This document shows positions 1 to 64,000 of a stretch of DNA of 64,000 nt, in pieces. The stretch lies in IMG/VR virus record IMGVR_UViG_3300046167_000825, positions 1-64,000 of that record; one strand, 5' to 3'. Numbering within the stretch: position 1 is the first letter of the stretch; the number at the start of each line of letters is the position of its first letter. Position numbers and translations under genes: made by a program. A model generated the notes under the pieces. That model was not told the origin of the DNA, made no database searches, and saw only the letters and a list, made by a program, of their open reading frames with translations.

Positions 1-2291
1 CTCAATGGATCTCTCGTCATCAAACGAAAGCCGACCTTGATGCTGAGGCTCTTCAGTTGAAGACAGATATTTTCCGTGTCAATCGTTGCCCCGTGACACA
101 AGACCTTGTTGTTGGGGGTGATTGTGAGGTATCCACTCGTTCATTAAATATGCCTAACATGGGTAATACCTTTGTGTATTCTCCTCTTGGTTTGGATTAT
201 GGCTTCTGGCAAGACACGAAAGACCACGATTACAAAACCATCACCTTATATAACTCAGCCACAATGAACACTTACGATGTCGAACCCTTGAAAAATCCTA
301 CAAGGTACGACCTCCAACCGATTGCTCGTGAAAAGATTGTTGCCGTCAATCCTAGTTCTGCTCAGAGTAACACCCTAATGCAGATGAGTCCTAAGATAGC
401 CATTGAATCCATTGAGTATTTTGTGGATAGCACGGCTGCTCGTGTCGAAAAACATTATGTAATCACTTGTGCTGGAACAGTGGCGAGTGGGGATTTTTTC
501 CCCCCGAAAGACATGCTCTCTGTTGGAACACCAATAATCTTCCGAGATACGGGGGTTGCTAACTTGGATGGCAGAGTTGGTTATGTCGTTGGTTTTGAGG
601 ACATTCAGTTGTTTGACAATGCTGCTGCCTCTAGTTTATACAACAAGGTTCGTGTGAAAGTCTACACACCCCTTTTCAATATCGCCATAACAAACCCAAC
701 GCCATTGGCTAATGGCTATGTGGCTGTGACAGAAGGACTTCGACCATTGTCGGTCAATGGTATAGACCTTTCAAAACCCTTCAAACTACGATCTAGTTCT
801 GATTTGATGGCTGGTTCATTGGTCACAGAACATTTAACGAACTACGCAATAGTTGGGGCAAGTGAATACCAATGGACTCCTTCTTCTCAGTGGTGGGAAG
901 TTCAAGTTCCTTACGCTCATTTGGGTTGGGATGCCGATAGAGGTATCAATAGAAAAGCACAAGACACCACTACCCCGTCAATTCTTCGCTTTGATTTGAC
1001 AGAGGCATACACGCAAGCACAACAAAGTGGTTCTGGTATTGGTTCTAACATTGAAGAAAAACGCCCTACGGGTGTTCGTTTGAACCGTATCTGGGTGAAC
1101 TTCGGTGTGTGGGGTAACCCCTCTCAAATCGGCACAATCCCAAAATCTGATTGGACAGCAACACCAGCAGTTCGTTTCAAGTCGGGGGCTACTTCAGATT
1201 CGGTTCAATCCGTGACTTTCAACTTGAAGGTGGAGATACCATCTAAGGCAAAGTCTGGTGACCCTCGTTACGGAGGTGGTTTACTTCCCTTTGGTGGTCG
1301 TGCTCCAACTGTTTCGGGTCACCAAATAGCCCCTAATAAAGATGTTATTATAGCGACACCTCAGATTTTTGACATCCCTCTATATGTCAACAGAGAGGCT
1401 GGAGAGATATCCCCTAATGTCACGGATCGCTTCCGTTCAAAGGGTCTTGATAATACCTCAAAAGATTGGTTAGTGGGAGATTCCGAAAATGGTTTGGGTA
1501 TTGGGTCGACTGCCGACCCTAGTACTTTCTATGACATCACTACCGTCCCAGCGGGAACTGGGCTCACTATCCCCAATGCTTCTACGGTTGCTATTTGGGG
1601 TGGTCTGGACTCTTTCGCTTTCGGTGATGGTACTTCGGGCGATCCTATGAATAGCCTTGTTCAATGTTCTCTCTCCCCACGAGGATCTATGTTGGGTGTC
1701 AATCCTTTCGTAGGCTCACAAGGTGTATCTCCTAGTCTTAACTGGAGTGAGTTTGATGATGATGCCGCTAAAGAACTAGAGAGGTCTTTGCATAAGAACT
1801 CTCTCACGGGAATTACTATCGCACACATTGCCTCTTACACAGCACCTCCCGCTTTGGCGAGTTCGGACACAACAAACATTTGTCCTCACTCTTTCACAAT
1901 TGCTCTCACTCCAATAGGGGATGAGTTTGAAGTGGATAAGACTCTTGACTACGGTGCGGGACAGTTTTTGGATTCTAATACTGATGTTGGTAGTTTGGGG
2001 TACAACTTGAAGCCAGATAATAACAGAAGATTCAAAGTAGGGAACTGGTTGGATGCTATTGTGGCACGGTATGGCTTAGATATGTCGGGTTCAATGCTTC
2101 CAGAAGGTGCGAAAGTTTGGTTGGAAGTCACTGTCCCACAAGTCGTCCGAACTTACGGTACGGGAATAGATACTCCGACAGAGCGAACTGCAAATGGTAC
2201 ATGGGTTGGTCAAGTGCTTTGTTCCTTTGAAGTCGAAACTGGTGACGGAACGGCTATCACGAAAGATGTCAATCTGTTGTCTGACGAATAA
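1..2291 (+). CDS. C-terminal part of a large probable virion structural protein (5'-truncated by window)
   Basis: Frame is open from base 3 (QWISRHQTKADLDAEALQLKTDIF...), so the gene starts before the window; G/S/T/D-rich, beta-like composition. Confidence 0.6.
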   Translation, partial: QWISRHQTKADLDAEALQLKTDIFRVNRCPVTQDLVVGGDCEVSTRSLNMPNMGNTFVYSPLGLDYGFWQDTKDHDYKTITLYNSATMNTYDVEPLKNPTRYDLQPIAREKIVAVNPSSAQSNTLMQMSPKIAIESIEYFVDSTAARVEKHYVITCAGTVASGDFFPPKDMLSVGTPIIFRDTGVANLDGRVGYVVGFEDIQLFDNAAASSLYNKVRVKVYTPLFNIAITNPTPLANGYVAVTEGLRPLSVNGIDLSKPFKLRSSSDLMAGSLVTEHLTNYAIVGASEYQWTPSSQWWEVQVPYAHLGWDADRGINRKAQDTTTPSILRFDLTEAYTQAQQSGSGIGSNIEEKRPTGVRLNRIWVNFGVWGNPSQIGTIPKSDWTATPAVRFKSGATSDSVQSVTFNLKVEIPSKAKSGDPRYGGGLLPFGGRAPTVSGHQIAPNKDVIIATPQIFDIPLYVNREAGEISPNVTDRFRSKGLDNTSKDWLVGDSENGLGIGSTADPSTFYDITTVPAGTGLTIPNASTVAIWGGLDSFAFGDGTSGDPMNSLVQCSLSPRGSMLGVNPFVGSQGVSPSLNWSEFDDDAAKELERSLHKNSLTGITIAHIASYTAPPALASSDTTNICPHSFTIALTPIGDEFEVDKTLDYGAGQFLDSNTDVGSLGYNLKPDNNRRFKVGNWLDAIVARYGLDMSGSMLPEGAKVWLEVTVPQVVRTYGTGIDTPTERTANGTWVGQVLCSFEVETGDGTAITKDVNLLSDE

Positions 2292-2301
2292 TCATTTTAT
2301 A
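2288..2301 (+). promoter_or_regulatory. Putative late promoter motif ATAA-N6-TATA
   Basis: ATAAtcatttTATA, 23 bp before a gene with AGGAGGAG RBS; same spacing at eight other sites. Confidence 0.6.
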
Positions 2302-2324
2302 AAGAAAGAATACAAAAAGGAGGA

Positions 2325-3143
2325 GTGATGAATAATCTTATTAAACGAGTGGCAGACCGTCACGAGAAGACGGCTAGAATACCAGAGATAGAGGGGAAAT
2401 GGAAAAGGGTTTCCCCCCTCATTGGAACTTGGTTTGAGAACTTGATAACCAAATTGGGTTCTCTTCAAGATAGCATGGCTTATGCCGAGAAGATTGCCGA
2501 CAAAGAGTTCAAGAGAATAGAGAATCTCGTGAAGCGAAAGTATGGGAAAACCGATAATTGGGAAGATGACGAGTACGAAGATCCTTTAGTTCAAGCCTAT
2601 TATTGGATAGACGATTTCTGGGGTCAAGTGAGATCGGGGAGATATGCAGAACTCAACAAGTTTCAACGAAAAATCGAAGAAGCGAAGACAGCCCTTGAAG
2701 AGACAATCTATGATGTCAATAGTTGGGGTTCGCACGCTACTCGACTAGCAAGTGAGACGAAAGAGGCAGCAATTTACCGAGATAACGCATTAAAGAATCT
2801 TGTGTCTTTTCTTGTGAAAGCATACACAAGAAACAAACCCTCTCGACCCGAATATCAACAGATAGGCAACTCGGAAGGGTACGGACTCACCATCGGAAGA
2901 GATGCAGATAAAGAGGCGAAGCGTATCGCTAATGTTTTCTTGAAAGTTCTTAAACGGATAGGCGACAAGGATTTCTTCCAAGACAAGACCTATTCGGATG
3001 ATTACGAAACCTCTATTATCTTCACAAAGAAACCCAATGAGAATGGTCAAGGCATGAAAGTTCAGATCATTCTTGACAATAGAAAAAATGACATGGGTGA
3101 GTTTCTCAAAGACCGCTTCCAAGTTTATATCTGGGAAGAGTAA
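2325..3143 (+). CDS. Hypothetical late protein with N-terminal RVADRH...KTA tag (possible internal head protein)
   Basis: Strong RBS; N-terminus MMNNLIKRVADRHEKTA matches a motif in other late ORFs. Confidence 0.75.
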   Translation: MMNNLIKRVADRHEKTARIPEIEGKWKRVSPLIGTWFENLITKLGSLQDSMAYAEKIADKEFKRIENLVKRKYGKTDNWEDDEYEDPLVQAYYWIDDFWGQVRSGRYAELNKFQRKIEEAKTALEETIYDVNSWGSHATRLASETKEAAIYRDNALKNLVSFLVKAYTRNKPSRPEYQQIGNSEGYGLTIGRDADKEAKRIANVFLKVLKRIGDKDFFQDKTYSDDYETSIIFTKKPNENGQGMKVQIILDNRKNDMGEFLKDRFQVYIWEE

Positions 3144-3149
3144 TCTCTG

Positions 3150-3190
3150 AAAAATCTTCCTTTCCAGTTCTGGGAAGGAAGATTTTTTTT
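3150..3190 (+). terminator. Intrinsic terminator
   Basis: AAAATCTTCCTTTCCAG-TT-CTGGGAAGGAAGATTTT followed by T tract. Confidence 0.8.
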
Positions 3191-3374
3191 GGCTTGGATG
3201 TGTAGTTACAACCCTTTAGTTCGTTATCCTAGTTCGCTAGGATTTTTTTGTGCTTAAAAACCCTAGAAAAATCAAGGGGTTATCCTAGTTCGGTTTTCAA
3301 AGAAACCCCTTTTGGGGTTGTATGCCTTTTGAGTTTTCGTATACTTCCCACACAATACATAGGAGGTATTACTT

Positions 3375-4118
3375 ATGACTACAAATCAATCAGAGCCAAT
3401 CGTTACGGATAAGGGTATTGCTTGGACTAGCAAGACTTGGAATCCGATGACGGGTTGTTCCAAGATATCCCCAGCATGCAAGAACTGTTATGCTAAAACC
3501 CTTGCAGATCGAATGAAACTTCATCCGAACGCTAAAGTGGCAGATAGATACCGTCACGGCTTCACTCCAACTCTCCAAGCCGATAAACTCGGTGAGCCAT
3601 ACAAGTGGCGTGGTTCTCACTGGGTGTTCGTAAACTCAATGAGTGATATCTTCCATGAGGACTTTTCTTTGGCTTATATCCAAGCCGTATTCGATGTCAT
3701 GAACCGTACTCCCCAACACAACTACCAAGTCCTCACAAAGAGGTCAGAGCGTATGCTGGAACTGTCAAAGCATCTCACTTGGTCAGACAATATTTGGATG
3801 GGTGTTTCTGTTGAAGATCAGAAGCGACAGTATCGTATCGAACATCTTCGTCAGATGCCCACAGAGAACCGTTTCTTGTCTATTGAGCCTCTCCTAGAGC
3901 CTTTACCCTTCCTAGACCTCACGGGCATTGGCTGGGTTATTGTAGGGGGCGAGAGTGGCAAAGGACATAGACCTATCAAAGAGAGTTGGGTGACACCTAT
4001 CCGTGATTACTGTTTGCGTGAGAGTATTCCGTTCTTTTTCAAGCAGTGGGGTGGAGCGAGATCAAAATCTAATGGTAAGGAACTTCAAGGGCAACAATGG
4101 TGCGAGATGCCAGCCTAG
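3375..4118 (+). CDS. Phage Gp37/Gp68 family (DUF5131) radical-SAM-like protein
   Basis: IAWTSKTWNPMTGCSKISPACKNCYA, FVNSMSDIFHE, QVLTKR, FLSIEPLL, WVIVGGESG and PFFFKQWGG are hallmark motifs of the family. Confidence 0.92.
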   Translation: MTTNQSEPIVTDKGIAWTSKTWNPMTGCSKISPACKNCYAKTLADRMKLHPNAKVADRYRHGFTPTLQADKLGEPYKWRGSHWVFVNSMSDIFHEDFSLAYIQAVFDVMNRTPQHNYQVLTKRSERMLELSKHLTWSDNIWMGVSVEDQKRQYRIEHLRQMPTENRFLSIEPLLEPLPFLDLTGIGWVIVGGESGKGHRPIKESWVTPIRDYCLRESIPFFFKQWGGARSKSNGKELQGQQWCEMPA

Positions 4119-4141
4119 TCTGTTTTTTAAGCATGATCTTG

Positions 4142-4186
4142 CCTAGAGTTTTTCGGTGTTTACTCGAAAAACTCTAGGTTTTCTTT
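4142..4186 (+). terminator. Intrinsic terminator
   Basis: CCTAGAGTTTTTCG / CGAAAAACTCTAGG 14-bp stem followed by TTTTCTTT. Confidence 0.75.
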
Positions 4187-4219
4187 CTATTCTCTTCCTT
4201 AATAATTAGGAGGTGTGGG

Positions 4220-4342
4220 ATGAATTGGGAAGAAATACTTGAGAAGAGTTCAGAAATGAGTGAGGAGCAGTTGCGTAAGTTGGCGAAGATGAATCCAAAC
4301 TGGCGTGAGGAGATCCTCGCTTTGATTGATAAAAAAACCTAA
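4220..4342 (+). CDS. 40-aa mini-ORF not in the ORF track (MNWEEILEKSSEMSEEQLRKLAKMNPNWREEILALIDKKT)
   Basis: AGGAGGTG RBS just upstream; fills the intergenic gap. Confidence 0.65.
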   Translation: MNWEEILEKSSEMSEEQLRKLAKMNPNWREEILALIDKKT

Positions 4343-4396
4343 TTGGGGTCGCTTCTTTGATATCTTTCCGTATAGGGGACACACAAGGAGCAACCA

Positions 4397-4672
4397 ATGA
4401 TTGAAGTTTATATCTATCCCGTCACGGGAAAACCTTACATGAAACAAATCTCTGACAGTCTTGAAGGGCTACAACAAGTCGTGGGGGGTTATATTGAAGT
4501 GGCGAGACATCCCGCCACCGAAGTCGTGTCTTTCGCTTTCAATGACAAGAACCCCCCGAGAGTCTTACTCATCGTCAATGAGAATGGCTTGTTGGAAAAA
4601 CTCCCCCCTAACGAGAATATCGGTGGCATTGTGGGTCAGTGTTTCTTTATTCGTGACACCGATTTCAAGTAG
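4397..4672 (+). CDS. DUF3846-like protein
   Basis: SLEGLQQVVGGYIE...LIVNENG...LPPN...IVG pattern; AAGGAG RBS. Confidence 0.75.
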   Translation: MIEVYIYPVTGKPYMKQISDSLEGLQQVVGGYIEVARHPATEVVSFAFNDKNPPRVLLIVNENGLLEKLPPNENIGGIVGQCFFIRDTDFK

Positions 4673-4685
4673 ACATCTCGCCTCA

Positions 4686-4699
4686 ATAACTCGGCTATA
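4686..4699 (+). promoter_or_regulatory. Putative late promoter motif ATAA-N6-TATA
   Basis: ATAActcggcTATA at the head of the 4735-9526 operon. Confidence 0.55.
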
Positions 4700-4734
4700 C
4701 AAAACCCTTTCATATACAATGAGAGGGTTTTTTT

Positions 4735-6132
4735 ATGAGTGGACACAACTGGACATCAGCCAATGAGTACCCACATTCTCCCGTCAATGCCACAGTAATG
4801 ACTGGTTTTGAAGTGGGGATTGTGGATCTACGGTGGGATGACCCCTCCATTCTTCAAACAGCCCCCACTGCTTATGGTGGGAAGACCAATGCTGGTTGGG
4901 ATATCGTTGGGTGTAATGTCTATCGGAGTGACGATGGTGATAGAGGCCCTTTCAAGAGATTGAATCAGCACCCCGTTTCCTCTTTGTTCTGGCGTGATTT
5001 CACGGAGAATATCTGGATCGAGCAAGAGAAGGTCGATTTGTCTGATTGGGTTTCGAGAGGTTATGGTGAACTGGGTGCGTGGCAGTTCAAACTAAAGAAT
5101 CCTCCCATTGTTAAGAAGGGTGGTCAGAAGATTCTTGCAAATGCTCCCAATGATGTGGTTCTTCGGATTAACGGTCAGATTGTTCCTATCCATAGTGTGG
5201 ATGGTGCAAGTGGTCTCGTGACATTGATAGACCAAAAAACTTATGATATCGCTAGAGAGAAACATATTGATCCCATACTCCCTAGCGAAACAGACTCCGT
5301 AGAGATTTCTTATTGGAGGAATGTCAATGTGGTTCGTCACAACTTAGATTACAAACATAAGGTGTGGTATCGAATAACAACAGTCGCCAAGAGTGAGGAC
5401 ACCCCTTCTGGTTTGGTTGAAACTCCCTTGAGTTTTTGTGAGCCAGTGTCTATGGTTCAGAAAGAGCCTTTGGACTACATTTGGAAAGAAGCCCTCAGAC
5501 GAAATAACTGGATACTAGAGCAAGGTGGGGAACGAGTGAAACTGTTCGTGAGGAAACGGTCGGGTATCACTTGTCATTGTGATTATGATGAAACCCTCAT
5601 GGAAATGTCCAAACAACCCTCCAATAGGTGTGAGCGTTGCTTCGGCACGGGCTTTGTGGGTGGTTACGAAGGCCCCTACGAGGTCATTGTGTGTCCAGAC
5701 GATGGTGAAGTGAATATTGTTCAGACAGATAGGGGTCGAAATAAAGAACACACTTACGAGTGTTGGATAGGCCCCACACCGAGTGTTTCTCAGAAGGATT
5801 TCATCTTGAAACAAGACGGAGATAGATACTCCATTGGGGCAGTTCGCAGACCTTCAAACAGAGGGAATCTATTGAATCAGTTCTTCACTATCGGATACCT
5901 TGATGAGGCAGATATTCGATACCGAGTTCCGATTACGGGTATCAGTGAGAATACTTTCCCCGAAACTAGATACCCCACCGAACTACAATATGAGGAACAC
6001 AATAAAGAAGTCCCTTATCCAGTTGGTGCAGACAATCCTCAGTCGAATCCTCAGATCACCCAAAAAGAAAACATTCCAGATGAGCGAGAGAAAAGAGGTC
6101 GCACGCCCGTTTGGGAAAACCAGAATTATTGA
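4735..6132 (+). CDS. Probable neck/head-completion structural protein with Zn-binding Cys cluster
   Basis: FN3-like N-terminus; a domain shared with the sheath repeats; CHC...CERCFGTGFVGGY; position at the start of a structural operon. Confidence 0.5.
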   Translation: MSGHNWTSANEYPHSPVNATVMTGFEVGIVDLRWDDPSILQTAPTAYGGKTNAGWDIVGCNVYRSDDGDRGPFKRLNQHPVSSLFWRDFTENIWIEQEKVDLSDWVSRGYGELGAWQFKLKNPPIVKKGGQKILANAPNDVVLRINGQIVPIHSVDGASGLVTLIDQKTYDIAREKHIDPILPSETDSVEISYWRNVNVVRHNLDYKHKVWYRITTVAKSEDTPSGLVETPLSFCEPVSMVQKEPLDYIWKEALRRNNWILEQGGERVKLFVRKRSGITCHCDYDETLMEMSKQPSNRCERCFGTGFVGGYEGPYEVIVCPDDGEVNIVQTDRGRNKEHTYECWIGPTPSVSQKDFILKQDGDRYSIGAVRRPSNRGNLLNQFFTIGYLDEADIRYRVPITGISENTFPETRYPTELQYEEHNKEVPYPVGADNPQSNPQITQKENIPDEREKRGRTPVWENQNY

Positions 6133-6134
6133 TT

Positions 6135-6569
6135 ATGCCAAGTGTTTTAATTGAAATACCCTTTAAGGAATATGCCGAACTGTTTTCATTGAAGTCTGAC
6201 GATTTCATGAAGGTTTACGCAGAGGTTAAACGAGATTTGTTGTTTGAAACTCGAAGAGAGTTCGACAATTATCGGGTTCGTGCTGGCGTGACACACAAGG
6301 GCTTCATCAAAACCATTTATATATCAGATCAGATGCACACGCTCCGAGTCATGATTCCCGATGACATCCCCTCCCCCTCAAACAAGAAGATTATAACGCT
6401 AACCAAGTTCGGTTCGCCTATGGTAGTCACAATGCCTCTCACAACAGACAAAATGTGGATATCCAATGGTATCACGAAGAACACTTTCTTAACTCGCATA
6501 GAAACAAAATACACGGCTATTTTAATCGGGGAACTCTATAGGGAGAAAGTTCGGAGGACATTCCTATGA
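6135..6569 (+). CDS. Hypothetical protein (possible neck component)
   Basis: ATG 2 bp after upstream stop; 4-bp overlap with next gene. Confidence 0.6.
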   Translation: MPSVLIEIPFKEYAELFSLKSDDFMKVYAEVKRDLLFETRREFDNYRVRAGVTHKGFIKTIYISDQMHTLRVMIPDDIPSPSNKKIITLTKFGSPMVVTMPLTTDKMWISNGITKNTFLTRIETKYTAILIGELYREKVRRTFL

Positions 6570-7201
6570 GAATCGCTAGAGTAAAATGTTTGAGAGGTCG
6601 TCTTTCAATTCCTTCGTTGGGTATCACCCTTTTGAAAGGGCAAGAGCATGAGTTCACCTCAACTCAGTTCGCTCAAAGTGTAGAGTTACAGAAGGCATCT
6701 CAAGTCAATCAAATCACCGTACAATGGAGAACATCAATGTCTAAGAAACAAGTTCGCCCCCGACATGTGTCGGCATCTAGGGGAGTCAAAGCGAATCCTC
6801 AAAAAAGAGCCACCCCACCAGCAACCTCAAACGAGGCATTGAAGCAAACAATCCAACGAGAAGTCGCCCAGATGAAGAATGAACTGGTAGGGGAAATAGC
6901 CAAGATGCTAGGGGGGATGACGGGTGGTGTTAATGCCGAACAGATGGCTACCATGATAAACCAAGCCGTTGCCTCCAACATGCCCTCAACCATTACCACT
7001 TCGGGGAAACCCCAAGAATCTTCGGAATCTTCCATGATTGATGATTCCGAACCGTTATACATCCCCTCTGGTTTAACAAACACGGGTAATATACAAGGTG
7101 GTTCTGTGTCTGTGTCTTCTGTTAGTTCGGAGGATACCTCTTTAGAGGATGCTGCTTCAGCACTCCGTGCCATGAAGAAAAACCGAAGAAAAAACAAATA
7201 A
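6566..7201 (+). CDS. Hypothetical protein upstream of actin; S/T-rich linker and basic C-terminal helix
   Basis: GGAGG RBS, coupled to neighbours; ends SLEDAASALRAMKKNRRKNK. Confidence 0.7.
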   Translation: MRIARVKCLRGRLSIPSLGITLLKGQEHEFTSTQFAQSVELQKASQVNQITVQWRTSMSKKQVRPRHVSASRGVKANPQKRATPPATSNEALKQTIQREVAQMKNELVGEIAKMLGGMTGGVNAEQMATMINQAVASNMPSTITTSGKPQESSESSMIDDSEPLYIPSGLTNTGNIQGGSVSVSSVSSEDTSLEDAASALRAMKKNRRKNK

Positions 7202-7216
7202 TAAGGAGAACTAATT

Positions 7217-8221
7217 ATGTCGAAAAAACAACTAGGTGTCGGTCTTGATATCGGAACAATGAACATTGTGTCTGCCCGTCAAGGCGATAGTAAAAAAACC
7301 CTCATCTCTCGTATCCGAGATGCCTTCCTTGACCTCGATCTCTCAGCAAAGAAGATGTTGAAACTCTCTGGTGTGGATTTCATCGAACGAGAAGATGAGA
7401 TTCTTATTATTGGAGATGCCGCTCTCGAAACAGCCAATGTCTTTGGTCAAGAAGCAAGACGACCTTTATCACAAGGTTTGATCAGTGCTGGTGAGATTGA
7501 TGCCATTGAAGTACTTGGTATTCTCATCAAGCATGTGTTGGGCGAACCAGCAGAAGAAAATGAGGTTTGCTATTTCAGTATTCCCGCTGCCCCCGTTGAT
7601 GACCTTAGCCGTGATGTTATCTACCACGAGGGAGTCTTTGAGAGAATCGTTTCTGAGTGTGGTTACGAGGCTGTGGCTAGTAATGAGGCGATGGCTATTA
7701 TCTTCTCCGAATGTGCCAAAGAAGGTTTCAGTGGATTGAGTATTTCTTTTGGTGCTGGTATGTGTAACATTGCCCTTGCTGTTAACACCATCGAAGGTCT
7801 TTGCTTTTCGGTGGCACGGGGTGGTGATTGGATTGACGCTGGGTCAGCCAGAGCAACTGGTTCGACACGCTCGAAGATTGTGACCGTGAAGGAAAGTGGG
7901 ATTGATCTTCTTAATCCCAAGACTCGTGAGGAAGAAGCCCTTGCTGTCTATTACAAATCCCTCATTGAGTACTGCTTGAAGAATGTAGCAAACGAGTTCA
8001 AGAAGATTAAAGGGCGTTTCAGTTTGCCAAAGCCCATCCCTTTGGTGATTAGTGGGGGAACTAGCAAGGCTGGTGGTTTCGTGGAGTTCTTCCAACAAGT
8101 CTTTGAGAAGCAACGCAAACGCTTCCCTATCGAAGTGTCCGAAATCCGTCACGCCAAAGACCCTCTCAATGCCGTTGCTCTAGGTCTTTGTATCCAAGCC
8201 CAAACTGAATACGATGAATAA
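7217..8221 (+). CDS. Actin-like ATPase (MreB/MamK/ParM/FtsA superfamily)
   Basis: Phosphate-1 VGLDIGTMNI, connect-1 SNEAMA, phosphate-2 SISFGAGMCN, adenosine VISGGTS, connect-2 DPLNAVALG; 334 aa. Confidence 0.9.
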   Translation: MSKKQLGVGLDIGTMNIVSARQGDSKKTLISRIRDAFLDLDLSAKKMLKLSGVDFIEREDEILIIGDAALETANVFGQEARRPLSQGLISAGEIDAIEVLGILIKHVLGEPAEENEVCYFSIPAAPVDDLSRDVIYHEGVFERIVSECGYEAVASNEAMAIIFSECAKEGFSGLSISFGAGMCNIALAVNTIEGLCFSVARGGDWIDAGSARATGSTRSKIVTVKESGIDLLNPKTREEEALAVYYKSLIEYCLKNVANEFKKIKGRFSLPKPIPLVISGGTSKAGGFVEFFQQVFEKQRKRFPIEVSEIRHAKDPLNAVALGLCIQAQTEYDE

Positions 8222-8222
8222 A

Positions 8223-8339
8223 ATGACGGATGAACAAATAAAAAAAATAGATGCCCGAGTCAAAAAAGGCGAGGCAACCGAAGAAGACATTGAGATTCTT
8301 ACGGATTACTTCAAACTATTTATGGATGAACTAGGCTGA
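8223..8339 (+). CDS. 38-aa mini-ORF not in the ORF track (MTDEQIKKIDARVKKGEATEEDIEILTDYFKLFMDELG)
   Basis: Starts 1 bp after the actin stop; TGATG overlap with the next gene. Confidence 0.65.
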   Translation: MTDEQIKKIDARVKKGEATEEDIEILTDYFKLFMDELG

Positions 8340-9526
8340 TGTATTACCAACTGACCAGTGCCATCAAGAGAAGAATGATTCTCGAACTACGGAGATATTG
8401 GGCTTCACACCCCAAGTTTTCTGACCTTGTAGATAACATACAAGGGAAGTACTCTTTTAGAGAACGACCTCAACATGGGATTATCGTTAAGACGGGTTCA
8501 GCCACGAAGGTGAATCTGTCTGCCGATAACTTTCAAGGCACGGTTTGGGCACATTGCACCCTCACTTTGATTGATAACTATGCTGGGACAGCCATTGAAT
8601 GGGTGAGGGAAGACCCTTTCGCCATTAAGAAGCACGGCAAGTTCCCCTCAAAGGCTGGTGTCTATTATATCGAACTAACAGCAGACAATGAGTTCTATGT
8701 CGATCCTCTCCTTGATATTTATCGTGAGCGACTAGATCAGTTGTCCTCAACACAGTTCTCATTACAGAACACACCCCTTGACGGAACTTTAAGAATCTAC
8801 GAGATGCCTAGCAATCTCGTGATGTATGAAACAACGAACTACACCTTTGATAAAGCAACCAACATTGTCACTCTAACCAAACCCCTCCCAGAAGGTTTGT
8901 CTCTGTCTGCTGATTATCGTTACCCCCTTGAATCGAGAGGCCCCTTCCCGATTAAGGCGAACTATTCCAATCGAACTGCCATTGAAGGGGTCATCATTGC
9001 TTTTGGGAGAAGATGCACGAAGGGTGACCGAATGGCGATAATGATTTCCCCTTACCGTGAACCCGTTGCTTTGGAATACGGTGGTCGATGGGAACTGTCA
9101 TTGGACTTCGATATTATCGCTAGAGATGTTTTCGCTCAACAAGAGATATCGGATTCGACTGTCATGTATCTGTGGGCTGTCTCAAGGTCATACCTCGTTA
9201 ATGAAGGTATCAATGTCACGGATGTTTCTCTCGGAGGGGAAAGCGAGGAGGCATACGACCAAACGGGTGACGACTACTATTATATGTCGAACTTCAGTAT
9301 GACAGTCGAAACCGATTGGGCAGTCTATGTTCCCCTCACAGCAAGAATCCGTAGGGTTCTTCCAGAAGACCTCTCTGAAAATCGGAAATCGGCTGGGATG
9401 ACAGACGAAGAATTAGCCACTGAAACCCTAGAAACTCGTTTGAAAGTCGTGGAAGAACTTGGTCTCCGAGAACTGTCTGATCCCTACTTCAAAGGGAAGG
9501 GTGTCAACTTTGAAACCATCAAATAA
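8339..9526 (+). CDS. Probable tail terminator/completion protein with inserted beta domain
   Basis: Operon context; beta-strand C-terminus (WELSLDFDIIARD...NFSMTVETDW) resembles tail-completion folds. Confidence 0.45.
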   Translation: MYYQLTSAIKRRMILELRRYWASHPKFSDLVDNIQGKYSFRERPQHGIIVKTGSATKVNLSADNFQGTVWAHCTLTLIDNYAGTAIEWVREDPFAIKKHGKFPSKAGVYYIELTADNEFYVDPLLDIYRERLDQLSSTQFSLQNTPLDGTLRIYEMPSNLVMYETTNYTFDKATNIVTLTKPLPEGLSLSADYRYPLESRGPFPIKANYSNRTAIEGVIIAFGRRCTKGDRMAIMISPYREPVALEYGGRWELSLDFDIIARDVFAQQEISDSTVMYLWAVSRSYLVNEGINVTDVSLGGESEEAYDQTGDDYYYMSNFSMTVETDWAVYVPLTARIRRVLPEDLSENRKSAGMTDEELATETLETRLKVVEELGLRELSDPYFKGKGVNFETIK

Positions 9527-9532
9527 ACGGTT

Positions 9533-9580
9533 GCGGTTGTAGTTTTAAGAGAGATCCGTATAGGTGTTGCAATCAACATT
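9533..9580 (+). promoter_or_regulatory. Repeated early-type promoter cassette, copy 1
   Basis: GCGGTTGTAGTTTTAAGAGAGATCCGTATA...CAATCAACATT; 26/30 identical to copies 2 and 3. Confidence 0.75.
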
Positions 9581-9597
9581 TATATTCGGAGGCTATT

Positions 9598-10002
9598 ATG
9601 ACTACTTTACAACAACTTGACCAAGCGACACTCCAACGCATTGACGAGGTTATGACTCGTCACTGCTTGGAGATGGCTACCAAGATGGCATCCCCTACTT
9701 GGGAGCGACATATCTATTGGGTGATGACTCTTCAACACTTCTGTGAGTGGGAAGACATCGACAATAACTTTGGTCGCAATCAGTCGATTCTCGGATACCC
9801 AGAGAACATCTATTTTCATCATCAAGGGTGGCTTCACTTTGTGGGTGAGAACAGTTCCCACAAGTTCTTTGCTCAGAAACGGGCGAAGGGGTGGGTTCTC
9901 TTCTCTTTGTGTTGCGACAATGACGAGGTGGGTTTTCATCAAATCACAAGCCCCTCAGCCTATACTGGGAAACTAGGTTGGGATATCGACATCCAAGCCT
10001 AG
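9598..10002 (+). CDS. Hypothetical protein
   Basis: GGAGG RBS behind the repeated promoter. Confidence 0.7.
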   Translation: MTTLQQLDQATLQRIDEVMTRHCLEMATKMASPTWERHIYWVMTLQHFCEWEDIDNNFGRNQSILGYPENIYFHHQGWLHFVGENSSHKFFAQKRAKGWVLFSLCCDNDEVGFHQITSPSAYTGKLGWDIDIQA

Positions 10003-10015
10003 ACTCATTCTGAGT

Positions 10016-10218
10016 GTGTGAAACCAATTATCCAATCTGCAACTTTTTGAACATTTATGCAAAAAACCAAACAATTTCTGCAAGAAAAATACATAAATCC
10101 GTATTTTTCTGCAAGAAAATGAAAAAAACTGCAAAAATCCGTCAAAAGTTGCAGAAAAATCCATATTTCTGCAAAAAAACCTAAAAAGTTGCAGATCGGA
10201 TTTGGGATTGTTTCACAC
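10016..10218. repeat. AT-rich element with terminal inverted repeats and eight phased TGCA cores
   Basis: GTGTGAAAC/GTTTCACAC and 18/19-bp IR (10030-10048 vs 10183-10201); TGCA at 10038, 10058, 10079, 10110, 10130, 10150, 10170, 10190. Confidence 0.85.
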
Positions 10219-10253
10219 CAAAAGTTCTGTATATTTTTCATAAGGAGTTTAAT

Positions 10254-10706
10254 ATGAAAATAGTTAATCACTGTGACAGATGTTCTCGTGAACTCTGTAC
10301 ATGGCAAATGAGCCGTTTCAATACGCAAGACTGTTGCTTTCGCTGTATCGATCTTGAGAAGAAGCACCCTCGTTATCAAGAGGCGTATGAGGCTGAACTT
10401 GCAGAGGTGACTCGTGGGAATCACAACTACAAGGGCATAGGTCTTCCTCGTGACCTTGAAATCCAATCAAAGGTCACTCTCAGCCCCCAGTTCTACTTGG
10501 AGTCCAATGAGCAACTCTTGTTTCTCGGGAACTATTCGGGGGTTGATGCTTATTTTAATCCCGACAAAGGGGAACTTGTCCATAGAGTTCACTCTAGGAC
10601 TCGAACAATTTCTTTGTCTGTTGTTAAAGCCTTGCCGACAGACTCCAACCAATACATCTATTGGGAAGACACCCTACACCTCTTGAAATTATGTGATCTA
10701 GACTAG
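10254..10706 (+). CDS. Hypothetical protein with N-terminal Cys cluster (CDRC...CCFRC)
   Basis: TAAGGAG RBS; MSRFNTQDCCFRC...NYKGIGLP. Confidence 0.7.
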   Translation: MKIVNHCDRCSRELCTWQMSRFNTQDCCFRCIDLEKKHPRYQEAYEAELAEVTRGNHNYKGIGLPRDLEIQSKVTLSPQFYLESNEQLLFLGNYSGVDAYFNPDKGELVHRVHSRTRTISLSVVKALPTDSNQYIYWEDTLHLLKLCDLD

Positions 10707-10759
10707 TGCGGTTGCACTTTTAAGAAAGACCCGTATAAGAAGTGTAAGCAATCAACATT
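10707..10759 (+). promoter_or_regulatory. Repeated early-type promoter cassette, copy 2
   Basis: TGCGGTTGCACTTTTAAGAAAGACCCGTATA...CAATCAACATT; TTGCAC-N16-TATAAG is sigma70-like. Confidence 0.75.
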
Positions 10760-10774
10760 GACTGGGAGGTCATT

Positions 10775-10933
10775 ATGTCTAAGACTGTAAAGCACTATTC
10801 AGAAGCCAAAACCACACGAAGGGAACGAAAGTTCCTCGTGGGCTTTAATCGCTACCACAAGAACTGTGTCAGACGCTTCAACCGTTCTGACCGTCAATCC
10901 ACCAAAGCAACTCTCAAAGCCCTTGTCGGCTGA
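10775..10933 (+). CDS. 52-aa very basic mini-ORF not in the ORF track (MSKTVKHYSEAKTTRRERKF...)
   Basis: GGGAGG RBS directly behind promoter copy 2. Confidence 0.7.
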   Translation: MSKTVKHYSEAKTTRRERKFLVGFNRYHKNCVRRFNRSDRQSTKATLKALVG

Positions 10934-10971
10934 GGGGGTTGCCTCTGGTTGGAGGGGTAAACAGATTCTTG

Positions 10972-10985
10972 ATAATCTGTTTATA
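10972..10985 (+). promoter_or_regulatory. Putative late promoter motif ATAA-N6-TATA
   Basis: ATAAtctgttTATA before the 11008 ORF. Confidence 0.6.
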
Positions 10986-11007
10986 ATAATGAGAGAAAGA
11001 AAGGAGC

Positions 11008-11556
11008 ATGACAATGAAACGACATTTACTGGCTTTGTTAAACCGAACTCGTGGGGGACACATGTTCCACGAGGTGCAGAAGCGAATCAACGGAACTCAA
11101 GACTCTGCTGAAATGAGTGCTCAAGAAATGGAACAATGGTATCGGTTCGTGACCAATGCCGTAGAAGATGCCAAGATGTCAGCACAGAATAATCCTCGTG
11201 GTTTTGGTCGATATGCCCAACGAGTTGCTACTCGATATCTTGAAGCGAGAATTGATATGGATGGCACTTTGAAAGATGCCCCTAACAGTCAAGATTGGTG
11301 GGATGGTGTGAGCAATCTTCTGGCTCAGTACGTTTCAAGAAAAAGGGGTCAGAGAGTTACTGATGTGATTCGTGTAGTTCAACCCAATGGTTTCACACAC
11401 AACTGGGGTGGGGTAGAAATCACACTGATCGAGAATAATGGTCGGGTGGATTTTCTTGTTAATGGGAAGAGCCACGGCACATCTAGGCTAAACGATTCTT
11501 ACACCACCAAGAGAATGGTTACAGTTCTTAAAAAGACCTACAAGATATTTAATTGA
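11008..11556 (+). CDS. Hypothetical two-domain late protein with internal RYAQRVATRYLEA tag
   Basis: AAGGAG RBS; motif shared with other late ORFs. Confidence 0.72.
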   Translation: MTMKRHLLALLNRTRGGHMFHEVQKRINGTQDSAEMSAQEMEQWYRFVTNAVEDAKMSAQNNPRGFGRYAQRVATRYLEARIDMDGTLKDAPNSQDWWDGVSNLLAQYVSRKRGQRVTDVIRVVQPNGFTHNWGGVEITLIENNGRVDFLVNGKSHGTSRLNDSYTTKRMVTVLKKTYKIFN

Positions 11557-11617
11557 AAGAGGGCATCGAACTAATTCGCTTTTCAAGAATCTAAATGACC
11601 CCCGAAAGGGCTGTGGG

Positions 11618-11803
11618 TTATGCCCACAGTGATTCATCCAGCCCGTAGGTCTTATAGATTTCCTCTCCGATTGCCGTTGGTTTCCCCTCAGCATCTGCCC
11701 AACACAGTTCCAAATACAGTGCTTTTTCAAAAGGTGTTAGTTCAGCAGTTGACATGGTCATATATTCGCACCAGTCAATAATGATATTTTTCATTGCAGC
11801 CAT
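11618..11803 (-). CDS. Small hypothetical protein
   Basis: TAGGAG RBS; last gene of a - strand mini-operon. Confidence 0.65.
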   Translation of the reverse strand: MAAMKNIIIDWCEYMTMSTAELTPFEKALYLELCWADAEGKPTAIGEEIYKTYGLDESLWA

Positions 11804-11812
11804 GATAATCTC

Positions 11813-11932
11813 CTATGGGCATCCGTGTATGCCGAATAAATGTGTGATAGTGTGGAAAAAGAAGTGGATGACACCACCAATGACGGGCAGAGAAGCCAGC
11901 CATAGGTAGTATCGAGTGAGTAGTTCTTTCAT
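11813..11932 (-). CDS. 39-aa hydrophobic, His-rich membrane peptide not in the ORF track
   Basis: MKELLTRYYLWLASLPVIGGVIHFFFHTITHLFGIHGCP; fills the gap between flanking - strand genes. Confidence 0.55.
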   Translation of the reverse strand: MKELLTRYYLWLASLPVIGGVIHFFFHTITHLFGIHGCP

Positions 11933-11935
11933 TGG

Positions 11936-12139
11936 TTACCCCCAGTAGTGATGGTCTGTGTCGCCACAAACATATTGATTTGCAAAGCGTTCTTCCAACT
12001 CAGCCAAGTACGCCTCATCACGAGCCTTGTCCTCAGCGAGTTGTTGTTGATATTGTTCGATGTCACGGTCGATTGCCTCTTGAGCATCGACATCGACATT
12101 GTGAATGGTTGGAATGGTTGGAATGGTTTGAACTGTCAT
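11936..12139 (-). CDS. Small acidic coiled-coil protein
   Basis: TAGGAG RBS behind promoter copy 3; TIP-TIP-TI N-terminal micro-repeat. Confidence 0.7.
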   Translation of the reverse strand: MTVQTIPTIPTIHNVDVDAQEAIDRDIEQYQQQLAEDKARDEAYLAELEERFANQYVCGDTDHHYWG

Positions 12140-12171
12140 GATATTCTCCTATGAATGTGATTGACACTATC

Positions 12172-12202
12172 TATACGGGTCTTTCTTAAAAGTGCAACCG
12201 CA
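12172..12202 (-). promoter_or_regulatory. Repeated early-type promoter cassette, copy 3
   Basis: Exact 31-bp reverse complement of copy 2 (10707-10737). Confidence 0.78.
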
Positions 12203-12234
12203 ACAGCCATCAACCTAGAATCTGTTCAGAGGAC

Positions 12235-12261
12235 AAAAAAAATGGGAGGCGAACCTCCCAC
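12235..12261 (-). terminator. Intrinsic terminator (- strand)
   Basis: TGGGAGG-CGAA-CCTCCCA preceded by an A tract, i.e. a UUCG hairpin plus U tract on the - strand. Confidence 0.75.
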
Positions 12262-12280
12262 TCAAACTCTTTCAATATAT

Positions 12281-12463
12281 CTAAGCGATACGGAACATGT
12301 GTCTTTCAGCAAACGACTTGGCATCCTTGAGCGATTTCGCTTTGTGGATGGCAGACCTATCCCCTCTCTTAAAGAACACCACCCACTTGCTAGAAACCTT
12401 TTCAATCTCATATCTACCACAAGTGACACAGAGGTGGATATCCCGTGTTTTCAGCCAAATCAT
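12281..12463 (-). CDS. Small basic hypothetical protein
   Basis: 4-bp overlap with upstream gene. Confidence 0.6.
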   Translation of the reverse strand: MIWLKTRDIHLCVTCGRYEIEKVSSKWVVFFKRGDRSAIHKAKSLKDAKSFAERHMFRIA

Positions 12464-12744
12464 ACACGACCCCCTTGAGAATCCAAGATGGTCTTCTCGG
12501 TGTTGTTGAGAACGGCTCTACCACTCTCTCGCACTTTATTACGAACTTCACGGTAGGTGGGGGCTTTGAGATTGAGGGTGTTATCTCCCTCTGGCGTGTG
12601 GATAACGCACTGTGTTGCGAGACCCTTCTGGGTGAAGGTCATAGACCAACCATCACCATTGACGGTGATGTACTCTTGGGTTGTTTCAATATTGACCGTT
12701 TCTCGGTCATTTGTCTTGTTAATTAAAATATGCTCTAGTTTCAT
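12460..12744 (-). CDS. Hypothetical protein
   Basis: TAAGGAG RBS; CGTATA element upstream. Confidence 0.7.
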   Translation of the reverse strand: MKLEHILINKTNDRETVNIETTQEYITVNGDGWSMTFTQKGLATQCVIHTPEGDNTLNLKAPTYREVRNKVRESGRAVLNNTEKTILDSQGGRV

Positions 12745-12815
12745 GGGTAATACTCCTTATGGGGGGGTGACATCTTTTATACGCAAAGCCAAACATAAAA
12801 CGATCCCTCTTTTGA

Positions 12816-12829
12816 ATAATCCCCTTATA
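12816..12829 (+). promoter_or_regulatory. Putative late promoter motif ATAA-N6-TATA
   Basis: ATAAtcccctTATA. Confidence 0.6.
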
Positions 12830-12853
12830 TATTCTTTGATGTAGGAGAACCTA

Positions 12854-13288
12854 ATGCCCCAATACGAGTTTCAATGTGATGAATGTGGTTTGTTATTCAT
12901 GAAAAAGATGAGTTACGGCAAAGCCAAGTCCATAGATTTCACAGTGGCATGTCAGTGTGGAGTGTCGGTCAGACGGAAGATGACTGCACCCAATTATCAG
13001 TTTTCCCTTACCCCCACCTCCACCGATCCACAAAACACGGGCGTGTATTCATTTGATACAAATGTCGACCGAGTTATTGGAAAGGACTCAGAGGAAAAGT
13101 GGAAAAAAATTGAAAAAAGACAAAAAGAAAAACATTCTCTTTTACGAGACAACCCTAACAAGACTGGCTTTGATATCAGAAGACGACTTGATAACCACTA
13201 CGAAATTGCACCAAGCCAAGAACGCACCGCCTATGAAAAAGGCATGAAGGTTGTGGCTGAGACAAAGAGTAAGGGGAAGAAAATATGA
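12854..13288 (+). CDS. FmdB-family zinc-ribbon protein
   Basis: MPQYEFQCDECG...CQCG...RRKM N-terminus. Confidence 0.8.
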   Translation: MPQYEFQCDECGLLFMKKMSYGKAKSIDFTVACQCGVSVRRKMTAPNYQFSLTPTSTDPQNTGVYSFDTNVDRVIGKDSEEKWKKIEKRQKEKHSLLRDNPNKTGFDIRRRLDNHYEIAPSQERTAYEKGMKVVAETKSKGKKI

Positions 13289-13307
13289 AGTCGATTTCTG
13301 CGTGTCG

Positions 13308-13321
13308 ATAATCGGTCTATA
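13308..13321 (+). promoter_or_regulatory. Putative late promoter motif ATAA-N6-TATA
   Basis: ATAAtcggtcTATA before the tail sheath gene. Confidence 0.62.
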
Positions 13322-13361
13322 AAGTAACCATTTCTGACAGAATACATTATGCGAGGTAAAT

Positions 13362-16300
13362 ATGGCATTCCCAAGTTCAATCTATGCACCCCCAAGTGTT
13401 TACACCAAAACCAATTTTGATTCACCTTTGAGTGGAGCATTGGCTGGTGTGAAGATTCCAGTTCTCATTGGAACGGGTAGCGAAATCTTATCACAACCCG
13501 ATCTTGAGTTAGTTCGAGGTTCTAGTTCTAGTGTCGACCAACAAATTGTCCAAGAAGACATGTCGGGTCGCATTGTGGCTTCTGAGTTGGCTTCGGGAGA
13601 AGTCGTTCTCGGTTCTTATGACGGAACAACAAACCAAGTTCAAGTTCGCAACTTCCCGATAGTCACTGGGGATGGTTCTGGAACAACTACCACCAAACCA
13701 AGCGATGTCAGTGTTTCTCTAAATGGAGAACCCGTTGTTGTTTTGGCTATTGATGGAGCGAAGGGATTATTGACACTTTCTGAATCACCGAAAATGGGAG
13801 ATTCTTTGAAGGTGACCTACTTCTTCAATCGAACTGACACTTTGACAACCGATGAGGTTTCTGCTCAAGTTTCTGAGGATTCTGCTTTGGTTTATCTAGC
13901 GAAGGCTGGAAACTATAAAGTATTCCCATCTTCTTCTGATACTCTCCTTCTGACTGTTGATGGGGTTTCCCTCGTAATAACTCTCGTTGGGGATGCTTCA
14001 AATGAAATCACAGCGGCTTCTCTCGTCACTCAGATTAAGTCTGGTGCTGGGGTGACTTCTCTTGATGCCACAACATACACCAACAACGAAGGGAACACTT
14101 CTGTGGCTCTCTCTGCTGATAAAGAGATTGTTGTTGGTAGTGGTTCTGCAAACTCTTCTCTTGGGTTGTCTGCTGGAACATCGACTGGTCGTAACAAGAC
14201 TTTTTATGTCTTCAATGGCCCTATCGTAGATGGTTCTAACGGCGGTGTTACAACTACTGATGTTGCTGATGTGACTGTCAAGGTAGATGGGGTTCAAGTT
14301 ATTCCGTCTAGCGTTGATGGGTTCTCTCGTGCTGTGACTTTATCTGTGCCACCCGCTAATGGAAGCACTGTCACTATCCAATACTATTTCAACACTTGGC
14401 AAGATACCTTTGATTATCTCGCACACACGGGTATCACTGAAGTGACTCTTGCTGGCTTCTCGGCTGGGAAAGGTGATTTCATTCAAGGTGTTGATTTCAT
14501 TCTTAAAGATGACAAGATTCTTTGGGGAACGGGTGTTATCGTTGAAACTTCTGTTTCATCTCAAGGATATTCTCTGTTTGGTGAGAACCAAATCACAGCG
14601 AACTTGGTTGATAACAAAGGATACCTTGAGCCTTGTTCTGCTGTTGTTGATACTTCCGTATCTCCAGCGAAAGAAAGCAAGACCGAGTTCAGACTTCCTT
14701 TCGTACCAACCACTGGAAATGGTCGTGGAACTCCAATCGGGATTTCATTGTTCCAAACAGTATCTAATGGTCGTATTGATCTCCCAACAAATCGCCCCGA
14801 CCTTGTGAAAGCATATTGGGGATTCTCTATTCAAGACGCTCTTGATCGTGGGGAAGTTTCAGTTCTGTCTGTTGATCATGCAAGTGCTTCTATCACTCTC
14901 CGTGACCCAGTTCCTACTGGTGCTATGGTTTGGGCTACACAGTATTACAATGTCATTCAAGATTCTGAGTACTCTGTTGTTTGTGAAACTGCTGGTGTTT
15001 CTGGTGTGGGGACATACTCCATCTCAGACAAGAGTGGTTCTGGACTTGTTATTCCTCAGTTCGTTGCAAAGAGTGCTGGATTATCTACTGTCACTATCGA
15101 GTTCCCAAGTGGGTCTGAATTGTTGAGTGATGTTCGTTATGAAACACCACACAACACCAAGTCCTTCAGTGGTGCAGTCGAAGAAGAAATCACGGTTACT
15201 TTTTCTGACAAAGCAGCAACTCCAGCGGCACATACTTTCAGTTCGACTGGCGAGTTCGCTTTCATTGACGGACAAAGTGATAGCATTGAGATTACAGTTG
15301 ATGGCGTACCCGCTTCTTCTGCTCTTTCTGCTGTGGCACACCAAGCACACATCACTGGTGCAGAACTCGTTTATGGCGATCCCTCTGCTCAAACAATGAA
15401 TGTTTCTGCTGGTCTCGATGATTCTCTCATTCTCACCGTTGATGGTTTGCAAGTTGATGTCACATTGACCTCTGGTGCTACAGTTGCTATCGGTGATTTG
15501 ATTGACGATATCAATATGGCAGTTGATGGTCAGATTCCTCGATTGACTGGTGCGAGCAAGTTCGTGAGTGCTTACGAGATTACGGCAGACAATAGCGATT
15601 TTACAATCAATGTCGATGCTACTCCTCATGCTATCTCCATTGATCTTGGCTCTTACCCTACGGCTTCTGCTCTTGTGACTAACATCCAATCCAAGATCGA
15701 TGCAATTCCCGCTATCGATAGTGGTGCTGGTACAGATGTCAAAGTTGTTGCGGCAGTTGATTCTTCTGGACATATCTACTTTACTTTTGAGCGAGTGGGT
15801 AATGTTGAGAAAGCGAAACTGACTAGTGCAACTCAATGGTTGAAGCAGTTCGGATTCGATGAGAGCGAACTGTTCATCGGTAATGGTCTTGGTGGTTGGT
15901 TCGCTTGTGCGACATTGGACTCAATGCCAACTGTCGGTGGTGACTCGTACTATGACCGTATCATTCTCCGAAACCGTATTCTCCCAGCAGATAAACTAGG
16001 GGAAGCCCAAGCAAGTATTCAGATTGATGTGACGACAGCCCAAGATATTCTAGGGTTATCTATGGCTCAGTATGGTGAGGCACACGCTACCACTACTGTC
16101 AAACCAGCCTCTCTTGTAGGAGAAATCGGTTTAACTGGCTCACAAGCAACTGGTGATGGTGCATACCCACAAGTGACCTTGTATCCAAGTGGTTCTACCA
16201 ATCCTCAGAACAACATCCTTCTTCTGACTATTGATGGAACAACACACGAGGTTGTCTTCACACAGAAAGACGGAACTGCTTTGACTGAATCTGGTCATGA

Positions 16301-18119
16301 TGTTCCTTTGTCTGACACGGGTCTAAACGAGGGTATCGTTGAGCAAATCAATACTCAAGTTGGTTCTTCCGTTGCTACTGTTGAAGGGTTTGGAATCCGT
16401 ATTTCTTCTCTGTCACAAGGCACAGAATCTTCTGTTATTGTTGGTCAAGGCTCATCGAACTCTATTCTCGGTCTGTTGGATAATCAATCTGCCGAGAGAG
16501 AACTGGTTTCTGTTGGTTGTCTTGCTTCGGCTCTTATTCAGACACCGATAACAGCACATTTCGCTGTTATCACAGACAGTGCTGGGACTGAGTACTTGTA
16601 TATGCAATCAAAGACTTTGGGTGTTTCCTCTAACATCTCTTATTCTGATGGAACATTGAGTCGCATCGGAACGGGTTTCACTGATTCAATCGGTGATGGT
16701 GGTGTTGGTGAAAGTGGTAAGAGTGGTTTTTATGTCACATCCAATATCTCTAATGGTTCTGGTTCGGTTGCTACTTCTTTGTTGAGTGGAACTGGAGTTG
16801 GGCAAGACGGTGTTGTTGGACAAACTTATCGTGACCTCGCAACGGGATTGACATTCACTGTCCTCCCACGGGCGACTGGCGTGAATTACCCCGCTGGTAC
16901 TTTGACTTTCAAAGCGAGCAAAATCGTTACAACTGATGCCAATCTTCCAGTTTCTACTGTGAAGGGTGTGTCTTTGATTGTAGCGAATACCGAAAGCCTT
17001 AACGCTGGGGATTCTGCTTCCGTTGAAACATTCCAACGAAGTGGTGAGCAACCAGAAGTTGGGGACACTTACTACTCGTCTTACAAGTACGCCAAGCAAG
17101 ACTTCACTCCTCGTTTATACACCAAGTTCAATGCAGTTGAGGCTGCCTTCGGTGAACTAGACCCAACAAATCCTCTGACTTTGGCTTGCTATCTAGCGAT
17201 GACCAACGGTTCTATCCTTGTAGGATTGAAACAAGTCAAGAAAGATGAGTTGGTGGTCAATGGTGAATATACACAAGCAAGTGTTGTCGCTTACCGTGAT
17301 GCCATTGATGAAATGGGTGGAACATTCGCTAGTGGAACAACACCAGACATCCTAGTTCCCCTTCGTGGAGATTCTTTGGAACTGTACCAGTACATGGCTC
17401 GTCATGCTAACATCCAATCTTCTATCCGATACAAGTCCGAGCGAACTGTAATCGCTGGGGTTGGTGCTGGAACGAAGCGTAAAGATGTCCAAGCGTGGGC
17501 AACAGCAATCAAGGAAACTCGTTTCCGTTTGTTGTACCCAGATATGGCTTACCTCACCATCACAGATGCTTTCGGGAAAGACCAACGACACCTAGTTGAT
17601 GGAACATTCGTTGCTGCTGCTTGGGCGGGGGCAGTTGTTGCACCCACAAAAGATGTAGCGACACCGTGGACTAACTCAAGAGTCTTCGGATTCGATTCTT
17701 TGGCTCGAACTAGCGATGCCGTTCAGAAGAACCAACTTGCTGTTGCTGGGATTACTGTCCTTGAAGACATCCCAAATGCTCTTAAAGTTCGTCACGGTCT
17801 CACCACTGACATGAGTAACATTGTAACCAAAACACCGACAGTCATTCAGATTGCCGATGAGGTACAACAACTCGCTCGCACTGCTCTCGATTCATTCGTG
17901 GGCGTGAAGTTCCTCCCAAGTATCACTTCTCAAATCGAAGGGAAGTTGGCTATGGTTCTGAAAGAACTTGTCCGTAAAGACATCATCGCTGGTTACACTG
18001 GTATCACTGCCAATGTCAATCCCGATGACCCAACAGTTGCAGAGGTGCAAGCGGCATACCAACCAGTATTCCCATTGTTATACCTCGTAGTGACATTCAA
18101 CCTAAGAGCAAGCCTTTGA
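13362..18119 (+). CDS. Contractile tail sheath protein, very long, with many inserted domains
   Basis: N-terminal YAPPSVY..IPVLIG; C-terminal sheath core (QKNQLAVAGITVLE, VRHGLTTD, LDSFVGVKF, DPTVAEVQAAYQPVFPLLYLVVTF). Confidence 0.9.
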   Translation: MAFPSSIYAPPSVYTKTNFDSPLSGALAGVKIPVLIGTGSEILSQPDLELVRGSSSSVDQQIVQEDMSGRIVASELASGEVVLGSYDGTTNQVQVRNFPIVTGDGSGTTTTKPSDVSVSLNGEPVVVLAIDGAKGLLTLSESPKMGDSLKVTYFFNRTDTLTTDEVSAQVSEDSALVYLAKAGNYKVFPSSSDTLLLTVDGVSLVITLVGDASNEITAASLVTQIKSGAGVTSLDATTYTNNEGNTSVALSADKEIVVGSGSANSSLGLSAGTSTGRNKTFYVFNGPIVDGSNGGVTTTDVADVTVKVDGVQVIPSSVDGFSRAVTLSVPPANGSTVTIQYYFNTWQDTFDYLAHTGITEVTLAGFSAGKGDFIQGVDFILKDDKILWGTGVIVETSVSSQGYSLFGENQITANLVDNKGYLEPCSAVVDTSVSPAKESKTEFRLPFVPTTGNGRGTPIGISLFQTVSNGRIDLPTNRPDLVKAYWGFSIQDALDRGEVSVLSVDHASASITLRDPVPTGAMVWATQYYNVIQDSEYSVVCETAGVSGVGTYSISDKSGSGLVIPQFVAKSAGLSTVTIEFPSGSELLSDVRYETPHNTKSFSGAVEEEITVTFSDKAATPAAHTFSSTGEFAFIDGQSDSIEITVDGVPASSALSAVAHQAHITGAELVYGDPSAQTMNVSAGLDDSLILTVDGLQVDVTLTSGATVAIGDLIDDINMAVDGQIPRLTGASKFVSAYEITADNSDFTINVDATPHAISIDLGSYPTASALVTNIQSKIDAIPAIDSGAGTDVKVVAAVDSSGHIYFTFERVGNVEKAKLTSATQWLKQFGFDESELFIGNGLGGWFACATLDSMPTVGGDSYYDRIILRNRILPADKLGEAQASIQIDVTTAQDILGLSMAQYGEAHATTTVKPASLVGEIGLTGSQATGDGAYPQVTLYPSGSTNPQNNILLLTIDGTTHEVVFTQKDGTALTESGHDVPLSDTGLNEGIVEQINTQVGSSVATVEGFGIRISSLSQGTESSVIVGQGSSNSILGLLDNQSAERELVSVGCLASALIQTPITAHFAVITDSAGTEYLYMQSKTLGVSSNISYSDGTLSRIGTGFTDSIGDGGVGESGKSGFYVTSNISNGSGSVATSLLSGTGVGQDGVVGQTYRDLATGLTFTVLPRATGVNYPAGTLTFKASKIVTTDANLPVSTVKGVSLIVANTESLNAGDSASVETFQRSGEQPEVGDTYYSSYKYAKQDFTPRLYTKFNAVEAAFGELDPTNPLTLACYLAMTNGSILVGLKQVKKDELVVNGEYTQASVVAYRDAIDEMGGTFASGTTPDILVPLRGDSLELYQYMARHANIQSSIRYKSERTVIAGVGAGTKRKDVQAWATAIKETRFRLLYPDMAYLTITDAFGKDQRHLVDGTFVAAAWAGAVVAPTKDVATPWTNSRVFGFDSLARTSDAVQKNQLAVAGITVLEDIPNALKVRHGLTTDMSNIVTKTPTVIQIADEVQQLARTALDSFVGVKFLPSITSQIEGKLAMVLKELVRKDIIAGYTGITANVNPDDPTVAEVQAAYQPVFPLLYLVVTFNLRASL

Positions 18120-18145
18120 CGCTCTGTCGATAAGGTAGGTTCTTC

Positions 18146-18182
18146 CTAACTTAAACCTTACTTTTCAAGGTTTAAGTTGGGG
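18146..18182. terminator. Hairpin after the sheath gene
   Basis: CCTAACTTAAACCTT / AAGGTTTAAGTTGGG 15-bp stem; no clear U tract. Confidence 0.55.
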
Positions 18183-18241
18183 GTTGGTATGCAAGTTCAA
18201 CTCAAAATGGTATAATGCTCAAAACTTCGGTGGAGGGTGTT

Positions 18242-19756
18242 ATGCCATTTTTGTGTTCGGTTTGTGATTTTGAGGTGGTGAATAAGAGGGGTTTGGCGAG
18301 TCATTTCCGTCATAACAAGGATACTCACCCTCCTTACAAGGAATACCAAGTATCTCTTAAATGGTCTGGAAAGGTTGAGGGTGTTGATTTCATTAAGTGT
18401 TTGGAGTGTGGTTATCGTGGGAAGGCACTAGCCCCCCATCTCAAAGCACATGGTTTGACGGGTGCTGAATATCGAGCCAAGCACGGCAAGCATCTCCCTC
18501 TTCGTTGTGAGAAATCCTCTCAGATACGGATTGCTGCCATTAAGAAATCGAGGAGCAGTAAATGTTACGGGGGTAAGAAGTCCGTCCTCTGTGTGGATTG
18601 TGGCGTTTCCTACGAGGTGCATAAACTAGCGAGGGCGACTCGGTGTTCTTCTTGTAAGGAGCAAGCCCAGTGGGGAGGGAAGGTAGCGAACGAGGATTAT
18701 GTTGTTTGTTTGGATTGTGGTCATAAGGCAGAGAACTTGACGAGTCATTATATGAGTGTTCATCCCGATTATCGGGAGAGGCATCCAGATGCTTTAATTG
18801 TGGCATTGGGTTCAGTGATGAGGGACAAGGCTTATTTGCGAGGTCGAACATTGAGTGAGGAAACCAAGCAGAAGATGCGTGACAATGCTGGTCGTTGGAA
18901 CAAGGGGTTGACGAAAGAGGATCATCCGAGCATTATGGCAATCAGTGAGAAGTGTTTGGGTAGGGATTCTTGGAGTAGGGGCTTGACGATGGATCAAGAT
19001 GAGAGGCTTCAGCGAACTAGCGAATCTTTGTTGGCTTGGAATCGTGAGAATGACCGTGACTGGGAATCCTCCTTGAAGAAGAACTATCTCTTGTCGGATT
19101 TTGATCTTTATATGGAAAAGGATGGCAGTCTTGATCATGTGAGAGCGATGGAGGGTCTGGGTACGAGTTTCGTGACATTGAAAAAGTACGCCACCGAACT
19201 GGGATTGGTTTTTACCAATAAGTATGTGGAGGAGAGGTACGAACAACAGATAGTTCGCCTCCCAAAAAAGGCTTTCCAACCTTTTCTAACGAACACTGGT
19301 CGAGTGGATCACTATAAGGCAAAAGAGGTTTTGGTTGTTGGGTGGGAAACACTTCGGAGAGAAATGAAACGACACGGCTTGAAGATCAATCGAGTGTTGA
19401 TTAAGCAGTACCTCTGCCTAGATGCGGTATCAGAGGCATTGGGTGGCATACCTTATATGGAAGAATGGCAACACAAAGATTTCATCAACCCCGACACCAA
19501 TTATAGATATCGCTACGATGGTTATTTCAAGGAGATAGGTTTGGTGGTTGAGTTTCATGGTCACCAGCACTATGAGTATCCCAATGCGTTCCATAAGAGT
19601 GAGGAGCAGCACAAGGCGATGGTTGAGAGGGACAATCAGAAGCAAGCCTACATTGAGAACGCCCCTCATTTGGTGTATCTCTGTGTGCGAGCAGATGAGC
19701 CGTATGATGACATTGGGTATCTGAAGGGCAGATTATTTCAGATGGGTTTGGTGTGA
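18242..19756 (+). CDS. Free-standing homing-endonuclease-like protein: Zn fingers, NUMOD3, C-terminal Vsr/DUF559-like nuclease
   Basis: Repeated CxxC..H..H fingers; LSEETKQKMR and WNKGLTKE motifs; YRYDGYF..LVVEFHGHQHY; GGAGG RBS; extended -10 TGGTATAAT at 18208-18216. Confidence 0.75.
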   Translation: MPFLCSVCDFEVVNKRGLASHFRHNKDTHPPYKEYQVSLKWSGKVEGVDFIKCLECGYRGKALAPHLKAHGLTGAEYRAKHGKHLPLRCEKSSQIRIAAIKKSRSSKCYGGKKSVLCVDCGVSYEVHKLARATRCSSCKEQAQWGGKVANEDYVVCLDCGHKAENLTSHYMSVHPDYRERHPDALIVALGSVMRDKAYLRGRTLSEETKQKMRDNAGRWNKGLTKEDHPSIMAISEKCLGRDSWSRGLTMDQDERLQRTSESLLAWNRENDRDWESSLKKNYLLSDFDLYMEKDGSLDHVRAMEGLGTSFVTLKKYATELGLVFTNKYVEERYEQQIVRLPKKAFQPFLTNTGRVDHYKAKEVLVVGWETLRREMKRHGLKINRVLIKQYLCLDAVSEALGGIPYMEEWQHKDFINPDTNYRYRYDGYFKEIGLVVEFHGHQHYEYPNAFHKSEEQHKAMVERDNQKQAYIENAPHLVYLCVRADEPYDDIGYLKGRLFQMGLV

Positions 19757-19815
19757 TTTCCTTTTTTGGGGAAGAACTCTGTATATATAAATGAACATCT
19801 AACAAAGGAGTGTCT

Positions 19816-20025
19816 ATGTTCATTTTATTATCGGTCTGTTTCTTATTTCTCTTGTGGAGATATCGTCTTGTATCTCAGAAGTTGTCGCAAACCGAAGTGG
19901 CATTAAAAAAATCCAAGTTGCGTGTCCTAGATTACAAACAATCGCTTCATGAGGAACGCTTGTGGTCATTGGGTATTGGTTTGAACCGAAAACCCGATAC
20001 CTCTCCTATATCTACAGATAGGTGA
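19816..20025 (+). CDS. Small membrane-anchored protein
   Basis: AAGGAG RBS; N-terminal hydrophobic helix then coiled coil. Confidence 0.6.
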   Translation: MFILLSVCFLFLLWRYRLVSQKLSQTEVALKKSKLRVLDYKQSLHEERLWSLGIGLNRKPDTSPISTDR

Positions 20026-20060
20026 CTACTTGTCATAATTTCTCCAGTGAATGAGTGTTT

Positions 20061-20096
20061 GCCGATCTTTTTCTTTTGAAAGGGGTCGGTTTTTTT
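20061..20096 (+). terminator. Intrinsic terminator
   Basis: GCCGATCTTTTTC...GAAAGGGGTCGGT followed by T tract. Confidence 0.6.
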
Positions 20097-20126
20097 ATGT
20101 GTTTCCGTGTAGTATTTTGAACCCCA

Positions 20127-21245
20127 ATGATGGAGAACGAAATGTACACAATAAACACAAGAAAACCCAATTTGCCAGAGGGTGAAGAAGATCAGTACCG
20201 TTACTGCTGGATTCAATTCAAACGGGCAGAAAGCATTAAGAGGGATTGGGATTTCTATTTTTATATGGGGGGTCAATTAACCCGCATGTCAAACAAACAG
20301 TATGGGAGGTCTGGTTGTAGGACGGCATTTCAAAATGAATATGTTCGTACCGCCCTTTATTATGAACATGTGTATCGTTGTCTGATGTTTCTGATGAAGG
20401 AAAAGGATTTTGATTTTGAAAAGGTTATTTTCTACACCGATGACAAAAAGATTTTTTTTGCTCTCAATGAGTATAACTTTAACTTTGATGTTTATGAGCA
20501 GTGTTCCTACGACAAAGGGAAACCTCTATGGGAACTCCAAAAGAAGAAATGTCATGTTATCTACAACCCCGAACCCAGTAAAGAATGGGAGAAGATCAAC
20601 TCTGTTGAGGATGTTCTTTCTTTGAACACTTTGAAAGCACCTCAGCCCAATTTCGCCACCCAAGCGTTTTCTATACCAAAATCTCCACCCAAAAGAGACC
20701 CTCAGATATCTCCTCTGTTGGTAGCAAAAGCCAAGTTGAACTTTTTCAAAAATAGGGGTCAGATCCGTATGAAGGAAGAAACAGCAGAACCCGAATACTG
20801 TTGGATATTATCGAGGACGGTGTCCCGATCGACTAGGACTTATTATCACCACAAAGGTGAAACCCACGAATGGGAGGAAAATAATGTTCATGACTCAAAA
20901 GCCAAAATAGAGCGAGATTTATTAGCACATTTAAGCCAGAGATTGGAATCCACAACCTTTGTGACCACCTACCCCCACACAGCACATACCGTGAATGGTG
21001 TGGTGAGGGTGAAGACGGGGGAGCAAGAACTTGTTTTCATTCGAGAAAACCTTTCTGAGAGGGGGAATAGCCTCGTGGCGTTATCGAATCTCAGTTCCTC
21101 TTTTGACAAGAAGGGTTATGCTCAAATGATTCGGGATATTGACCAAATGTCTGAAGTATCCCAACCCAATCTGAGTGTCTTCGCACACGAAGAAATTGAT
21201 TTAGATGAAGTCCGAGCCGAAATAAGAAGAGAAGAACGGCATTAA
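20127..21245 (+). CDS. Hypothetical protein with an internal duplicated segment
   Basis: 372-aa ORF; QYRYCWIQFKR..YFYMGG resembles EPEYCWILSR..YHHKGE. Confidence 0.6.
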   Translation: MMENEMYTINTRKPNLPEGEEDQYRYCWIQFKRAESIKRDWDFYFYMGGQLTRMSNKQYGRSGCRTAFQNEYVRTALYYEHVYRCLMFLMKEKDFDFEKVIFYTDDKKIFFALNEYNFNFDVYEQCSYDKGKPLWELQKKKCHVIYNPEPSKEWEKINSVEDVLSLNTLKAPQPNFATQAFSIPKSPPKRDPQISPLLVAKAKLNFFKNRGQIRMKEETAEPEYCWILSRTVSRSTRTYYHHKGETHEWEENNVHDSKAKIERDLLAHLSQRLESTTFVTTYPHTAHTVNGVVRVKTGEQELVFIRENLSERGNSLVALSNLSSSFDKKGYAQMIRDIDQMSEVSQPNLSVFAHEEIDLDEVRAEIRREERH

Positions 21246-21249
21246 TTTC

Positions 21250-21279
21250 TTGCCAAGATCCTACAAATGTGGGTATGAT
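21250..21279 (+). promoter_or_regulatory. Sigma70-like promoter
   Basis: TTGCCA-N18-TATGAT upstream of the Hc1-like genes. Confidence 0.5.
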
Positions 21280-21337
21280 GCTCTGAGAGGCATTTCAACC
21301 TCACTTACACACACTAAAAACCAATGGAGAAACAACC

Positions 21338-21529
21338 ATGTCTGACAAGTCCGTAAAAGATAATGTTCAAGAACTACTGACAACCCTCACCTCTGCTCTC
21401 GAAGAAGCCGAAAAGTTTTCTGAGAAGGGAAATAAAGCGGCTGGAACTCGTGTCCGTAAAGCCCTCCTTGATGTGAGCAAGGGATGTAAAGATATCCGTC
21501 AGCAAGTCACCAATGAGAAGAACGCTTAA
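21338..21529 (+). CDS. Histone H1-like Hc1-family small protein
   Basis: EAEKFSEKGNKAAGTRVRKALLDVSKGCKDIR matches the Hc1 N-terminal signature. Confidence 0.85.
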   Translation: MSDKSVKDNVQELLTTLTSALEEAEKFSEKGNKAAGTRVRKALLDVSKGCKDIRQQVTNEKNA

Positions 21530-21563
21530 AATCCTTTTTGTATGATTGTTTTGAGGGTATGTT

Positions 21564-21815
21564 GTGATGACATACCCTTTTTTAATGGAGAAGATTCTTA
21601 TGATGTGTGAAGCGACAATACTAGCCATGATTGACACTATGAAAGACATGGCAGAAGATGCTCGTAAGTTTGAGGACAAGCGATTGATGAATGAATCTGC
21701 TGGGACTCGTGTTCGTGTCAAGATAGAGCCTCTGAGGCAACAACTGAAGGAACTACGAAAGATGATGTTGGCTATCCGAAAGAATAGAGTTGAGAGTGGT
21801 GTCCGAACTAGGTGA
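21564..21815 (+). CDS. Second, divergent Hc1-like protein
   Basis: EDARKFEDKRLMNESAGTRVRVKIEPLRQQLKELRK aligns with the upstream paralogue; start codon uncertain. Confidence 0.7.
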   Translation: MMTYPFLMEKILMMCEATILAMIDTMKDMAEDARKFEDKRLMNESAGTRVRVKIEPLRQQLKELRKMMLAIRKNRVESGVRTR

Positions 21816-21821
21816 TTTTCA

Positions 21822-21835
21822 ATAAATACTTTATA
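21822..21835 (+). promoter_or_regulatory. Putative late promoter motif ATAA-N6-TATA
   Basis: ATAAatacttTATA before the tail tube gene. Confidence 0.6.
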
Positions 21836-21899
21836 TCTCTGTATCATTAAGGTGGGGAGTTTATTCTCCCCTCTATAAAACAATCAAAGAGGTGTAATA

Positions 21900-22688
21900 A
21901 TGGCTAATCAAGATATGAACCCACAAAATGGCGTTCAAGGTTCTTCGTATTTGTACCAGTATGGCACAACCCCCAACACTCGTATCGTTATGAGTCAGAA
22001 GGTACGCCTTTTGACACCAGCATACGGTGGTGGCGATCAGTTGTACCAAATTGGTCTCGTATCAGATTTTTCTGGTGTTTCTCAAAGTAAATCACATGAG
22101 GTTGCTCGTGGTATTGGTTTCGGTGACCATATCGCAGAAATCGTCCCTGGTGTAACTTCCGAAGTGGGGATTTCGATAACTCGTGCGTTGATGTACTTGT
22201 CTAATATTTGGCAAGCGACTGGTTATGCTGGTGGAGTCGATGGTGCAGTTCGCTCATTGAAGCATCACAGATGGCCCTTCGATTTGGAATACCAATTGGT
22301 TTTCTCTACTTTGGCAGATGCAGACCTTTCGGGGTCATTCGCAACAGCAAATGACACTAGTACAAAAGCAAAGTCAAGCGAGCCTTTTCATGGTGGGCAT
22401 AAGAACTTGACCTACCCACAAGTTTCTGGTGGAGTTCAAGACACCACGCACAGTGTTTTAATCACAATGTACGAAGCGTGTTGGTGGACTTCTTGGGATC
22501 AAGCCAATATGACAGCAGACGGTGGGATGGTGACAGAGAGTGGTGATGCTCAAGTGACAGATGTTCACGATTATTCATCCACTTACGGTGAGTTCCTTGC
22601 TAGTGGTAATGACCCATCAATCGGTCAGAGAGCATCTATTCGTTATGGAACAACACCAAAAGGCGTTTCAGCACCAACACTTGGGTAA
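21900..22688 (+). CDS. Tail tube protein
   Basis: RGIGFGDHIAEIVPGV, RWPFDLE, ITMYEACWWTSW; position before chaperones and tape measure. Confidence 0.78.
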   Translation: MANQDMNPQNGVQGSSYLYQYGTTPNTRIVMSQKVRLLTPAYGGGDQLYQIGLVSDFSGVSQSKSHEVARGIGFGDHIAEIVPGVTSEVGISITRALMYLSNIWQATGYAGGVDGAVRSLKHHRWPFDLEYQLVFSTLADADLSGSFATANDTSTKAKSSEPFHGGHKNLTYPQVSGGVQDTTHSVLITMYEACWWTSWDQANMTADGGMVTESGDAQVTDVHDYSSTYGEFLASGNDPSIGQRASIRYGTTPKGVSAPTLG

Positions 22689-22707
22689 GATTAAGGGTAT
22701 ATTTTCA

Positions 22708-22853
22708 CGGGTCATCGACCTTGTACAATACTAGATATAGATATCAAGACATACAGATAAGCCAACACTTTCTTTGCCTCCCTTCGGGGATGGAAAACAC
22801 ACATTTTATACATACATATAAATATCTATTTTTTGTTCAAGGTTGATCCTCGT
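22708..22853 (+). ncRNA. Candidate structured intergenic RNA leader
   Basis: Outer stems 22714-22728/22833-22847 and 22732-22738/22822-22828; inner TCCC-TTCG-GGGA hairpin. Confidence 0.5.
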
Positions 22854-22877
22854 TTTATCACTAACGGAGATTAACAA

Positions 22878-23924
22878 ATGCTACTAGAACAACTCAAACA
22901 AGCCCTCCAACCCCTAGTCGAATTATCCCGTGCCGAGTCCATCGTTGATGTGATGGGCACGGAGATACATCTTCGTCTTCTTTCACCCGATGAGGAACTT
23001 GCTTGTCAGCAAGAAGCCCAGCAGTTTATCTCGGAGTTTTCTGAGGAAGACGAAGTGGAAGATTTATCCCGCACGAAAGCCATAAGATTCTTGGATGGAT
23101 TCCGTCTGGCGATTTTGTCTAGGGCTATCGTTCAGATAAACGAACTGGACTTACGGGATTTATTTTATCTCGAAACGGGAGAGGAACTCAAAAACGGTGT
23201 CAAAGTAAAGATTCTCAAGACACAAGCGGTTCGTGAAATCGTCACTCAGTTCCCTCGCAGCATTCAAGTTCACATTATGCAGAAGTTCCACATTCTGACA
23301 GAGAGTGTCAATGTTGTCGTGGAAAATAATATCGACACTGACTTTTCTGACGAGGATGCAGAAGTCCAAGCGATGGAAGAAGAACTCCAACGGAAGAAAA
23401 ATGCTGTAACGAATAAGAAGCAGCAAACTGAAGAAAACGATGTCCGTAAACTAATGCGAACTACAGCAAACCAAACGGAATCTTTTGTGTCCGAGAGAAC
23501 AAACACGGCACAAGACATCGAGAACAAATCTAAGGAAGCGTTTCAAAAACAAGAGGAAATGGTTGAAGAACCCGAACCTCAGCAAGTTGCTCCCCCAGAA
23601 GAACCAATTGAGAACATACCTCAAGTGCGAACTCCGATAACACCAGTTTCGGCAACGCCCCCTTCAGTGGGTCAGCCTCCTCCCCCTCCGAGAGAAGCAA
23701 ACCCCGAAGATTCTTTGGTGGTTGCCCCCATGAAACCAGCAACGAACTCAAATATCTTCCAAGAGCAAGAGTTGCCCCCTAGAAAAGTAGAGCCTTCTGG
23801 GATGCAGAATGGACTAGAAGTTTATAGACTCCCCACTCAAGAAATAGGGGAACACACCACTAACCAAACAACAGACACTACCATCAACTCACGCAATCCT
23901 AGATTCCGACACCCCAACAAATAA
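22878..23924 (+). CDS. Tail assembly chaperone with Pro-rich C-terminal extension
   Basis: Between tube and tape measure; IHLRLLSPDEE motif; acidic. Confidence 0.6.
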   Translation: MLLEQLKQALQPLVELSRAESIVDVMGTEIHLRLLSPDEELACQQEAQQFISEFSEEDEVEDLSRTKAIRFLDGFRLAILSRAIVQINELDLRDLFYLETGEELKNGVKVKILKTQAVREIVTQFPRSIQVHIMQKFHILTESVNVVVENNIDTDFSDEDAEVQAMEEELQRKKNAVTNKKQQTEENDVRKLMRTTANQTESFVSERTNTAQDIENKSKEAFQKQEEMVEEPEPQQVAPPEEPIENIPQVRTPITPVSATPPSVGQPPPPPREANPEDSLVVAPMKPATNSNIFQEQELPPRKVEPSGMQNGLEVYRLPTQEIGEHTTNQTTDTTINSRNPRFRHPNK

Positions 23925-23930
23925 TGGGGG

Positions 23931-24962
23931 TTGGCTATGAACCAGCATTCTCTCGACAGAAGACACCATTACAAAGATGTCGAACTTCTTATTGATCAAG
24001 GCTTCATTCTTCATCACACTTCTGTCTTGGGAGTGTCTTTAACTCTCCGTTCTTTGTTCCCTAGAGAGATACGGGAAGTGACAGCCCAAACACACGATAA
24101 GGGTGTTTTCTTTTATCGTTTGTGGGTGGTGGTTCGTTCTCTCTACTCCGTCAATGGGTGGTTGATCGATGACCCCCTTGAACTGTATTCCTTTGTCAGA
24201 CAATTCCCCAAAAAACTCATCCACCGTCTGTTCTATCAAACACTCGGTCTGATGAATAGATATCAACGATCAATGGAAATTGCACAAGCGTATGCTTACG
24301 AACCCTACGGTCGCCACACATGGTTCACCTACGGGCGTGACATCCCTCAGAACGGCTTTGGGCTTGTTAATGGGATACAAACCCTTTGGCAGTTCGTAAA
24401 CATCATAGAGGACAGATTTGAGGACTCCGAGATGCACTGGAATCATGCCAAGTTCATTGCTTCAGCGATGTCACCGAAAGGCGTGAAGAAGCAGAATAGC
24501 AAGGATGAGCAAGCGAAGAAGAAACGAGAGTCTGATAGGGAGCAATACATTCTGAAGGCATTGAAGTTTCAAGTGATGGAAGGTGATAGTGAAACCCCCA
24601 TTTTGGTCAATGCCAAAACAGATGAAGAATTGATGGCAGAGTACAAGCGTTGGGTTGCTGGCGAGCAAGATAATCATGACTTGATCGTTCAGAACTACAA
24701 GGAAAGTATCCGTGCTGGAATGGAACAGAGGGATGAAGAAGCGAGAGCGAGAGTGGCAGAACTGGTGGGTGATGGTGAGCGTGGGGTCTTTTCAGCCACG
24801 ACACTTATGGGTGAGGAAACCATTAAGGAAGCCTTTAAGAGCAGTGTTCGTAGCATAGAACATGAAGGATCGCAAAAGCGTCTATATAAACGCTTCTTAG
24901 GAAGGGAAGAAGTTGGGGGCGATTTCTTCGTTGACGAAAATGGGAGTGTTAAAAGACGATGA
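23931..24962 (+). CDS. Second tail assembly chaperone-like protein
   Basis: Immediately before the tape measure, 4-bp overlap; LTLRSLFPREI resembles the upstream gene. Confidence 0.55.
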   Translation: MAMNQHSLDRRHHYKDVELLIDQGFILHHTSVLGVSLTLRSLFPREIREVTAQTHDKGVFFYRLWVVVRSLYSVNGWLIDDPLELYSFVRQFPKKLIHRLFYQTLGLMNRYQRSMEIAQAYAYEPYGRHTWFTYGRDIPQNGFGLVNGIQTLWQFVNIIEDRFEDSEMHWNHAKFIASAMSPKGVKKQNSKDEQAKKKRESDREQYILKALKFQVMEGDSETPILVNAKTDEELMAEYKRWVAGEQDNHDLIVQNYKESIRAGMEQRDEEARARVAELVGDGERGVFSATTLMGEETIKEAFKSSVRSIEHEGSQKRLYKRFLGREEVGGDFFVDENGSVKRR

Positions 24963-27900
24963 ACAATAAAGAAATGACGAAAGCCATACGGGATGCCACG
25001 AAGGATTTTGAGCGATTAGCCGAAACACAAATCCGAAATGCCGATGAGTTCAATGCTCACTTCAGTGGATCAGTGGGGTTGATGAAATCCTTTGGGGATC
25101 AGTTGGGGGAGGCTTCCAAATTAATCCAACAGAACACGACCTCCCAAGCGAAGTCCGTGAAGCACCAACAGAAGTTAGCGAAGGAAACAAAGAAGCACTA
25201 CGATGAGATTAAAGAACAAGAAGCCGCGATTCTCGCACTCAGAACCGAAATGGAAGGCAGAGTCACAGCAGCAAGAAAAAAAGAAATAGAAGAAGAGATA
25301 GAAGCAGCGAACTATCTAATGGCAGCAGAGATGAAACACGCCAAAAAACTCTCTGATTTCCGTACATCAAAACTGGCAGAAGAAGATCAAGAGAGAGAAA
25401 CTCGCTACAAAGAATACATGGCTCTCACCAATAACCATAAGAAAAATATGCAGAAGATGGGTGCGTTTGGGAAGAATATGGGTGGCATGGCACAAGGGGG
25501 TGATATCGGTGGTATGGCGACTGGTGGTCTTGAGGGTGTCGGCTCAATCTTGAAACAACTCAGTGGTGTCGGTGGGAAACTAGGGATGGTTGCTGGTGCT
25601 CTAGGTGCTACTGTTGGTGTTCTAGGGGTGTTTGTGGGGCTTATGTTCCAAGCAGATAAGAAAGCCAAAGACATGAACAAGAACTTTATGGCTGGTGCAA
25701 GTGGTCTTGACCTTATGGGTAAGGCATTCGAGAAAGGCAAGATGACCGATAGGCTTTTTGATATGCGTGAGATGGCTTTCGATGTCGGGATGCAGTTCCG
25801 TATGTCGTCTGATGAGGTTGCAACATTGGCGAGTTCATTCAACCAGTTCGGCTTACGCTATGACGAAATGGCTAATATGGTTGGGAGTACGGGTGACCCC
25901 GTTAAAGCCCTTGAGGCAAATCTTCAAGTCGCTATCACCAAATCGAAAATGCTCGGTGTGGAAGCCAACACGGTCGCAGAGCAAATCGCTTCAATGAATG
26001 AGAACTTTGCGATGGATCTATCTCAGATCGATGATGCTTTCAGTGCCATATACATGTCGGCACAGACAACGGGTGTCGCCACACAGAAGTTCTTCTCTAT
26101 GATCACTCAAGTGACGGGTGGTATGTCCCTCTTGAATGTCGATTTCGCACAGACGGCAGCCATCGCTGGGGAACTTGTAGAGTCTTTGGGGGAAGCCGCT
26201 GGGTCTAAGTTCCTTCAAGACCTCTCCAATCGAGGACGAAGCAAATCGTACCAAGAGCGTTTCAAATCGGCTCTCTTGTCGGGTGGGAAAACCTCAAGGA
26301 TCGGGAAGAAGGGTGTCAAGAGTCGAGCAGCCGCATTGGAGCAAAGTTCTGGCTTCAGAACCCTTACGAATAGTGATGATTTTAAGAACACCCTCCAATC
26401 TTTAGGTGTGGATAATTTTGATTCTAGTGACATCATCGGGTCATTTAAGAATATGACCATGAAGCAACAACGGAACTTGATTGCTTCTTCGGGGAACACC
26501 TCTATTGGTGGTTCAGCCGAGATAGAACGACAACTGCGTGCTTTACAACAACTCAACATCTCTAGCCAACAAGGCGGTATTACGGGATCAGCCGTTCAGC
26601 AAGGGCAGTTCAATACTGGTGAGAATATGGCTCAGTTCTTGGCAGAGTCTGGGGCTTTCGCAGACCTCTCGAAAGGACAGTCACTCGGTGGGATGTCAAG
26701 GGCAGTCCTTGAACAGATATCGGGGAGATCGGGTATGGAGGTCGATCAGATGGTGACGATGGTCGATAAAATGAACTCCAATATGGGTGTCGTTCAAACC
26801 TACTCCGAGAGAATGGACAAAATGATGAAGGAGGAGGGGATGACGGGTCAAGCAGCCCTTGCTAAACTCGCCCAAGAGAAGAATATGGAGACTGGGGAGT
26901 TCCAAAAGATGCTTGAAGAGCAGTACAAACTCACTTTAGGTGCAGATGGGAAAGTTATGTCGTCTGTCACTGGGACAGAGGTCAAGGATCTTGAAGGCTA
27001 TATGATCAATATGGGTGATTCCATGAAAAGCAGTGTAGAGCAAGCCATGTCTATGGAGGACGCTATGACATCCGAGATTGTTAAGAACACTGCTTCAGCA
27101 TCGGCAGTGTTAGAGAATGTGATTGGGAAATATCTCAATAAAATATCGGGTTTTGTAGAGGGGATTTACGAATGGCTATTTGATAGTAAAGATAAGGAAG
27201 CAGATCAGCAGAAAGCCAAAGACATGGTGACGATACTTTCTGACGAGATGGATAAACTTTACAAAAAAAGAGAGGATTTGGAGGCAGTTCAGTCTGATCT
27301 TGGTGCAAAGGTGAAATCGGGCAAAGCAACTGCGAAGGAGAAAAGCATTTATGAGACAAATGAGCAAGCCCGTGAATTGCTTGATATCGAACTAGATGTA
27401 AAGTCAAGACAAAGAACTGCTTATCAAAGGTCTGGTTCTTACAGTGGTGCGAGAGGTGAGGTTGGTGAGATTCAACGAAGGGTCACCGATAAAAAAATGG
27501 AGATTATGGGTTCAAACTCCTTCCAACAGATTGAAGAGGGCTTGATTCGAGCACGCAATACTATGATCGATGACTATGAAACCTATGCTCGTAATGCGAT
27601 GGGACGAGAAGAGGGGGATATAGTCACACACGATAGAGGGTTGTTAATGTCAGAAGCCGACTTAAAGGAGGACACGATGGGGTACATCCAACCTCTCCTT
27701 GATCAAGGCTTCTCTATTGATGAGATCAAGCAAGTGATGGGGTTGCAACCTACCCCATCATTGAAGGATCACAGTGGGAATTACAGTGAGGATGGTCTTG
27801 TCTCTCTCGCTTTATTTGATCTACAAAACGCAGCGACAAATGGGAGGGGGGCTAATGCTTCTTCAATTACCCCCACCCTTTTGAGTTCGGAGGCATCTGG

Positions 27901-28603
27901 TGATGTAATAGGTCAAAAAATCGCAGAAGGGGAGGTCTTGGCTGAACTGACCGAGAAACAAATAACCATTCAAGGTGAGATGGAGAAACAAGGAAAGCAT
28001 GCACAAGATTCACTAGATTCTATGGTTACTTCTTTTGAATCATTGGGAGCAGACACCGATGAGATGAAGAAGTTCCAAGAGAAGGGGCTACCACCAGCCA
28101 TCGGTAAAGAAGTCATGAAGGCTATGGTTGCCGAGAAACTCTTTGATGTCGCTTCGGCTGCGGGCATGAGTTTGGACAAAGTTATGGAAGCGTATTCCTC
28201 TCAACAAGATCCTAGTAAGAAGAACAGTTATGTGAAAGATGACCTCGACAGACAATTGAAGGCGGGGAAGATAAAAGAAGAGGAGTACAATAAACAAATA
28301 GGTGTGATCAAAACTCTCGGATTGCAAGATGGGTATTTTGATGGTCAGACAATGACACCTATGGGTGCTGGTGCTTTAATCTTCACACCAGATGGTCAAG
28401 CGTATCATACACGAGGTGACGATGAGATGCTCGTTGGTACAAATCTCAGTGGTGGTGGTGGTTCGGGTGGTTCTGGCGATGGTGGTATCCATATCGGTAC
28501 AGTAGTGGTGAAATCAGATGACCCCGAAACATTCAGGAGAAAACTCAAAGCCGTTGCCAAGACCAAATCTGGTCGAAACGCTATGAACGGGAGGAGTAGA
28601 TAA
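24959..28603 (+). CDS. Tape measure protein
   Basis: 1214 aa, helical, A/M/Q/K-rich, with a Gly-rich hydrophobic segment; canonical position. Confidence 0.85.
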   Translation: MNNKEMTKAIRDATKDFERLAETQIRNADEFNAHFSGSVGLMKSFGDQLGEASKLIQQNTTSQAKSVKHQQKLAKETKKHYDEIKEQEAAILALRTEMEGRVTAARKKEIEEEIEAANYLMAAEMKHAKKLSDFRTSKLAEEDQERETRYKEYMALTNNHKKNMQKMGAFGKNMGGMAQGGDIGGMATGGLEGVGSILKQLSGVGGKLGMVAGALGATVGVLGVFVGLMFQADKKAKDMNKNFMAGASGLDLMGKAFEKGKMTDRLFDMREMAFDVGMQFRMSSDEVATLASSFNQFGLRYDEMANMVGSTGDPVKALEANLQVAITKSKMLGVEANTVAEQIASMNENFAMDLSQIDDAFSAIYMSAQTTGVATQKFFSMITQVTGGMSLLNVDFAQTAAIAGELVESLGEAAGSKFLQDLSNRGRSKSYQERFKSALLSGGKTSRIGKKGVKSRAAALEQSSGFRTLTNSDDFKNTLQSLGVDNFDSSDIIGSFKNMTMKQQRNLIASSGNTSIGGSAEIERQLRALQQLNISSQQGGITGSAVQQGQFNTGENMAQFLAESGAFADLSKGQSLGGMSRAVLEQISGRSGMEVDQMVTMVDKMNSNMGVVQTYSERMDKMMKEEGMTGQAALAKLAQEKNMETGEFQKMLEEQYKLTLGADGKVMSSVTGTEVKDLEGYMINMGDSMKSSVEQAMSMEDAMTSEIVKNTASASAVLENVIGKYLNKISGFVEGIYEWLFDSKDKEADQQKAKDMVTILSDEMDKLYKKREDLEAVQSDLGAKVKSGKATAKEKSIYETNEQARELLDIELDVKSRQRTAYQRSGSYSGARGEVGEIQRRVTDKKMEIMGSNSFQQIEEGLIRARNTMIDDYETYARNAMGREEGDIVTHDRGLLMSEADLKEDTMGYIQPLLDQGFSIDEIKQVMGLQPTPSLKDHSGNYSEDGLVSLALFDLQNAATNGRGANASSITPTLLSSEASGDVIGQKIAEGEVLAELTEKQITIQGEMEKQGKHAQDSLDSMVTSFESLGADTDEMKKFQEKGLPPAIGKEVMKAMVAEKLFDVASAAGMSLDKVMEAYSSQQDPSKKNSYVKDDLDRQLKAGKIKEEEYNKQIGVIKTLGLQDGYFDGQTMTPMGAGALIFTPDGQAYHTRGDDEMLVGTNLSGGGGSGGSGDGGIHIGTVVVKSDDPETFRRKLKAVAKTKSGRNAMNGRSR

Positions 28604-29202
28604 TGACTAGAGCAAGAATACCGAGTGCTTTTTATAAGCCCGATGACGAATACAACGGAATGGGACGAAAACCCGTAGTTCTTGATGTGCTTGGTTCAGA
28701 TTGGGAAACGAGTGTCCTCCCCGACAACGCCAAGTTCGTCTTCCATGTCAACCCTAGTTCGCTCGATATCAACTACGGAAAGACAGTCTCCCGAATACAA
28801 ACAATGGGTGGCTATATCGAACAAGTGTGGGGACACGACACCACCGAGATATCTATGTCGATCAAGACGGGGGCATTTATCCGAATCAACTCTGGATTGA
28901 GTGCCGTCACCAATCCAGATATGGGAGGTACTAGAAGGGATTCTATCGCCTACGACAAGTACCAAGACCTCCTAGCCCTATTCCATAGCAACGGGGCTTT
29001 ATATGGCGAAAATGGGCAGATTGTGAGGCACGGGATTATCTCGTTGTACTTCGACCAAGTGACCTATCTCGGATGGTTCACGACATTCACGGTGGCAGAG
29101 AGTGCCGAAAAACCCTATTCCTTTGATCTGACAGCCAACTTCACTGTCCATAAGGAGAAGCATATTGGCTTGCTCCCCTCCGAAAAACTAGGGAGAGGTT
29201 GA
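28603..29202 (+). CDS. Tail tube initiator / baseplate protein
   Basis: FHVNPSSLDINY..SRIQTMGG..WG, YLGWFTTFTVAESAEKPYSF; follows the tape measure. Confidence 0.65.
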   Translation: MTRARIPSAFYKPDDEYNGMGRKPVVLDVLGSDWETSVLPDNAKFVFHVNPSSLDINYGKTVSRIQTMGGYIEQVWGHDTTEISMSIKTGAFIRINSGLSAVTNPDMGGTRRDSIAYDKYQDLLALFHSNGALYGENGQIVRHGIISLYFDQVTYLGWFTTFTVAESAEKPYSFDLTANFTVHKEKHIGLLPSEKLGRG

Positions 29203-29203
29203 T

Positions 29204-30310
29204 ATGGCGAAGAGAACCAACAGTAACTTAAACGGGGTGACCGAAACAGACACCACTGCTTATGAGGCTTCTGAAATTGACGACATACCCACCCTTGTGG
29301 TGGGAGCAAGCAAAAGCATCACTTCTGTGGGATCAAGCCCGTTGCCTTACATCCCAACGGGTCGAAGATTCGATTTGAAATATGAACCATCAAGTGGGGT
29401 GGCTCTTGATGGTGGTGACCCTTTAGTTCGGATGTATTCCCCTTTTGTTCTTCAGTATTTACCCCCCGCTGATGCCCAAGTGTATATCGGTGACATGAAG
29501 AAATCCCGAACTACCGATTTATCCAAGAATCTTAATACCTTTGCAGATGCTCTTGTCAATAACTTCGATGTCACTTCGTCATACGATGGTGCAGTAACAA
29601 CATCCTCGTACAATTCATTGGAAGCCCTCGCTCAACAGCAAGCCTACCGAAATCTCTCCTCTTCTGAAAATGGCACAGCCGAGAGTTCCTTCGTGGGGTC
29701 AGCCCAGACTTTATCATATATTTCACAACTCTTTGCCTTGATGAATCTCCCTCCTTTGCAGTTTTTAATTAACCCCAACTCAATGAGTATCACTTACACG
29801 AAGATACAAGACTTCTCAGCCCGAACTAGGAAGAACCGAGTCTTCAAAGCGTGGGGTGAAGATCAACCCAAGATCACTTTTTCAGCCCAAACGGGGGGCT
29901 TCGTTGCTCAATCGGGTGCTGGGAACGAGAGCCTAAATAACTTTTTCACTTTGATGAACACAGCGAACTCAAAGGGGCCGAGTGGAATGCAGTATGCCTC
30001 AAAGCGACAGTCGTTGGCTTTCCAACATTTCATGGAAATCCTTCAGATGTATCAGAACGCTTGCCTTATCTACGACAAGATTTTTGATACAGAGGCACAT
30101 TTAGGGGTAGGGTCATTCTTGATACATTACGACCAAATGACATACGAGGGGCTAATTGAATCTTTTGATTATTCCTACCAAGAGGATACCCCGAATGGTC
30201 TATCCTTCAACTTTGATTTCACGGTGTCAAAGATGTACGATTGGAACTCTCAACAAGGAAGCCCTCAAAGAATCCAACCCCCTTCTTTTGATGCTGACAG
30301 TAGGAAATAA
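29204..30310 (+). CDS. Second tube-initiator paralogue
   Basis: FLINPNSMSITY..AWGED..., YEGLIESFDYSYQEDTP aligns with the upstream gene. Confidence 0.65.
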   Translation: MAKRTNSNLNGVTETDTTAYEASEIDDIPTLVVGASKSITSVGSSPLPYIPTGRRFDLKYEPSSGVALDGGDPLVRMYSPFVLQYLPPADAQVYIGDMKKSRTTDLSKNLNTFADALVNNFDVTSSYDGAVTTSSYNSLEALAQQQAYRNLSSSENGTAESSFVGSAQTLSYISQLFALMNLPPLQFLINPNSMSITYTKIQDFSARTRKNRVFKAWGEDQPKITFSAQTGGFVAQSGAGNESLNNFFTLMNTANSKGPSGMQYASKRQSLAFQHFMEILQMYQNACLIYDKIFDTEAHLGVGSFLIHYDQMTYEGLIESFDYSYQEDTPNGLSFNFDFTVSKMYDWNSQQGSPQRIQPPSFDADSRK

Positions 30311-30313
30311 ATA

Positions 30314-33300
30314 ATGGCAAACGCAGAAAACAGACCCTTCAGTGGGACTTGGACATACAACAACAAGAAAAGCAGACGGCATGTACCCGATTGTATCGTG
30401 ACCTTCAATGGGGAAACGGCTATGCCCTCTTGTACTGGTTGTATGGGTCAGATAGACCTCCAAGACTTGATAACTTCTGTGTCGGTGTCGAACTCCACCG
30501 ACACCTCTCCCTCCTCTGTTTCTATCGGCATGGATTTGCCCACCAACAGAAGGTCATGTTTCTTTAGGGATAATAAGTTCATCCTACACCCTGGCATAGA
30601 AATCCATGTGTATATGCGTGGGTATTTCACGCACACCGAACTAGGGGGTCAGACAGAGGATGACAATTACAATTTGAACAACGCCACAATGAAGCCCTAT
30701 TACCAAGTGTTCAACGGTGTCATCACTGAGGTTTCTCACGGGTTCAGTGGTGGTTTCTATTCAGTGTCGATGAGTGCCTCAGATTTCCTTCATTTTTGGC
30801 AGTATCAGTCTATCAATACCAACCCCTCTGCTTTTGCGTCAAAGGCAGATGGTAACAAAACCAACATCAACTTCACGGGTCACTCCTACACAAGGAAAAA
30901 CCCCTTCTCGGTGGTACACGAATTGTTTTCCTCTGGGCATGGTGATGCTGGTGGTCACGAATGGGTGCTTTCTGACTTCGCAAATATTGGAATTAAGTCG
31001 GATTTGTTCCAAGCGAGTTTCTGGGAGGTCACGGGATATTATTGGCAACAAAGATTCCAACAACCGATGGGCAAACTGAAAATGTATGGGACAGACGGAA
31101 GACTCTTTAATTCCTTCGAGCAGTTCCTCCTTAGTTCAGACCTCATTGGCACGGGGGAGGCAAATATATCCTCCGATAATTGGGCAGCACTAGAAAACAA
31201 AAATACAGACAAAAAGCGTTTAGGGGGAATCGACAACTACATGGATTCTCTTTTGATGGTTTTGAGACACAGTTCCTCCAAAGACGGTGAGGTGAACAAG
31301 CAGCAGTATGCTTTCCCTTCTAGTTCGCTTTTCTATGTGGAGAACACAACATGGGGTGTCGACACGGCTAAAGGCAAGGGAACACGGGGTTATAATGTCG
31401 CTGGTGTGACGGCTTTCGCTCTTGATATCAACTCGCTGGGTCAAGTGAATCTATTTGAGAGCCAGATGCAGACCAAAATGGACATCGCCTCTCAAGTATC
31501 TCTCGAAATTGGCTTTGAGTTTTTCATTGATTTCAATGGGGATTATGTTTTTAAGCCCCCCTTCTATAATCTGGACACATCTGACTCAAGGGTGTATGTC
31601 GTGAAGGACATCGACCTCATCTCTTTCAACTCATCAGAGAAGGAAGCCGAATGTACTGTCATGAAAGGAACGGGGGGATACTTCAGCAATATGGCTTCTC
31701 TGTTTGGGAAGGAGTTCGAGAATAGAGGTATGTTCGTTGACTGGAAAGGGGTTGCTAAATATGGTTGGAGGGAAGCCTCGTTTGAAACAACCTTTCTGAA
31801 TGACCCCAAATCCATTTACTATGCCGCTATGAACCGTATGGCACTCGCCAATAAAGATGTTCAAAGTGGGGATTGTTCTATCCCTCTCAGACCAGAGATG
31901 AAATTGGGTTTCCCAGTGTATATCGAACCCTTTGATGTGTTCTATTATGTGACGGGTATCTCCCACACCTTTGGGTACGGGAGTGATTGCACAACCTCTC
32001 TGACACTGACAGCCAAACGAGCGAAGTTCTTCCCCCCCATGAATAAGATGGGGCGTTTCCCCAAGATTGAAGAAGTGGATTTCAAGAACATCTACCGACC
32101 CAATCACGCTCTGTTCACAAGAAATGGTGTCGGACAACCGAAATATATGGGTTTCCCTTGTGTGGTGTTGGCTTCAGACCCCCACGAGATTAACCCCCTT
32201 TGGTTTGGATTGGGTGAGATAACGAACTTTTTAGTGAATCTCACGAACAACACAACGGGTGAATCTGTTGGTGGTAATCACTACGAGGGAATCCTCACGT
32301 TAGTTCGTGCTATGAATGAAGTTGATAAACGAGTTCGGTACGAGTTGCTAGGAGGTGCTGCCAAAAACAACAAAATCTGCGTGAAGAATGCCGAGGGAAC
32401 TGACTTAAAGTTCACCTTCTATACTTTGGCGGAGGCGGCGGGGCAACTGAGAACCGATATTGATAATCGAACAGATGCGAAGGAATGGACACAGTATGAG
32501 AAGAATGATGCGTTCGTTTCGGATTCTTTTAAGGAAAAAATTACGAGTTATCACAAGAATGATGGCACAGCCCTCCTCATATTTTTTAAGATTCTTGATG
32601 AGGTACGGGCAGAACAAGGGAAGTTCATAAAGGCTGGGACAAACATGGAGAACTATCTCGCTAGTTTGAAGTTCATGAAATCGAACTTCCGACCCGATGA
32701 CCAACAGCCAGGGATGTATCGGTACTACTCGTCAGCCTTCCCCAACGACTTGTCGAACTCAGCCACTTTTCAAGGTATGGGCGATAGGCAACAAGTGAAT
32801 GTTGCTTCCTACAACCAAGATTCTATGGTTGTCCAAGAGGTGCTTCTCCCTCATGAGATACCCTCCCCCAAAAGCACTGTCAAAGTGATTGATTTACATG
32901 ATGGGACATACGATATTGTCAACCCCAATGCTGATGACCAAGCAGAAAAAGTGGCGAGGGCTGGAGGTGACTCGGTGTTCATCACGAAATATGGCTTACC
33001 CATACGCTCATTCGTTTACAGTGCTGGTGAGACCGTTAATGAGTTCACTTACAATGTCATGGCGACAGAAGACATCAAGAAAATCTGTTTCGCTGTCCAG
33101 TTCATTGGTCGCAGACAACAAATATCCTTCAAGATCAATGCCTCCATCAAGTTCGATAAGAAGAAAAAGAACTTTTCTCTCGCTCTCCCCCGATACCAAA
33201 ACGACCCCTTCCCAGATGGTATCTCTGTGGGGGAAGTTTACGACCCTTTCATAGACAATCACATTGAAGCCATCAAAGTTCTTGTGAAGAATGTGAAATC

Positions 33301-33634
33301 AACCCTTGCAAGCAACAATCAGAAAGTTCGGTCGGAGTCTTTTCAAAAGTTCCTTGATGGGCTAGTTCCCAAATATGATAAGATAAAAACTCGTTATAAT
33401 CATAGGACTTATTCTAGGCGTAGAAAGGGTTATTTTCAAGGGGCCTATAAGAAAATCCGTTCGGCAATGGAATCCGATTTACATGAAGCCGTCAAGTTTG
33501 TGAACATAGCAGAAACATTGGCGATATCCGATCAGTTATCCCCTTATTTCAACAGTGAGAGTACTTCGTTTGAGGTGTCAGCCAAAATACCTAGTGGGAA
33601 CAAATTATTACAAGGGTACGAGTGTTCCGAGTGA
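30314..33634 (+). CDS. Baseplate hub (gp27/GpD-like), N-terminal part; probable +1 frameshift to the next ORF
   Basis: FNGVITEV, FEFFIDFNGDYVFKPPFY, IPLRPEMKLGFPVYI..YYVTGISHTF are hub-type motifs. Confidence 0.75.
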   Translation: MANAENRPFSGTWTYNNKKSRRHVPDCIVTFNGETAMPSCTGCMGQIDLQDLITSVSVSNSTDTSPSSVSIGMDLPTNRRSCFFRDNKFILHPGIEIHVYMRGYFTHTELGGQTEDDNYNLNNATMKPYYQVFNGVITEVSHGFSGGFYSVSMSASDFLHFWQYQSINTNPSAFASKADGNKTNINFTGHSYTRKNPFSVVHELFSSGHGDAGGHEWVLSDFANIGIKSDLFQASFWEVTGYYWQQRFQQPMGKLKMYGTDGRLFNSFEQFLLSSDLIGTGEANISSDNWAALENKNTDKKRLGGIDNYMDSLLMVLRHSSSKDGEVNKQQYAFPSSSLFYVENTTWGVDTAKGKGTRGYNVAGVTAFALDINSLGQVNLFESQMQTKMDIASQVSLEIGFEFFIDFNGDYVFKPPFYNLDTSDSRVYVVKDIDLISFNSSEKEAECTVMKGTGGYFSNMASLFGKEFENRGMFVDWKGVAKYGWREASFETTFLNDPKSIYYAAMNRMALANKDVQSGDCSIPLRPEMKLGFPVYIEPFDVFYYVTGISHTFGYGSDCTTSLTLTAKRAKFFPPMNKMGRFPKIEEVDFKNIYRPNHALFTRNGVGQPKYMGFPCVVLASDPHEINPLWFGLGEITNFLVNLTNNTTGESVGGNHYEGILTLVRAMNEVDKRVRYELLGGAAKNNKICVKNAEGTDLKFTFYTLAEAAGQLRTDIDNRTDAKEWTQYEKNDAFVSDSFKEKITSYHKNDGTALLIFFKILDEVRAEQGKFIKAGTNMENYLASLKFMKSNFRPDDQQPGMYRYYSSAFPNDLSNSATFQGMGDRQQVNVASYNQDSMVVQEVLLPHEIPSPKSTVKVIDLHDGTYDIVNPNADDQAEKVARAGGDSVFITKYGLPIRSFVYSAGETVNEFTYNVMATEDIKKICFAVQFIGRRQQISFKINASIKFDKKKKNFSLALPRYQNDPFPDGISVGEVYDPFIDNHIEAIKVLVKNVKSTLASNNQKVRSESFQKFLDGLVPKYDKIKTRYNHRTYSRRRKGYFQGAYKKIRSAMESDLHEAVKFVNIAETLAISDQLSPYFNSESTSFEVSAKIPSGNKLLQGYECSE

Positions 33635-34889
33635 AACCGTCATTGGGGAAGATTTGAAACTGCTAGACGGTGTTTCCGACAAGGTGATTCAAATGGTTTC
33701 TATTCTAAGAAAAACCACTGACACACGAAAGCCTCAAGACTCGTACGAATATGGTTTTTTAAGTTCGTGGGATGGACACCCTCTTTATAATGGAGCAACA
33801 GACACTAGGAAGGCAGAACTACAAGAGTGTCTCCAAGAAAACTCTGCAAGTTATTTCCAAGAATCAATGGTGAAAACACCCCAAAATGGCAACTACACTT
33901 TCCGTGCTCCTAAAGAAGAACCTTATTACTCACCCGTTTTTCCCGTGAGTGACGAGAAGGGCTTTGAGCATTTTGGAACATACGCTTACGGGAGGGGGAT
34001 GACACTCAAATCCCTCGCACAGATCATCGACACAGCCCCAGAATTATGGGGGGACTTATCCCCTCTCGACCTCAATCGTCTTTACGGGGCAATTGCTGTG
34101 GGCAAAAATAGAAAACTCTTGTCAGTCAAGGAAGCAGAAAGTGGTTCATCCCTCCAAAGTAATTACCGAGCGTTCGATAACAACTATCGAACTACTCTCA
34201 ATGAGAGTATCGCAAACTACATCACTACGAGGGGTCAAGAAGAAGTTTTATCTCAAGATATCATCACTGCTATGACCACTGCTGGAGTGGATTTTTCTTC
34301 TACAGATTCAGTGTTCCAACATCTCAAAACATGGACAACAACGGGTCAAGAAGAAGTTGTTGGTGGTGATGCTGGGATAAACATCGCTTCAAAAATCTTT
34401 GAACAAGCCTTCGTTGGGAATATCATCACGACCAACCAACAATATGGTCAGAAGATTGCTGCTGGTAATGTTCCCATCGAACTAGCCCGACTGGATCAGT
34501 TCTATTCCCCCACCACTTGTAACGGAGGAGCAGCCAACGCCCTCTCGACCTCAGATGCTTTCAGTCTTGAATCCGATCAGTATTCCTTCGCTTACAACTC
34601 CAACACGGGGGACTTCAATGAAACAGCGTGGCAACAGATGTTAGCCGAGAATCGCCTCATTGATTGGTTCTCTCACCAAGAGGCATTGAGGGGGGAGATA
34701 CAAGAGCCGACCATCACGATCCAAGATTTCCAAGATGATGCCAATGCTATTGGGGAGGCTTTTTCAACTTTGTCCTCTGACATCCAACAGACACCAGATG
34801 TCTTCGGTCAGATAGTTCTAGGGAAATCCCCCGAAAACACCCAATCGACTTCGTTACCACCCCCAACAATAAATGAAGAAGATGAGTAA
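33555..34889 (+). CDS. Probable C-terminal continuation of the baseplate hub
   Basis: 80-bp overlap, no RBS, implausible N-terminus. Confidence 0.6.
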   Translation: MRVLRLRCQPKYLVGTNYYKGTSVPSETVIGEDLKLLDGVSDKVIQMVSILRKTTDTRKPQDSYEYGFLSSWDGHPLYNGATDTRKAELQECLQENSASYFQESMVKTPQNGNYTFRAPKEEPYYSPVFPVSDEKGFEHFGTYAYGRGMTLKSLAQIIDTAPELWGDLSPLDLNRLYGAIAVGKNRKLLSVKEAESGSSLQSNYRAFDNNYRTTLNESIANYITTRGQEEVLSQDIITAMTTAGVDFSSTDSVFQHLKTWTTTGQEEVVGGDAGINIASKIFEQAFVGNIITTNQQYGQKIAAGNVPIELARLDQFYSPTTCNGGAANALSTSDAFSLESDQYSFAYNSNTGDFNETAWQQMLAENRLIDWFSHQEALRGEIQEPTITIQDFQDDANAIGEAFSTLSSDIQQTPDVFGQIVLGKSPENTQSTSLPPPTINEEDE

Positions 34890-34899
34890 TGGTTTTATA
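34886..34899 (+). promoter_or_regulatory. Putative late promoter motif variant GTAA-N6-TATA
   Basis: GTAAtggtttTATA before the gp25-like gene. Confidence 0.5.
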
Positions 34900-34915
34900 T
34901 TCGTAGGGAGGTATT

Positions 34916-36013
34916 ATGAGTTTTGATTTTCAGATAGGGTTTCCTTGCCCACATTATATTGTTGAAGAACATGTCGAACTGTCTGCTGATAGGAGAGGCA
35001 TCGTCACCCGTTATCCCATTGCTGCTAAGGGGACAGTGTCCATTCTTATCAATGACGAGTTCTTTGTTCCCCAAAGGGGATTGGCTTCGAGAGCCGTTTT
35101 GAGGGGAGGGCAGAGTGGCCCCTATCGTGTAGGGAAGCACGAGGATGAACTGACGGTTTCCAATCAAGACAGTTCATTCACGGTCAAAATCCCACATGGA
35201 CTCCGTATCCCCACTGATGACCTCGTGGTTTTATTCAATAAGGCTTTCAAGTCGAAGGGTGAACAGTTCATTTTTGCGACCAATGTGTCGGGTTTCCTCA
35301 TTTTTTATGATGTGGCTAGTTCGGGTGGGAAGTCAAGGATTCTCGTGACGGGTTCGGCTGTTAATACATTGGGTTTCAAACAGAGGGGTATGAAGGGTCG
35401 TCTTTTATATCCAGCGTGGGTGTTGGAGAAGCAGTTGTCTTCTGATGGTGAGTTCTACGGAAGATTCTTGAGATTCACGAAGCCTCTCAAGAACAACCCC
35501 CTCATTAAAGTGTCCTATACCACCCCAGCAGAACAATGTGTTCGTTGTCGTTCCACTTATGTCGAGAATGATTACAGATATGACAGCAAGGGTGATATGA
35601 AACTCATAACGAATGAGGATCTCCTTTACCAAGCCTCCTTGAAAGCCCTCTTGACCATCAAGGGGAGTAACCCTTATTACAGATGGTACGGCACGAACTT
35701 GTTGAACGCCATTGGGAAGAAGGCTGTTCTAGGGCTACAAAACGCCATCAAACAAGAGATATCATCAGCCCTCCAGACATTTCAGCAAGGGCAGTTGGCA
35801 CAAGCCAAGTATCAAACGGTATCATCTAAGGAGAGATTATTCTCTTTGAGCAGTGTGGAGGTTTATCCACACGAGACAGACCCAACGGCATTTCTTGCTG
35901 AGGTGGTCATTGTCAATGCTTCCCAAGAACCCATTTCGCTTTCTGTTATATATACTGCCCCAAGTGCAATCGCTTTGGCGGGGTCGAATGGAAAGTCGCT
36001 AGGAATACGATGA
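34916..36013 (+). CDS. Baseplate wedge / sheath initiator (gp25/GpW-like C-terminal domain)
   Basis: LLYQASLKALLTIKGSNPYYRWYGTNL; precedes baseplate J. Confidence 0.75.
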   Translation: MSFDFQIGFPCPHYIVEEHVELSADRRGIVTRYPIAAKGTVSILINDEFFVPQRGLASRAVLRGGQSGPYRVGKHEDELTVSNQDSSFTVKIPHGLRIPTDDLVVLFNKAFKSKGEQFIFATNVSGFLIFYDVASSGGKSRILVTGSAVNTLGFKQRGMKGRLLYPAWVLEKQLSSDGEFYGRFLRFTKPLKNNPLIKVSYTTPAEQCVRCRSTYVENDYRYDSKGDMKLITNEDLLYQASLKALLTIKGSNPYYRWYGTNLLNAIGKKAVLGLQNAIKQEISSALQTFQQGQLAQAKYQTVSSKERLFSLSSVEVYPHETDPTAFLAEVVIVNASQEPISLSVIYTAPSAIALAGSNGKSLGIR

Positions 36014-36020
36014 GGATATT

Positions 36021-39000
36021 ATGAGAAAACCACAAGTATATAAGCCCGATGGCGAACTAACTGACCAGTTCACATACAAGACGACAATCCCAGAGAAGTT
36101 CTTCTCTGGTTTGCTGCCTCCCAACACAGTCGATGTTCAAATCTCTATTCGTGGTGGGGCTTTTGTGTCCAATCCCGATCTCATTGTTTTTGAAGATAGA
36201 GCGTGGTCAGCCCCCAATCCCGAAGTCTACCCCAATGGGTTGGAGTTAATCGCGGGGGAGAACCACATCCAAATCAGAACAATCGGAACGAGAGGTGATA
36301 CCTCTGAGATTCTTGATATCAAAGTCACGCTCATCCAAGATGATTCTATTTATGCCCTCTCAAAACCACCCACCAATCTATCACTATCTCGTGAGAGAGA
36401 TACCGTCACAGTCACTTGTGAAGGTGTGGTTGACCCCAATGTCATAGGATACAACTTCTATGCTGCCACAGAGCAAGGTGGGGGTGGTGTGGGCTATTCT
36501 CGTATCAATCTCAATACCATCCGTTCGGGGGAAACCATTGAGGATTTCGTGGAACTCCAAGACATCTCTTTCTTAGAAGATGTGGCTACCCAAGATTCGG
36601 GTGACCCCTATTCCGACCCTCAGTATATTTCTGTCATCACGGAACAAAAAGATATTCTCGGGAATGTCTTCCAGAAGAAAGAAAGAGGGATAAAAGAAAT
36701 ACCAGAAGGCACGGAACAACTGAGAATTGCTTACAAGGTTAGTTCAGTTCGCACGACTTCCATGTATTCTTTCAAGCACAATAGATTATTCTCGGAGAAC
36801 TCAAACCCTCCTACAATCTTCAGTTCTGAGTTCACGTCAATCAGCCGTGAAGACTCCTTGTTCTATGTGGCAACGGCTTTGTTTTTCGATGACATCAACA
36901 GCATTGAGTACGAGAGTGTTTTTTCAGTGGAAGTTATTGGGAGTCCCTTATTGGTATCCCTTGTGGGGAGCAATCTCCCTCAAGTATCCCGAAATCAAAT
37001 CAGAGAGGATTTCATTTCGTCCGTGTATCGTTCCAATCCCCAACTCCGAGTCGATCCCACATCTGTTCTTTCAGACACCGTCATTGAACCCTTCTCATCA
37101 GAGATGGAGAGGATGCGATTCCTATTGGATTTCTTCAATAAAAGTTCATCCCTCGCTGGGTTATTGCAGATAGACGATCCCAATAACACGGGGCAGTCGG
37201 CTGACATCACAGCCTCTAATTATAAGCGTGCCATTCAGATTGCTTTCCGTATCGACAACTATGCAGACACCCAAGCCTTCATAGATTCGATCATTGAAGC
37301 GAGGGCAATGAACTTCGGTGTGACACGGAGAACCTCCACTCGTTCAAGTGGGGAGATAACTTTTTACGTCACGAAACAACCGACCTCTTCGGTGCAGATA
37401 CCATTGGGGACAGAAGTTTCTGGTGGGGGAGGCACATTCACTACGCTCCAACGGGGCGTTATAAATGTATCGAATATTGCCTCCTATTACAATCCAGCCT
37501 TGAAACGGTGGGAAGTGTCTATTCCAGTCCAAGCCAGCATTGGTGGTTCAAATGGTAATGTCGCACAAGGGCTAGTTCGGTCATCGAACTTGACGGGAGT
37601 TCAACTCACCAACAATGCTGCTTTCTTTGGGGGAGCAGACAGAGAAACCAACAGAGAGTTCATCACGAGAGCCATGAACGCTTTGGCGAGTCATGATGTC
37701 GGAACAGAAAGGGGCTTTCTTCAGTTAGCCGCTGACATCGTGGGAGTACAGAATCTTAAAGTGGTGGCATCGGGACACAATCTCATGCAACGAGATAAGG
37801 ATACTTCTGGTAACCATCGTGGTGGTAAAGTAGATATCTGGGTGCGTTCAGACAACCCCGCCATCGTGACGGATTCCTTTGCTTTCTCTTATTCTTTAGG
37901 GAAAGATGTGACTTTTGAGGTGGTTGGATCACCCACTGACTTAATCTTCAAGGCGATTGATTCTTCCTTGACGGAGGATGCCCCCATTCTGAGATTGCTC
38001 TCAGAAACCGATAGATTTGGTTTCCGTAATGGCTCGACTGGACAATCCTTTGATATCACGGGTGCAAAGGTCATTCAATACAACATGATACAACTCTCCA
38101 CTGAGATCAATCAACCCGATGTTTCTTACGGGGATGTCATTTTTGGGGACTATTATCGACAAGATGGCAATGACCATCTATTCACGAGGCAACCCGTTGA
38201 GTCCATCGTGACCGTAGAGGGAACAATTAGTGGTGTTCTCCCCACAACGGCATACGAGTTGGTCAATCCGAGTGTTCCTCTCGAAACGGGATTCTCTCTT
38301 AACGAAGGTTCTTATCTTCGCATTAAGGGTTTCACAGACGATGGTTCTCGTGTCCCTTCTGGTGATTCTTTGAGTGCCACTGACGAAACACATGTCATCT
38401 TATCGAACTACCCCGAATATCTCAATAATCTAGGGGCTGACCCTCTCACGGTCACGGTCACCAATCTTGAGAAGACTATCACTTATCGTTCTCCGAGTGA
38501 CCCAAGTGGTATATCGGATTTCACTGTCCAAGAGAGAGAGGGCTTTCCTTTGGCTGTTTTCTTGACGGACAACTCTGAGATACGCTCTGGACAAGAGATT
38601 TTGATTTCGTATTCTTACGGGGAGAACTTCACTGTAACCTACGGGATTTCATCTTCTATTTCCACGACACAGAACATCATCGACCTCAATAAACCTCTCA
38701 CGGCAGATGTCCTAGTGAAGAAAGCGTTGGCTGTTCCAGTGGATGTTGAGGCTACGATTGTTTTGAGCGTGGGGGCTAGTTCGGGAGTGGTTGACAACAA
38801 TATCCGAACGACTCTAGCAAACTTCTTTGCGACACTGACACTAGGCGACCCCGTTCGTCAAAGTGACCTCGTTGAAATAATGGACTCTACTCGTGGTGTT
38901 TCTTATGTCATTCTCCCTATAACAAGAATGACACGCCAAGAGGCAGCAATGGTTCTCCGTGAATCTTTAGTTGTGGGTTCTTTGTCTGATTACACCCCTC

Positions 39001-39512
39001 TCCCAAATGTGAGTGGTGTGGCAGATGTTTATCTCCTTCAAAATCAATTGGATTTCGTAGCCCAAGAGGGTGGTGGTTCAGAAGAAGATTTCAGAGGGGT
39101 TTTCCAAGATCAAGTCCTCCTCGAAACCTTATCACAACCCAACAACTATTATATCGGTTCTGGTGTGGGGAGAGCGTACATCATCGGTGACGGGGGCTTG
39201 TCTATTCAAGGGTTCAGTGATGACTTAACTCTTTCCAATGAAGGCTTCACACCCAATGAGTACGCCACAGTTCGGAAAGAGCGAACTGGGAATAGGGTTA
39301 TGATTTCCACACCCAAGAACAAATTACCAACAGAGTGTTCTTATTCTGTGACCTATTATGTGGGTTATGACAAGGCAGTCAAAAACATCGACCCCATTGA
39401 TGCTGAGTATCTAACTCTCGGAAATATCTCTCTCACATACGAAGAAGATTCGGCACAAGTCCGAACACTCCAGACGGGTTCTTCTTTGCGTAGTGGTGGG
39501 GGGTCGTACTGA
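36021..39512 (+). CDS. Baseplate J / gp6-like wedge protein with extra Ig/FN3 domains
   Basis: NFGVTRR..SSGEITF, GGSNGNVAQG, FFGGADRETNREF, GGKVDIWV, LGDPVRQSDL..GVSYV. Confidence 0.88.
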   Translation: MRKPQVYKPDGELTDQFTYKTTIPEKFFSGLLPPNTVDVQISIRGGAFVSNPDLIVFEDRAWSAPNPEVYPNGLELIAGENHIQIRTIGTRGDTSEILDIKVTLIQDDSIYALSKPPTNLSLSRERDTVTVTCEGVVDPNVIGYNFYAATEQGGGGVGYSRINLNTIRSGETIEDFVELQDISFLEDVATQDSGDPYSDPQYISVITEQKDILGNVFQKKERGIKEIPEGTEQLRIAYKVSSVRTTSMYSFKHNRLFSENSNPPTIFSSEFTSISREDSLFYVATALFFDDINSIEYESVFSVEVIGSPLLVSLVGSNLPQVSRNQIREDFISSVYRSNPQLRVDPTSVLSDTVIEPFSSEMERMRFLLDFFNKSSSLAGLLQIDDPNNTGQSADITASNYKRAIQIAFRIDNYADTQAFIDSIIEARAMNFGVTRRTSTRSSGEITFYVTKQPTSSVQIPLGTEVSGGGGTFTTLQRGVINVSNIASYYNPALKRWEVSIPVQASIGGSNGNVAQGLVRSSNLTGVQLTNNAAFFGGADRETNREFITRAMNALASHDVGTERGFLQLAADIVGVQNLKVVASGHNLMQRDKDTSGNHRGGKVDIWVRSDNPAIVTDSFAFSYSLGKDVTFEVVGSPTDLIFKAIDSSLTEDAPILRLLSETDRFGFRNGSTGQSFDITGAKVIQYNMIQLSTEINQPDVSYGDVIFGDYYRQDGNDHLFTRQPVESIVTVEGTISGVLPTTAYELVNPSVPLETGFSLNEGSYLRIKGFTDDGSRVPSGDSLSATDETHVILSNYPEYLNNLGADPLTVTVTNLEKTITYRSPSDPSGISDFTVQEREGFPLAVFLTDNSEIRSGQEILISYSYGENFTVTYGISSSISTTQNIIDLNKPLTADVLVKKALAVPVDVEATIVLSVGASSGVVDNNIRTTLANFFATLTLGDPVRQSDLVEIMDSTRGVSYVILPITRMTRQEAAMVLRESLVVGSLSDYTPLPNVSGVADVYLLQNQLDFVAQEGGGSEEDFRGVFQDQVLLETLSQPNNYYIGSGVGRAYIIGDGGLSIQGFSDDLTLSNEGFTPNEYATVRKERTGNRVMISTPKNKLPTECSYSVTYYVGYDKAVKNIDPIDAEYLTLGNISLTYEEDSAQVRTLQTGSSLRSGGGSY

Positions 39513-40777
39513 TGTCAAAGAAACTGTTCCCTCAAAGTGTGACCCAAAACCCTTCTTCTCTCAAAGAACAAGGGCAAGAGTATCAAGTTCAAGTTCGTGA
39601 GCAAGTCGAACTCATCTTGAAGCAGTTCCTAGCAGTCCTCCCTTCTAACTATGTGTCTCAAACGACAGCACCTTTTTATACTGTCCAGTTCCAAGCAATG
39701 GCAGAGGCAGTAGCCCGACTCCAATTAGGACTCCAAGAATCCTTGAAAGATTCACTCTATGAGTTCACGAGGTCGGAGTTCCTTTGGCAGATGTTGGGGG
39801 TGATGGTCTTCCCGAAAGTCTACCACAACAAGATGCAGATACCCCTCATAGACAAGGACACTGATTACCGTGACTTCTTACGGGCAATGGTAGTTCTCCT
39901 CCTCAAAGGAACAAAGCATGCCCCTATCCAAGAGGGTACGAACCTTCTGACGGATGCTACGGTCACTCTCATAGAGAAAGCCCTCACAGCAAATCAAGAG
40001 GGTTCAGCGTGGGGTTATGACGATTTACACACCTTTGAGGTAAATGTCGAAAAGGATGGGGGGACTTCTTTTCCAGACCGACCTTTTGATTTGGAATACA
40101 ACATTTCGGTTATCCTTGATGCGTTGAAGCCAGCCTATACAATATATGAATACCGTCATGTTTTTCGTGAAACATTTGGGCATATCTTTCAAGATGAAAT
40201 GTTTGCGAACTTAGATATGTACGAGTATGATGACCTCCGTAAATACTGTGGGGGAGCGAAAAGAATACATGGGGAAGGGGAAGTTCTATCGGGCAGATTT
40301 CTGTTGTCGGATTCAGACCGTTTTTTTGATAATATCGGAACACCAGCGTATCTGATTGTTGAGGACAAACGCTATGAAGTTTCAGAAATACTTTCTTTTC
40401 CTATGGGTGATGACCCTACTCCCCGTCATTACACAACCAGTTCGGGGTTGGAGGGATATGCAACCATCGAGGGGGATACCCTCACCGACAAATGTCAAAA
40501 CTGGGTATTGGCAAAGGAAGGTGAGAAAATCACTTTCCACGAAGGGGCGAACACGGGAGTCTATCGTCTGAAAGATGTTCTAGGCTCGGATGGTGGGAGT
40601 GTTGGTTTCGTCACGGGATCAAGCACTCAAGTTCGGGTGGGGAAATCTATCGTTCGGACAACCACTCGTTTACCCGTTGGGGTATCTTTCCCCTACGAAC
40701 TGTCTGTTGATAGACTAGGTGTTCAAATAGAAAGAACCCGCACACAAGAAAATCTCACACTCCAATGTGTCCTTTGA
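39512..40777 (+). CDS. Baseplate wedge protein (gp7/GpI-like)
   Basis: LPSNY, DTDYRDFLR, ILDALKPAYT; directly follows J. Confidence 0.7.
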   Translation: MSKKLFPQSVTQNPSSLKEQGQEYQVQVREQVELILKQFLAVLPSNYVSQTTAPFYTVQFQAMAEAVARLQLGLQESLKDSLYEFTRSEFLWQMLGVMVFPKVYHNKMQIPLIDKDTDYRDFLRAMVVLLLKGTKHAPIQEGTNLLTDATVTLIEKALTANQEGSAWGYDDLHTFEVNVEKDGGTSFPDRPFDLEYNISVILDALKPAYTIYEYRHVFRETFGHIFQDEMFANLDMYEYDDLRKYCGGAKRIHGEGEVLSGRFLLSDSDRFFDNIGTPAYLIVEDKRYEVSEILSFPMGDDPTPRHYTTSSGLEGYATIEGDTLTDKCQNWVLAKEGEKITFHEGANTGVYRLKDVLGSDGGSVGFVTGSSTQVRVGKSIVRTTTRLPVGVSFPYELSVDRLGVQIERTRTQENLTLQCVL

Positions 40778-40790
40778 TAATTTATTTATA
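40777..40790 (+). promoter_or_regulatory. Putative late promoter motif ATAA-N6-TATA
   Basis: ATAAtttattTATA. Confidence 0.6.
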
Positions 40791-40818
40791 AAGTGTTTTG
40801 TAGAAACTGGAGAAGACA

Positions 40819-41763
40819 ATGAAACTGGAAGAACGTGTAGCCCAAAGACACTTGATAAAAACATCATGTGAAGAAGTGGCTAGGGGGATATCTAAAAGCC
40901 GAGTGGCTAGTTCGCAAAGAACTGTTCGAGATGAACTGGGGAATCCAGTGATCCTAGCCTCGTTTTTTGACCCCAATGTTCGGGTGTCTTCGAGAGGCAT
41001 CCTAACGAAAGCGAAAGAGTTGTGGAAGGCTTTCAAAACAGCCCCCGATAAATGGGAGGAGTTCAAAGAGAAACTCGGATTGGCTGGCGTGAGTACTCTC
41101 GCTCTCATGAAAGAGTTCCCTAAAAAGATGAAAGAGTTCTGGGGCAAAGCCAACGAACTAATCAAAAAAACCTTCGCAAAGGCTGGTGCTGCTCTTATCA
41201 AGAAGTTCCCCCAGTTGGAAATCTACTTTAAGGTCACTCAGAAACTCCCTTCTGTGACATCGTTTTTCAAGAATCTTCTAAATAAGTTCCCCAAACTGAA
41301 ACGGATGCTCGATGCTGTGGCAAGTAAAGCATCAACGCTCGCCAATACTGTCGATGGCTTTTTTCAAAAGAACTCTTTGTTGAAGCCCGCGAATTGGTTC
41401 GCTCGTGGTGCGTTCTTCACTTATATTTGGATGAATGTCGCTGAAATATCGTGGAATGTTCCCGAAATAATGAGAGGGATGCTCGGAGGTATGTCTTGGG
41501 CTGAGATTTTATCTTCTCTCCCAGAGAGTGGTTTGGGATTGGTGGTTTCTTTGTTGTTCGGTGCTTTCATACCATTCCCTTTCGGAGGAGCATTTGCCTC
41601 TAAAATCGGACTAAATGCTTTATTGCCTATGGCACTTGCCTTTCAGATATGGTTTCTCGTGTCGAAAGGGTATGCTTACATCAAAAGGGGTGTGTTGTAC
41701 TTCACAGATAAAGTGAAGACCTTTGGGATTGATATCATCACTGATATTGCCCTCCCCCTTTGA
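40819..41763 (+). CDS. Late membrane-active protein with RVAQRH...KTS tag
   Basis: Lys-rich amphipathic helices followed by 2-3 hydrophobic segments. Confidence 0.7.
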   Translation: MKLEERVAQRHLIKTSCEEVARGISKSRVASSQRTVRDELGNPVILASFFDPNVRVSSRGILTKAKELWKAFKTAPDKWEEFKEKLGLAGVSTLALMKEFPKKMKEFWGKANELIKKTFAKAGAALIKKFPQLEIYFKVTQKLPSVTSFFKNLLNKFPKLKRMLDAVASKASTLANTVDGFFQKNSLLKPANWFARGAFFTYIWMNVAEISWNVPEIMRGMLGGMSWAEILSSLPESGLGLVVSLLFGAFIPFPFGGAFASKIGLNALLPMALAFQIWFLVSKGYAYIKRGVLYFTDKVKTFGIDIITDIALPL

Positions 41764-41767
41764 ACCA

Positions 41768-41781
41768 ATAACTAGACTATA
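41768..41781 (+). promoter_or_regulatory. Putative late promoter motif ATAA-N6-TATA
   Basis: ATAActagacTATA. Confidence 0.6.
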
Positions 41782-41812
41782 TTTCTATTGAAAATGAATG
41801 TGAGGTGATTCT

Positions 41813-43093
41813 ATGGCTGAAATGATTTATAACTTGTACTCAGACAAGACAAAAGAGATGTTTGACAAGACCACTCTGAAAGACAGTGTCTTCTCTAAAA
41901 TCACGGCACTCAATGGGTACTGCGATGCTTTTATTGAAGGGTTTGACGAGAGTTCTTCAAGCACTTGGATGGGTTTGATGAAGCCACCTACTGAGATAGA
42001 AAAGACTTACCTCATTGAGAATCCCCAAGCATCGAAATGGATGAAGGCATATGCGAAAGACCAAGCAAGGATTAAAGCCGAATACGAGAGTCTTGTCGGT
42101 GGTCTCAAAGATGAGAACGCAAAACTGAAAGAAGCCTACGAGAAGAACCAAGCGGCATCTAAGCCCAAGCGTGGTGTCAAAGCCCCTTTATCGCCTCTCG
42201 CTCTTCGACAGAAGATACAACAAGAGATCAATAAGAACAAGAAACTCCGAAACTGGGTTTCCAACCCCATCGAAGAAAGAGAAATCCCAGCGAACTATTC
42301 TCGTTATATGGAAGGTCAAAGTATTCGATTGAGTGAAACACAAGCCGCTCAAGACTTGACCAATCTAGGAACATCTCTTGACGATTTACATTCTGGAATT
42401 ATCTCTTTGAAGGGTTCATTCGATCCACAAGCGAACTTCGATTTTCTGTTTGCTGGCTTATTGGGTTCGGATACTTTAGCCCTCATTGACACAATCAAAG
42501 CAGCCATCACGGTGTGTGATTCGGGCTGGGCTGATGTTTTAAGCACTCTCGTGTCGGGCAATGGTCTTTCTCAGAAAGAAGCAAGAAGATTGGTGTCTGG
42601 TTGGATAAGAACCCTCAGAGTTCTTAGAAATAAGTGTCAGACATTGCTTCAAAAAATCAATGGGGCTGTGGGATTCCTTGTGAAAAGTAAGGGTGCTATT
42701 CGAGGACACCTTTTATCGAATAGCCGTCAAGGAACTAGGGATTTAACACACCGAGAGTTCTTTGTGTGGGCTGGTCTTCATTTCAAGGACTCTGGATTAC
42801 ATCTTCTCGCAAATGCTTATGCTGCCAACGGTTACGAACAAACTGTATGGGCTGATGATTACAATTACAAAACCACTGAGAACGCCCCTTTCATCACGAG
42901 AGCAGACAAATTAGATTTGGATAGATGGTTTGCTCACATTGGTTGGAACTATTCCCATGTGTCGGATATCGACCTTGAGGACTTACATTTGTCTAGTGTG
43001 GATACTCCCGCTAAGAACAAACTCTTTGGCATTGCTTTGGATTATATCCAAAGACCTCAAAGTAAAGCACACACGCTAGAAGGCGAAGAATAG
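41813..43093 (+). CDS. Hypothetical helical protein
   Basis: GAGGTG RBS; 426-aa ORF. Confidence 0.7.
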   Translation: MAEMIYNLYSDKTKEMFDKTTLKDSVFSKITALNGYCDAFIEGFDESSSSTWMGLMKPPTEIEKTYLIENPQASKWMKAYAKDQARIKAEYESLVGGLKDENAKLKEAYEKNQAASKPKRGVKAPLSPLALRQKIQQEINKNKKLRNWVSNPIEEREIPANYSRYMEGQSIRLSETQAAQDLTNLGTSLDDLHSGIISLKGSFDPQANFDFLFAGLLGSDTLALIDTIKAAITVCDSGWADVLSTLVSGNGLSQKEARRLVSGWIRTLRVLRNKCQTLLQKINGAVGFLVKSKGAIRGHLLSNSRQGTRDLTHREFFVWAGLHFKDSGLHLLANAYAANGYEQTVWADDYNYKTTENAPFITRADKLDLDRWFAHIGWNYSHVSDIDLEDLHLSSVDTPAKNKLFGIALDYIQRPQSKAHTLEGEE

Positions 43094-43122
43094 TGGTAAC
43101 CGAAATAATTAAGGAGAAGATA

Positions 43123-43584
43123 ATGGAGCCCCTAACAATCGGAATAATTTGCTTTCTAGGTGGTGGTTTGATCACTGGTGGCACTATTTTTGGTGTTCAG
43201 AAAGCCAATGAGAATAAAATCCAAGAAACCACAGAACTAGTGGCTGCCATTGGTTCTTTGAAAGACCAACTAGGAGAAGGTCAGAAGCAAGTGATGATTA
43301 ACTTGACTGACCAAGACCTTCTCAAAGAGGCTTGTTCCGTGGCTTATCTGAAAGAACAAGGAGACTCTCTTTGTAGAGAAATGTTCTGCCGTATGCAGAG
43401 CAGAGGTCTTGATAAAGGTGCAACCACAACCGAATGTGAGAATATTTCCCACATCACAAACTCGAAAGCACGCCTAGAGACTTGTATGCCCTACTGGGGC
43501 GAAGACACCATCCTCGATGATGGTGGTTTCAATAAGAACTCAAAGTATGCAATATGTATGACTATTTTTAAGGAGAGAGAATAA
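43123..43584 (+). CDS. Membrane-anchored protein with Cys-rich C-terminal domain
   Basis: AAGGAG RBS; TM LTIGIICFLGGGLITGGTIFGV, coiled coil, six further Cys. Confidence 0.65.
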   Translation: MEPLTIGIICFLGGGLITGGTIFGVQKANENKIQETTELVAAIGSLKDQLGEGQKQVMINLTDQDLLKEACSVAYLKEQGDSLCREMFCRMQSRGLDKGATTTECENISHITNSKARLETCMPYWGEDTILDDGGFNKNSKYAICMTIFKERE

Positions 43585-44249
43585 TGTCTTCCCCAAGATC
43601 ACAAGAAGAACGAGATATGGTAGAGCGTATCATTCTTTATGCAATGAATGACCGAGCCGTTTTGAAAGATGTAGGGCGGGCTGTCAACAATGCCTATCAA
43701 GAGTATATGAAAGAACTTATCAGTGAAGCGAAAAATGATTTCAAAGCCTTTGAAAAATACATTGTGGCTGAAATCAATAAGCGTAGAGCACCAGTCCCAG
43801 AGCGAAGTGTCCGTGACTACATGCCTCACGATGGTTTCCCTTTGGGTGACCCACGCTACCGAGAAGATGGTCGTTATGCTTCTTCTGTTAGTTCGATAGC
43901 CGATAGACACACAAATACAGTGACTGTAAAAAAACCCCGTGTCGCTTCAAAAAACGCTTTGGTTATTACCAACCAAAGATACAATAATAGAGTTTTTGAA
44001 CTAACACAACTAGGGAAGTCTTTGCCCGATTTTTTGAAAGCACCTTTGATGAAAGAAATAGAGAACACGGCTTGGTGGTACATCAATACTTACAGAGGTC
44101 AGATTAAGGGTAACTTTAAGTATGACAAGGGAGTCATTTTTTATCCAGACGATTTCAATGATCAATTGGAAGCCAAGAATCTTTGGAAACTAAACGACAA
44201 AGCCTTCGATATTTTAACTTCTGAGTCTTGGTTGCACTTTGACGACTAA
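43584..44249 (+). CDS. Hypothetical two-domain late protein with internal RYA..SIADRH..RVAS tag
   Basis: TAATG coupling; motif shared with other late ORFs. Confidence 0.7.
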   Translation: MSSPRSQEERDMVERIILYAMNDRAVLKDVGRAVNNAYQEYMKELISEAKNDFKAFEKYIVAEINKRRAPVPERSVRDYMPHDGFPLGDPRYREDGRYASSVSSIADRHTNTVTVKKPRVASKNALVITNQRYNNRVFELTQLGKSLPDFLKAPLMKEIENTAWWYINTYRGQIKGNFKYDKGVIFYPDDFNDQLEAKNLWKLNDKAFDILTSESWLHFDD

Positions 44250-44262
44250 AAGGTAGAATCCT

Positions 44263-45960
44263 ATGAAAAATCTTGATAAAAAAACATTGATTCGTATGGC
44301 GTATGAAAAACCCGAAATGCGTTCAAAAATCTTGCCTCTCATCAAGAAGATGGCTCAGTTTCGCTTCATTCAAGATGGCGAACTAGACGGTTTGTCTAAC
44401 GCAGACATCGTTGAAATGGCAGAAGCGAAGTTCGGGAAAGCCTTCGACAAAGTTGATGTTGCTAGTATTCGGAAAGTGAATGGGAAAGTTCGTATAACGG
44501 CTTCCGTTCAAGTTGATATCGGTGCTGGTTCAAATGAAGTAGCAGAAATCGCTCGTGAATACGGGATAGGGATACTTGCTCCAACGGGTGCTACTCCAGA
44601 GATCCAACCGACAGAACAGTCTGTCGACATGGAAACCGTCCGTGACACCCCGTTCCCAACTCGTGAAACAGTCCGTAATGTCGTTGTGGTTTCTCCGAAT
44701 AGTTCAAACGACAGTGCTTCCAGCCGAGAAGACGAAGTTTCAAGAGCCAGAGGTCAAGTTTCTCGTGCCAATATCAGCATTTCTCCGAGAACCCGTACCC
44801 AGTTCCGAAATAAAGCGAGGAGTTTAGGGAACATCGTAGATTCTGTGCATCGTGGCACAAGTCATCCGTCACCAACTCACAGTGGTATGATTGATGGTGT
44901 TAAGATTTCCATTACAGTCGTAGGGAATACCCCCGAAGAAAGAGCCGCAGATGCTTACAAGAAGTTCCTTGAACTGAAAGGAAACTTCCCTAACGCTTCG
45001 TTGGTAACAGACTTCTACATTCAAGGGGATACCTTGTTCATCATTATTGCAGATGCACAAGTTCCAGAGGACACCTCTGCTATCGCTGAAGCCCGTAGTT
45101 CTTTCAATGCCTTCCAAAACATGAGTGGTGGCAGTTCTTCCTATGAAGAAGAATACTCTGAGGAAGAATACTCCGAAGAAGATGAAGTCAGTGGGCAACG
45201 TGAACGAGAGAGCATTCGAGAAGAAGAGATACGCCTAGAAAACGAGCGAAACGAACGGCTTGACAGAGAACGCCAAGAGCGACAACGTGAAATGGCGAGA
45301 GAACGAGCAGAGAGAGACCAACGAGCAGTTGAAGTCGCTCAAATGATGGCAGAACGCCAAGAAGCCCAGCAAGCACAATCTCCAGCACCAGCGAAGGGTG
45401 ATTATGTGATGAAAGACGGGTCAGCCATTCCGAACTCTGTTTTCGTGGCTGGTTATCTGAAAGGTATTGAGTATGCAAGACGAAATCGGGCAGTTCAAGA
45501 AAGATACGGTTTTGATCGTAATGGCAACCCCATCCCAGCAAATCAAATATATAAGTGGAATCATGACACTGCTAGTGGTTGGTTAAGACGATTGGCACGA
45601 GAACCCGAACTAGAACTCTCAAAAGCACAAGCCAGCACAATGAACTCGACACTGGGTTATAAAAAACCTAAGTCTCAGCGTAGTGGTATTGCTTCTCCTC
45701 ATATCCTCAAGGGTGTTTATGAGGCTGTCCGTGAATACTCAGATGTTGACTCTCGTTCTATCCCAAGCAAGACTTGGTTCATAAAGAACTTTGGTTTCGC
45801 TGATGGGTATCAAGGTCAGAACTCCACAGAAGCATACGCTCATTCTAATATGCGACAAAGCAGACAAGCCAATGACGAAACTCGTGCGAAGTTGATTCGA
45901 TTGGCATACGAGAAACCAGAACTCCGTTCCAAGATTCTTCCTTTGTTGAAAGAAGACTGA
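44263..45960 (+). CDS. Late protein bracketed by two copies of LIRxAYEKPExRSKILPLxK; acidic and ER-rich middle
   Basis: Terminal 20-aa repeats visible in the translation. Confidence 0.75.
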   Translation: MKNLDKKTLIRMAYEKPEMRSKILPLIKKMAQFRFIQDGELDGLSNADIVEMAEAKFGKAFDKVDVASIRKVNGKVRITASVQVDIGAGSNEVAEIAREYGIGILAPTGATPEIQPTEQSVDMETVRDTPFPTRETVRNVVVVSPNSSNDSASSREDEVSRARGQVSRANISISPRTRTQFRNKARSLGNIVDSVHRGTSHPSPTHSGMIDGVKISITVVGNTPEERAADAYKKFLELKGNFPNASLVTDFYIQGDTLFIIIADAQVPEDTSAIAEARSSFNAFQNMSGGSSSYEEEYSEEEYSEEDEVSGQRERESIREEEIRLENERNERLDRERQERQREMARERAERDQRAVEVAQMMAERQEAQQAQSPAPAKGDYVMKDGSAIPNSVFVAGYLKGIEYARRNRAVQERYGFDRNGNPIPANQIYKWNHDTASGWLRRLAREPELELSKAQASTMNSTLGYKKPKSQRSGIASPHILKGVYEAVREYSDVDSRSIPSKTWFIKNFGFADGYQGQNSTEAYAHSNMRQSRQANDETRAKLIRLAYEKPELRSKILPLLKED

Positions 45961-45961
45961 A

Positions 45962-46375
45962 ATGAAGAACTGGAAGCCCATATTCATTGAGAACTCACGG
46001 ATACCCGTTTGGTTGAGTAAATTGTCCCCTATCAATATAGGGGCAATCACTCTAGGTATCCTCGTGATATCCCGTGATGAGATGAGTGAGCAGACGAAGA
46101 ACCACGAAACGATACACTACCAACAGTATCTCGACTTGTTCTTCATTGGTTTCATTCCTCTCTATCTGTGGGATTGGGCTTTGGGTCTTTGGCATCACCG
46201 AAAGGGCAACATTGCTTACTACTCAATACGAGCAGAGCAAGAAGCCTATGTCAATGACACGAACATGAACTATCTCCAAGAACGGAAGAGATGGTCTTGG
46301 ATAAAGAACTACAAAGTGAAAACACCCCCCTATCTTGACACTTTGAAAGAAAACTTGGAGAAGAATAATGTCTAA
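45962..46375 (+). CDS. HExxH zinc-metallopeptidase-like membrane protein
   Basis: NHETIHYQQ, TM segment, AYYSIRAEQEAY. Confidence 0.7.
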   Translation: MKNWKPIFIENSRIPVWLSKLSPINIGAITLGILVISRDEMSEQTKNHETIHYQQYLDLFFIGFIPLYLWDWALGLWHHRKGNIAYYSIRAEQEAYVNDTNMNYLQERKRWSWIKNYKVKTPPYLDTLKENLEKNNV

Positions 46376-47024
46376 ATCTATACGAAATATTGCCGACCGA
46401 TATATGATGGCAGCCACGAAAGGCTACTTTATCCATCGATCACCGAATCCAAGAAAACAACCCTCGATTATCTACATATCAGACGGACGTAATGTCATCT
46501 ATTTGGAAACTGGTGGGAGATACAAAGGCAAGTTCGTACCCATTGAGAGTGCCAAGATGCCACCTTTGTCTGAAATGGATTCTTTGCCTATAGGAAAGAC
46601 ACACATGGGTATCATTATTGACGGCAATATCGTGTCTGAGATAGCCTCTGTGCTTGGTGACCCTTCTTATGAGGTGGTAGCCCCCTCATTGGGTTTGGTG
46701 CGAGATATAACCTACTCAGCCCCATTCAACCCAAAGCAAGAGTGGGATATGCTCATAGGTCAGCCCATAGCCTACGGTGAGCCTACTGGTATCCCAGAGA
46801 TAGATAAGAAGCATGGTTTGACCAACTATTCTGAGCATTACAGAGGTGATACTGTTGATGTGATAAGCGATATCCAAGCTGCTTGTGACAGAGCGAACTT
46901 GAAGTGTAAAGCATACGACAAGAAAATGTTTGGTTCATACATCCCTCACATTGAAATTATGGGCGATCCCTCTGCCATTTCAAAGGTGATGAGAAAGTTC
47001 AAGAGTGTGTCTGAGAAAGTATAA
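46368..47024 (+). CDS. Hypothetical late protein with N-terminal RNIADRYMMAA tag
   Basis: GGAG RBS; overlaps the upstream gene. Confidence 0.7.
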   Translation: MSKSIRNIADRYMMAATKGYFIHRSPNPRKQPSIIYISDGRNVIYLETGGRYKGKFVPIESAKMPPLSEMDSLPIGKTHMGIIIDGNIVSEIASVLGDPSYEVVAPSLGLVRDITYSAPFNPKQEWDMLIGQPIAYGEPTGIPEIDKKHGLTNYSEHYRGDTVDVISDIQAACDRANLKCKAYDKKMFGSYIPHIEIMGDPSAISKVMRKFKSVSEKV

Positions 47025-47030
47025 TCTCTA

Positions 47031-47114
47031 AACAAAAAGAAACCCCAAGTCCTCCAAAGTTCTGAACCTTGACTGATTTGCAAGGTACGGAGAGGACTAG
47101 GGGCATTTTCTTTT
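47031..47114. terminator. Bidirectional terminator-like hairpin within a larger structured region
   Basis: CCCCAAGTCCTC/GAGGACTAGGGG flanked by A-rich and T-rich tracts between convergent blocks. Confidence 0.6.
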
Positions 47115-47186
47115 GGGTGGGGTACGATCTCGCAAACGGGGAGTCGTCAAAGGTTCAGAACTTTCCCTACCTCAAAGACTCCTTTG

Positions 47187-47369
47187 TTATCCTTTATTGG
47201 ATACGAAAGCGTTGAGTTTCTTGGCTTCACGGATAATGTCTTCGGTTGTATAACCTTTCCAGACTTTATCACCAGAAGCGGCAAACTCCATGTGAGCGTT
47301 GGTTTTAAGAATCTCCTCAGCCAAGTGGAGGAGAGATTGTCGGATTTCATAGGCTTTATTATCTGCCAT
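47187..47369 (-). CDS. Small phage protein (YEIRQSLLHLA...TTEDIIREAKKLNAFVS)
   Basis: GAGG RBS after a CA-rich leader; pattern resembles a small protein family I recall from large phages. Confidence 0.72.
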   Translation of the reverse strand: MADNKAYEIRQSLLHLAEEILKTNAHMEFAASGDKVWKGYTTEDIIREAKKLNAFVSNKG

Positions 47370-47443
47370 GATATACCTCGTGTGTGTTGTGTGTGTGTAT
47401 GAACTCATCTGAAAGACAAGTTCATTACACTATACCCCCCCAA

Positions 47444-48322
47444 CTACAAATCCGTGATTGGATACTCTTCCCCGTAAGTATCTTCCCAGAAGTTCATGTG
47501 GTGTGTGCGTGTTTGGATATCTTTACTGCTTGAGAGGTCTTCCCTCGTTTGATAAATGTCATCTTTCTTCAACAAGCGTGGTTCATCGGGGTCACCATTG
47601 ACACCATCTGTCTGCTTCCAGTAGATGACATCAACGAGATGGACGGGGTACTCAAGGGTTTGCTGGATGCTAAACTCTGTCCTTGCTTCAAGGGAGAAGG
47701 ATCTAGTCTTTTGTTCCAACAGTTCCCTTTCGTTCTCTAATTGTTCATACAAATCACACAACTTAATGATTTTCTCTTCAATCTTATTTCTCTTAGTTCG
47801 GATTTCCTTCTCAGTCCATGCTCTGGACTTCTTTATGGTCTTTATCGCCCACAACTGTTTTGACATAGGAATCTCGGCATTACCGATGTGCCACTTGGGG
47901 TCTTTATTCCAGTTGAGCCACCCACCCGTGTAGGTCTCTTCAGAGGGACTACCCGACAGAGGGGCAACGACACCACCCATTGTGGTGTTCTCATAATAGG
48001 TATTCCCATCGTTTTCGATTACTTCAATATCTTTTGGGGTGATGAACATAGAGATATTCAAGGGGTTTCCCCCCACTGAGATATAGACCTTCAAGAGTTT
48101 TTCTAGCGTGCTATTTCGTGTGACATAGAACCTCTTTCTTTTTTGGTTGGGTTTTTTGGTGTCTGTCGTTTTCTCATACTCCACGAACAATGTCCCAATG
48201 TGGTCTAGTTCGGCATCTATCGTTAAGATTCTTGAATCTAAATCACGCTTTTCTTCGAGAATGAACTTACGGAAAGACATCCACGAGCCTCTCCGAGTCA
48301 TTGCCAACCATCTAAAAGACAT
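47444..48322 (-). CDS. Hypothetical coiled-coil protein (probable virion component)
   Basis: Last gene of the - strand structural operon. Confidence 0.65.
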   Translation of the reverse strand: MSFRWLAMTRRGSWMSFRKFILEEKRDLDSRILTIDAELDHIGTLFVEYEKTTDTKKPNQKRKRFYVTRNSTLEKLLKVYISVGGNPLNISMFITPKDIEVIENDGNTYYENTTMGGVVAPLSGSPSEETYTGGWLNWNKDPKWHIGNAEIPMSKQLWAIKTIKKSRAWTEKEIRTKRNKIEEKIIKLCDLYEQLENERELLEQKTRSFSLEARTEFSIQQTLEYPVHLVDVIYWKQTDGVNGDPDEPRLLKKDDIYQTREDLSSSKDIQTRTHHMNFWEDTYGEEYPITDL

Positions 48323-48323
48323 C

Positions 48324-50801
48324 TTATTCCTCCTCTGAAATGAGCATCTTCACTAGGAACTCCAATAATATAGAAGGCAAACCACCAGCGACAAGTAACA
48401 TCCCAGCAGCGTGCGTTTCATTGGTGTCCTCTGATATCGGTTTCAATCCCGAACTAAGCAGTTGTGTTACCAGTTCATCTGTGCCATTGGCAGTGTGTGC
48501 CAACGCATAAAGAGGAACACTCAACTCCAGTGTGAAACCCTTCAAGAGTTCAAGGAACATATTGATGAGATTTATGATTTGCTGTATTCTCTTAATCTTA
48601 TCCTCGATGGCATCAATCGCTTTCAGAATCTTCTTCCCGAAGGACTCTAGCGTTTCTTGGAGTGTTTCCATGAAGTTGATGGTCGAACCCATAATATCCT
48701 CTACAAACGGGATACCTTGTGGGAATAGTCGCAAGACCTCCCAATTAGAACTCCCATCTAGTTTTTTCGACCCAAAGAGTAGATTAAGGATGGCGAGGAT
48801 GAAGGCTTCTTCTTCTGGGTCAAACTCTCCCTTGTCATTGTCAGTACCCAAGACATTGTCGGTGTTCGGAGCACTATAAAACTTTGCCTTTTCCACGAGG
48901 TTTCTAGCCTCTTTAACTTCTGCCCTCTCGGAGAGACTGTCCTTTATTGTTTCCAACAGTAACGGGGCATCACTGCTTGCTGAGGTTTTCATGGCATTAA
49001 ACCGTGAGCGTATGTTATCCTCTTGTAGCAAGCGTTGTTTCCTATTAGCGAAGTGTTTCTTAAACGCTTGTGCTACTGTGCCATAAAGACTATCTATTTT
49101 CTCATCACTTGTGTAAAAGGTTTCTTTAATCTCTGCGATACCTTCTTTGACGGGGGTGATACTTTCCGCTGAATCTAGGAGGGTTTGTTGTAAGGTTTCA
49201 GTACAGCGAACTGTTTCAAAGGCTTTGTCTAACGCTCGGTTGACATTACGCTTCACTCTCCGACCAAACTCCTTACCGTTTTTATATCTGTCGGAGGTCT
49301 GCATCCCCATAACTTCCATATTGATGGTGGGCATGAGGGAAGCAATAGCGGGATTGACAAAAACCTCTTTATTCTCAACGGTTTTTTTCAAAATGTCATA
49401 GCCTCGTAGAATGGCTGTCATTACGGCATAGAAACACATATCACGGAAGTCCTCAGATATACCCGTGACATTGATTGTTATGGGCTGGGATGGTGGGGAA
49501 ACATCCTCCAAGTCTTTACCCCCAGTCTGTAAAGAGGCTCTCACCCCCCCAATGGGTACGGAGGTGAAGGCTGTTTTCTCTCCCTCTTCCGATAGGGAAT
49601 CCTCTGTGAATAGGGCATACTTCAAATCGAGTCCTTCGTGATATGCCTTCGGTGTCCGAAAAAGAGCCACACTCTGTTCTTCTATGGCAGAGTTGTCCAT
49701 GATCTTCTTACGGGCATCTACCCCGACTGTCCGAACTCTGATGGCTATTTTACCACGAGGGGCATCAGAACTTGTCTTTAAGTCATAGCCTTCTGGTAAA
49801 TCCTCGTATGGAATCTCCACCTTGAAGTTCTGGCTGTTATCCATCGACAAAGGATACATCGGAACAAAATAGGTTCGTTGGAGTTTCCCTTCAGCCAATT
49901 GAAACTTGGTAAGTGCGATGCCTTCCGAGTTGGGGTTGGGGATTACATTATATAAGACTTGGTCTGTTTCTGTAATACCTTGAAGACCCCCGAAGATTCT
50001 TAGATTGGTGTTGTCGTTGGTGTCCGTCACCAGTCCTCGAACTCGCTTCGCTTTCCCGTCTATGACGGTAGCCCCAGTTAGTTCGGCATCGTATGCCAAA
50101 TAATAACCCGATAGTTCGGTGGAGATTTCAATAATAAAACCCCCAACGGCATTTGCACCCGAATTGCTTGCCACTTGCCATTGGATTTCTACGGCATCCC
50201 CCGTTGGGTCACTGAAAAGACCCTCTCGGACTTTCACACCCCTCGCTGAGACATTGGTCACTTCAGCGACCTTCCTTGCCTTCTTCCTCACGAAGAAGTT
50301 GATGAACTTTTCGATATTCGCAATGATTTTAGAGATATTGACATTCCCAATAGATGTGTCACCATATATGTATAAGCCAAAGCAAGCACTTTGAGGTGAG
50401 AAGTTTGGTCGGTTGAGATCCTCCTCATTTGTGAGTCGTGCCAACATTCTTCTCTCAAAGGCTGGGAAACCCCCCAACAGTTGATCGACATCGTCAAACA
50501 ACGCCCTATCCGATGTGAAATAAAAGCCTATCTGTCGTAAATCCGACAAGAGGGCTTTCAGCAAGGCAATGATTCTCTTAACGATAGATAACAAAGGGTT
50601 GAGGAAGCCCCGAACAAAGGCTTTAATGAAGTCCAACACAAACAGAGAGAAGTCTAAGACAGCATTGATAGCCTCCAACAAGGACTGTAACGCCTCAATG
50701 GGGCGTTCAATGTTGATGGGGATCTCTAACCCCTTCACACTCATCCATTGGTTTTTATCCCAAGCCTCTTGGACAGTGGGCGTTAAATCTTTATCAGCCA
50801 T
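48324..50801 (-). CDS. Probable virion protein with amphipathic helical N- and C-termini
   Basis: 825 aa; long Ile/Leu amphipathic runs at both ends; FN3-like middle. Confidence 0.65.
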   Translation of the reverse strand: MADKDLTPTVQEAWDKNQWMSVKGLEIPINIERPIEALQSLLEAINAVLDFSLFVLDFIKAFVRGFLNPLLSIVKRIIALLKALLSDLRQIGFYFTSDRALFDDVDQLLGGFPAFERRMLARLTNEEDLNRPNFSPQSACFGLYIYGDTSIGNVNISKIIANIEKFINFFVRKKARKVAEVTNVSARGVKVREGLFSDPTGDAVEIQWQVASNSGANAVGGFIIEISTELSGYYLAYDAELTGATVIDGKAKRVRGLVTDTNDNTNLRIFGGLQGITETDQVLYNVIPNPNSEGIALTKFQLAEGKLQRTYFVPMYPLSMDNSQNFKVEIPYEDLPEGYDLKTSSDAPRGKIAIRVRTVGVDARKKIMDNSAIEEQSVALFRTPKAYHEGLDLKYALFTEDSLSEEGEKTAFTSVPIGGVRASLQTGGKDLEDVSPPSQPITINVTGISEDFRDMCFYAVMTAILRGYDILKKTVENKEVFVNPAIASLMPTINMEVMGMQTSDRYKNGKEFGRRVKRNVNRALDKAFETVRCTETLQQTLLDSAESITPVKEGIAEIKETFYTSDEKIDSLYGTVAQAFKKHFANRKQRLLQEDNIRSRFNAMKTSASSDAPLLLETIKDSLSERAEVKEARNLVEKAKFYSAPNTDNVLGTDNDKGEFDPEEEAFILAILNLLFGSKKLDGSSNWEVLRLFPQGIPFVEDIMGSTINFMETLQETLESFGKKILKAIDAIEDKIKRIQQIINLINMFLELLKGFTLELSVPLYALAHTANGTDELVTQLLSSGLKPISEDTNETHAAGMLLVAGGLPSILLEFLVKMLISEEE

Positions 50802-51024
50802 TACAGCCCCCTTTCTCGGCTTTCATCATTTTCTCACGGAGAGCCACGATCTTGGCTTCTTCTTCAATGATTTCTTTTTCAAAGAGAGTCTTCATGTCAG
50901 TGAACAAGGTGATCAACTGTTTGGCTTGAGGGATTTCTAGTTCCCCCTTCTCTTTCATCTGGTGTGGAACACCTTCAGTGACACCAAGTCGTTCTAGTAT
51001 CTCTTTCATTTCATCTTTTGTCAT
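50794..51024 (-). CDS. Small coiled-coil protein
   Basis: Overlaps both neighbours. Confidence 0.65.
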   Translation of the reverse strand: MTKDEMKEILERLGVTEGVPHQMKEKGELEIPQAKQLITLFTDMKTLFEKEIIEEEAKIVALREKMMKAEKGGCNG

Positions 51025-54000
51025 AGGTTCTCCACACTCTTTTTAATGTTGATTAATTCTTGTTCATCCTTCAAGTCCTTTTCGAGAATACCTCTCGCTC
51101 GATTTGCTGAAGGCAATGTCCCATTTGATTTGTTCGTTCGGAATGAAATCCATGTGTATCTCAAGTTTCTCAAGCGATCTGACGAATCAAGGATATCATC
51201 AAGTCTATCCACGAGATGTGGTCGACCAGAACCAGTCACCAACACTGTACCGTCACGCTCAAAAGAAGCGAAGGGGGTCGTGAGGGCTGGATCAAGAGGT
51301 GTTTCGTAGTCTAAGTTGTATTCCCCACACCAATATCTTCTGTCTTGGACAGAAAGACAATCAGAGGTGTTTAAGAAGGGGGACACATTACGAATACCAC
51401 CCAATGACTCCATGAGAGCATTAGACACCAAGCCGTATCCCCTACTTGTATCTGTGGGGTCATCTATCTCTAGGATGTGATCTTCCAATTGAAAAATGTG
51501 ATAACTCCCCGCTTTGTTTTTACGGGAGGGTTCAAGAATCTCTTCCATCCACGAGAGGGTTCTTTCTCTCTGAGTCAGAACTAGATCAATCATTTCCTCT
51601 GAGAATAAACCAGTCGGTCTGATAATCTTATAAGAAAACGGCTCAAGGGAAGAATATCCTTCCCACTCGTTAACGAGATCATAGGGGGCAGTAGGTCGGA
51701 GATCATTCTGTCCTTCATCCTCACCATCGGGTGACGGAGTGCTGGTCGGGAATGTGCCATTCATTGTTGGGTAAATGGCATACTCTTGCCCCACACTCCC
51801 AAAAGTAACGGGGTTGTCTGAACTCCCAGCGAACTCATTGAGAGGATTCACTTTCAATGATGTGCTGTTGTTTTCTTCGACACGATAGAAGCCACGATTG
51901 TCGTCTAGTTCGGAGGGTAAACCCTCGACAAAACCCGTTCTCCCAAAGACACCTCTATCGCCCATCGGTCGATAGCCTTCTGCATGTGGGTCTATTATGA
52001 TTAAATCCCCTTCTTGAACACCAACGAAGTCAGCACCCACGAGATTGTTCCGAACTACACATTGACCATCGTTCCCAGTCTTAATGACCTTTTTTGTCAT
52101 GATATCCAATAACTCATCCCATGATTGTTCATGGGGAATCATGCCTTGTCGGAGATAGATTTCAAAAGTGTAGTTCGTGGGATTGATTGCTAGGTCTTCC
52201 GTTAGGAACTCATCTCTAATTGAAACTTTATTGGGGAAACTTGAAGCCCCAGAGAGAATGTGTTCCTCTATCAACAACCCATCTTTCAAGATTCTTAAAG
52301 TATCCCCTCGATTCACACCAGAGAGACCCAGTACCCCAAAGAGATAGACATCACTCAGTTCTAAGGATCTATCAGACACATAAGAAACCACGCTACCTTT
52401 CCGTTTGAAATAGATAGGGGGGAGTAAATGCAAAGGCTCATTCAATTTATCTTGTATCTCGTGCCATCTTCTCACTCGTCTGACAGAGAACTTGACCTTT
52501 TCATAGAAGGCAAGAGTGTCAGACCCATTGGGATATGCAGTACTAACAGTGAAGTCACCTATGCTTCTCATCCCAACATTGGTGTCATCCATAGAAAGAC
52601 TGTTTGTCACCACTCGTGGCTCGGCTTCACCCAAGTCTTGAACTGGGATTGGTGTCGTGGGTTCAATGAAGATACCAGCGAGGTCTTTCTGCGTTATATC
52701 AAAGGTGTTTCCGTCTTTGATATAACCCTCACCATTGATAGGTAGCACCTCTGAGATATCTATATGAGAAGGCACACCCTCTGTGAACACTCGGTTCTCG
52801 CTGAAAGTACCATGTGTCGTGTTGATAGGGGCTTCAAAGACACCTATCTTGTTGGCAGCCGTTGCGTTCGCATTGAACTCCCCACCAGCAAATGTATAGG
52901 TTTGGCTACCAGTGTCATTAGTGATGATCAGTTCTTCAAGCCCCATTAAGGTTGTGGGATCGACCTCTTCGTACCCCCGAAGCATTTCCATAAAGTCGAA
53001 TCGTGTTGCACCAAAGGATTTAAGATTGGTTATCCCAGAAACATCTCCCATTGTGGTGGGGTTGCCATCTAGGGTTACAGTAGAAATTGTGAAGATACAC
53101 GAACCAAAACCGTTTATCACTTCAATTTCTGCGATGCTTGTATAAACGAACTCATAGACCTCAGTTTCTTTCTCCACGAAGATTGACCCCGTTGAGGGGA
53201 AGCAAGTTCGATTGCCATCTCCCGTGTCAAAGAAATCTCTCACACGGATATTTTTCAGTGTTATCGAGGTGAGGTCATGTGTCTCCACTTTGGCGAAGCC
53301 AGAATCTAAGGTGTTTTGTGTTCCGAAACGAATACCAGTCTTTGTTCTTTGTTCCCCATACGGATTGAGTGGGTCAGAGGGAGCAACCACATTCTTAATT
53401 ACATAAGACCCAGAGGTCACAGCCGTTTTGGTCAGAGATTGGATAACAAGAACATCGCCTTCCACTATGTTTTCTATAACCCCGTTGATGAGAGTCAGTG
53501 GGATGGCTGTGTAGGGGTTAACCATTGTTGTGTCTTGGTTTCCAATGTCTGAGGTGATAGCAAGGAAGCCGTCAGAAACATACCCCTCACCGTCACAGAT
53601 TATTGAAGTGGTGTTCTCATCTGAACTAGCCATAGCCGAGAAGCGAACTCCATTGATGTTCAAGGGAGTATTCTGAACACCCTCCCAAGACGGGACAGTA
53701 AAATCCTCTGTGAGGAAAGTGAACGGTGTCGCACCATTGATTGAGTTCGTTCCGTTTATGTAGGTCATGGGATAACCATCGCCAATATCAGAACCGTACT
53801 CATGTTCCACACGACCAACATACAAAGAGGTTTCAAGGACTAGACTATTGTCATTCGGATGGACGGTATCTCTGACAGTAGAGGCACAACCCCCCAAGCC
53901 CAAGTCATACTTCAAACGATCTGCACCGACAGTAGTCAGAAAAGAACCCGTGTAGGCTTCTTCATTCAGTGGTGTTCCGATACCACCCCAACTATCATCA

Positions 54001-57000
54001 AAGGCGTTCAGCCCCAATGTGAAGTCGAAGAAAACGGTATCATCTCCACCAATAGGTGTTCCAATGAGGGCAAAGTCAAACCAACCAATTCCTTGAACAC
54101 CGAGAACAACATTTGGAGTAGGATATGTCACGGGATCAACTGTATTCATATCCACGATGTCAATAATGATAGATGGACTTGAGTTCTGGGCTATTTTTTT
54201 ATCTACTGATACACCAACATTGAGTGTGTGGTGTAGTTCTAGTTCGGAGAGGATTGCACCAGTGGGGTGATCGATAAGAAGAAGACGGGCAGCATTTCTG
54301 TTTCCTTCTGGCACAGCAGTATCGACTGTCTGATTGAACCAAGAGATAAAACCCTCCCACGAGAATGTCGTTTGGGAAGATAAATCGAAAGTGGTGTAGT
54401 TATTGATGGCATCTTCAAGAATGACCATTCCGTTTTCTGCGTTTCCTAGTCCATCCACGACAGTGGACACATGAGCCATAGCGTTATCAACGATGTATTT
54501 ATCAAGAAGACCACTTTGTTCGGATACAAGACGAGGCACGCCTATGGTATTGCTCCCGACACTCCCAACAGAGAGAATCCCTTGCCAAGATTGTTCATTG
54601 GAATTAATTGGTTCAACCAATAATAGGTCGTATGATCTTACATCTGCAAGTCCAGTTCGGAGAGAGTAAGAGCCATTGACGGGTAGGAAGTTAACCGAGT
54701 CTGTTAAGAGGGCTTCACTTGTTAAGACTCCGTTTCTGCCGACAACTTCATTGGGATAGACGGCATTGTTATTTGAGAGGGCATCTTGGTCGAACAAGAA
54801 ATCAAAGGCTTTCGCCATCTGCCCTAGAACGGCTAGTTCGGTCTCACCCGATTTGAGATAAGGGAGTGTGTAATCCCCGCTGTCGTTTTTCTCTTGTCCA
54901 AGCAAACAAGGGAGTTTGGCTGGTTGCGTGTCCCCATTGTAGAAGAAGGTCACCCCTTCAAGACACTCATAAGGTTCTGGTGGGTTTTGGCTGAGTATCT
55001 TCTGCCAATCGAAACGGTCATCATCTTTTGAGGGGAAGGATTTATCAATCATTTGCCCCGATTTTCTATCGAGAGCGAAATCCCACCAAGTCGAATAGGC
55101 ATCGGACTTACCTTTCAGTTCGGCTTGTTCATCTAGGTCGGGGTCAGAAGGGGCGTTGGGCATGTAGTCATCTGTTCCGATGAATAAAGAATCTCCGAAT
55201 GAGATATCAATCTCCTCGAAAGTAGTTCGTATGAAGTCAGCCACATCCATGATGGCGTTCCCATCCTCATCTTGGAAAGTCAGAACACACCCAGCGATTA
55301 CTTCCTCGATATAAACATAAGTCGGATATATAACCCCATTTGGGTATCCCACAAAGACTTTATCCCCTTTATTGAAAGGAGGCGTGTGGAGGTCATAATC
55401 CCCCGAAGAAGCATCGTATATTTCCCCACCACCGATGACCATACGAGATGTGTCGGGGATTCCCTTTGAATCAGTGGGGAATTGATTGAGGGCGACAACC
55501 GAGATAACAACGGCGGGTCTTTCCCCAATAGTGATACTGAGGGCAGATTCGATTTCGGGGAAACCCGTGGGAGAATAATCATAAACTCTCCCTCTCGCTA
55601 AACGCTTCTGGATATCTAGATCAGAGATATTCTCTATTGTCCCTTGAACGGGATTACTGATCGCTCCGATTTGAGAACCTTTCGTGGAGTACCATTCCTC
55701 ATCAATCTCTCGTCCGTTGGTGAAGACACCGTAAGGATTATCCCCATCAATCAATGTCCCAGCATATGTCCTCGTGAACATATTAGTTCGCTCTGGGAAC
55801 AAACGACTGACAGTGTGATTATCCCCCATTGGTTTGTAAACACCCTTCGTCCAAAAACCTCTAGCCCAATCAAAGGACAGACCCTTTCGCCCAACCAGCA
55901 CGATGTCATCTATGTCATTCCTCGTGTAGGATTTCTGCTCGTTGAGAAAACTCCGTATCTCAGACATGTTGAGATCATCACCCTTCAAAACATAGTCGTC
56001 ACGACTAGCCCCACCATCGGGTTGTACAATAGCATCCTCAATCGTTAAAGGAATCCGAGTCAAACTCAGTTCCTCAAGAGTGTCATTAAAGAACTCCTCC
56101 CACACATTACGAGGGTTTAGGATACCCGTGAAAGGGTTCTCGTGTCCTTTAGGTGTGAGGTCATTGTCACGACCAACAAAGAACTTGAACTTGCCATCAC
56201 GGTCACCTATGAAACCACCCGTCACTGTTTCTCGTACTTGTTCAAACCCAACGATAATACGGTTGTAGACTTCTATAAACATCCGAGCCGCTTGATCTTG
56301 GTTGAGTGTGTCTTTATAAATGCCTCTACTTCCGAGTGACCCCTTCAAGAAGTTCTTGGGTGTGGTTGAGAAGCCCGTTCCAGAACCATTAGTTCCGTTG
56401 GGGTTCATATTCTGAGAGAAATCCTTTGCGACTTCTGCTAGATAGGCATCATTTTTGACAACACGAGTGAAGAAAGCATCGGGTTGACTGTAAAAGTAAT
56501 TACCCTCAATGAACCCTTTTGGGGTTCGGAGAGTGGAGTGGAGATAGGAGGCTCTGACATAGGGGACAACCACTTGTCCGTTTTGAAAGAAGGGGCTTAA
56601 AGCAGAAAGTGCTGTGCGAGACACCCACAAGACATCTCCTTTTTTTAATCCTCTCTGGAACTTATCCAAGAATCTTATATCCCCTTCTTCTGGGCTGCCT
56701 TCGTAATGGACATCCTCAATGAGTGTTTTACCAATGCCCCCCTCTTCAAATAGAACCAACTCAAAATAAGTGTCGGGAACAGAATCTCCCAGTTCAAACT
56801 CAAGGTCATTCTCAGCAAAGATGGGTCGGACAGACACTTTCGGTGGGTGCGTGTCGGGCTTGTACCCATTGGCTAACGGGCTTTGAAGTTTCACGAGAGT
56901 GAAATCCCCTTCGTCTGAGAGTTCCGTGTCCCCCACCAAGAAGACATCATCTCCGAGTTGGATGATACTATTCGTTTCAATGACTTCCGTCAGATTGCCC

Positions 57001-60000
57001 TCAAAGGTCAGTTCGGTCATTCCTCTGTCTGCTGGGAGATAAGAAACGAGGATATCCAACCAAAAGTCTAAGTCTTCAAACAGAGATTCACCACTCACCA
57101 ACATCTCGGAATCATTGGCTGGAGAAAGAGAACCTATTTCTTTTTGTGGTGCTGGAGAAATAACTATTTCAGTGCTTGTTGAGTTGTAGTTCGCTGCTTC
57201 GATTTTCAAGAGGAAGCCATCAATCCAAATCACACCACCCACCACAAAGTCCTCAGTTCGGTCGCCCTCAAGAAGAAAAGTGTCTTGTTCTTCTCGGAGT
57301 CGGAAAGGAGGTCGATAAATGGGATTATTTGAAGTGGTGTAGGATTGCTCCCCACCATCTGCTTCATACACTTGATAACTCGCTTTGAAAACATCACTGT
57401 ATAAAGGATTCCCAACAATGAAAGCCGTTCTGCCATCAAACATCAACTTATTGGTGACGGGGTCAATCTCAAAGGTGTACTCGTCAGTTTGTATTCTAGC
57501 CCCCACCCACAATGTAACCTCGCCATCTGCAATGAGAGTGTCATCTTCTAGATCAATCTCTGCCTTGAAGAAACCCGTCAGAGGGTCTATCTCAGTCACG
57601 GTTAGGTTTTTCTGTCTACGGAACACGGGGAGTTGATCGAAAACTTGAGGTAAGACAACCCCTTCCTCTGTCAGTTTCTCCCCGTCATCGTCTGCTCTAT
57701 AATATCTCGCTTCTACCACTGTTCCTTTCTTCAAGGGCTTCGTGAAGTTCAATGCCCCACCGATGGGATTCGCTTGAACATCTTGACCGAGAATCGCCCT
57801 CTGCACGAGATAGACTTTCCCAACTTGAGTTGCTGGAACAAATACCTCCCTAGAAGAATAATAGAACTCAGCGTGACCCAAGAGAGTGACATCACTGATG
57901 TCTGGCACAGCGTATGCCCTCCCACCGAGATTGTTCAGTGCCTCGTCAGAGAAGCGAACTTCCCCTTGAATGGGAGAACCCCAAGCACCGATTTCGATGT
58001 AATCCCCCGTGTTAGAAGAGAACACATTCACAAAGTGACAGTTTCCGTTACCTTTGGAGTATGAAACCTCACCCCCACCGAAGGAGATTTGAATGAACTC
58101 CCTCTCTAATAAAGGACTATCAATGACATACACACCATTTCTAGGATTTCCTAATAATTGTGACCCTATCTTGGTGGGAGTATAATCATTACTGTCGTCT
58201 GTTAAATCCCCCACACGGAAAAAGATATCACGACCATATTTCTCAGCATCACCAACATCTATAAAGAAAGCCCCACCACTCACAGAAGTTTCAACCAGTT
58301 CGACCAGTCGGATTATAAAACTCTCAGAGGGGAGATGGGATGTTGGATAAAGAATCTTATCAGCGTGAATAGATTTTGAATGACTACCAGAGAATATCTG
58401 ATAGTTCAAGTTCGATAAGTCCTCAGCGAACTGGGGATACACTTTGATTTTAGAGTTCAAGACCTCTTGAACAATGTAACTTCCTTCGAGGCTACCCCCA
58501 AGAATCTTCACTCTGTCTTTTGGGGACACCAGAGAAATCTGATTTGGATCTAGGGTTAGTTCATCCCCAACACTCACGCCATTGAAACCCTCAGCGATTT
58601 GCTCTCCTAGTGGTTCTATAATAGCCACTGTCCCCGTTTGCCCCTCGTCTAGTATGAGATAGTCCTCATCTTTCACTAGGGCGTTGAAAGTCGAACCATT
58701 TGAAACCCAGATGCCCTTATTGAAATAAGAATTGAAAGAACTCTCCACGACCATGTTAGGGGAAAGACTAATGAAGGGTGTTTCCGTTAGGACTTCGTTG
58801 ACTTGTGTGGACTCATCCACCCACATAAAGCGATTGTCATCGAACTGATAGATGATATCGTCATAATGGTGGAGGTCAGTTTGATTCAGACCCTCTCTAT
58901 AATTAAAGAAAACACCTTCACTGAAGCCTTTCATATCTTTCAGTGGTGTTTGGTCTAAATGGTGGAAGAAGTCTTGTCGGACATCCCCAATAAAACCCTC
59001 AGTCTTTTGTGTGGAATAAAAGTCCAGTTCATCTCCATCGGATTCTAAATCTTTATTGTAGGGGCTACGGAACAAACCGAAAGCCATCCCACTATCATTC
59101 AAGAAGCAAATATCCTCAGTGGTATCAACCACCCACCCAGCATTAAAACCAAGAACAGCACAACCCGATAGGTCACGGCTCTTATAAGGAAGGAGAACAC
59201 TGCCGTATTCTTTACTCCCAAAACCAATCTTGATACTCCCCGTTTTATCGGCTGTTTCCAAATATAACCGACCGTTGTAAGCCTTGAACAAACCCAAGCC
59301 CGTATCTAAAAGAGTCTCGCCTAGACTAGAAAATGAATAGGTATTCATTTTTAGGGCTGCCTCTTTTGCTGTAAGTGTTTCAGTGTAGTTCAGTTCGCAT
59401 ACGAACTTTGTGGTGTTAATCTCGAAAGAAAACACCATAGCACTGATTTCATACGGTTCTGATTTCCTAGACGGAATGGAAGCCTCATTGATTGTTCTTG
59501 CTGGAGTCACAAAGCCTTGTCGGAAGAAAACCCCATCGCCACTTTCTAACAGATTCTTTCTGTCCTTCGTATTGAAGCGAACCTCCCCATTCTCCAAACA
59601 GACCATCACAGTCCCCTTCTTAATTCTCCAAGCCCATCTCAAGTCCTTTTCTGAGGCGACAACTTCAAGTTGTTTGGTGGCGAAGGAACTAGAGAAAAAG
59701 ACCTCATCACCCACTGTCTTAATCCTACGAACTAACCCACTGCTAGATGGGAAGGGTTCGGCTGTGAGAGCATTGGGCAACAGACCCGTTCCATCTGGCA
59801 CTCTCAGAAAGCCCGATTGAAAAAGACCATTTGGTGTGGTGCTGGCATCCCCAAGAAAATAATCCTCTCCTTGAAGTGTGAGTTCGGTTGCCTTTGGGAA
59901 AAGAATGGGTTGAGTGTTGTGTGAAACACCATCATAGATGATGGCATCCTCGTAATACAAAACATCGAATAGATTGCTATCGGGATTTGCTTTTTGTAGT

Positions 60001-61151
60001 AAATCATCGTGGAACTTCACTCGACCAGTGCTTTCAGCCCAAGCGAAGGTTTTCTCATTGGGAAGAACTAGAGCATTGAGTTCGGTTTCATTCCGACACG
60101 CTATCGCTGTGAGATGTGTTCTGCTGCCCATCCGTAGCATCGGTCGATCAGTGTATTCTGGGATGGGGGCAAGGAACACGGGTGTGTCGAGAGTCTTCAG
60201 AAGCGAAGCCATCGCACCATCTGTTTCTTCTTGGAAATCATCGTAGGAATACCAAATGAACTTCCCAATATTAACTACCACAAAGTTTGGGTCAAAGACC
60301 AACTTGTTCCCATTCACACCAACAACGGCATCGGGAGTGTCTAGGTCAGATAAGAAATCATACTCTTCAATACCATCGTCATCAACCACCTTCACTTTCA
60401 ATACAGTTGCTGCCTCCGTTGGGAGAACACCCAACCTCAAGGTCGCTTTCACAGTGGGGTCGGAAGGGTCACCTTTAAGAAAAGACCCAATGTCTAAACC
60501 AATCTTCGGTGTGAGTTCGTAGGTTTCATCGGCAATCAATCGACCCAAGTTAATGATATTTGAGCCTTTATAAGGAAGCCAAGTCTGTTTTTCCCCATTC
60601 CATCCAAAACGAGTTTTGGTGTCATTCTTGACCCAATAGAACCCCATCTCTTTGAGGTAAGACTGATGTGAGAGAAACTGATAGTCATTCGTGAGTAATG
60701 TTTGTCCAGTGGTATTGATGTGGGCGTATGTGCCATCCCAAGTGAAATGAATGTCCTTTTGTAGTTCGGTGATAACTCCCCCCACCAAAAACTGAATGAC
60801 TTCCACCGATTCTATTTCTCTGCCTCTGCGGTTTATTACAAGAATCTTATTAAGAACAGCCCCCTCTTTGAATAACTGCGATTCAACACCTTGAACTAAA
60901 GCATTGGATTGAGATATCCGACCATTGTTCCCAGCCCACAGAAGATATTCCTCTGAGTTTTGACCCCCCTCAATGAAAGCACAACGATACTGACTCCCAA
61001 AGAGTTCTGTTAAGACAGTTTGATCGGAGTTCGACCATTCGTCAAAATGACGGACGACTCCACTGGTCGCAGTGGCTGTTGTTTCTGAGTTGCCAACACC
61101 ACTTCTTGAGGGTCGTAGGACAAAGCCCGATAAAATGTTCTGTATATTCAT
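51021..61151 (-). CDS. Giant (3376 aa) acidic virion structural protein, probably baseplate-associated
   Basis: 10.1-kb ORF with GAGG RBS, downstream of the spike gene; D/E/G-rich, beta-like. Confidence 0.75.
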   Translation of the reverse strand: MNIQNILSGFVLRPSRSGVGNSETTATATSGVVRHFDEWSNSDQTVLTELFGSQYRCAFIEGGQNSEEYLLWAGNNGRISQSNALVQGVESQLFKEGAVLNKILVINRRGREIESVEVIQFLVGGVITELQKDIHFTWDGTYAHINTTGQTLLTNDYQFLSHQSYLKEMGFYWVKNDTKTRFGWNGEKQTWLPYKGSNIINLGRLIADETYELTPKIGLDIGSFLKGDPSDPTVKATLRLGVLPTEAATVLKVKVVDDDGIEEYDFLSDLDTPDAVVGVNGNKLVFDPNFVVVNIGKFIWYSYDDFQEETDGAMASLLKTLDTPVFLAPIPEYTDRPMLRMGSRTHLTAIACRNETELNALVLPNEKTFAWAESTGRVKFHDDLLQKANPDSNLFDVLYYEDAIIYDGVSHNTQPILFPKATELTLQGEDYFLGDASTTPNGLFQSGFLRVPDGTGLLPNALTAEPFPSSSGLVRRIKTVGDEVFFSSSFATKQLEVVASEKDLRWAWRIKKGTVMVCLENGEVRFNTKDRKNLLESGDGVFFRQGFVTPARTINEASIPSRKSEPYEISAMVFSFEINTTKFVCELNYTETLTAKEAALKMNTYSFSSLGETLLDTGLGLFKAYNGRLYLETADKTGSIKIGFGSKEYGSVLLPYKSRDLSGCAVLGFNAGWVVDTTEDICFLNDSGMAFGLFRSPYNKDLESDGDELDFYSTQKTEGFIGDVRQDFFHHLDQTPLKDMKGFSEGVFFNYREGLNQTDLHHYDDIIYQFDDNRFMWVDESTQVNEVLTETPFISLSPNMVVESSFNSYFNKGIWVSNGSTFNALVKDEDYLILDEGQTGTVAIIEPLGEQIAEGFNGVSVGDELTLDPNQISLVSPKDRVKILGGSLEGSYIVQEVLNSKIKVYPQFAEDLSNLNYQIFSGSHSKSIHADKILYPTSHLPSESFIIRLVELVETSVSGGAFFIDVGDAEKYGRDIFFRVGDLTDDSNDYTPTKIGSQLLGNPRNGVYVIDSPLLEREFIQISFGGGEVSYSKGNGNCHFVNVFSSNTGDYIEIGAWGSPIQGEVRFSDEALNNLGGRAYAVPDISDVTLLGHAEFYYSSREVFVPATQVGKVYLVQRAILGQDVQANPIGGALNFTKPLKKGTVVEARYYRADDDGEKLTEEGVVLPQVFDQLPVFRRQKNLTVTEIDPLTGFFKAEIDLEDDTLIADGEVTLWVGARIQTDEYTFEIDPVTNKLMFDGRTAFIVGNPLYSDVFKASYQVYEADGGEQSYTTSNNPIYRPPFRLREEQDTFLLEGDRTEDFVVGGVIWIDGFLLKIEAANYNSTSTEIVISPAPQKEIGSLSPANDSEMLVSGESLFEDLDFWLDILVSYLPADRGMTELTFEGNLTEVIETNSIIQLGDDVFLVGDTELSDEGDFTLVKLQSPLANGYKPDTHPPKVSVRPIFAENDLEFELGDSVPDTYFELVLFEEGGIGKTLIEDVHYEGSPEEGDIRFLDKFQRGLKKGDVLWVSRTALSALSPFFQNGQVVVPYVRASYLHSTLRTPKGFIEGNYFYSQPDAFFTRVVKNDAYLAEVAKDFSQNMNPNGTNGSGTGFSTTPKNFLKGSLGSRGIYKDTLNQDQAARMFIEVYNRIIVGFEQVRETVTGGFIGDRDGKFKFFVGRDNDLTPKGHENPFTGILNPRNVWEEFFNDTLEELSLTRIPLTIEDAIVQPDGGASRDDYVLKGDDLNMSEIRSFLNEQKSYTRNDIDDIVLVGRKGLSFDWARGFWTKGVYKPMGDNHTVSRLFPERTNMFTRTYAGTLIDGDNPYGVFTNGREIDEEWYSTKGSQIGAISNPVQGTIENISDLDIQKRLARGRVYDYSPTGFPEIESALSITIGERPAVVISVVALNQFPTDSKGIPDTSRMVIGGGEIYDASSGDYDLHTPPFNKGDKVFVGYPNGVIYPTYVYIEEVIAGCVLTFQDEDGNAIMDVADFIRTTFEEIDISFGDSLFIGTDDYMPNAPSDPDLDEQAELKGKSDAYSTWWDFALDRKSGQMIDKSFPSKDDDRFDWQKILSQNPPEPYECLEGVTFFYNGDTQPAKLPCLLGQEKNDSGDYTLPYLKSGETELAVLGQMAKAFDFLFDQDALSNNNAVYPNEVVGRNGVLTSEALLTDSVNFLPVNGSYSLRTGLADVRSYDLLLVEPINSNEQSWQGILSVGSVGSNTIGVPRLVSEQSGLLDKYIVDNAMAHVSTVVDGLGNAENGMVILEDAINNYTTFDLSSQTTFSWEGFISWFNQTVDTAVPEGNRNAARLLLIDHPTGAILSELELHHTLNVGVSVDKKIAQNSSPSIIIDIVDMNTVDPVTYPTPNVVLGVQGIGWFDFALIGTPIGGDDTVFFDFTLGLNAFDDSWGGIGTPLNEEAYTGSFLTTVGADRLKYDLGLGGCASTVRDTVHPNDNSLVLETSLYVGRVEHEYGSDIGDGYPMTYINGTNSINGATPFTFLTEDFTVPSWEGVQNTPLNINGVRFSAMASSDENTTSIICDGEGYVSDGFLAITSDIGNQDTTMVNPYTAIPLTLINGVIENIVEGDVLVIQSLTKTAVTSGSYVIKNVVAPSDPLNPYGEQRTKTGIRFGTQNTLDSGFAKVETHDLTSITLKNIRVRDFFDTGDGNRTCFPSTGSIFVEKETEVYEFVYTSIAEIEVINGFGSCIFTISTVTLDGNPTTMGDVSGITNLKSFGATRFDFMEMLRGYEEVDPTTLMGLEELIITNDTGSQTYTFAGGEFNANATAANKIGVFEAPINTTHGTFSENRVFTEGVPSHIDISEVLPINGEGYIKDGNTFDITQKDLAGIFIEPTTPIPVQDLGEAEPRVVTNSLSMDDTNVGMRSIGDFTVSTAYPNGSDTLAFYEKVKFSVRRVRRWHEIQDKLNEPLHLLPPIYFKRKGSVVSYVSDRSLELSDVYLFGVLGLSGVNRGDTLRILKDGLLIEEHILSGASSFPNKVSIRDEFLTEDLAINPTNYTFEIYLRQGMIPHEQSWDELLDIMTKKVIKTGNDGQCVVRNNLVGADFVGVQEGDLIIIDPHAEGYRPMGDRGVFGRTGFVEGLPSELDDNRGFYRVEENNSTSLKVNPLNEFAGSSDNPVTFGSVGQEYAIYPTMNGTFPTSTPSPDGEDEGQNDLRPTAPYDLVNEWEGYSSLEPFSYKIIRPTGLFSEEMIDLVLTQRERTLSWMEEILEPSRKNKAGSYHIFQLEDHILEIDDPTDTSRGYGLVSNALMESLGGIRNVSPFLNTSDCLSVQDRRYWCGEYNLDYETPLDPALTTPFASFERDGTVLVTGSGRPHLVDRLDDILDSSDRLRNLRYTWISFRTNKSNGTLPSANRARGILEKDLKDEQELINIKKSVENL

Positions 61152-61211
61152 AAGTCCTCATATATTAGTATTTGGTAGTAGTTTTGAGGTTAAATGTTCA
61201 AGTGTGAGCAG

Positions 61212-61793
61212 TTATCTCATAAAGAGAGTTGTGACTCCCCCACTAGGGATTGGACTCACTGTACCAGTGACACCACTTGTCCCTACACCCGTGAAAAGAA
61301 TAGAAGAAACACCGACACTGATGGCTCTCGATAACTTTATGGTGTCACTCCCCACTATACCTAACGAGGTGAAAGACCCCATGAGAATACCTTGAAGGGT
61401 TTTTTGATTGGCTCTTATCACCTTACAGACATCAACCCCCGTACCGACACCAGCCGAAGAACCATAGTATTCCCCCGTTGTGTTTATGGCACTTGACACC
61501 CCAGTAGCGATAGCCTTTGCTAAACGGAGAGCATCTACCCCTTTCAAGCCATTGGAGGCAAATGCCCCCACCATAGCACTGATTAAGGGAGCGACCACCA
61601 CCTTACCCGTTGGGATAACTCCCACACCGAGAACACCCGTTGCCACCCCTTGTAACTGAACATTGGCTGGTATCACCAACCATGTCTGTACGCCTTTGCC
61701 GATGGCAGACGAGAGTTTAAGCCAGTCCTTGCCTTTGAGATTGGGATCAGCCAATCTTATCTGTTGTGTGATTTGTGTTGCTGTCACAGCCAT
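61212..61793 (-). CDS. Gly/Ala/Val-rich protein following the spike
   Basis: Three L[SA]xAIxxGV repeats; coupled to the spike stop codon. Confidence 0.65.
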   Translation of the reverse strand: MAVTATQITQQIRLADPNLKGKDWLKLSSAIGKGVQTWLVIPANVQLQGVATGVLGVGVIPTGKVVVAPLISAMVGAFASNGLKGVDALRLAKAIATGVSSAINTTGEYYGSSAGVGTGVDVCKVIRANQKTLQGILMGSFTSLGIVGSDTIKLSRAISVGVSSILFTGVGTSGVTGTVSPIPSGGVTTLFMR

Positions 61794-63064
61794 TATTTGA
61801 GCCTATGTGTTGGAGAACCTAGAAGACCAGATGCTGAGAAGGGTAACCCCGTCAGAGGATTGATTGACCCACTGCATAAGATGCCCCCCGTTGTACCACC
61901 AGTGGCTTTCAGTTGTACCACTGAGCCTTGTATCTTGGCGATCCCTCCCGATTTTATCGTCACCTTACCCGTTGCCGTCATCTTGATACTTGCCCCAGCC
62001 AACACTTTTAGGGTTTTGGGGACAGTGGTATTGAGATTGCTGTTATTTAGAGTCATATTGGAAGCACCCACTGTGTTTTTGATGCTCCCCGTTGTGACTG
62101 AGTTCGTGATTTTACCATTCCCTAAGATTCTTTGACGGAAAGACCCACCCGTCTTGATTGTTTTGGTTTGTCTCCCAGCGAGAATATTATATTCGTCTAT
62201 GTTGGCAGTGGGGGATGGGATAGTTGTCGTGAGAGATGTTTCACGGAGAGGATAGTTGCTCGGCAAACCGTCCTTTGGCCCACTGAAAGAGGTCTGCTCT
62301 TGTCCCGTCACAATCTTATTGACGGTCTTCGAGTTGACAGACACTTGGTCAGTGTTCACCTCGAAGGTGTCTTTAGGGGAAACAGCGAACTTGGAGAGTT
62401 CAGTGAAGACCACACCATTGGTCGCTGAGAAAACAATGGATTCATTACTAGAAATCCCTACATTTCTAGTGCCTTGTATTAGAACGGACAGTGGCAGATT
62501 GTCTGGATCATCGAACTGGGAGGGTTCATTGATAAGCCCCTCGCCTTTAATTTCGATTCCAGAATCTTGTGCAATGAGAGAAACCCCGACATTCTTTTCA
62601 CCATTGCCTCCCGCTTGCACTTGGAAAGCACCCTCACTCTTTGAGAGGAAAGACACTTTCTGAGAGTTGCTCCCTAGTTCGATTTGAATACCACTCCCAA
62701 AGCGAACTTCAGCAGCGAAGTCTTTATCGCCATTTCTTCGACCAGTGACATTGAGAAAGGCTCTCCCGTTTTTCCCTACTGCAAACATATACGGTGTGGG
62801 ATCGATATTGGGTTTTTCGATAGGGGGTGTAATCCTCGTCAAATAAGCGAGATGCTCTGATATATCCTTTTTGGAGGCATCTATAAGTGTGGGTTTCGGA
62901 AAGATTTTGGCTGTGAGAGGTTTCCCATAGAGGTCTGGGTCGCTCCTATCATTTGAGATGACCGTCCCCATAACTTGTTCAATGAAGGGCATTTCGGTTT
63001 CGGGATCAACGCCCACATCTGTCTGTTCTGACATTGGGAGTGTGCCATCACTCGTGTGAGTCAA
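61793..63064 (-). CDS. Central spike (gp5/GpV-like), C-terminal beta-helix part
   Basis: Short beta repeats (SIKMTATGKVTIKSGGIAKIQGSVVQL); Cys/His tip; probable continuation of the next ORF by frameshift. Confidence 0.7.
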   Translation of the reverse strand: MTHTSDGTLPMSEQTDVGVDPETEMPFIEQVMGTVISNDRSDPDLYGKPLTAKIFPKPTLIDASKKDISEHLAYLTRITPPIEKPNIDPTPYMFAVGKNGRAFLNVTGRRNGDKDFAAEVRFGSGIQIELGSNSQKVSFLSKSEGAFQVQAGGNGEKNVGVSLIAQDSGIEIKGEGLINEPSQFDDPDNLPLSVLIQGTRNVGISSNESIVFSATNGVVFTELSKFAVSPKDTFEVNTDQVSVNSKTVNKIVTGQEQTSFSGPKDGLPSNYPLRETSLTTTIPSPTANIDEYNILAGRQTKTIKTGGSFRQRILGNGKITNSVTTGSIKNTVGASNMTLNNSNLNTTVPKTLKVLAGASIKMTATGKVTIKSGGIAKIQGSVVQLKATGGTTGGILCSGSINPLTGLPFSASGLLGSPTHRLK

Positions 63065-64000
63065 TTCAATGCGATGTTCGGTGAGGTTTTCTTCCAGTTC
63101 GTTGTTGATTCGGTAAAAGATTTACCCCCATACACGGAAGGGTCATTATCGAAGGGATATACTTGGATGTAATCCTCATCAATCATCCCTAGACTTTGAA
63201 GGAACTTGAAGGGATTGAGATCCTCAGAGAACAAATCCGTGTTGAGATTCCCATCCCCATCAACTTCAAAGATGTCATTGGGAGTTAGAATCCCTAGTTC
63301 TGCCTCAGATTCTTGGAGAGCGAGAACTCTGAAGTCTGAGTCAAACAAACTGTACCCCGACCAATCATTACCATCAGAGAACATTTGAGTGGGGAGAGAG
63401 AAGGAATCCCTTTGGACAACACCACTGTAAGACCGAACCCCCGCTTGCACATTGAACAGATTGACACTTTGCGTGACAATACTTTGGTCGGCATCTCTTA
63501 TATGTATTTCATTGCCCCTTCTGTTTGTGAGAAGGACACTTTCGTCTAGGATTAAATCAGAACCAGAAGACGAACTAGCAAGGATATCCCCAGAGTTCAT
63601 AGAGCGTAGTTTATGGCGAACTCTGTTGTATGCCCCCTCAAAGAACTTAGCCCTCTCGTCATTCATGTCATATTGGTCTTGTTCAAAGGGTTGGGACATC
63701 ATCCAATCTTTCCCCATCGACAACCCAGCCCCAATCCAGTTCAGAACTACGGGTCTTTTTGAACCACCCTCCATTGTCCAACCAACGACAGCGAAGTCCC
63801 CAATCTGAGGCATACCCCCCAAAAACATCCTATTACCGATACAAGGGAAGGAGATGGGGATGGGTGTTCGATTAGACTCCGACCCGTTTTTAATACGGAG
63901 GAAGACATTCATATCCTCGTGGTTCACTTCAATCACTTCAGCAATTCGGATAGCCAAATAACCAATCGAATGGGGGTTTTCCGAATCATCTGCCGTTGGA
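63061..64000 (-). CDS. Central spike N-terminal OB-fold part (5'-truncated by window; probable frameshift near 63115)
   Basis: AEVIEVNHEDM..FLGGMPQIGDFAVVGW..PVVLNW is GpV/gp5 OB-like; frame open to the window end. Confidence 0.72.
   Translation of the reverse strand, partial: PTADDSENPHSIGYLAIRIAEVIEVNHEDMNVFLRIKNGSESNRTPIPISFPCIGNRMFLGGMPQIGDFAVVGWTMEGGSKRPVVLNWIGAGLSMGKDWMMSQPFEQDQYDMNDERAKFFEGAYNRVRHKLRSMNSGDILASSSSGSDLILDESVLLTNRRGNEIHIRDADQSIVTQSVNLFNVQAGVRSYSGVVQRDSFSLPTQMFSDGNDWSGYSLFDSDFRVLALQESEAELGILTPNDIFEVDGDGNLNTDLFSEDLNPFKFLQSLGMIDEDYIQVYPFDNDPSVYGGKSFTESTTNWKKTSPNIALN

What the first reader, a model, noticed from the sequence alone, without database searches (positions are those of the whole stretch)
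10016..10218. 200-bp non-coding element with terminal inverted repeats and helically phased TGCA/A-tract repeats
Seen: eight TGCA cores spaced 20, 21, 31, 20, 20, 20 and 20 bp, flanked by A/T tracts (likely bent DNA). The array is bounded by 9-bp and 18/19-bp inverted repeats and is much more AT-rich than its surroundings. No target-site duplication is evident. Inference: an array of binding sites on one helix face, such as a parC-like centromere for the actin 1.8 kb away, a replication origin, or a packaging/nucleoid site.
Basis: partly seen in the sequence, partly recalled or inferred. Interest (0 to 1): 0.68.

Follow-up and report, generated by a model that had tools for sequence, protein, structure and literature searches.

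The report
Curved repeat array beside phage promoter
The 200-bp element is real: it is one of three strongly bent arrays of a short repeated DNA word in an uncultured marine giant phage. It most likely acts as a docking platform for a phage DNA-binding protein next to a phage-specific promoter, not as a centromere for the nearby actin gene.

Summary
The eight TGCA cores, their spacing, the 9-bp and 18/19-bp inverted repeats and the AT-richness are all there, and no target-site duplication is present.

The real repeat is a longer oriented word, AAAAGTTGCAGA. Its exact form occurs 8 times in the 289-kb phage contig, and all 8 lie in three arrays: A1 in the window, A2 near 151.2 kb and A3 near 159.8 kb. 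These three arrays have the strongest 10-bp A-tract phasing in the whole contig.

All three arrays sit in accessory-gene regions served by a conserved promoter family, called P here. P has 17 sites of the form GGTTGCA-N15-CGTATA, and a phage ECF-type sigma gene lies between A2 and A3.

A1 lies in a 3.3-kb cassette inserted between conserved late genes, and it directly abuts a weakened P-type promoter. Five related marine contigs keep this array-promoter arrangement. Their bending is conserved while the core word changes, and it changes in concert between two array loci of one genome.

No ParR, ParA, ParB_N, Rep or O-type protein was found. The replication genes lie more than 55 kb from any array. 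Actin-bearing GC-rich relatives lack such arrays.

Best reading (0.4): a protein-wrapping control array of the P regulon. Rivals: an iteron origin (0.25) and a centromere for the actin (0.1). The binding protein is unknown.

The parts
10016..10218 (.). Array A1: eight phased cores in A-tract DNA, forming a quasi-palindrome
10036..10048 (-). Site 1: the full word in reverse orientation (TCTGCAACTTTTT)
   Evidence: Exact 12-mer hit.
10054..10066 (-). Site 2: a weak site (TTATGCAA). Natural variants carry C at 10057, which gives the consensus TTTCTGCAA
   Evidence: L311.
10075..10087 (-). Site 3: TTTCTGCAAG form
   Evidence: (D3).
10106..10118 (-). Site 4: TTTCTGCAAG form. It follows the single 31-bp step, which holds a small hairpin (10084-10109)
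   Evidence: (D3, I4).
10126..10138 (-). Site 5: AAACTGCAAAAA form
10144..10156 (+). Site 6: the full word in forward orientation
   Evidence: Exact 12-mer hit.
10166..10178 (-). Site 7: TTTCTGCAAAAAA form
   Evidence: (D2).
10184..10201 (+). Site 8: the terminal unit, the full word followed by GAT-GG-TTT. All three arrays end on the right with this unit
10203..10236 (+). Degenerate P-family promoter abutting the array (-35-like 10206-10212, 15-nt spacer, -10-like 10228-10233). It reads into 10254-10706
   Evidence: PWM score is 13.6 here and 19.7-26.0 at the orthologous place in L311, L304, L306 and L308. True P sites score 21.6-37.7.
9535..9562 (+). P-family promoter at the left edge of the cassette. 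It drives 9598-10002 and reads into the array
9598..10002 (+). Gene upstream of the array (134 aa, no known family). It is kept next to the array in relatives
10254..10706 (+). Gene downstream of the array (150 aa, N-terminal Cys4 zinc ribbon, phrog_27033). It is kept next to the array in relatives
10710..10737 (+). Canonical P-family promoter for a 52-aa basic ORF (10775-10933) and 11008-11556
12172..12199 (-). Canonical P-family promoter on the minus strand, near the right edge of the cassette
9527..12853 (.). Accessory cassette holding A1. It is inserted between the conserved genes 8339-9526 and 12854-13288
   Evidence: Synteny across 79 loci. The cassette is present in L304-L311.
7217..8221 (+). 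Actin-like gene (Pfam Volactin). It is context only and not shown to be linked to the array

Best explanation
A1 is one of three copies of a lineage-specific, intrinsically curved array of short oriented DNA words. It belongs to an uncultured marine giant phage.

Shown:
- The word repeats every 20 bp (two helical turns), with A-tracts every 10.1 bp, so all cores lie on one face of a strongly bent segment of 160-200 bp.
- The exact word exists nowhere else in the 289-kb contig.
- All three arrays lie in accessory-gene regions that are dense in one conserved promoter family, P (GGTTGCA-N15-CGTATA). A phage ECF-type sigma gene lies between A2 and A3.
- A1 ends 10 bp before a weakened P-type promoter for the next gene. 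This array-promoter junction is kept in related phages with the same 37-38 nt register.
- The bending is conserved while the core word turns over, and it turns over in step at two array loci of one genome.

Inferred:
- Several copies of one phage-encoded, sequence-specific protein bind the cores in successive major grooves on the inner face. The flanking A-tract minor grooves also face inward, so the DNA wraps around the protein stack.
- The resulting nucleoprotein complex controls transcription of the P regulon. At A1 it activates or gates the sub-consensus promoter at 10203-10236, and it may block read-through from the promoter at 9535-9562.
- At A2 and A3 it acts at a distance, by looping, insulation or silencing, on neighbouring P promoters around the sigma gene.

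The binding protein has not been identified.
For: Specificity:
- All 8 exact 12-mers in the contig fall within the three arrays.
- TGCA density in the three arrays ranks 1st to 3rd in the contig.
- A-tract phasing in the three arrays also ranks 1st to 3rd.

Promoter context:
- There are 17 P sites, all with a 15-nt spacer.
- Ten of them lie at 143-165 kb around A2 and A3, and three lie in the A1 cassette.
- The sigma gene at 155283-155906 matches TIGR02937 sigma70-ECF above its cut-off.

Junction with a promoter:
- The P-type site directly right of A1 scores 13.6 in the window and 19.7-26.0 in L311, L304, L306 and L308.
- The last core lies 37-38 nt from the -10 element in all of them.

Conservation:
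- L311 keeps the same 8 cores and the same spacing.
- L304-L308 and L309 keep the 10.0-10.2 bp phasing but use other cores.
- In the 238-kb contig, the A1-locus array (L306) and the A3-locus array (L312) share the same mixed TGCA plus TGACA word set. This points to a common trans-acting factor.
- A population variant at 10057 restores a consensus site.
- The close relative G002 has two arrays of a different 21-bp word, each just upstream of a promoter-like box.
Against: - No DNA-binding protein has been identified. The two genes that always flank A1 have no family hit and no DNA-binding fold match.
- A2 and A3 do not abut a promoter. They lie about 130-210 bp from the next one, with terminator-like hairpins in between.
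- The orientation of the A3-locus array and its distance to the promoter differ between lineages.
- Eight sites over 200 bp is large for a bacterial or phage operator.
- L313 lacks the A3-locus array altogether.
- The promoter next to A1 has lost two key consensus positions in this genome, so it may be inactive.
- There are no expression or binding data.
Confidence: 0.4

Rival explanations
1. The arrays are iteron-type replication origins, one of several in the genome. An initiator binds the phased words, wraps the bent DNA and opens it. Transcription from the P promoter 440-720 bp upstream of each array helps activation, as at lambda ori, at T4 and T7 origins or in ColE1.
For: - The arrays have 5-8 words at 20-21 bp spacing in AT-rich bent DNA.
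- Several arrays per genome carry the same word.
- The word diverges quickly between close relatives, as ori and initiator pairs do in lambdoid phages (own knowledge; background in PMC7466680).
- Each G000 array lies downstream of a P promoter in the direction of transcription.
- Long non-coding gaps of 250-700 bp are kept in a compact genome.
Against: - No Rep_3 or O-type initiator was found.
- The flanking proteins show no DNA-binding fold.
- The DnaB-like helicase (84 kb) and the family A polymerase (95 kb) lie more than 55 kb from any array.
- The cumulative GC skew does not turn at any of the arrays; it dips across the minus-strand gene blocks, one of which (147-167 kb) contains A2 and A3, so it follows gene orientation.
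- The arrays fall in the least stable 0.4-5% of windows, but they are not the minima and have no separate unwinding element.
- The words occur in mixed orientation, whereas origin iterons are usually direct repeats.
- In G002, a strong terminator shields array a1 from upstream transcription.
Confidence: 0.25
2. The arrays are centromere-like anchors for the phage actin, that is, parC-like sites dispersed over a very large genome. An adaptor protein coats each array and couples it to actin filaments that position or move the phage DNA.
For: - The size, the 20-bp unit and the predicted wrapping resemble type II centromeres such as R1 parC and pSK41 parC (own knowledge).
- The actin is the only cytomotive NTPase found. 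No ParA or tubulin was detected.
- Every low-GC relative examined has one array within 5 kb of the actin gene. The array lies downstream in G000 and L304-L311, and 3.2-4.6 kb upstream in G001, G002 and G003.
- In G001 and G002 the gene just before that array carries a ParB/Srx-like motif.
Against: - The actin with its neighbours (4735-6132, 8339-9526, 12854-13288, 13362-18119) is conserved in about 67 contigs, next to tail-like genes.
- Arrays are absent within 6 kb in all relatives with 72% actin identity or less. They are also absent from four long GC-rich contigs.
- A1 sits in a mobile cassette, not in the actin operon.
- No ParR-like gene lies next to the actin.
- The ParB-like motif has no Pfam, NCBIfam or PDB support and has no counterpart in G000.
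- A2 and A3 lie more than 140 kb away, in sigma and promoter-rich DNA.
Confidence: 0.1
3. The arrays are a structural or decoy site for a host protein, such as a nucleoid protein, RNA polymerase alpha or sigma, which binds bent A-tract DNA carrying -35-like hexamers. Alternatively they are a packaging recognition site.
For: - The cores resemble -35 hexamers. G000 has TTGCAG, and L304-L308 and L312 have TTGACA.
- Each core follows an A-tract, as an UP element would (own knowledge).
- The P -35 block shares GTTGCA with the word in G000.
- P1 pac is a site of about 160 bp with seven hexamers (own knowledge).
Against: - The core word differs between close relatives (G001, G002, L309), which a fixed host target would not allow.
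- No link between the word and the -35 block is seen in G001 or G002.
- Three copies per genome is unlike a pac site.
- No terminase gene was shown to lie nearby.
Confidence: 0.1
4. The element is a miniature transposable element (MITE) with terminal inverted repeats.
For: The element has terminal inverted repeats of 9 bp and 18/19 bp. Three copies exist.
Against: - There is no target-site duplication.
- The three copies share only the repeated word and the terminal unit. Their length, internal order and ends differ.
- The 9-bp arms are absent from A2 and A3, and from L304-L308.
- The orthologous position is kept across lineages.
Confidence: 0.02

Closest known systems
Operator or upstream-activator arrays in bent DNA next to phage promoters, for example phi29 p4/p6 at the A2c-A2b-A3 region and lambda OL/OR with looping (own knowledge)
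   Same: Both have several phased sites for one protein in intrinsically bent DNA next to a promoter. Both have more than one array per genome, and the word and its protein are expected to co-vary.
   Different: This element has 5-8 sites over 160-200 bp, in mixed orientation. Two of the three arrays do not touch a promoter. The promoter class is ECF-sigma-like. No regulator gene is known.
Iteron replication origins, for example lambda ori with O protein, SPP1 oriL/oriR and P4 ori/crr (own knowledge; PMC7466680 for O-iteron complexes)
   Same: Both have units of about 20 bp, A-tract bending, wrapping around the binding protein, fast divergence of the word between relatives, and several arrays per genome.
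   Different: Here there is no initiator gene in or beside the array, no distinct unwinding element and no nearby replication genes. The words are in both orientations.
Type II partition centromeres, R1 parC and pSK41 parC (own knowledge)
   Same: Both are arrays of about 160-200 bp made of 10-20-bp units that wrap around an adaptor protein, and an actin-like gene is present in the genome.
   Different: This array is not upstream of the actin gene. No ParR-like gene is present. The array is not co-conserved with the actin, and there are three dispersed copies in promoter-rich accessory DNA.
PeSL mobile promoter cassettes of T4-type phages (PMC2839356, PMC4122927)
   Same: The P promoters are near-identical copies that bound small accessory-gene cassettes in variable regions. 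The A1 cassette carries one at its left edge and another about 650 bp inside its right edge.
   Different: This comparison applies to the P promoters, not to the array itself. The array is a separate module, and no counterpart is described for PeSLs in those papers' abstracts.

Membership tests
ParMRC-type centromere (parC) | The array lies directly upstream of the actin (parM) gene and overlaps its promoter | tested here: not met
   The array lies 1.8 kb downstream of the actin gene, beyond 8339-9526 and 9598-10002, and inside an inserted cassette.
ParMRC-type centromere (parC) | A small adaptor (ParR, ribbon-helix-helix) is encoded next to the actin | tested here: not met
   The neighbours 6111-6569, 6566-7201, 8339-9526, 9598-10002 and 10254-10706 have no Pfam hit, and the three on the array side also have no PHROG function. 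8339-9526 has no NCBIfam hit. The models of 9598-10002 and 10254-10706 show no ribbon-helix-helix fold.
ParMRC-type centromere (parC) | The array is co-conserved with the actin across relatives | tested here: not met
   None of the actin loci with 72% identity or less (about 60) has a phased array within 6 kb. G004, G006, G008 and G009 have none in 140-370 kb each. All low-GC relatives do have one within 5 kb, at two different positions.
ParMRC-type centromere (parC) | The adaptor binds the array and the filament end | not testable with these tools
   This needs EMSA or pull-down experiments.
Iteron-type replication origin | Tandem units of about 17-22 bp phased on one helix face | tested here: met
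   The spacing is 20/21 bp, and 31 bp once. G001 and G002 have 21-bp direct repeats.
Iteron-type replication origin | A cognate initiator gene lies in or beside the array | tested here: not met
   The contig has no Rep_3 or Phage_rep_O. The flanking genes have no known family or DNA-binding fold. The contig is estimated to be 66% complete.
Iteron-type replication origin | An adjacent easily melted element, or a stability minimum | tested here: inconclusive
   The arrays fall in the least stable 0.4-5% of windows but are not the contig minima.
Iteron-type replication origin | A strand-composition switch at the site | tested here: not met
   The cumulative GC skew follows gene orientation and does not turn at 10 kb.
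Iteron-type replication origin | Autonomous or phage-dependent replication of the cloned site | not testable with these tools
   This needs an experiment.
Promoter-linked operator or activator array | The sites lie next to a promoter in a fixed register | tested here: met
   This holds for A1: a P-type site lies at 10203-10236, with 37-38 nt from the last core to the -10 element in G000, L311, L304, L306 and L308. It does not hold for A2 and A3, which lie 130-210 bp from the next promoter.
Promoter-linked operator or activator array | A cognate regulator is identified | tested here: not met
   No candidate with a DNA-binding domain lies next to any array. The weak hits are a WGR domain left of A3 and a recombinase-like HTH (E 0.003) left of A2.
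MITE or transposon end | Target-site duplication and many near-identical copies | tested here: not met
   There is no duplication at the ends. There are three copies, alike only in the repeated word.
Structured RNA gene | A match to a curated RNA family | tested here: not met
   The only hit is a sub-threshold match to a plant microRNA precursor model on A3 (41 bits against a threshold of 80). It is caused by the palindrome.

The most novel reading that the evidence does not exclude
The arrays are dispersed centromere-like anchors. A still unknown adaptor couples them to the phage's conserved actin-like filament so that a genome of 290 kb or more is positioned or moved inside the cell. This would be a phage DNA-positioning system built on actin rather than on PhuZ-type tubulin. 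A second novel reading has similar odds: the arrays are landing pads of -35-like half-promoters that hold the phage ECF-type sigma or RNA polymerase close to its regulon.
Probability: 0.1. Interest if true: 0.85.

Novelty: new variant of a known kind. Interest (0 to 1): 0.5.

Why it matters
Giant uncultured marine phages are known almost only from their protein genes, and their cis-acting DNA signals are largely unmapped. This work defines two linked signal classes in one such phage lineage:
- a 17-member promoter family, ECF-sigma-like in form, found in a genome that also encodes an ECF-type sigma gene;
- a family of extremely bent repeat arrays whose core word changes between relatives but changes in step at two array loci of one genome.

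That pattern marks a specificity pair between a protein and its site, of the kind that sets immunity, incompatibility or regulatory identity between competing phages. It also gives a concrete DNA bait for fishing out the unknown binding protein. Finally, it separates the array from the conserved phage actin, which narrows what that actin may do.

Tried and rejected
- A single 14-nt word searched in IMG/VR gave only chance single hits.
- A two-word pattern mostly hit coding Glu-Val-Ala-Glu repeats. The one exception was an unrelated GC-rich contig.
- BLAST against deposited phage records gave no relative for 8000-12000 apart from a 163-bp weak hit.
- The sigma-70 consensus promoter scan found no promoter-like site at A1 or A3; its two hits in the A2 region were at chance level.
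- No tRNA gene was found in the 20-kb stretch that holds A2 and A3, and no RNA family reached its curated threshold at any of the three arrays.
- The box CAAGAATCTA to the right of A2 and A3 looked like a shared promoter element. It turned out to be a 9-mer that is over-represented across the whole contig.
- The match between the array word and the -35 block of the P promoters (GTTGCA) was tested in G001 and G002 and did not hold.
- A G002 'TTTCGGTA' box family is only loosely defined, so it was not relied on.
- The ParB/Srx-like motif in the gene before the G001 and G002 arrays has no Pfam, NCBIfam or PDB support and has no counterpart in G000.
- The protein atlas gave nothing useful for 9598-10002 or 10254-10706.
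- AlphaFold models of both proteins (pLDDT 80 and 76) matched no solved fold at E below 0.1.
- Contigs from four public marine runs showed the array unchanged apart from two substitutions. Because these were contigs, they give no starts, ends or depth. The loose ends at 10050 and 10196 are assembly cross-links to A3 and A2.
- A 21-nt periodic hit at 112160 is a coding repeat. A repeat at G006 351650 is a different element of about 70 bp.
- Not used: the large representative protein search, complex prediction, and any alternative genetic code.

Full report
SOURCE. The window is the first 64 kb of a 289,014-bp IMG/VR virus record (G000). The record is classed as linear and CheckV puts it at 66% complete. 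Near-identical sequence is held by more than 20 seawater or marine metagenome runs from about 20 studies. The genome has 44.7% GC and very large ORFs, and almost all genes are on one strand. It encodes a DnaB-like helicase (84.1 kb), a family A DNA polymerase (94.7 kb) and an ECF-type sigma factor at 155283-155906 (TIGR02937, 64.8 bits against a cut-off of 42.9). It is an uncultured marine giant phage.

TGCA lies at 10038, 10058, 10079, 10110, 10130, 10150, 10170 and 10190, giving spacings of 20, 21, 31, 20, 20, 20 and 20. With 2.25 TGCA per kb in the contig, 0.45 are expected per 200 bp. Eight are seen, which is the densest such window in 289 kb.

The 9-bp inverted repeat is exact. The 18/19 repeat is 10030-10048 against 10183-10201 and lies within 36-nt arms. 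The whole element folds as one long imperfect hairpin when taken as a single strand (z = -7.9). GC is about 0.29. No target-site duplication flanks it.

A Fourier measure of AAA/TTT positions peaks at 10.1 bp. It ranks this element first of all 180-bp windows in the contig (17.8; median 3.2; 99.9th percentile 14.5). Strong intrinsic curvature is therefore a sound inference, though it has not been measured.

2. WHAT THE REPEAT REALLY IS.

The unit is an oriented word, AAAAGTTGCAGA. A weaker form is TTTCTGCAA, which contains the reverse of TTGCAGA. Both orientations are present.

The exact 12-mer occurs 8 times in the contig, and every copy lies in one of three arrays:
- A1 at 10036-10195;
- A2 at about 151183-151321;
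- A3 at about 159702-159862.

The three arrays are also the three best windows for TGCA density and for A-tract phasing. Each ends on the right with the same terminal unit, which is the word followed by GAT-GG-TTT. A1 and A3 are quasi-palindromes. A2 holds a central 11-bp hairpin.

In each 20-bp unit, A-tracts sit about half a turn to either side of the core. Their minor grooves therefore face the same side as the core's major groove. This geometry is what one expects when DNA wraps around proteins bound at the cores. That step is inference from the sequence.

3. GENOMIC SETTING.

The actin-like gene (7217-8221, Pfam Volactin, E 2.6e-71) has relatives in 79 IMG/VR loci. About 67 of these share the order 4735-6132, actin, 8339-9526, (12854-13288), 13362-18119.

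In three of the closest IMG/VR relatives (L160, L161 and L201, with 87-88% actin identity), the homologues of 8339-9526 and 12854-13288 are 240-520 bp apart. In the window they are 3.3 kb apart. The stretch 9527-12853, which holds A1, is therefore an inserted accessory cassette.

Searching for what marks such cassettes uncovered a conserved promoter family, called P here. Its form is tGCGGTTG(C/T)A, exactly 15 nt, CGTATA, then a conserved leader and a ribosome-binding site. There are 17 sites. The CGTATA -10 element is of the kind used by ECF sigma factors such as B. subtilis SigW (own knowledge).
- Ten sites lie at 143-165 kb around A2, A3 and the sigma gene.
- Three lie in the A1 cassette (9535-9562 +, 10710-10737 +, 12172-12199 -).
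- One further site lies in the window at 3316-3343.

Near-identical promoters that bound shuffled cassettes recall the PeSL elements of T4-type phages (PMC2839356, PMC4122927).

Each G000 array lies 440-720 bp downstream, in the direction of transcription, of a P promoter and after one or two small genes. The order at each array is:
- promoter at 9557, gene 9598-10002, then A1;
- promoter at 152069, two paralogous genes, A2, then terminator-like hairpins;
- promoter at 160317, one gene, A3, a terminator, then the promoter at 159470.

4. RELATIVES.

The word is absent from G001-G004 and G006-G010. However, the low-GC relatives carry arrays of the same build with other words.
- G002 has five 21-bp direct repeats of AAAAAGTGCA-N7-ACAC at two loci.
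- G001 and G003 have six or seven 21-bp repeats with GGTACA in place of GTGCA, at the locus syntenic with the second G002 array.
- The GC-rich relatives G004, G006, G008 and G009 (140-370 kb each) have none.

The two genes that flank A1 have homologues that remain neighbours in other marine contigs. Loci L311, L304/305, L306/307, L308 and L309 all keep the same order. That order is actin, 8339-9526 homologue, sometimes a 150-aa gene, 9598-10002 homologue, a gap of about 245-275 bp, then the 10254-10706 homologue. The gap is the orthologous array:
- L311 has the same eight cores and the same spacing.
- L304-L308 have five TGCA cores (spacings 11, 62, 20, 40) interleaved with TTGACA/TGTCAA cores.
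- L309 has CTGTCGAAA-type cores.
- All of them keep 10.0-10.2 bp A-tract phasing (amplitude 16.5-21.3).

At the A3 locus the picture varies:
- L314 keeps the array, the terminator and the P promoter.
- L313 lacks the array and the adjacent small gene.
- L312 comes from the same 238-kb contig as L306. It has an array with the same mixed TGCA plus TGACA word set as L306, in the other orientation and about 380 bp from the promoter.

The arrays of one genome therefore change their word together. This is the signature of a shared trans-acting binder.

In public runs, the array is unchanged except at 9954 and 10057. The change at 10057 turns the one weak site into the consensus.

5. THE PROMOTER JUNCTION.

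A weight matrix built from the 17 P sites finds a P-type site directly right of A1 (10203-10236) with the family's 15-nt spacer. It scores 13.6 in the window and 19.7-26.0 at the same place in L311, L304, L306 and L308. True sites score 21.6-37.7. The last core lies 37-38 nt from the -10 element in all of these.

In the window, two key positions of the site have drifted: GGTTG has become GATTG and CGTATA has become TGTATA. A2 and A3 share the terminal unit up to the point where this promoter would begin, and then they diverge.

6. TESTS OF THE SPECIFIC IDEAS.

Centromere. No ParA, ParB_N or tubulin is present. No ParR-like gene lies next to the actin. The array is not co-conserved with the actin. 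One caveat remains: every low-GC relative has one array within 5 kb of the actin gene, at two non-homologous positions.

Origin. No Rep_3 or O-type initiator was found. The skew shows no turning point at the arrays. The arrays are not the stability minima. The replication genes are far away.

MITE. There is no target-site duplication, and the copies are alike only in the word.

RNA gene. No family matches. 10-bp A-tract phasing is a property of duplex DNA, not of RNA (inference).

Flanking proteins. They have no known family, and the models match no DNA-binding fold.

7. VERDICT.

Shown: this is a real, non-random, strongly phased repeat array. It is one of three in the genome and is specific to a low-GC marine subclade. 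It sits in P-promoter cassettes, abuts a P-type promoter, and has conserved bending with a core word that evolves in concert.

Inferred: a phage-encoded protein binds the cores and wraps the DNA. The most likely role is control of transcription in the P regulon (0.4). An iteron origin (0.25) and an actin centromere (0.1) remain open, and a host-factor or packaging site is less likely (0.1). The binder and the function need experiments.

The kind of element, a phased protein-binding array, is known. This family, its setting and its link to an ECF-like phage promoter set were not found described in the papers searched.

Noticed in passing
window 3316-3343, 9535-9562, 10710-10737, 12172-12199; G000 108.9, 143.1, 149.8, 152.1, 156.8, 159.0, 159.5, 160.3, 161.3, 163.0, 164.5, 176.2 and 206.0 kb: A 17-member promoter family: tGCGGTTG(C/T)A, exactly 15 nt, CGTATA, then a conserved leader (TGTAAGCAATCA) and a ribosome-binding site. 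It looks like an ECF-sigma promoter. A 207-aa sigma70-ECF gene lies at G000 155283-155906. The family bounds accessory cassettes much as PeSLs do.
   Followed up: partly
G000 whole contig; in the window e.g. 11584, 7013, 29524: The 9-mer CAAGAATCT is the commonest 9-mer in the contig. It occurs 108 times (55 on the plus strand, 53 on the minus), about 50 times the random expectation, and many copies fall inside long ORFs. The closest relative examined, G002, has one copy in 148 kb. CGAACTAGA occurs 54 times. This is unexplained.
   Followed up: partly
window 44263-45960; G000 167872, 173668, 276050; L160:511-1047; L248:17940-18945: Otherwise unrelated proteins share an N-terminal peptide, LRNKxIRLAHxNPxLRxHLLPLL. 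It looks like a targeting or processing signal.
   Followed up: no
L160:511-1047 and L248:18463-18945: In G001 and G002, the gene just before the array near the actin carries a ParB/Srx-like motif (DGSYTILDGSSTYANAK). It has no Pfam, NCBIfam or PDB sequence support and no counterpart in G000.
   Followed up: partly
window 4735-18119 and 79 IMG/VR loci: The actin-like gene (Pfam Volactin) sits in a conserved block with 4735-6132, 8339-9526 and the 1585-aa DUF2460-like protein. The block is found in about 67 giant-phage contigs of 42-66% GC. The setting suggests a virion or late-function role rather than plasmid-type partition.
   Followed up: partly
L160:1499-2674: An AIPR (abortive-infection-type) gene with its own terminator is inserted directly beside the G001 array. 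It is absent from G002.
   Followed up: no
L135:9880-10130 (G005, 61% GC): An unrelated GC-rich viral contig carries an AT-rich array of 21-bp units (AAAAATTGCAAAAAGTTGCAG, 4-5 copies). It lies next to the start of a divergently transcribed gene. No proteins are shared with G000.
   Followed up: partly
window 10050, 10196, 10707-10745; L310 end: Public assemblies break or cross-link at the arrays and at the P promoters. The loose ends at 10050 and 10196 match A3 and A2, and those at 10707-10745 match another P copy. Short-read contigs of this phage are therefore likely to be fragmented or mis-joined at these repeats.
   Followed up: partly
L007:6399-6599 and 6607-6930 (G000 151398-151929): Two tandem paralogous small genes (50% identity) lie between a P promoter and A2. 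The gene before A3 ends with a similar YEL motif, but homology is not established.
   Followed up: partly
G006 351650-351900: A GC-rich relative has a hairpin-containing unit of about 35 bp repeated four times at about 70-bp spacing in non-coding DNA. This is a different kind of repeat.
   Followed up: no

Follow-up and report, generated by a model that had tools for sequence, protein, structure and literature searches.

In phage T7 the intercistronic RNase III sites (R1.1 type) are simple hairpins, each with a single internal loop, and a genome has many of them. The operator of T4 gene 32 combines a folded nucleation site with repeated single-stranded UUAAA/UAAA motifs, which are bound cooperatively by gp32. 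Leader hairpins and translational operators that sequester a Shine–Dalgarno (SD) sequence are known in phage and bacterial operons, the MS2 replicase operator class being an example. Mu-gpT-DE and similar phage 'downstream element' RNA motifs are comparative-genomics finds of unknown function. Protein-sponge RNAs carry short repeated motifs: GGA in CsrB and RsmZ, spaced GAG/UAG in TRAP sites, and A-rich repeats for the distal face of Hfq.

Here we describe an RNA element, known here from sequence, that follows the tail tube gene of a marine giant phage. Like the T7 RNase III sites, it is a long irregular hairpin in a phage operon after a highly expressed gene, and here, as there, the upstream mRNA could be left with a protective 3′ structure. 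Unlike the T7 sites, it has conserved loops and an inner hairpin, ~100 nt together, within its closing helix, and is present in single copy. It resembles the T4 gene 32 operator in placing a structured anchor beside repeated single-stranded A-rich motifs, 5′ of a ribosome binding site (RBS), and the logic of that operator was what a preliminary description of this locus had proposed. However, the motif, the fold and the position (after the tube gene) are different, and the repeats are not conserved copy for copy. As in MS2-class operators, a local hairpin takes up the SD in its 3′ arm, and the opposite arm covaries, but here the SD hairpin adjoins a much larger closed domain. With Mu-gpT-DE the element shares its place, as a conserved structured motif immediately 3′ of a major virion protein gene; it differs in size and architecture. 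Several short purine motifs in unpaired regions held by helices recall the sponge RNAs, as do the RGAY repeats, with a 4–5 nt period, of G+C-rich relatives, although the sequence studied here does not clearly follow any of the motif grammars that define those RNAs. In kind the element is probably familiar (a leader, intercistronic operator or processing structure of a phage), and what sets it apart is its large conserved adenine-rich loops.

Results

The locus and its flanking genes

The source is an uncultivated marine giant phage, represented by a 289-kb IMG/VR virus record with an estimated completeness of ~66% (CheckV). The window, meaning the whole stretch of DNA analysed, is the first 64 kb of this record, and its DNA is present in many marine and seawater metagenomes. 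The element lies between two + strand ORFs. The upstream ORF (262 aa, 21900–22688) stops with TAA at 22686–22688 and the downstream ORF (348 aa, 22878–23924) begins with its ATG at 22878, leaving the 189-nt gap (22689–22877) that had been noted previously. The gap had been placed in an otherwise tight operon, which describes the genes downstream of it correctly; upstream of the tube gene the spacers are 92 and 84 nt.

Sequence searches with the upstream protein gave no match in Pfam, PHROGs or PDB sequences. A first AF2 model, built from 34 sequences, was unusable at a pLDDT of 42 and gave way to a model from an alignment of 110 homologues (pLDDT 59.6). This model matched the tail tube of phage 812, the eCIS, AFP and PVC tubes, and Hcp1 in Foldseek (probability 0.96–1.0, E = 1.5e-3 to 3e-2), and an Atlas feature search linked the protein to PF26461. 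The fold thus agrees with the earlier label of the protein as a tail tube, here of a contractile tail. After the tube gene come two unrelated ORFs and then a 1214-aa protein with a weak PhageMin_Tail match. From this gene order, and from weak Atlas leads to chaperone families (scores of just 0.82–0.83), the 348-aa protein is presumed to be a tail assembly chaperone. Its ORF is in the same frame as the next (23931–24962), with one stop codon and two further codons between them. The two proteins show no relation to each other, and the frames of their counterparts differ in relatives, making read-through unlikely.

Two small ORFs just 5′ of the tube gene (63 and 83 aa, 21338–21529 and 21564–21815) encode an Hc1 histone-like domain (PF07432, motif AGTRVR). 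They are kept in all close relatives, and a GGGTATGAT box with TTGCCA as its −35 lies 5′ of them at 21250–21279; co-occurrence of the element with these two genes gave no pattern. Between a 1585-aa protein and the tube module is a 513-aa ORF (18215–19756) with a ROS/MucR zinc-finger domain and a homing-endonuclease-like C-terminus. It is missing from this slot in several relatives, which suggests a mobile insertion. The window also holds a very large ORF of 3376 aa on the − strand (51021–61151).

Architecture of the element

The core element occupies 22707–22853 of the + strand (142 bits with covariance model R1, see below) and is made up of a closing helix (P0, P1 and P1b), two A-rich loops (J1 and J2) and a hairpin (P2). 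The preliminary description had recognized a long closing stem with one G-U pair, then UAGAUAU/AUAUCUA, around a C(UUCG)G hairpin, and all of these were found in their places. RNAfold adds an outer helix to them, P0, in which ACGGG (22707–22711) pairs with 22849–22853. The 3′ strand of P0 belongs to the segment CCUCGU (22848–22853), which doubles as an anti-SD segment. P1 pairs 22714–22728 with 22833–22847, with one G-U pair and one U-U mismatch in its 15 positions. P1b pairs UAGAUAU (22732–22738) with AUAUCUA (22822–22828), which is followed by U6 at 22829–22834. The complete closing helix comprises ~25 bp, interrupted, around ~100 nt. The predicted + strand fold has an energy of −37.3 kcal/mol (z = −2.4), and 3 of 200 shuffles folded as well.

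Loop J1 carries the four AGAYA repeats that had been reported (22733–22759, starting at 22733, 22739, 22747 and 22755). A density of four AGAYA within 30 nt was reached by none of 5000 dinucleotide shuffles, and only one further cluster exists in 578 kb (the record, both strands). The second repeat (22738–22743) is able to pair instead of the 5′ strand of P1b. J1 is enriched in adenines at alternate positions (P = 0.007). Just 5′ of P2 is a pyrimidine tract, CAACACUUUCUUUG (22763–22776), conserved as ACACUU(U)CUU. P2 itself (22777–22793) has the form CCUCCC-UUCG-GGGA(U)GG, with a bulged U. As remarked before, no U tract is found 3′ of this hairpin, where the sequence is instead A-rich (AAAACACACA). 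Loop J2 (22794–22821) is A-rich without any G and contains most of an (AN)9 run that spans 22808–22825 (P = 0.005).

Conservation and covariation in close relatives

The tube protein has 853 unnamed relatives in public data, and the DNA downstream of the tube gene was taken from 176 related loci. An alignable element of 188–204 nt was present in the same slot in 10 distinct sequences, all from marine assemblies (Tara included), with tube identities of 62–98%. The alignment of 11 spacers, 10 of them distinct relatives, supports P1 and P2 in RNAalifold, which predicts 20 pairs, 9 of them with compensatory changes. Covariance model R1 (155 positions, 31 pairs) gave scores of 91–143 bits for close-clade sequences and had no other match in 100 loci. 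In the 289-kb record R1 has a single + strand match, and no second copy of the element was found there. Pattern scanning of IMG/VR with the P1 5′ strand gave 21 matches that were rejected as chance, none of them fitting R1.

In the alignment of these 11 related rows, fitted to R1, paired cells amounted to 82.3%, compared with 73.9% in shuffles and 39–46% with partners slid; pairs changed on both sides numbered 14, compared with 7.0 ± 1.7 in shuffles (0 of 500 reached 14); and the covariation score was 0.323, compared with 0.188. P0 shows one-sided and double changes in the relatives (columns 1–5 with 160–164). P1 shows compensatory CG/UA/UG changes at several pairs and is unbroken over 18–19 bp in two relatives, L090 and L092, being lengthened further by P1b in L090. 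In P1b, some relatives have A-U in place of G-C at pair 37/135. In P2 the CC/GG base and the bulged U persist, the UGG of the 3′ base being invariant in the close clade and the next A nearly so, and the upper stem varies in step (CCUCGAC/GUCGA-U-GG, CCAACAU/AUGUU-U-GG). The invariant columns of the loops are adenines, largely at every second position. AGAYA copies vary in number and place among the close relatives, and one UACAGAY site is positionally kept.

The strand was called by counting wobbles, since the + and − strands fold about equally well over 37 spacers and folding energy was uninformative. G-U cells outnumbered A-C cells by 38:11. This excess of G-U wobbles over A-C mismatches indicates that the selected form is RNA of the coding (+) strand. 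The proposal of a structured RNA is therefore borne out by conservation and covariation (RNAalifold and the R1 statistics) as well as by strand.

An Rfam 15 search of 22000–23500 returned one match at E ≤ 10, PhotoRC-I (RF01716), with 12.4 bits (E = 4.8) against a gathering threshold of 45 bits, and this was due to the CCC-UUCG-GGG hairpin alone. The same search of 20 related loci matched no family, so that no Rfam family reaches threshold in these or in the searched part of the window. No 6S family was among the Rfam matches, and likeness to 6S RNA, whose closing stem, central bubble and terminal stem imitate an open promoter, is limited to a closing stem with large loops. No published description of the element was found in the literature. 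The element is a real, conserved, structured RNA and is new as a family.

The SD hairpin of the next gene

Directly 3′ of P0, a second hairpin (22845–22872) adjoins the closing helix and carries the SD of the downstream gene, GGAG (22866–22869), in its 3′ arm. The hairpin was found in 10 of 10 distinct relatives with energies of −3.3 to −10 kcal/mol, so that it is only moderately stable, and in all ten the SD is paired in a conserved local helix, the mark of SD-sequestering operators. The arms occur in three solutions, CCUCGU/ACGGAG, CCAUAUU/AAUAUGG and CUCCUAA/UUAGGAG, with pairing kept. This hairpin is predicted to provide a concrete route to low downstream translation. Pairing of the 20–30 nt after the tube stop codon with the downstream RBS was no better than in shuffles in 9 of 10 sequences, and we therefore rejected a long-range helix by which a terminating ribosome would open the RBS.

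The slot in more distant relatives

R1 had no match in the intermediate and far clades (38–60% tube identity), and homology beyond the close clade is judged solely by position, architecture and shared short boxes. Many spacers in this range have a long closing helix around purine repeats and an inner hairpin, and such analogous elements occupy the same slot where the tube proteins are just 38% identical. The distant repeats are AGAU, AGAC and GGAC, with CAGAY at a 4–5 nt period in G+C-rich genomes. Where 32 copies of AGAT were expected there are 114, and 34 of the 37 unique spacers of at least 90 nt have it. The far clade shares boxes such as AGAUGUAAAU with the deeper branch of the close clade.

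Across the wider family, 105 unique spacers were compared. A strict rule of purine repeats plus a long helix is passed by 30; another 19 hold a canonical terminator only, 10 are under 40 nt, and 46 are unclassified. The unclassified group includes other hairpins and long-helix elements with fewer repeats, 7 of the 11 close-clade spacers among them. Further spacers combine a canonical terminator with other structures. These varied fillings mark the slot after the tube gene as a recurrent control point, and relatives without any spacer indicate that the lineage can do without the element.

Sequence conservation extends to both P1 strands in the far clade, where there are G-U wobbles and no compensatory change. 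The arms GRCGACGAUGAAGAUGA and UCGUCGCCGUCCUC are conserved there (e.g. L041, L049, L062 and L169) although the tube is only ~40% identical to that of the window, which hints at sequence-specific recognition in that clade. In some relatives with 52–58% tube identity (L017, L107, L113 and L135) the slot is taken by another type of conserved hairpin, which has the loop GCGCCAACG and lacks a U tract.

Discussion

A proposed translational and stability operator

The preliminary description had suggested a protein-binding cis-regulatory RNA or a processing site that sets the stoichiometry of tube against chaperone and tape measure, and this receives partial support. Terminators or hairpins often fill this slot in relatives, which makes a role in expression after the tube gene reasonable. 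Our best reading, to which we give about an even chance, is that the spacer is a cis-acting structured domain of the + strand late mRNA that serves as a translational and stability operator. Most likely the element holds down the next tail-assembly protein; we infer this repression, together with a protein partner and an effect on stoichiometry, from the sequence. The ~25-bp interrupted closing helix encloses the two adenine-rich loops and the G+C-rich, bulged-U hairpin P2, and the short hairpin directly after it buries the SD of the next gene. In the mechanism we propose, translation of the presumed chaperone gene, and possibly of later genes, would be kept low relative to the tube gene. The adenine-rich loops and P2 are probably the site for a trans-acting factor that tunes downstream translation.

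The known RNA-binding regulators were considered as candidates for this factor. A TRAP-type array requires at least nine (G/U)AG triplets 2–3 nt apart, and the element has five NAG, irregularly spaced, at 22732–22761. CsrA/RsmA targets or sponges have several A(N)GGA motifs, typically in hairpin loops; here there are only two, AUGGA (P2 base) and ACGGA (at the SD), and the Gs of the invariant UGG are paired. Hfq distal-face sites are single-stranded (A-R-N)n repeats, or (A-N)n for Gram-positive Hfq; A-R-N phasing is absent here, while alternate adenines and the (AN)9 run are present. No Hfq, CsrA or RNase III gene was found in the ~66%-complete record, so any such partner would be encoded by the host or be of a new kind.

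Possible RNase III processing

The main rival to the operator is cleavage, in which RNase III or another endonuclease would cut the closing helix and the abundant tube mRNA would keep a stable 3′ structure, uncoupled from a less stable downstream message, as happens at the T7 sites. Cleavage is compatible with the operator, and as the explanation of the element we consider it unlikely, though the strongest of the alternatives. RNase III sites have about two turns of mostly double-stranded RNA, in which internal loops are tolerated, and the element offers this in P0 (5 bp), P1 (10 + 4 bp) and P1b (7 bp), an interrupted duplex of ~25 bp; the unbroken P1 of L090 and the terminators or G+C hairpins in the same slot of relatives point the same way.

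The RNA libraries also bear on this question. Small parts of the stretch are present in three metatranscriptome runs and in one run that may be RNA. Two metatranscriptome contigs, from separate studies (22562–22811 and 22495–22732), run from the 3′ end of the tube gene into the element without any difference from the window. None of the six full-length-matching pieces falls on 22826–24000, and the chance of all six lying upstream is ~0.03; a seventh RNA record matches over 35 nt only and looks spurious. These pieces are contigs, which are silent on ends or levels, and may include DNA carry-over. At most, they show that RNA libraries contain the element as a continuation of the tube message. 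Coverage of the tube 3′ end and the element, and not of the downstream gene, is in keeping with cleavage, and with the operator as well. Against it, RNase III leaves the conserved loops, the bulged-U hairpin and the SD hairpin unexplained; there is one such site in 289 kb, whereas T7 has many; and with no phage gene for the enzyme in the record, a host enzyme would be needed.

A possible separate small RNA

A further possibility, which we regard as improbable, is that the element is a separate small RNA of ~150 nt, or a promoter-proximal leader, that starts from the box GGGTATATT and works in trans, soaking up a factor of the host or the phage as a sponge or decoy. This box (22695–22703, + strand) is a −10-like sequence (TAnnnT) just after the tube stop codon, 4–7 nt 5′ of P0, with the consensus GGGTAnAnT. 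All 11 aligned spacers, with their 10 distinct relatives, keep the GGGTA plus TAnnnT pattern. Of the 19 occurrences of GGGTATA in the record, 8 are intergenic, compared with 10.9% expected (P = 5e-4), and the intergenic copies are mostly shortly 5′ of start codons. The record has two sigma-70-family genes, at 155358–155504 and 191336–191539 (Sigma70_r2, 46 and 64 bits). Conservation of the box, its intergenic enrichment and these sigma genes suggest that it may be a phage promoter, from which a transcript would start with P0. The element's two ends pair with each other, a trait of many stable RNAs that would suit such a transcript. However, no conserved −35 element accompanies the box in the 11 aligned spacers, and no conserved terminator or U tract follows P0. 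Furthermore, the RNA-library contigs cross the box from the tube gene, and the SD hairpin physically ties the element to the downstream gene.

Other promoter-like sequences were seen during this work. A strong phage-specific motif, much commoner genome-wide, is TGCGGTTGC, about 15 nt, then (T/C)CCGTATA(A/G). Of the 58 CCGTATA copies, 36 are intergenic (P = 1e-20), most of these 6–110 nt 5′ of a start codon; examples in the window are at 4368, 9532–9562 and 10707–10737, and the motif is absent from the + strand structural block between 11 and 64 kb. The two sigma-70-family genes are candidate readers of the two motif classes. A search for a T7-type RNA polymerase gave no match in the record, and none in control genomes either, so that this blank carries no weight. 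Within the element, a T4-type late promoter sequence, TATAAATA, at 22817 was rejected, having only 11 copies in the record and no conservation in relatives, and TACAAT at 22724 was rejected as a −10 element, not being kept as TAnnnT in relatives. Elsewhere, on the − strand at 47380–47440, a small hairpin and then an (AC)n-rich leader lie between another GGGTATAGT box and a start codon. This leader echoes the CA-rich loop J2 and the ACACACAC leader at 21305–21315.

Less likely: termination and DNA-level elements

It is less probable still, to the point of a slim chance, that the element attenuates or terminates transcription, so that less of it reads through beyond the tube gene. Such a function is clearly available to this slot, as 19 of the 105 unique spacers of relatives are a canonical hairpin and U tract only and others combine these with further structures, and the RNA pieces do end before the downstream gene. 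The preliminary description had named a plain terminator as a finding that would overturn it. This is not what the sequence holds: the run after P2 is A-rich, and a scan of 22689–22877 for intrinsic terminators gave no site. A UUUU does follow P0 in the window, but it is not conserved in relatives. A closing helix around ~100 nt is moreover unlike intrinsic terminators, and the loops, which are not C-rich and G-poor throughout the family, are unlike Rho sites. A DNA-level element, either repeated protein-binding sites with inverted repeats or the relic of an inserted mobile element, could account for the direct and inverted repeats of the spacer, the far-clade P1 strands conserved without compensatory change and the presence of the element in some lineages and absence from others, but is very improbable in view of the G-U:A-C ratio, the conserved bulges, the compensatory changes, and a single copy whose position is fixed across deep divergence.

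A candidate RNA class and its meaning

Beyond the operator of a single lineage, we tentatively suggest, as an idea more likely wrong than right, that the element is the founding member of an undescribed and widespread phage RNA class, in which a closed scaffold would present an oligomeric protein with a landing site made of adenine-rich RGAY/(AN)n repeats and a bulged-U hairpin. Candidates for the protein are a host RNA chaperone and a tail protein acting autogenously, for instance the tube or its chaperone. The analogous elements in lineages with 38% tube identity and the shared boxes such as AGAUGUAAAU are the grounds for this idea. If this were true, the output of tail components in giant phages would be set by RNA-level feedback.

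Almost all knowledge of oceanic giant phages comes from metagenomes, and the way in which they match hundreds of tube subunits to the few copies of chaperone and tape measure that a tail requires is very poorly understood. The spacer described here gives a conserved and testable RNA handle on this balance of tail proteins, with its helices, its sequestered RBS and its displayed loops, and the element is a candidate new RNA family for public libraries. Should the loops bind no protein, it would still be a well-supported leader or processing structure in a lineage without cultured members. Should they bind one, the element would add a new case to RNA-level feedback in the assembly of virions.

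Follow-up and report, generated by a model that had tools for sequence, protein, structure and literature searches.

Several systems are known in which a short peptide directs otherwise unrelated proteins to a protein shell. In phage T4 a capsid targeting sequence of about 10 residues, followed by an L/I-x-E cleavage site, is shared by several unrelated proteins of one proteome and is thought to address them to the prohead core, and N-terminal propeptides of giant-phage head proteins (phiKZ, SPN3US) are viewed in the same way, with cleavage in SPN3US after a motif ending in E (PMC10052503). In P22-type phages a small amphipathic helix-loop-helix of about 30 residues with exposed basic residues, at the C terminus of the scaffolding protein encoded beside the coat gene, binds the coat protein, and the HK97 protease carries a C-terminal encapsidation tail; such small amphipathic hairpins or tails with conserved basic residues dock a protein to the inner capsid lattice. 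In cells, the encapsulation peptides of bacterial microcompartments and the cargo-loading peptides of encapsulins occur at either terminus of diverse cargo, separated from it by flexible linkers. The polyvalent proteins of phages and conjugative elements are built from shuffled modules and are predicted to be packaged, and sometimes processed by zincin-like peptidases (Iyer et al. 2017, PMC5512222). Here we describe a peptide of about 23 residues, found at both ends of one phage protein and on thousands of others, which most likely acts as an address label of this general kind, although its destination is inferred from circumstantial evidence.

Two copies of one peptide in a 565-residue protein

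The window analyzed comprises 64,000 nucleotides, positions 1 to 64,000 of IMG/VR record IMGVR_UViG_3300046167_000825, a 289-kb genome referred to below as G000. An open reading frame at 44263-45960 (+) encodes 565 residues (P0001) and lies at the 3′ end of a late structural operon defined by a baseplate J-like gene at 36021-39512 (+) (PF04865, E = 8.6e-21; phrog_6, E = 2.8e-27). It is syntenic after Baseplate_J in three other contigs. The preliminary description reported near-identical terminal repeats in this protein, together with an interior sequence and a helix rich in Glu and Arg, and this observation is confirmed, as both terminal peptides and the interior EEEYSEEEYSEE (residues 295-306) are present exactly as given. 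In the 20-residue core, residues 9-28 against residues 544-563, 17 positions are identical, six through the same codon and 11 through synonymous codons, and the three replacements are M/L, M/L and I/L. DNA identity over the 69 aligned bases is only 44/69 (64%). In 300 shuffles of the protein the best match of a 20-residue window never exceeded 9/20.

The similarity is therefore kept at the protein level, as the preliminary description had proposed from the differing codons. Recent intragenic duplication or gene conversion can be rejected, because synonymous sites differ and because 27 tags on unrelated foreign proteins are closer to the C-terminal copy than is the protein's own N-terminal copy. 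An assembly artefact is ruled out by the presence of the same gene on independent contigs. Both copies are conserved in 12-13 orthologues from independent metagenomes. The N-terminal copy (44275-44355, +; residues 5-31; HMM domain E = 1e-16) is retained mostly as the variant ..KILGLI.., and the C-terminal copy (45877-45957, +; residues 539-565; E = 3e-16) is nearly invariant across orthologues whose overall identity is 63-95%. The terminal position itself is not the conserved feature, since in about half of the orthologues the second copy is followed by unrelated extensions of 60-110 residues.

The AF2 model of P0001 had a mean pLDDT of only 55 but places helices at residues 3-15 and 17-26, so that the N-terminal tag is predicted to be a helix-break-helix. 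Between the tags we distinguish a small α/β domain (44350-44595, +; residues ~30-110), ferredoxin/ACT-like in a low confidence model (pLDDT 41-54) whose best structural matches have Z 6.8, within the generic range; the acidic EEEYSEEEYSEE stretch and the long Glu/Arg-rich helix that follows it (45145-45378, +; residues 295-372), predicted as a single helix at 315-370, which form a linker that is hypervariable in length and sequence among orthologues; and a conserved helical C-terminal domain (45394-45843, +; residues 378-527; pLDDT 70-85), which is 76% identical to protein P0029 and is an orphan fold without a match in PDB or BFVD. Structural searches with the whole model against PDB representatives and BFVD returned only generic ferredoxin-like and coiled-coil matches, a profile search of PDB was empty, and searches of Pfam, PHROG and NCBIfam gave no match. 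Against GenBank phages, tblastn and megablast searches with P0001 and its operon found nothing. The gene is translationally coupled to one at 45962-46375 (+) for a 137-residue HExxH protein (phrog_15610, "protease", E = 1.5e-22), which is 88-96% identical in relatives and always abuts or overlaps the stop codon of the P0001 orthologue, although a role for it in processing P0001 is pure inference.

A portable peptide in uncultured giant phages

To investigate whether the peptide is private to P0001, a condition under which the preliminary description would have had to be abandoned, we built a profile of the copies and searched the genome and public metagenomes. The peptide is not restricted to P0001. 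G000 holds 6 copies in 5 open reading frames, one of the carriers lying at 276050-276628 and the next-best hit having E = 0.38, and related phage records of 200-485 kb hold 7-16, as counted in five large relatives (G001-G005). Among 1.84e9 representative proteins the profile finds 3,524 clusters at E ≤ 1e-3 and 365 at E ≤ 1e-10, with 1-7 copies each, on domains that are mostly unrelated orphans. The consensus is LR..LIRLA[HY].[NK]PELR..LLPLLK.A, in its extended form preceded by (K-x-A)-S, giving a module of ~23-27 residues. An all-against-all BLAST of the genome found no other shared terminal peptide that might bear on the suggestion that this is a second class of tag.

About two thirds of copies are N-terminal and the rest are internal or C-terminal. 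Of 336 instances, 108 are N-terminal, 174 internal and 54 C-terminal, and in a less biased IMG/VR sample of 120 pattern matches (a few of them not genuine tags) 72 copies start within 12 residues of an ATG and only about 8% of tags are C-terminal. The peptide is nearly absent from cellular genomes, where a degenerate DNA pattern gave one genuine hit in 185,579 species genomes, so that mimicry of a host motif was rejected, and in GenBank phages it was found in one record, itself uncultured, so that no cultured phage is seen to carry the tag. Searches of Pfam, PHROG, NCBIfam and PDB sequences found no entry covering the tag, PDB returning only designed helical repeats at chance level, and word searches of the literature for motif fragments and for capsid targeting in huge phages found no description of it.

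The position on several unrelated proteins of one phage, 5-16 per genome, and the predominance of N-terminal copies in the IMG/VR sample resemble the T4 capsid targeting sequence and the giant-phage propeptides. There is, however, no sequence similarity to these, the tag is longer, is also found internally and at C termini in up to seven copies, and is flanked at most by a weak K-x-A. The residues after the tag are K (41%)-x-A (33%), with no conserved motif ending in E, and no canonical prohead protease site such as x-x-E adjoins it. The preliminary description had proposed that both ends of P0001 are trimmed at KMA and RQA. The K-x-A flanks are only moderately conserved family-wide (Lys 38-41%, Ala 33-38%) and the small residue before Leu-Arg is equally explained as a helix N-cap, so this reading is not supported by the present analysis. 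From the polyvalent proteins the carriers differ in that the defining element is a repeated short tag and not a set of enzymatic domains: a Pfam scan of 120 of the 150 listed carriers detected no polyvalent-protein domain (LPD families, MuF, MPTase), and the HExxH protein is a separate neighboring gene and not an in-chain peptidase.

Could the peptide be merely a structural helical cap or linker, or a recombination junction that eases domain shuffling, without a specific partner? Unrelated C-terminal extensions are swapped directly after the second tag in P0001 orthologues, and tags sit at fusion junctions in multidomain proteins. However, the DNA of the copies is not conserved (64%), so the tag cannot drive homologous recombination, and near-invariance of about 15 residues across thousands of unrelated proteins is far more than a linker needs. 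We regard this explanation as improbable.

A second possibility is that tags bind each other, hairpin to hairpin, as four-helix bundles, so that tagged proteins self-assemble into a network or condensate with P0001 as a bivalent linker. Each helix has a wide hydrophobic face with the pattern i, i+4, i+5, i+7, i+8, natural proteins exist that consist only of 2-4 tags joined by low-complexity linkers, and a natural 63-residue protein made of two tags only is predicted as a compact four-helix unit (pLDDT 85, pTM 0.63) with no PDB match. Single-sequence AF2 nevertheless favors idealized helices in general, and most carriers have a single tag, which could only dimerize. A complex prediction of P0001 residues 1-40 against residues 526-565, run without controls, gave an ipSAE of 0.02, which lends no support to tag-tag binding and is also no evidence against it. 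Self-association remains doubtful, and the earlier proposal that a bivalent tag cross-links the prohead core is likewise not supported by this prediction.

Genomic context and candidate docking partners

To investigate where tagged proteins might be directed, we examined the positions of their genes. Pfam models for HK97 capsid, Gp23, Peptidase_S77 and Terminase_6C found nothing in G000, and the capsid gene (G000 257761-258672) and the protease gene (G000 254451-255863) were reached only through PHROG families (the phrog_2522 capsid and phrog_18299 protease) first identified in G002, a complete 437-kb relative. In G000, scaffold-like proteins are encoded at 255897-256925 and 253128-253853 and a 216-residue protein at 257139-257789. 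In G002, 12 of 16 tag matches fall in a 30-kb block (6.7% of the genome) that holds TerL, portal, head maturation protease and major head protein. G001 has a tagged gene between the scaffold-like gene and the capsid gene, and G003-G005 each have one 2-6 kb from the capsid gene. Outside G002, however, tagged genes are not enriched near the capsid gene, with 0-2 within 15 kb, about what chance gives. In G000 three carriers lie among non-structural genes (GroEL, a putative methyltransferase identified only by reading its sequence, and VWA), and P0001 itself is in the baseplate operon and not in the head module.

Two further resemblances point to the head. The 981-residue head-module protein of G000 and the ~200-residue scaffold-like proteins next to the protease share two other mini-modules with 10-17 of the 150 multi-tag proteins (E down to 8e-16), although this could reflect general module shuffling. 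In addition, all nine main-lineage prohead proteases examined end in a conserved ..[LM][IVA]RLA.L[LI].. helix like the first helix of the tag, and in the 89,709-residue G000 proteome the stricter pattern [LM][IV]RLA occurs only in tags and in that tail. This resemblance covers only 5-7 residues and was noticed post hoc, and about 0.4 chance occurrences of the pentapeptide are expected per proteome. The capsid protein is 86-87% identical among the four main-lineage genomes compared (G000, G001, G003 and G004), which fits a receptor conserved enough to hold the tag nearly invariant.

In its predicted helix-break-helix and its conserved basic residues (Arg at −3, +2 and +11 and Lys at +19), the tag resembles the P22-type coat-binding element, and, as a parallel to the HK97 tail, the prohead protease tail resembles the tag's first helix. 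Those elements are single, C-terminal and belong to one scaffold or protease, and there is no sequence relation, whereas this tag is proteome-wide, mostly N-terminal and spread over thousands of cargo types, and the scaffold-like genes of G000-G004 have no tag by HMM. Any binding of the tag to coat protein is inferred by analogy only. Compared with the encapsulation peptides of microcompartments and encapsulins, which are cellular, poorly conserved in sequence and have their shell genes next to the cargo, the tag is nearly invariant, phage-restricted and dispersed over the genome.

The scattered positions leave room for a different common hub, such as a phage replication or assembly factory, a tail or baseplate assembly platform or a universally conserved host machine, with the head-module signals incidental. 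Most tagged genes in G000, G001 and G003-G005 lie among non-structural genes, P0001 is in the baseplate operon, a few cargo domains look like regulators or effectors (WGR, RelA_SpoT, Zn ribbons, TFIIS_M), and the tag tolerates N-terminal, internal and C-terminal positions. Against this, no candidate hub was identified, the clustering in G002, the shared modules and the protease tail would all need another explanation, and a host hub is unlikely to be mimicked given the near absence of the motif from cellular genomes. We consider this unlikely, though it is the strongest of the alternatives.

The phage-encoded GroEL-type chaperonin is a specific candidate, as the N terminus of the T4 head protein is reported to direct proteins to GroEL (Snyder and Tarkowski 2005, as listed in PMC10052503). 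GroEL is present in 6 of 6 large tag-bearing genomes and in 4 of 14 fragments, close to the 4.7 expected from their completeness, and a tagged gene lies next to GroEL in G000 (GroEL at 171258-172796), G003 and a further record, G019. GroEL may, however, simply be a core gene of the clade, multi-tag low-complexity proteins and C-terminal tags make little sense as folding signals, and chaperonin substrates do not normally need an invariant 23-residue peptide. Recruitment of the chaperonin is therefore very unlikely on present evidence.

A putative address tag for the prohead

Taken together, the data are tentatively explained by a portable module that a clade of uncultured ~400-500-kb myovirus-like megaphages attaches to 5-16 otherwise unrelated proteins per genome, and that would bind one common, highly conserved phage-encoded receptor. 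The leading candidate for the destination is the interior of the assembling prohead (scaffold/capsid-protein lattice), where tagged proteins would be loaded as internal or ejected head proteins using the same docking site as the tag-like tail of the prohead protease, and P0001 would be a two-tag cargo or tether. Our analysis establishes that the module exists, is under protein-level selection, is independent of position, is virus-restricted and is present in several copies per proteome; that it binds a receptor, that this receptor is in the prohead, and whether the tag is removed by proteolysis are matters of inference. The interpretation in the preliminary description is thus partly supported, in that the peptide is a portable tag used on many proteins, while its association with the prohead is plausible but unproven. 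No description of this tag was found in the literature searches.

A bolder possibility, which we consider unlikely but cannot exclude, is that the tag is the address code of a general cargo-loading system of ~450-kb megaphage capsids, in which diverse effector and structural proteins, and multi-tag low-complexity "matrix" proteins, dock through the same helix-break-helix to the site used by the protease tail and together build an internal protein body. In that case the packaged and injected proteome of uncultured megaphages could be read directly from sequence, and the tag could be used to load foreign cargo.

Megaphages of 400-500 kb are known almost only from metagenomes, and most of their proteins have no assigned function. 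A near-invariant peptide that marks 5-16 proteins per genome, and over 3,500 protein clusters in all, gives a sequence-only handle for grouping these orphan proteins by destination. If that destination is the capsid interior, the tag predicts which proteins are packaged and injected, would also explain how very large capsids recruit an internal proteome, and would offer a compact natural tag for cargo loading. Even if the receptor proves to be something else, the tag defines a previously uncatalogued interaction module, readily amenable to study with peptides.

Genomic setting and the repeated peptide of P0001

The 289,014-bp IMG/VR virus record from which the window is taken (genome G000) is linear, has a GC content of 44.7%, and is rated 66% complete by CheckV, so the full genome is probably ~440 kb. 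The window holds a myovirus tail and baseplate region comprising a 1,585-aa sheath-related ORF, a tape-measure-like ORF, a Baseplate_J gene at 36021-39512, and a tail-terminator-like gene at 8339-9526. The sheath-related ORF (13362-18119, plus strand) is unusually long, the sheath match covering only aa 1183-1581, and it shares an ~80-aa segment with a 465-aa ORF upstream (4735-6132, plus strand). A 513-aa ORF at 18215-19756 (plus strand), which combines a ROS/MucR-type zinc-finger region with an HNH-like homing-endonuclease region, sits between the sheath gene and the downstream tail genes. The gene of interest lies at the 3' end of the long plus-strand operon that follows the baseplate genes. 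Just downstream of this operon, a giant ORF of 3,376 aa is found on the opposite strand (51021-61151, minus strand), and a homologue of ~3,281 aa occupies the same place in a related contig (L003).

The ORF at 44263-45960 encodes a protein of 565 aa (P0001), and every sequence string reported for it in the preliminary description is present, so that the observation of a matching peptide near its two ends holds. In the 20-residue cores (aa 9-28 and 544-563) 17 residues are identical, of which only six use the same codon and eleven differ synonymously, and DNA identity over the 69 aligned bases is 64%. Shuffled versions of the protein never exceed 9/20. The repeat is therefore real, old at the DNA level, and held by selection on the peptide.

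Thirteen orthologues from independent metagenomes keep both copies, and the second copy is almost invariant while overall identity is 63-95%. In about half of these orthologues the second copy is followed by unrelated extensions of 60-110 aa, and at least three unrelated types are seen in columns 640-775 of the orthologue alignment, which suggests module exchange exactly at the tag boundary. The conserved architecture is thus tag, core, tag, and an optional further module, rather than strictly terminal brackets.

The P0001 gene is followed by a gene for a 137-aa protein (45962-46375, plus strand; phrog_15610 "protease") with an HETIH (HExxH) motif, a downstream conserved E, and a hydrophobic segment. 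This protein is far more conserved (88-96%) than P0001, and in three other contigs its start abuts or overlaps the stop of the P0001 orthologue, as it does for every orthologue examined. It is an obvious candidate for processing or assembly of P0001, although this role is inferred from gene arrangement and sequence alone.

The peptide family and its distribution

To determine whether the peptide is private to P0001, we searched the genome with a profile of the copies and found six copies in five ORFs. These are P0001 itself with two copies, a 153-aa protein and a 192-aa protein each with the tag at the N-terminus, a 408-aa protein with an internal tag directly downstream of a phage GroEL, and a 211-aa protein with the tag at the C-terminus. 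The next-best hit in the genome has E=0.38. Against 1.84 billion representative proteins the same 35-position profile finds 3,524 proteins at E<=1e-3 and 365 at E<=1e-10, and the best 150 of these, which were the ones inspected and are biased towards multi-copy proteins, carry 2-7 copies each.

Across 336 instances the consensus is S-L-R-x-x-L-I-R-L-A-[HY]-x-[NK]-P-E-L-R-x-x-L-L-P-L-L-K, with the most conserved positions being L 87%, R 79%, I 81%, R 81%, L 87%, A 99%, P 95%, R 97%, L 91% and P 89%. The flanks are weaker, with K-x-A-S before the tag (38-41%) and K-x-A after it (33-41%). The C-terminal copy of P0001 is closer to 27 tags on unrelated foreign proteins than to its own N-terminal copy, and the two ends therefore resemble each other because both conform to a family consensus. 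Given the non-conserved DNA and the near-invariant peptide, a pure linker or recombination-junction role is unlikely.

A scan of IMG/VR returned 73 loci, mostly on large fragments and with several per contig. Five large relatives hold 7-16 copies each, among them a complete 437-kb genome with terminal repeats (G002) and a 485-kb genome (G001). In the IMG/VR sample, which is not biased towards multi-copy proteins, 72 of 120 pattern matches (a few of them not genuine tags) lie within 12 residues of an ATG and typically begin M-S/T-x-L-R, whereas eight are C-terminal and the rest are internal or ambiguous. A degenerate DNA pattern gave eight hits over 596 Gb of cellular genomes, of which only one was genuine, on a MAG contig. 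The only GenBank phage record with the tag is an uncultured 485-kb genome, and all proteins that were looked up are unnamed metagenomic sequences. Pfam, PHROG, NCBIfam and PDB hold nothing that covers the tag, and word searches of the literature found no description of it.

The tagged proteins of other lineages, seen among the 150 metagenomic carriers (P0002-P0151), are mosaics of further short conserved modules, for example GCEKLPEGPMRDNCEKK, GEFTEQEWKTH..HPNADPK.HT, NPDTG..V and AKPETKERMK, joined by K/E/G-rich linkers. None of these four modules occurs in G000.

Predicted structure of the tag and its carriers

AlphaFold2 modeling on the orthologue alignment gives a poor overall model of P0001 (mean pLDDT 55), in which both tags come out as helix-break-helix with the break at K/N-P (helices 3-15/17-26 and 522-550/552-561). 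The hydrophobic residues of each helix follow the same i, i+4, i+5, i+7, i+8 pattern, a face that is too wide to be satisfied within a two-helix hairpin, which argues for a partner. The small residue before L-R (S, T, N or D) is what a helix N-cap would be, and this is an alternative to reading the K-x-A-S junction as a protease site. The rest of P0001 consists of a small alpha/beta domain, a disordered S-rich linker, a second alpha/beta unit, the acidic EEEYSEEEYSEE stretch with a hypervariable E/R helix, and a conserved helical domain, none of which has a recognisable relative.

A natural 63-aa protein made of two tags and nothing else is predicted as four helices with pLDDT 85 and pTM 0.63. 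This prediction, together with the existence of proteins made only of tags, suggests that the tags might associate homotypically, although the only trans test of such pairing gave no answer.

Evidence bearing on the phage head and on alternative destinations

To investigate what the tag might be for, we sought the head module, which could not be found with Pfam models but emerged from G002 (57% GC). There, PHROG scans identify a terminase large subunit, a portal, a head maturation protease (phrog_18299) and a major head protein (phrog_2522, E=5e-51) in one minus-strand block. Twelve of the sixteen tag matches of that genome lie in the same 30 kb (216.7-246.1 kb, loci L079 and L080; 6.7% of the genome), as N-terminal tags of the divergent variant form LIRLGNANPELR..LKPVIAHL on small proteins whose genes are interleaved with the terminase, portal, protease and capsid genes. 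The same capsid and protease families are present in all ten tag-bearing genomes tested, and in G000 they lie at 257761-258672 and 254451-255863, respectively. The capsid proteins are 86-87% identical among G000, G001 and two further large relatives, G003 and G004.

Gene calls in all relatives are simple ORF calls. In the main lineage, G001 has a tagged 134-aa gene inserted between the scaffold-like gene and the capsid gene, and G003, G004 and G005 each have one tagged gene 2-6 kb from the capsid gene. Overall, however, tags are not enriched near the capsid gene outside G002. The G000 carrier at 276 kb precedes a 305-aa gene, and the 50%-identical G002 orthologue of that gene sits inside the head block and is again preceded by a tagged gene. 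Beside the tagged gene at 276 kb in G000 lie two tandem paralogues of 427 and 499 aa (277704-280483; L002:9705-12484), which are built of repeated CxxC zinc-ribbon units and resemble homing-endonuclease-type insertions, and G005 has a gene that, judged from its sequence only, is probably homing-endonuclease-like right after its capsid gene (L054:792-1715).

Tagged proteins also share other mini-modules with proteins of the head module. The first gene of the G000 head module (250119-253064, plus strand) encodes 981 aa, and its C-terminal ~55 aa match 10 of the 150 multi-tag proteins (up to 74% identity, E=8e-16), while its N-terminal part contains motifs (..TGKSGV.H.. and ..ITAKDMRGYHAN..) that, on inspection of the sequence alone, are reminiscent of type IB topoisomerase. 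The ~200-aa acidic scaffold-like proteins next to the protease in G003 and G004 share an FDP..PGP..PFM.G.FTQ module with 15-17 of the 150 (E down to 6e-13). In addition, all nine main-lineage prohead proteases examined end in a conserved helix ..E-A-R-T-[LM]-[IVA]-R-L-A-x-L-[LI].., and in the whole G000 proteome the stricter pentapeptide [LM][IV]RLA occurs only in three tags and in that tail. As about 0.4 chance occurrences are expected per proteome, this resemblance is a lead and not proof. C-terminal protease tails act as encapsidation signals in HK97-type systems.

Against a destination in the head, most tagged genes of G000 and its close relatives are scattered among non-structural genes, and P0001 itself belongs to the baseplate operon. 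A receptor outside the head remains quite possible. One alternative is the phage chaperonin. In G000 the GroEL-type gene (171258-172796) is immediately followed by the gene for the 408-aa protein with the internal tag (172840-174066; both within L001:7259-10067), with a Peptidase_C39-like gene, a VWA/CobT-like gene and an HATPase_c-like gene nearby. A phage GroEL is present in all six large genomes and in 4 of 14 fragments, where 4.7 would be expected from their completeness, and a tagged gene sits beside GroEL in three genomes. There is also a reported T4 precedent for an N-terminal peptide that directs proteins to GroEL (reference list of PMC10052503). We nevertheless consider chaperonin recruitment unlikely, because multi-tag low-complexity proteins and C-terminal tags do not fit a folding signal.

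The interpretation offered in the preliminary description is supported in part. Its reading of the peptide as a tag is right, and the family is much larger than could have been known from the one sequence. Its suggestion that P0001 is a bivalent cross-linker of the prohead core is a reasonable corollary, but one that is hypothetical on present evidence. Its proposal that both ends are trimmed at KMA and RQA has no direct support; the K-x-A flanks recur family-wide at only ~35-40%, without a protease of known specificity.

The sequence comparisons themselves establish that the repeat exists, that selection acts on the peptide, and that the tag recurs across a large family of proteins, whereas binding to a partner, delivery to the head, cross-linking and trimming are inferred. 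Taken together, the clustering in G002, the shared capsid and protease families, the tagged genes close to the capsid gene, the conserved gene pair, the shared mini-modules and the protease tail make prohead targeting the best single reading of the tag, although we hold it only tentatively, at somewhat less than even likelihood.
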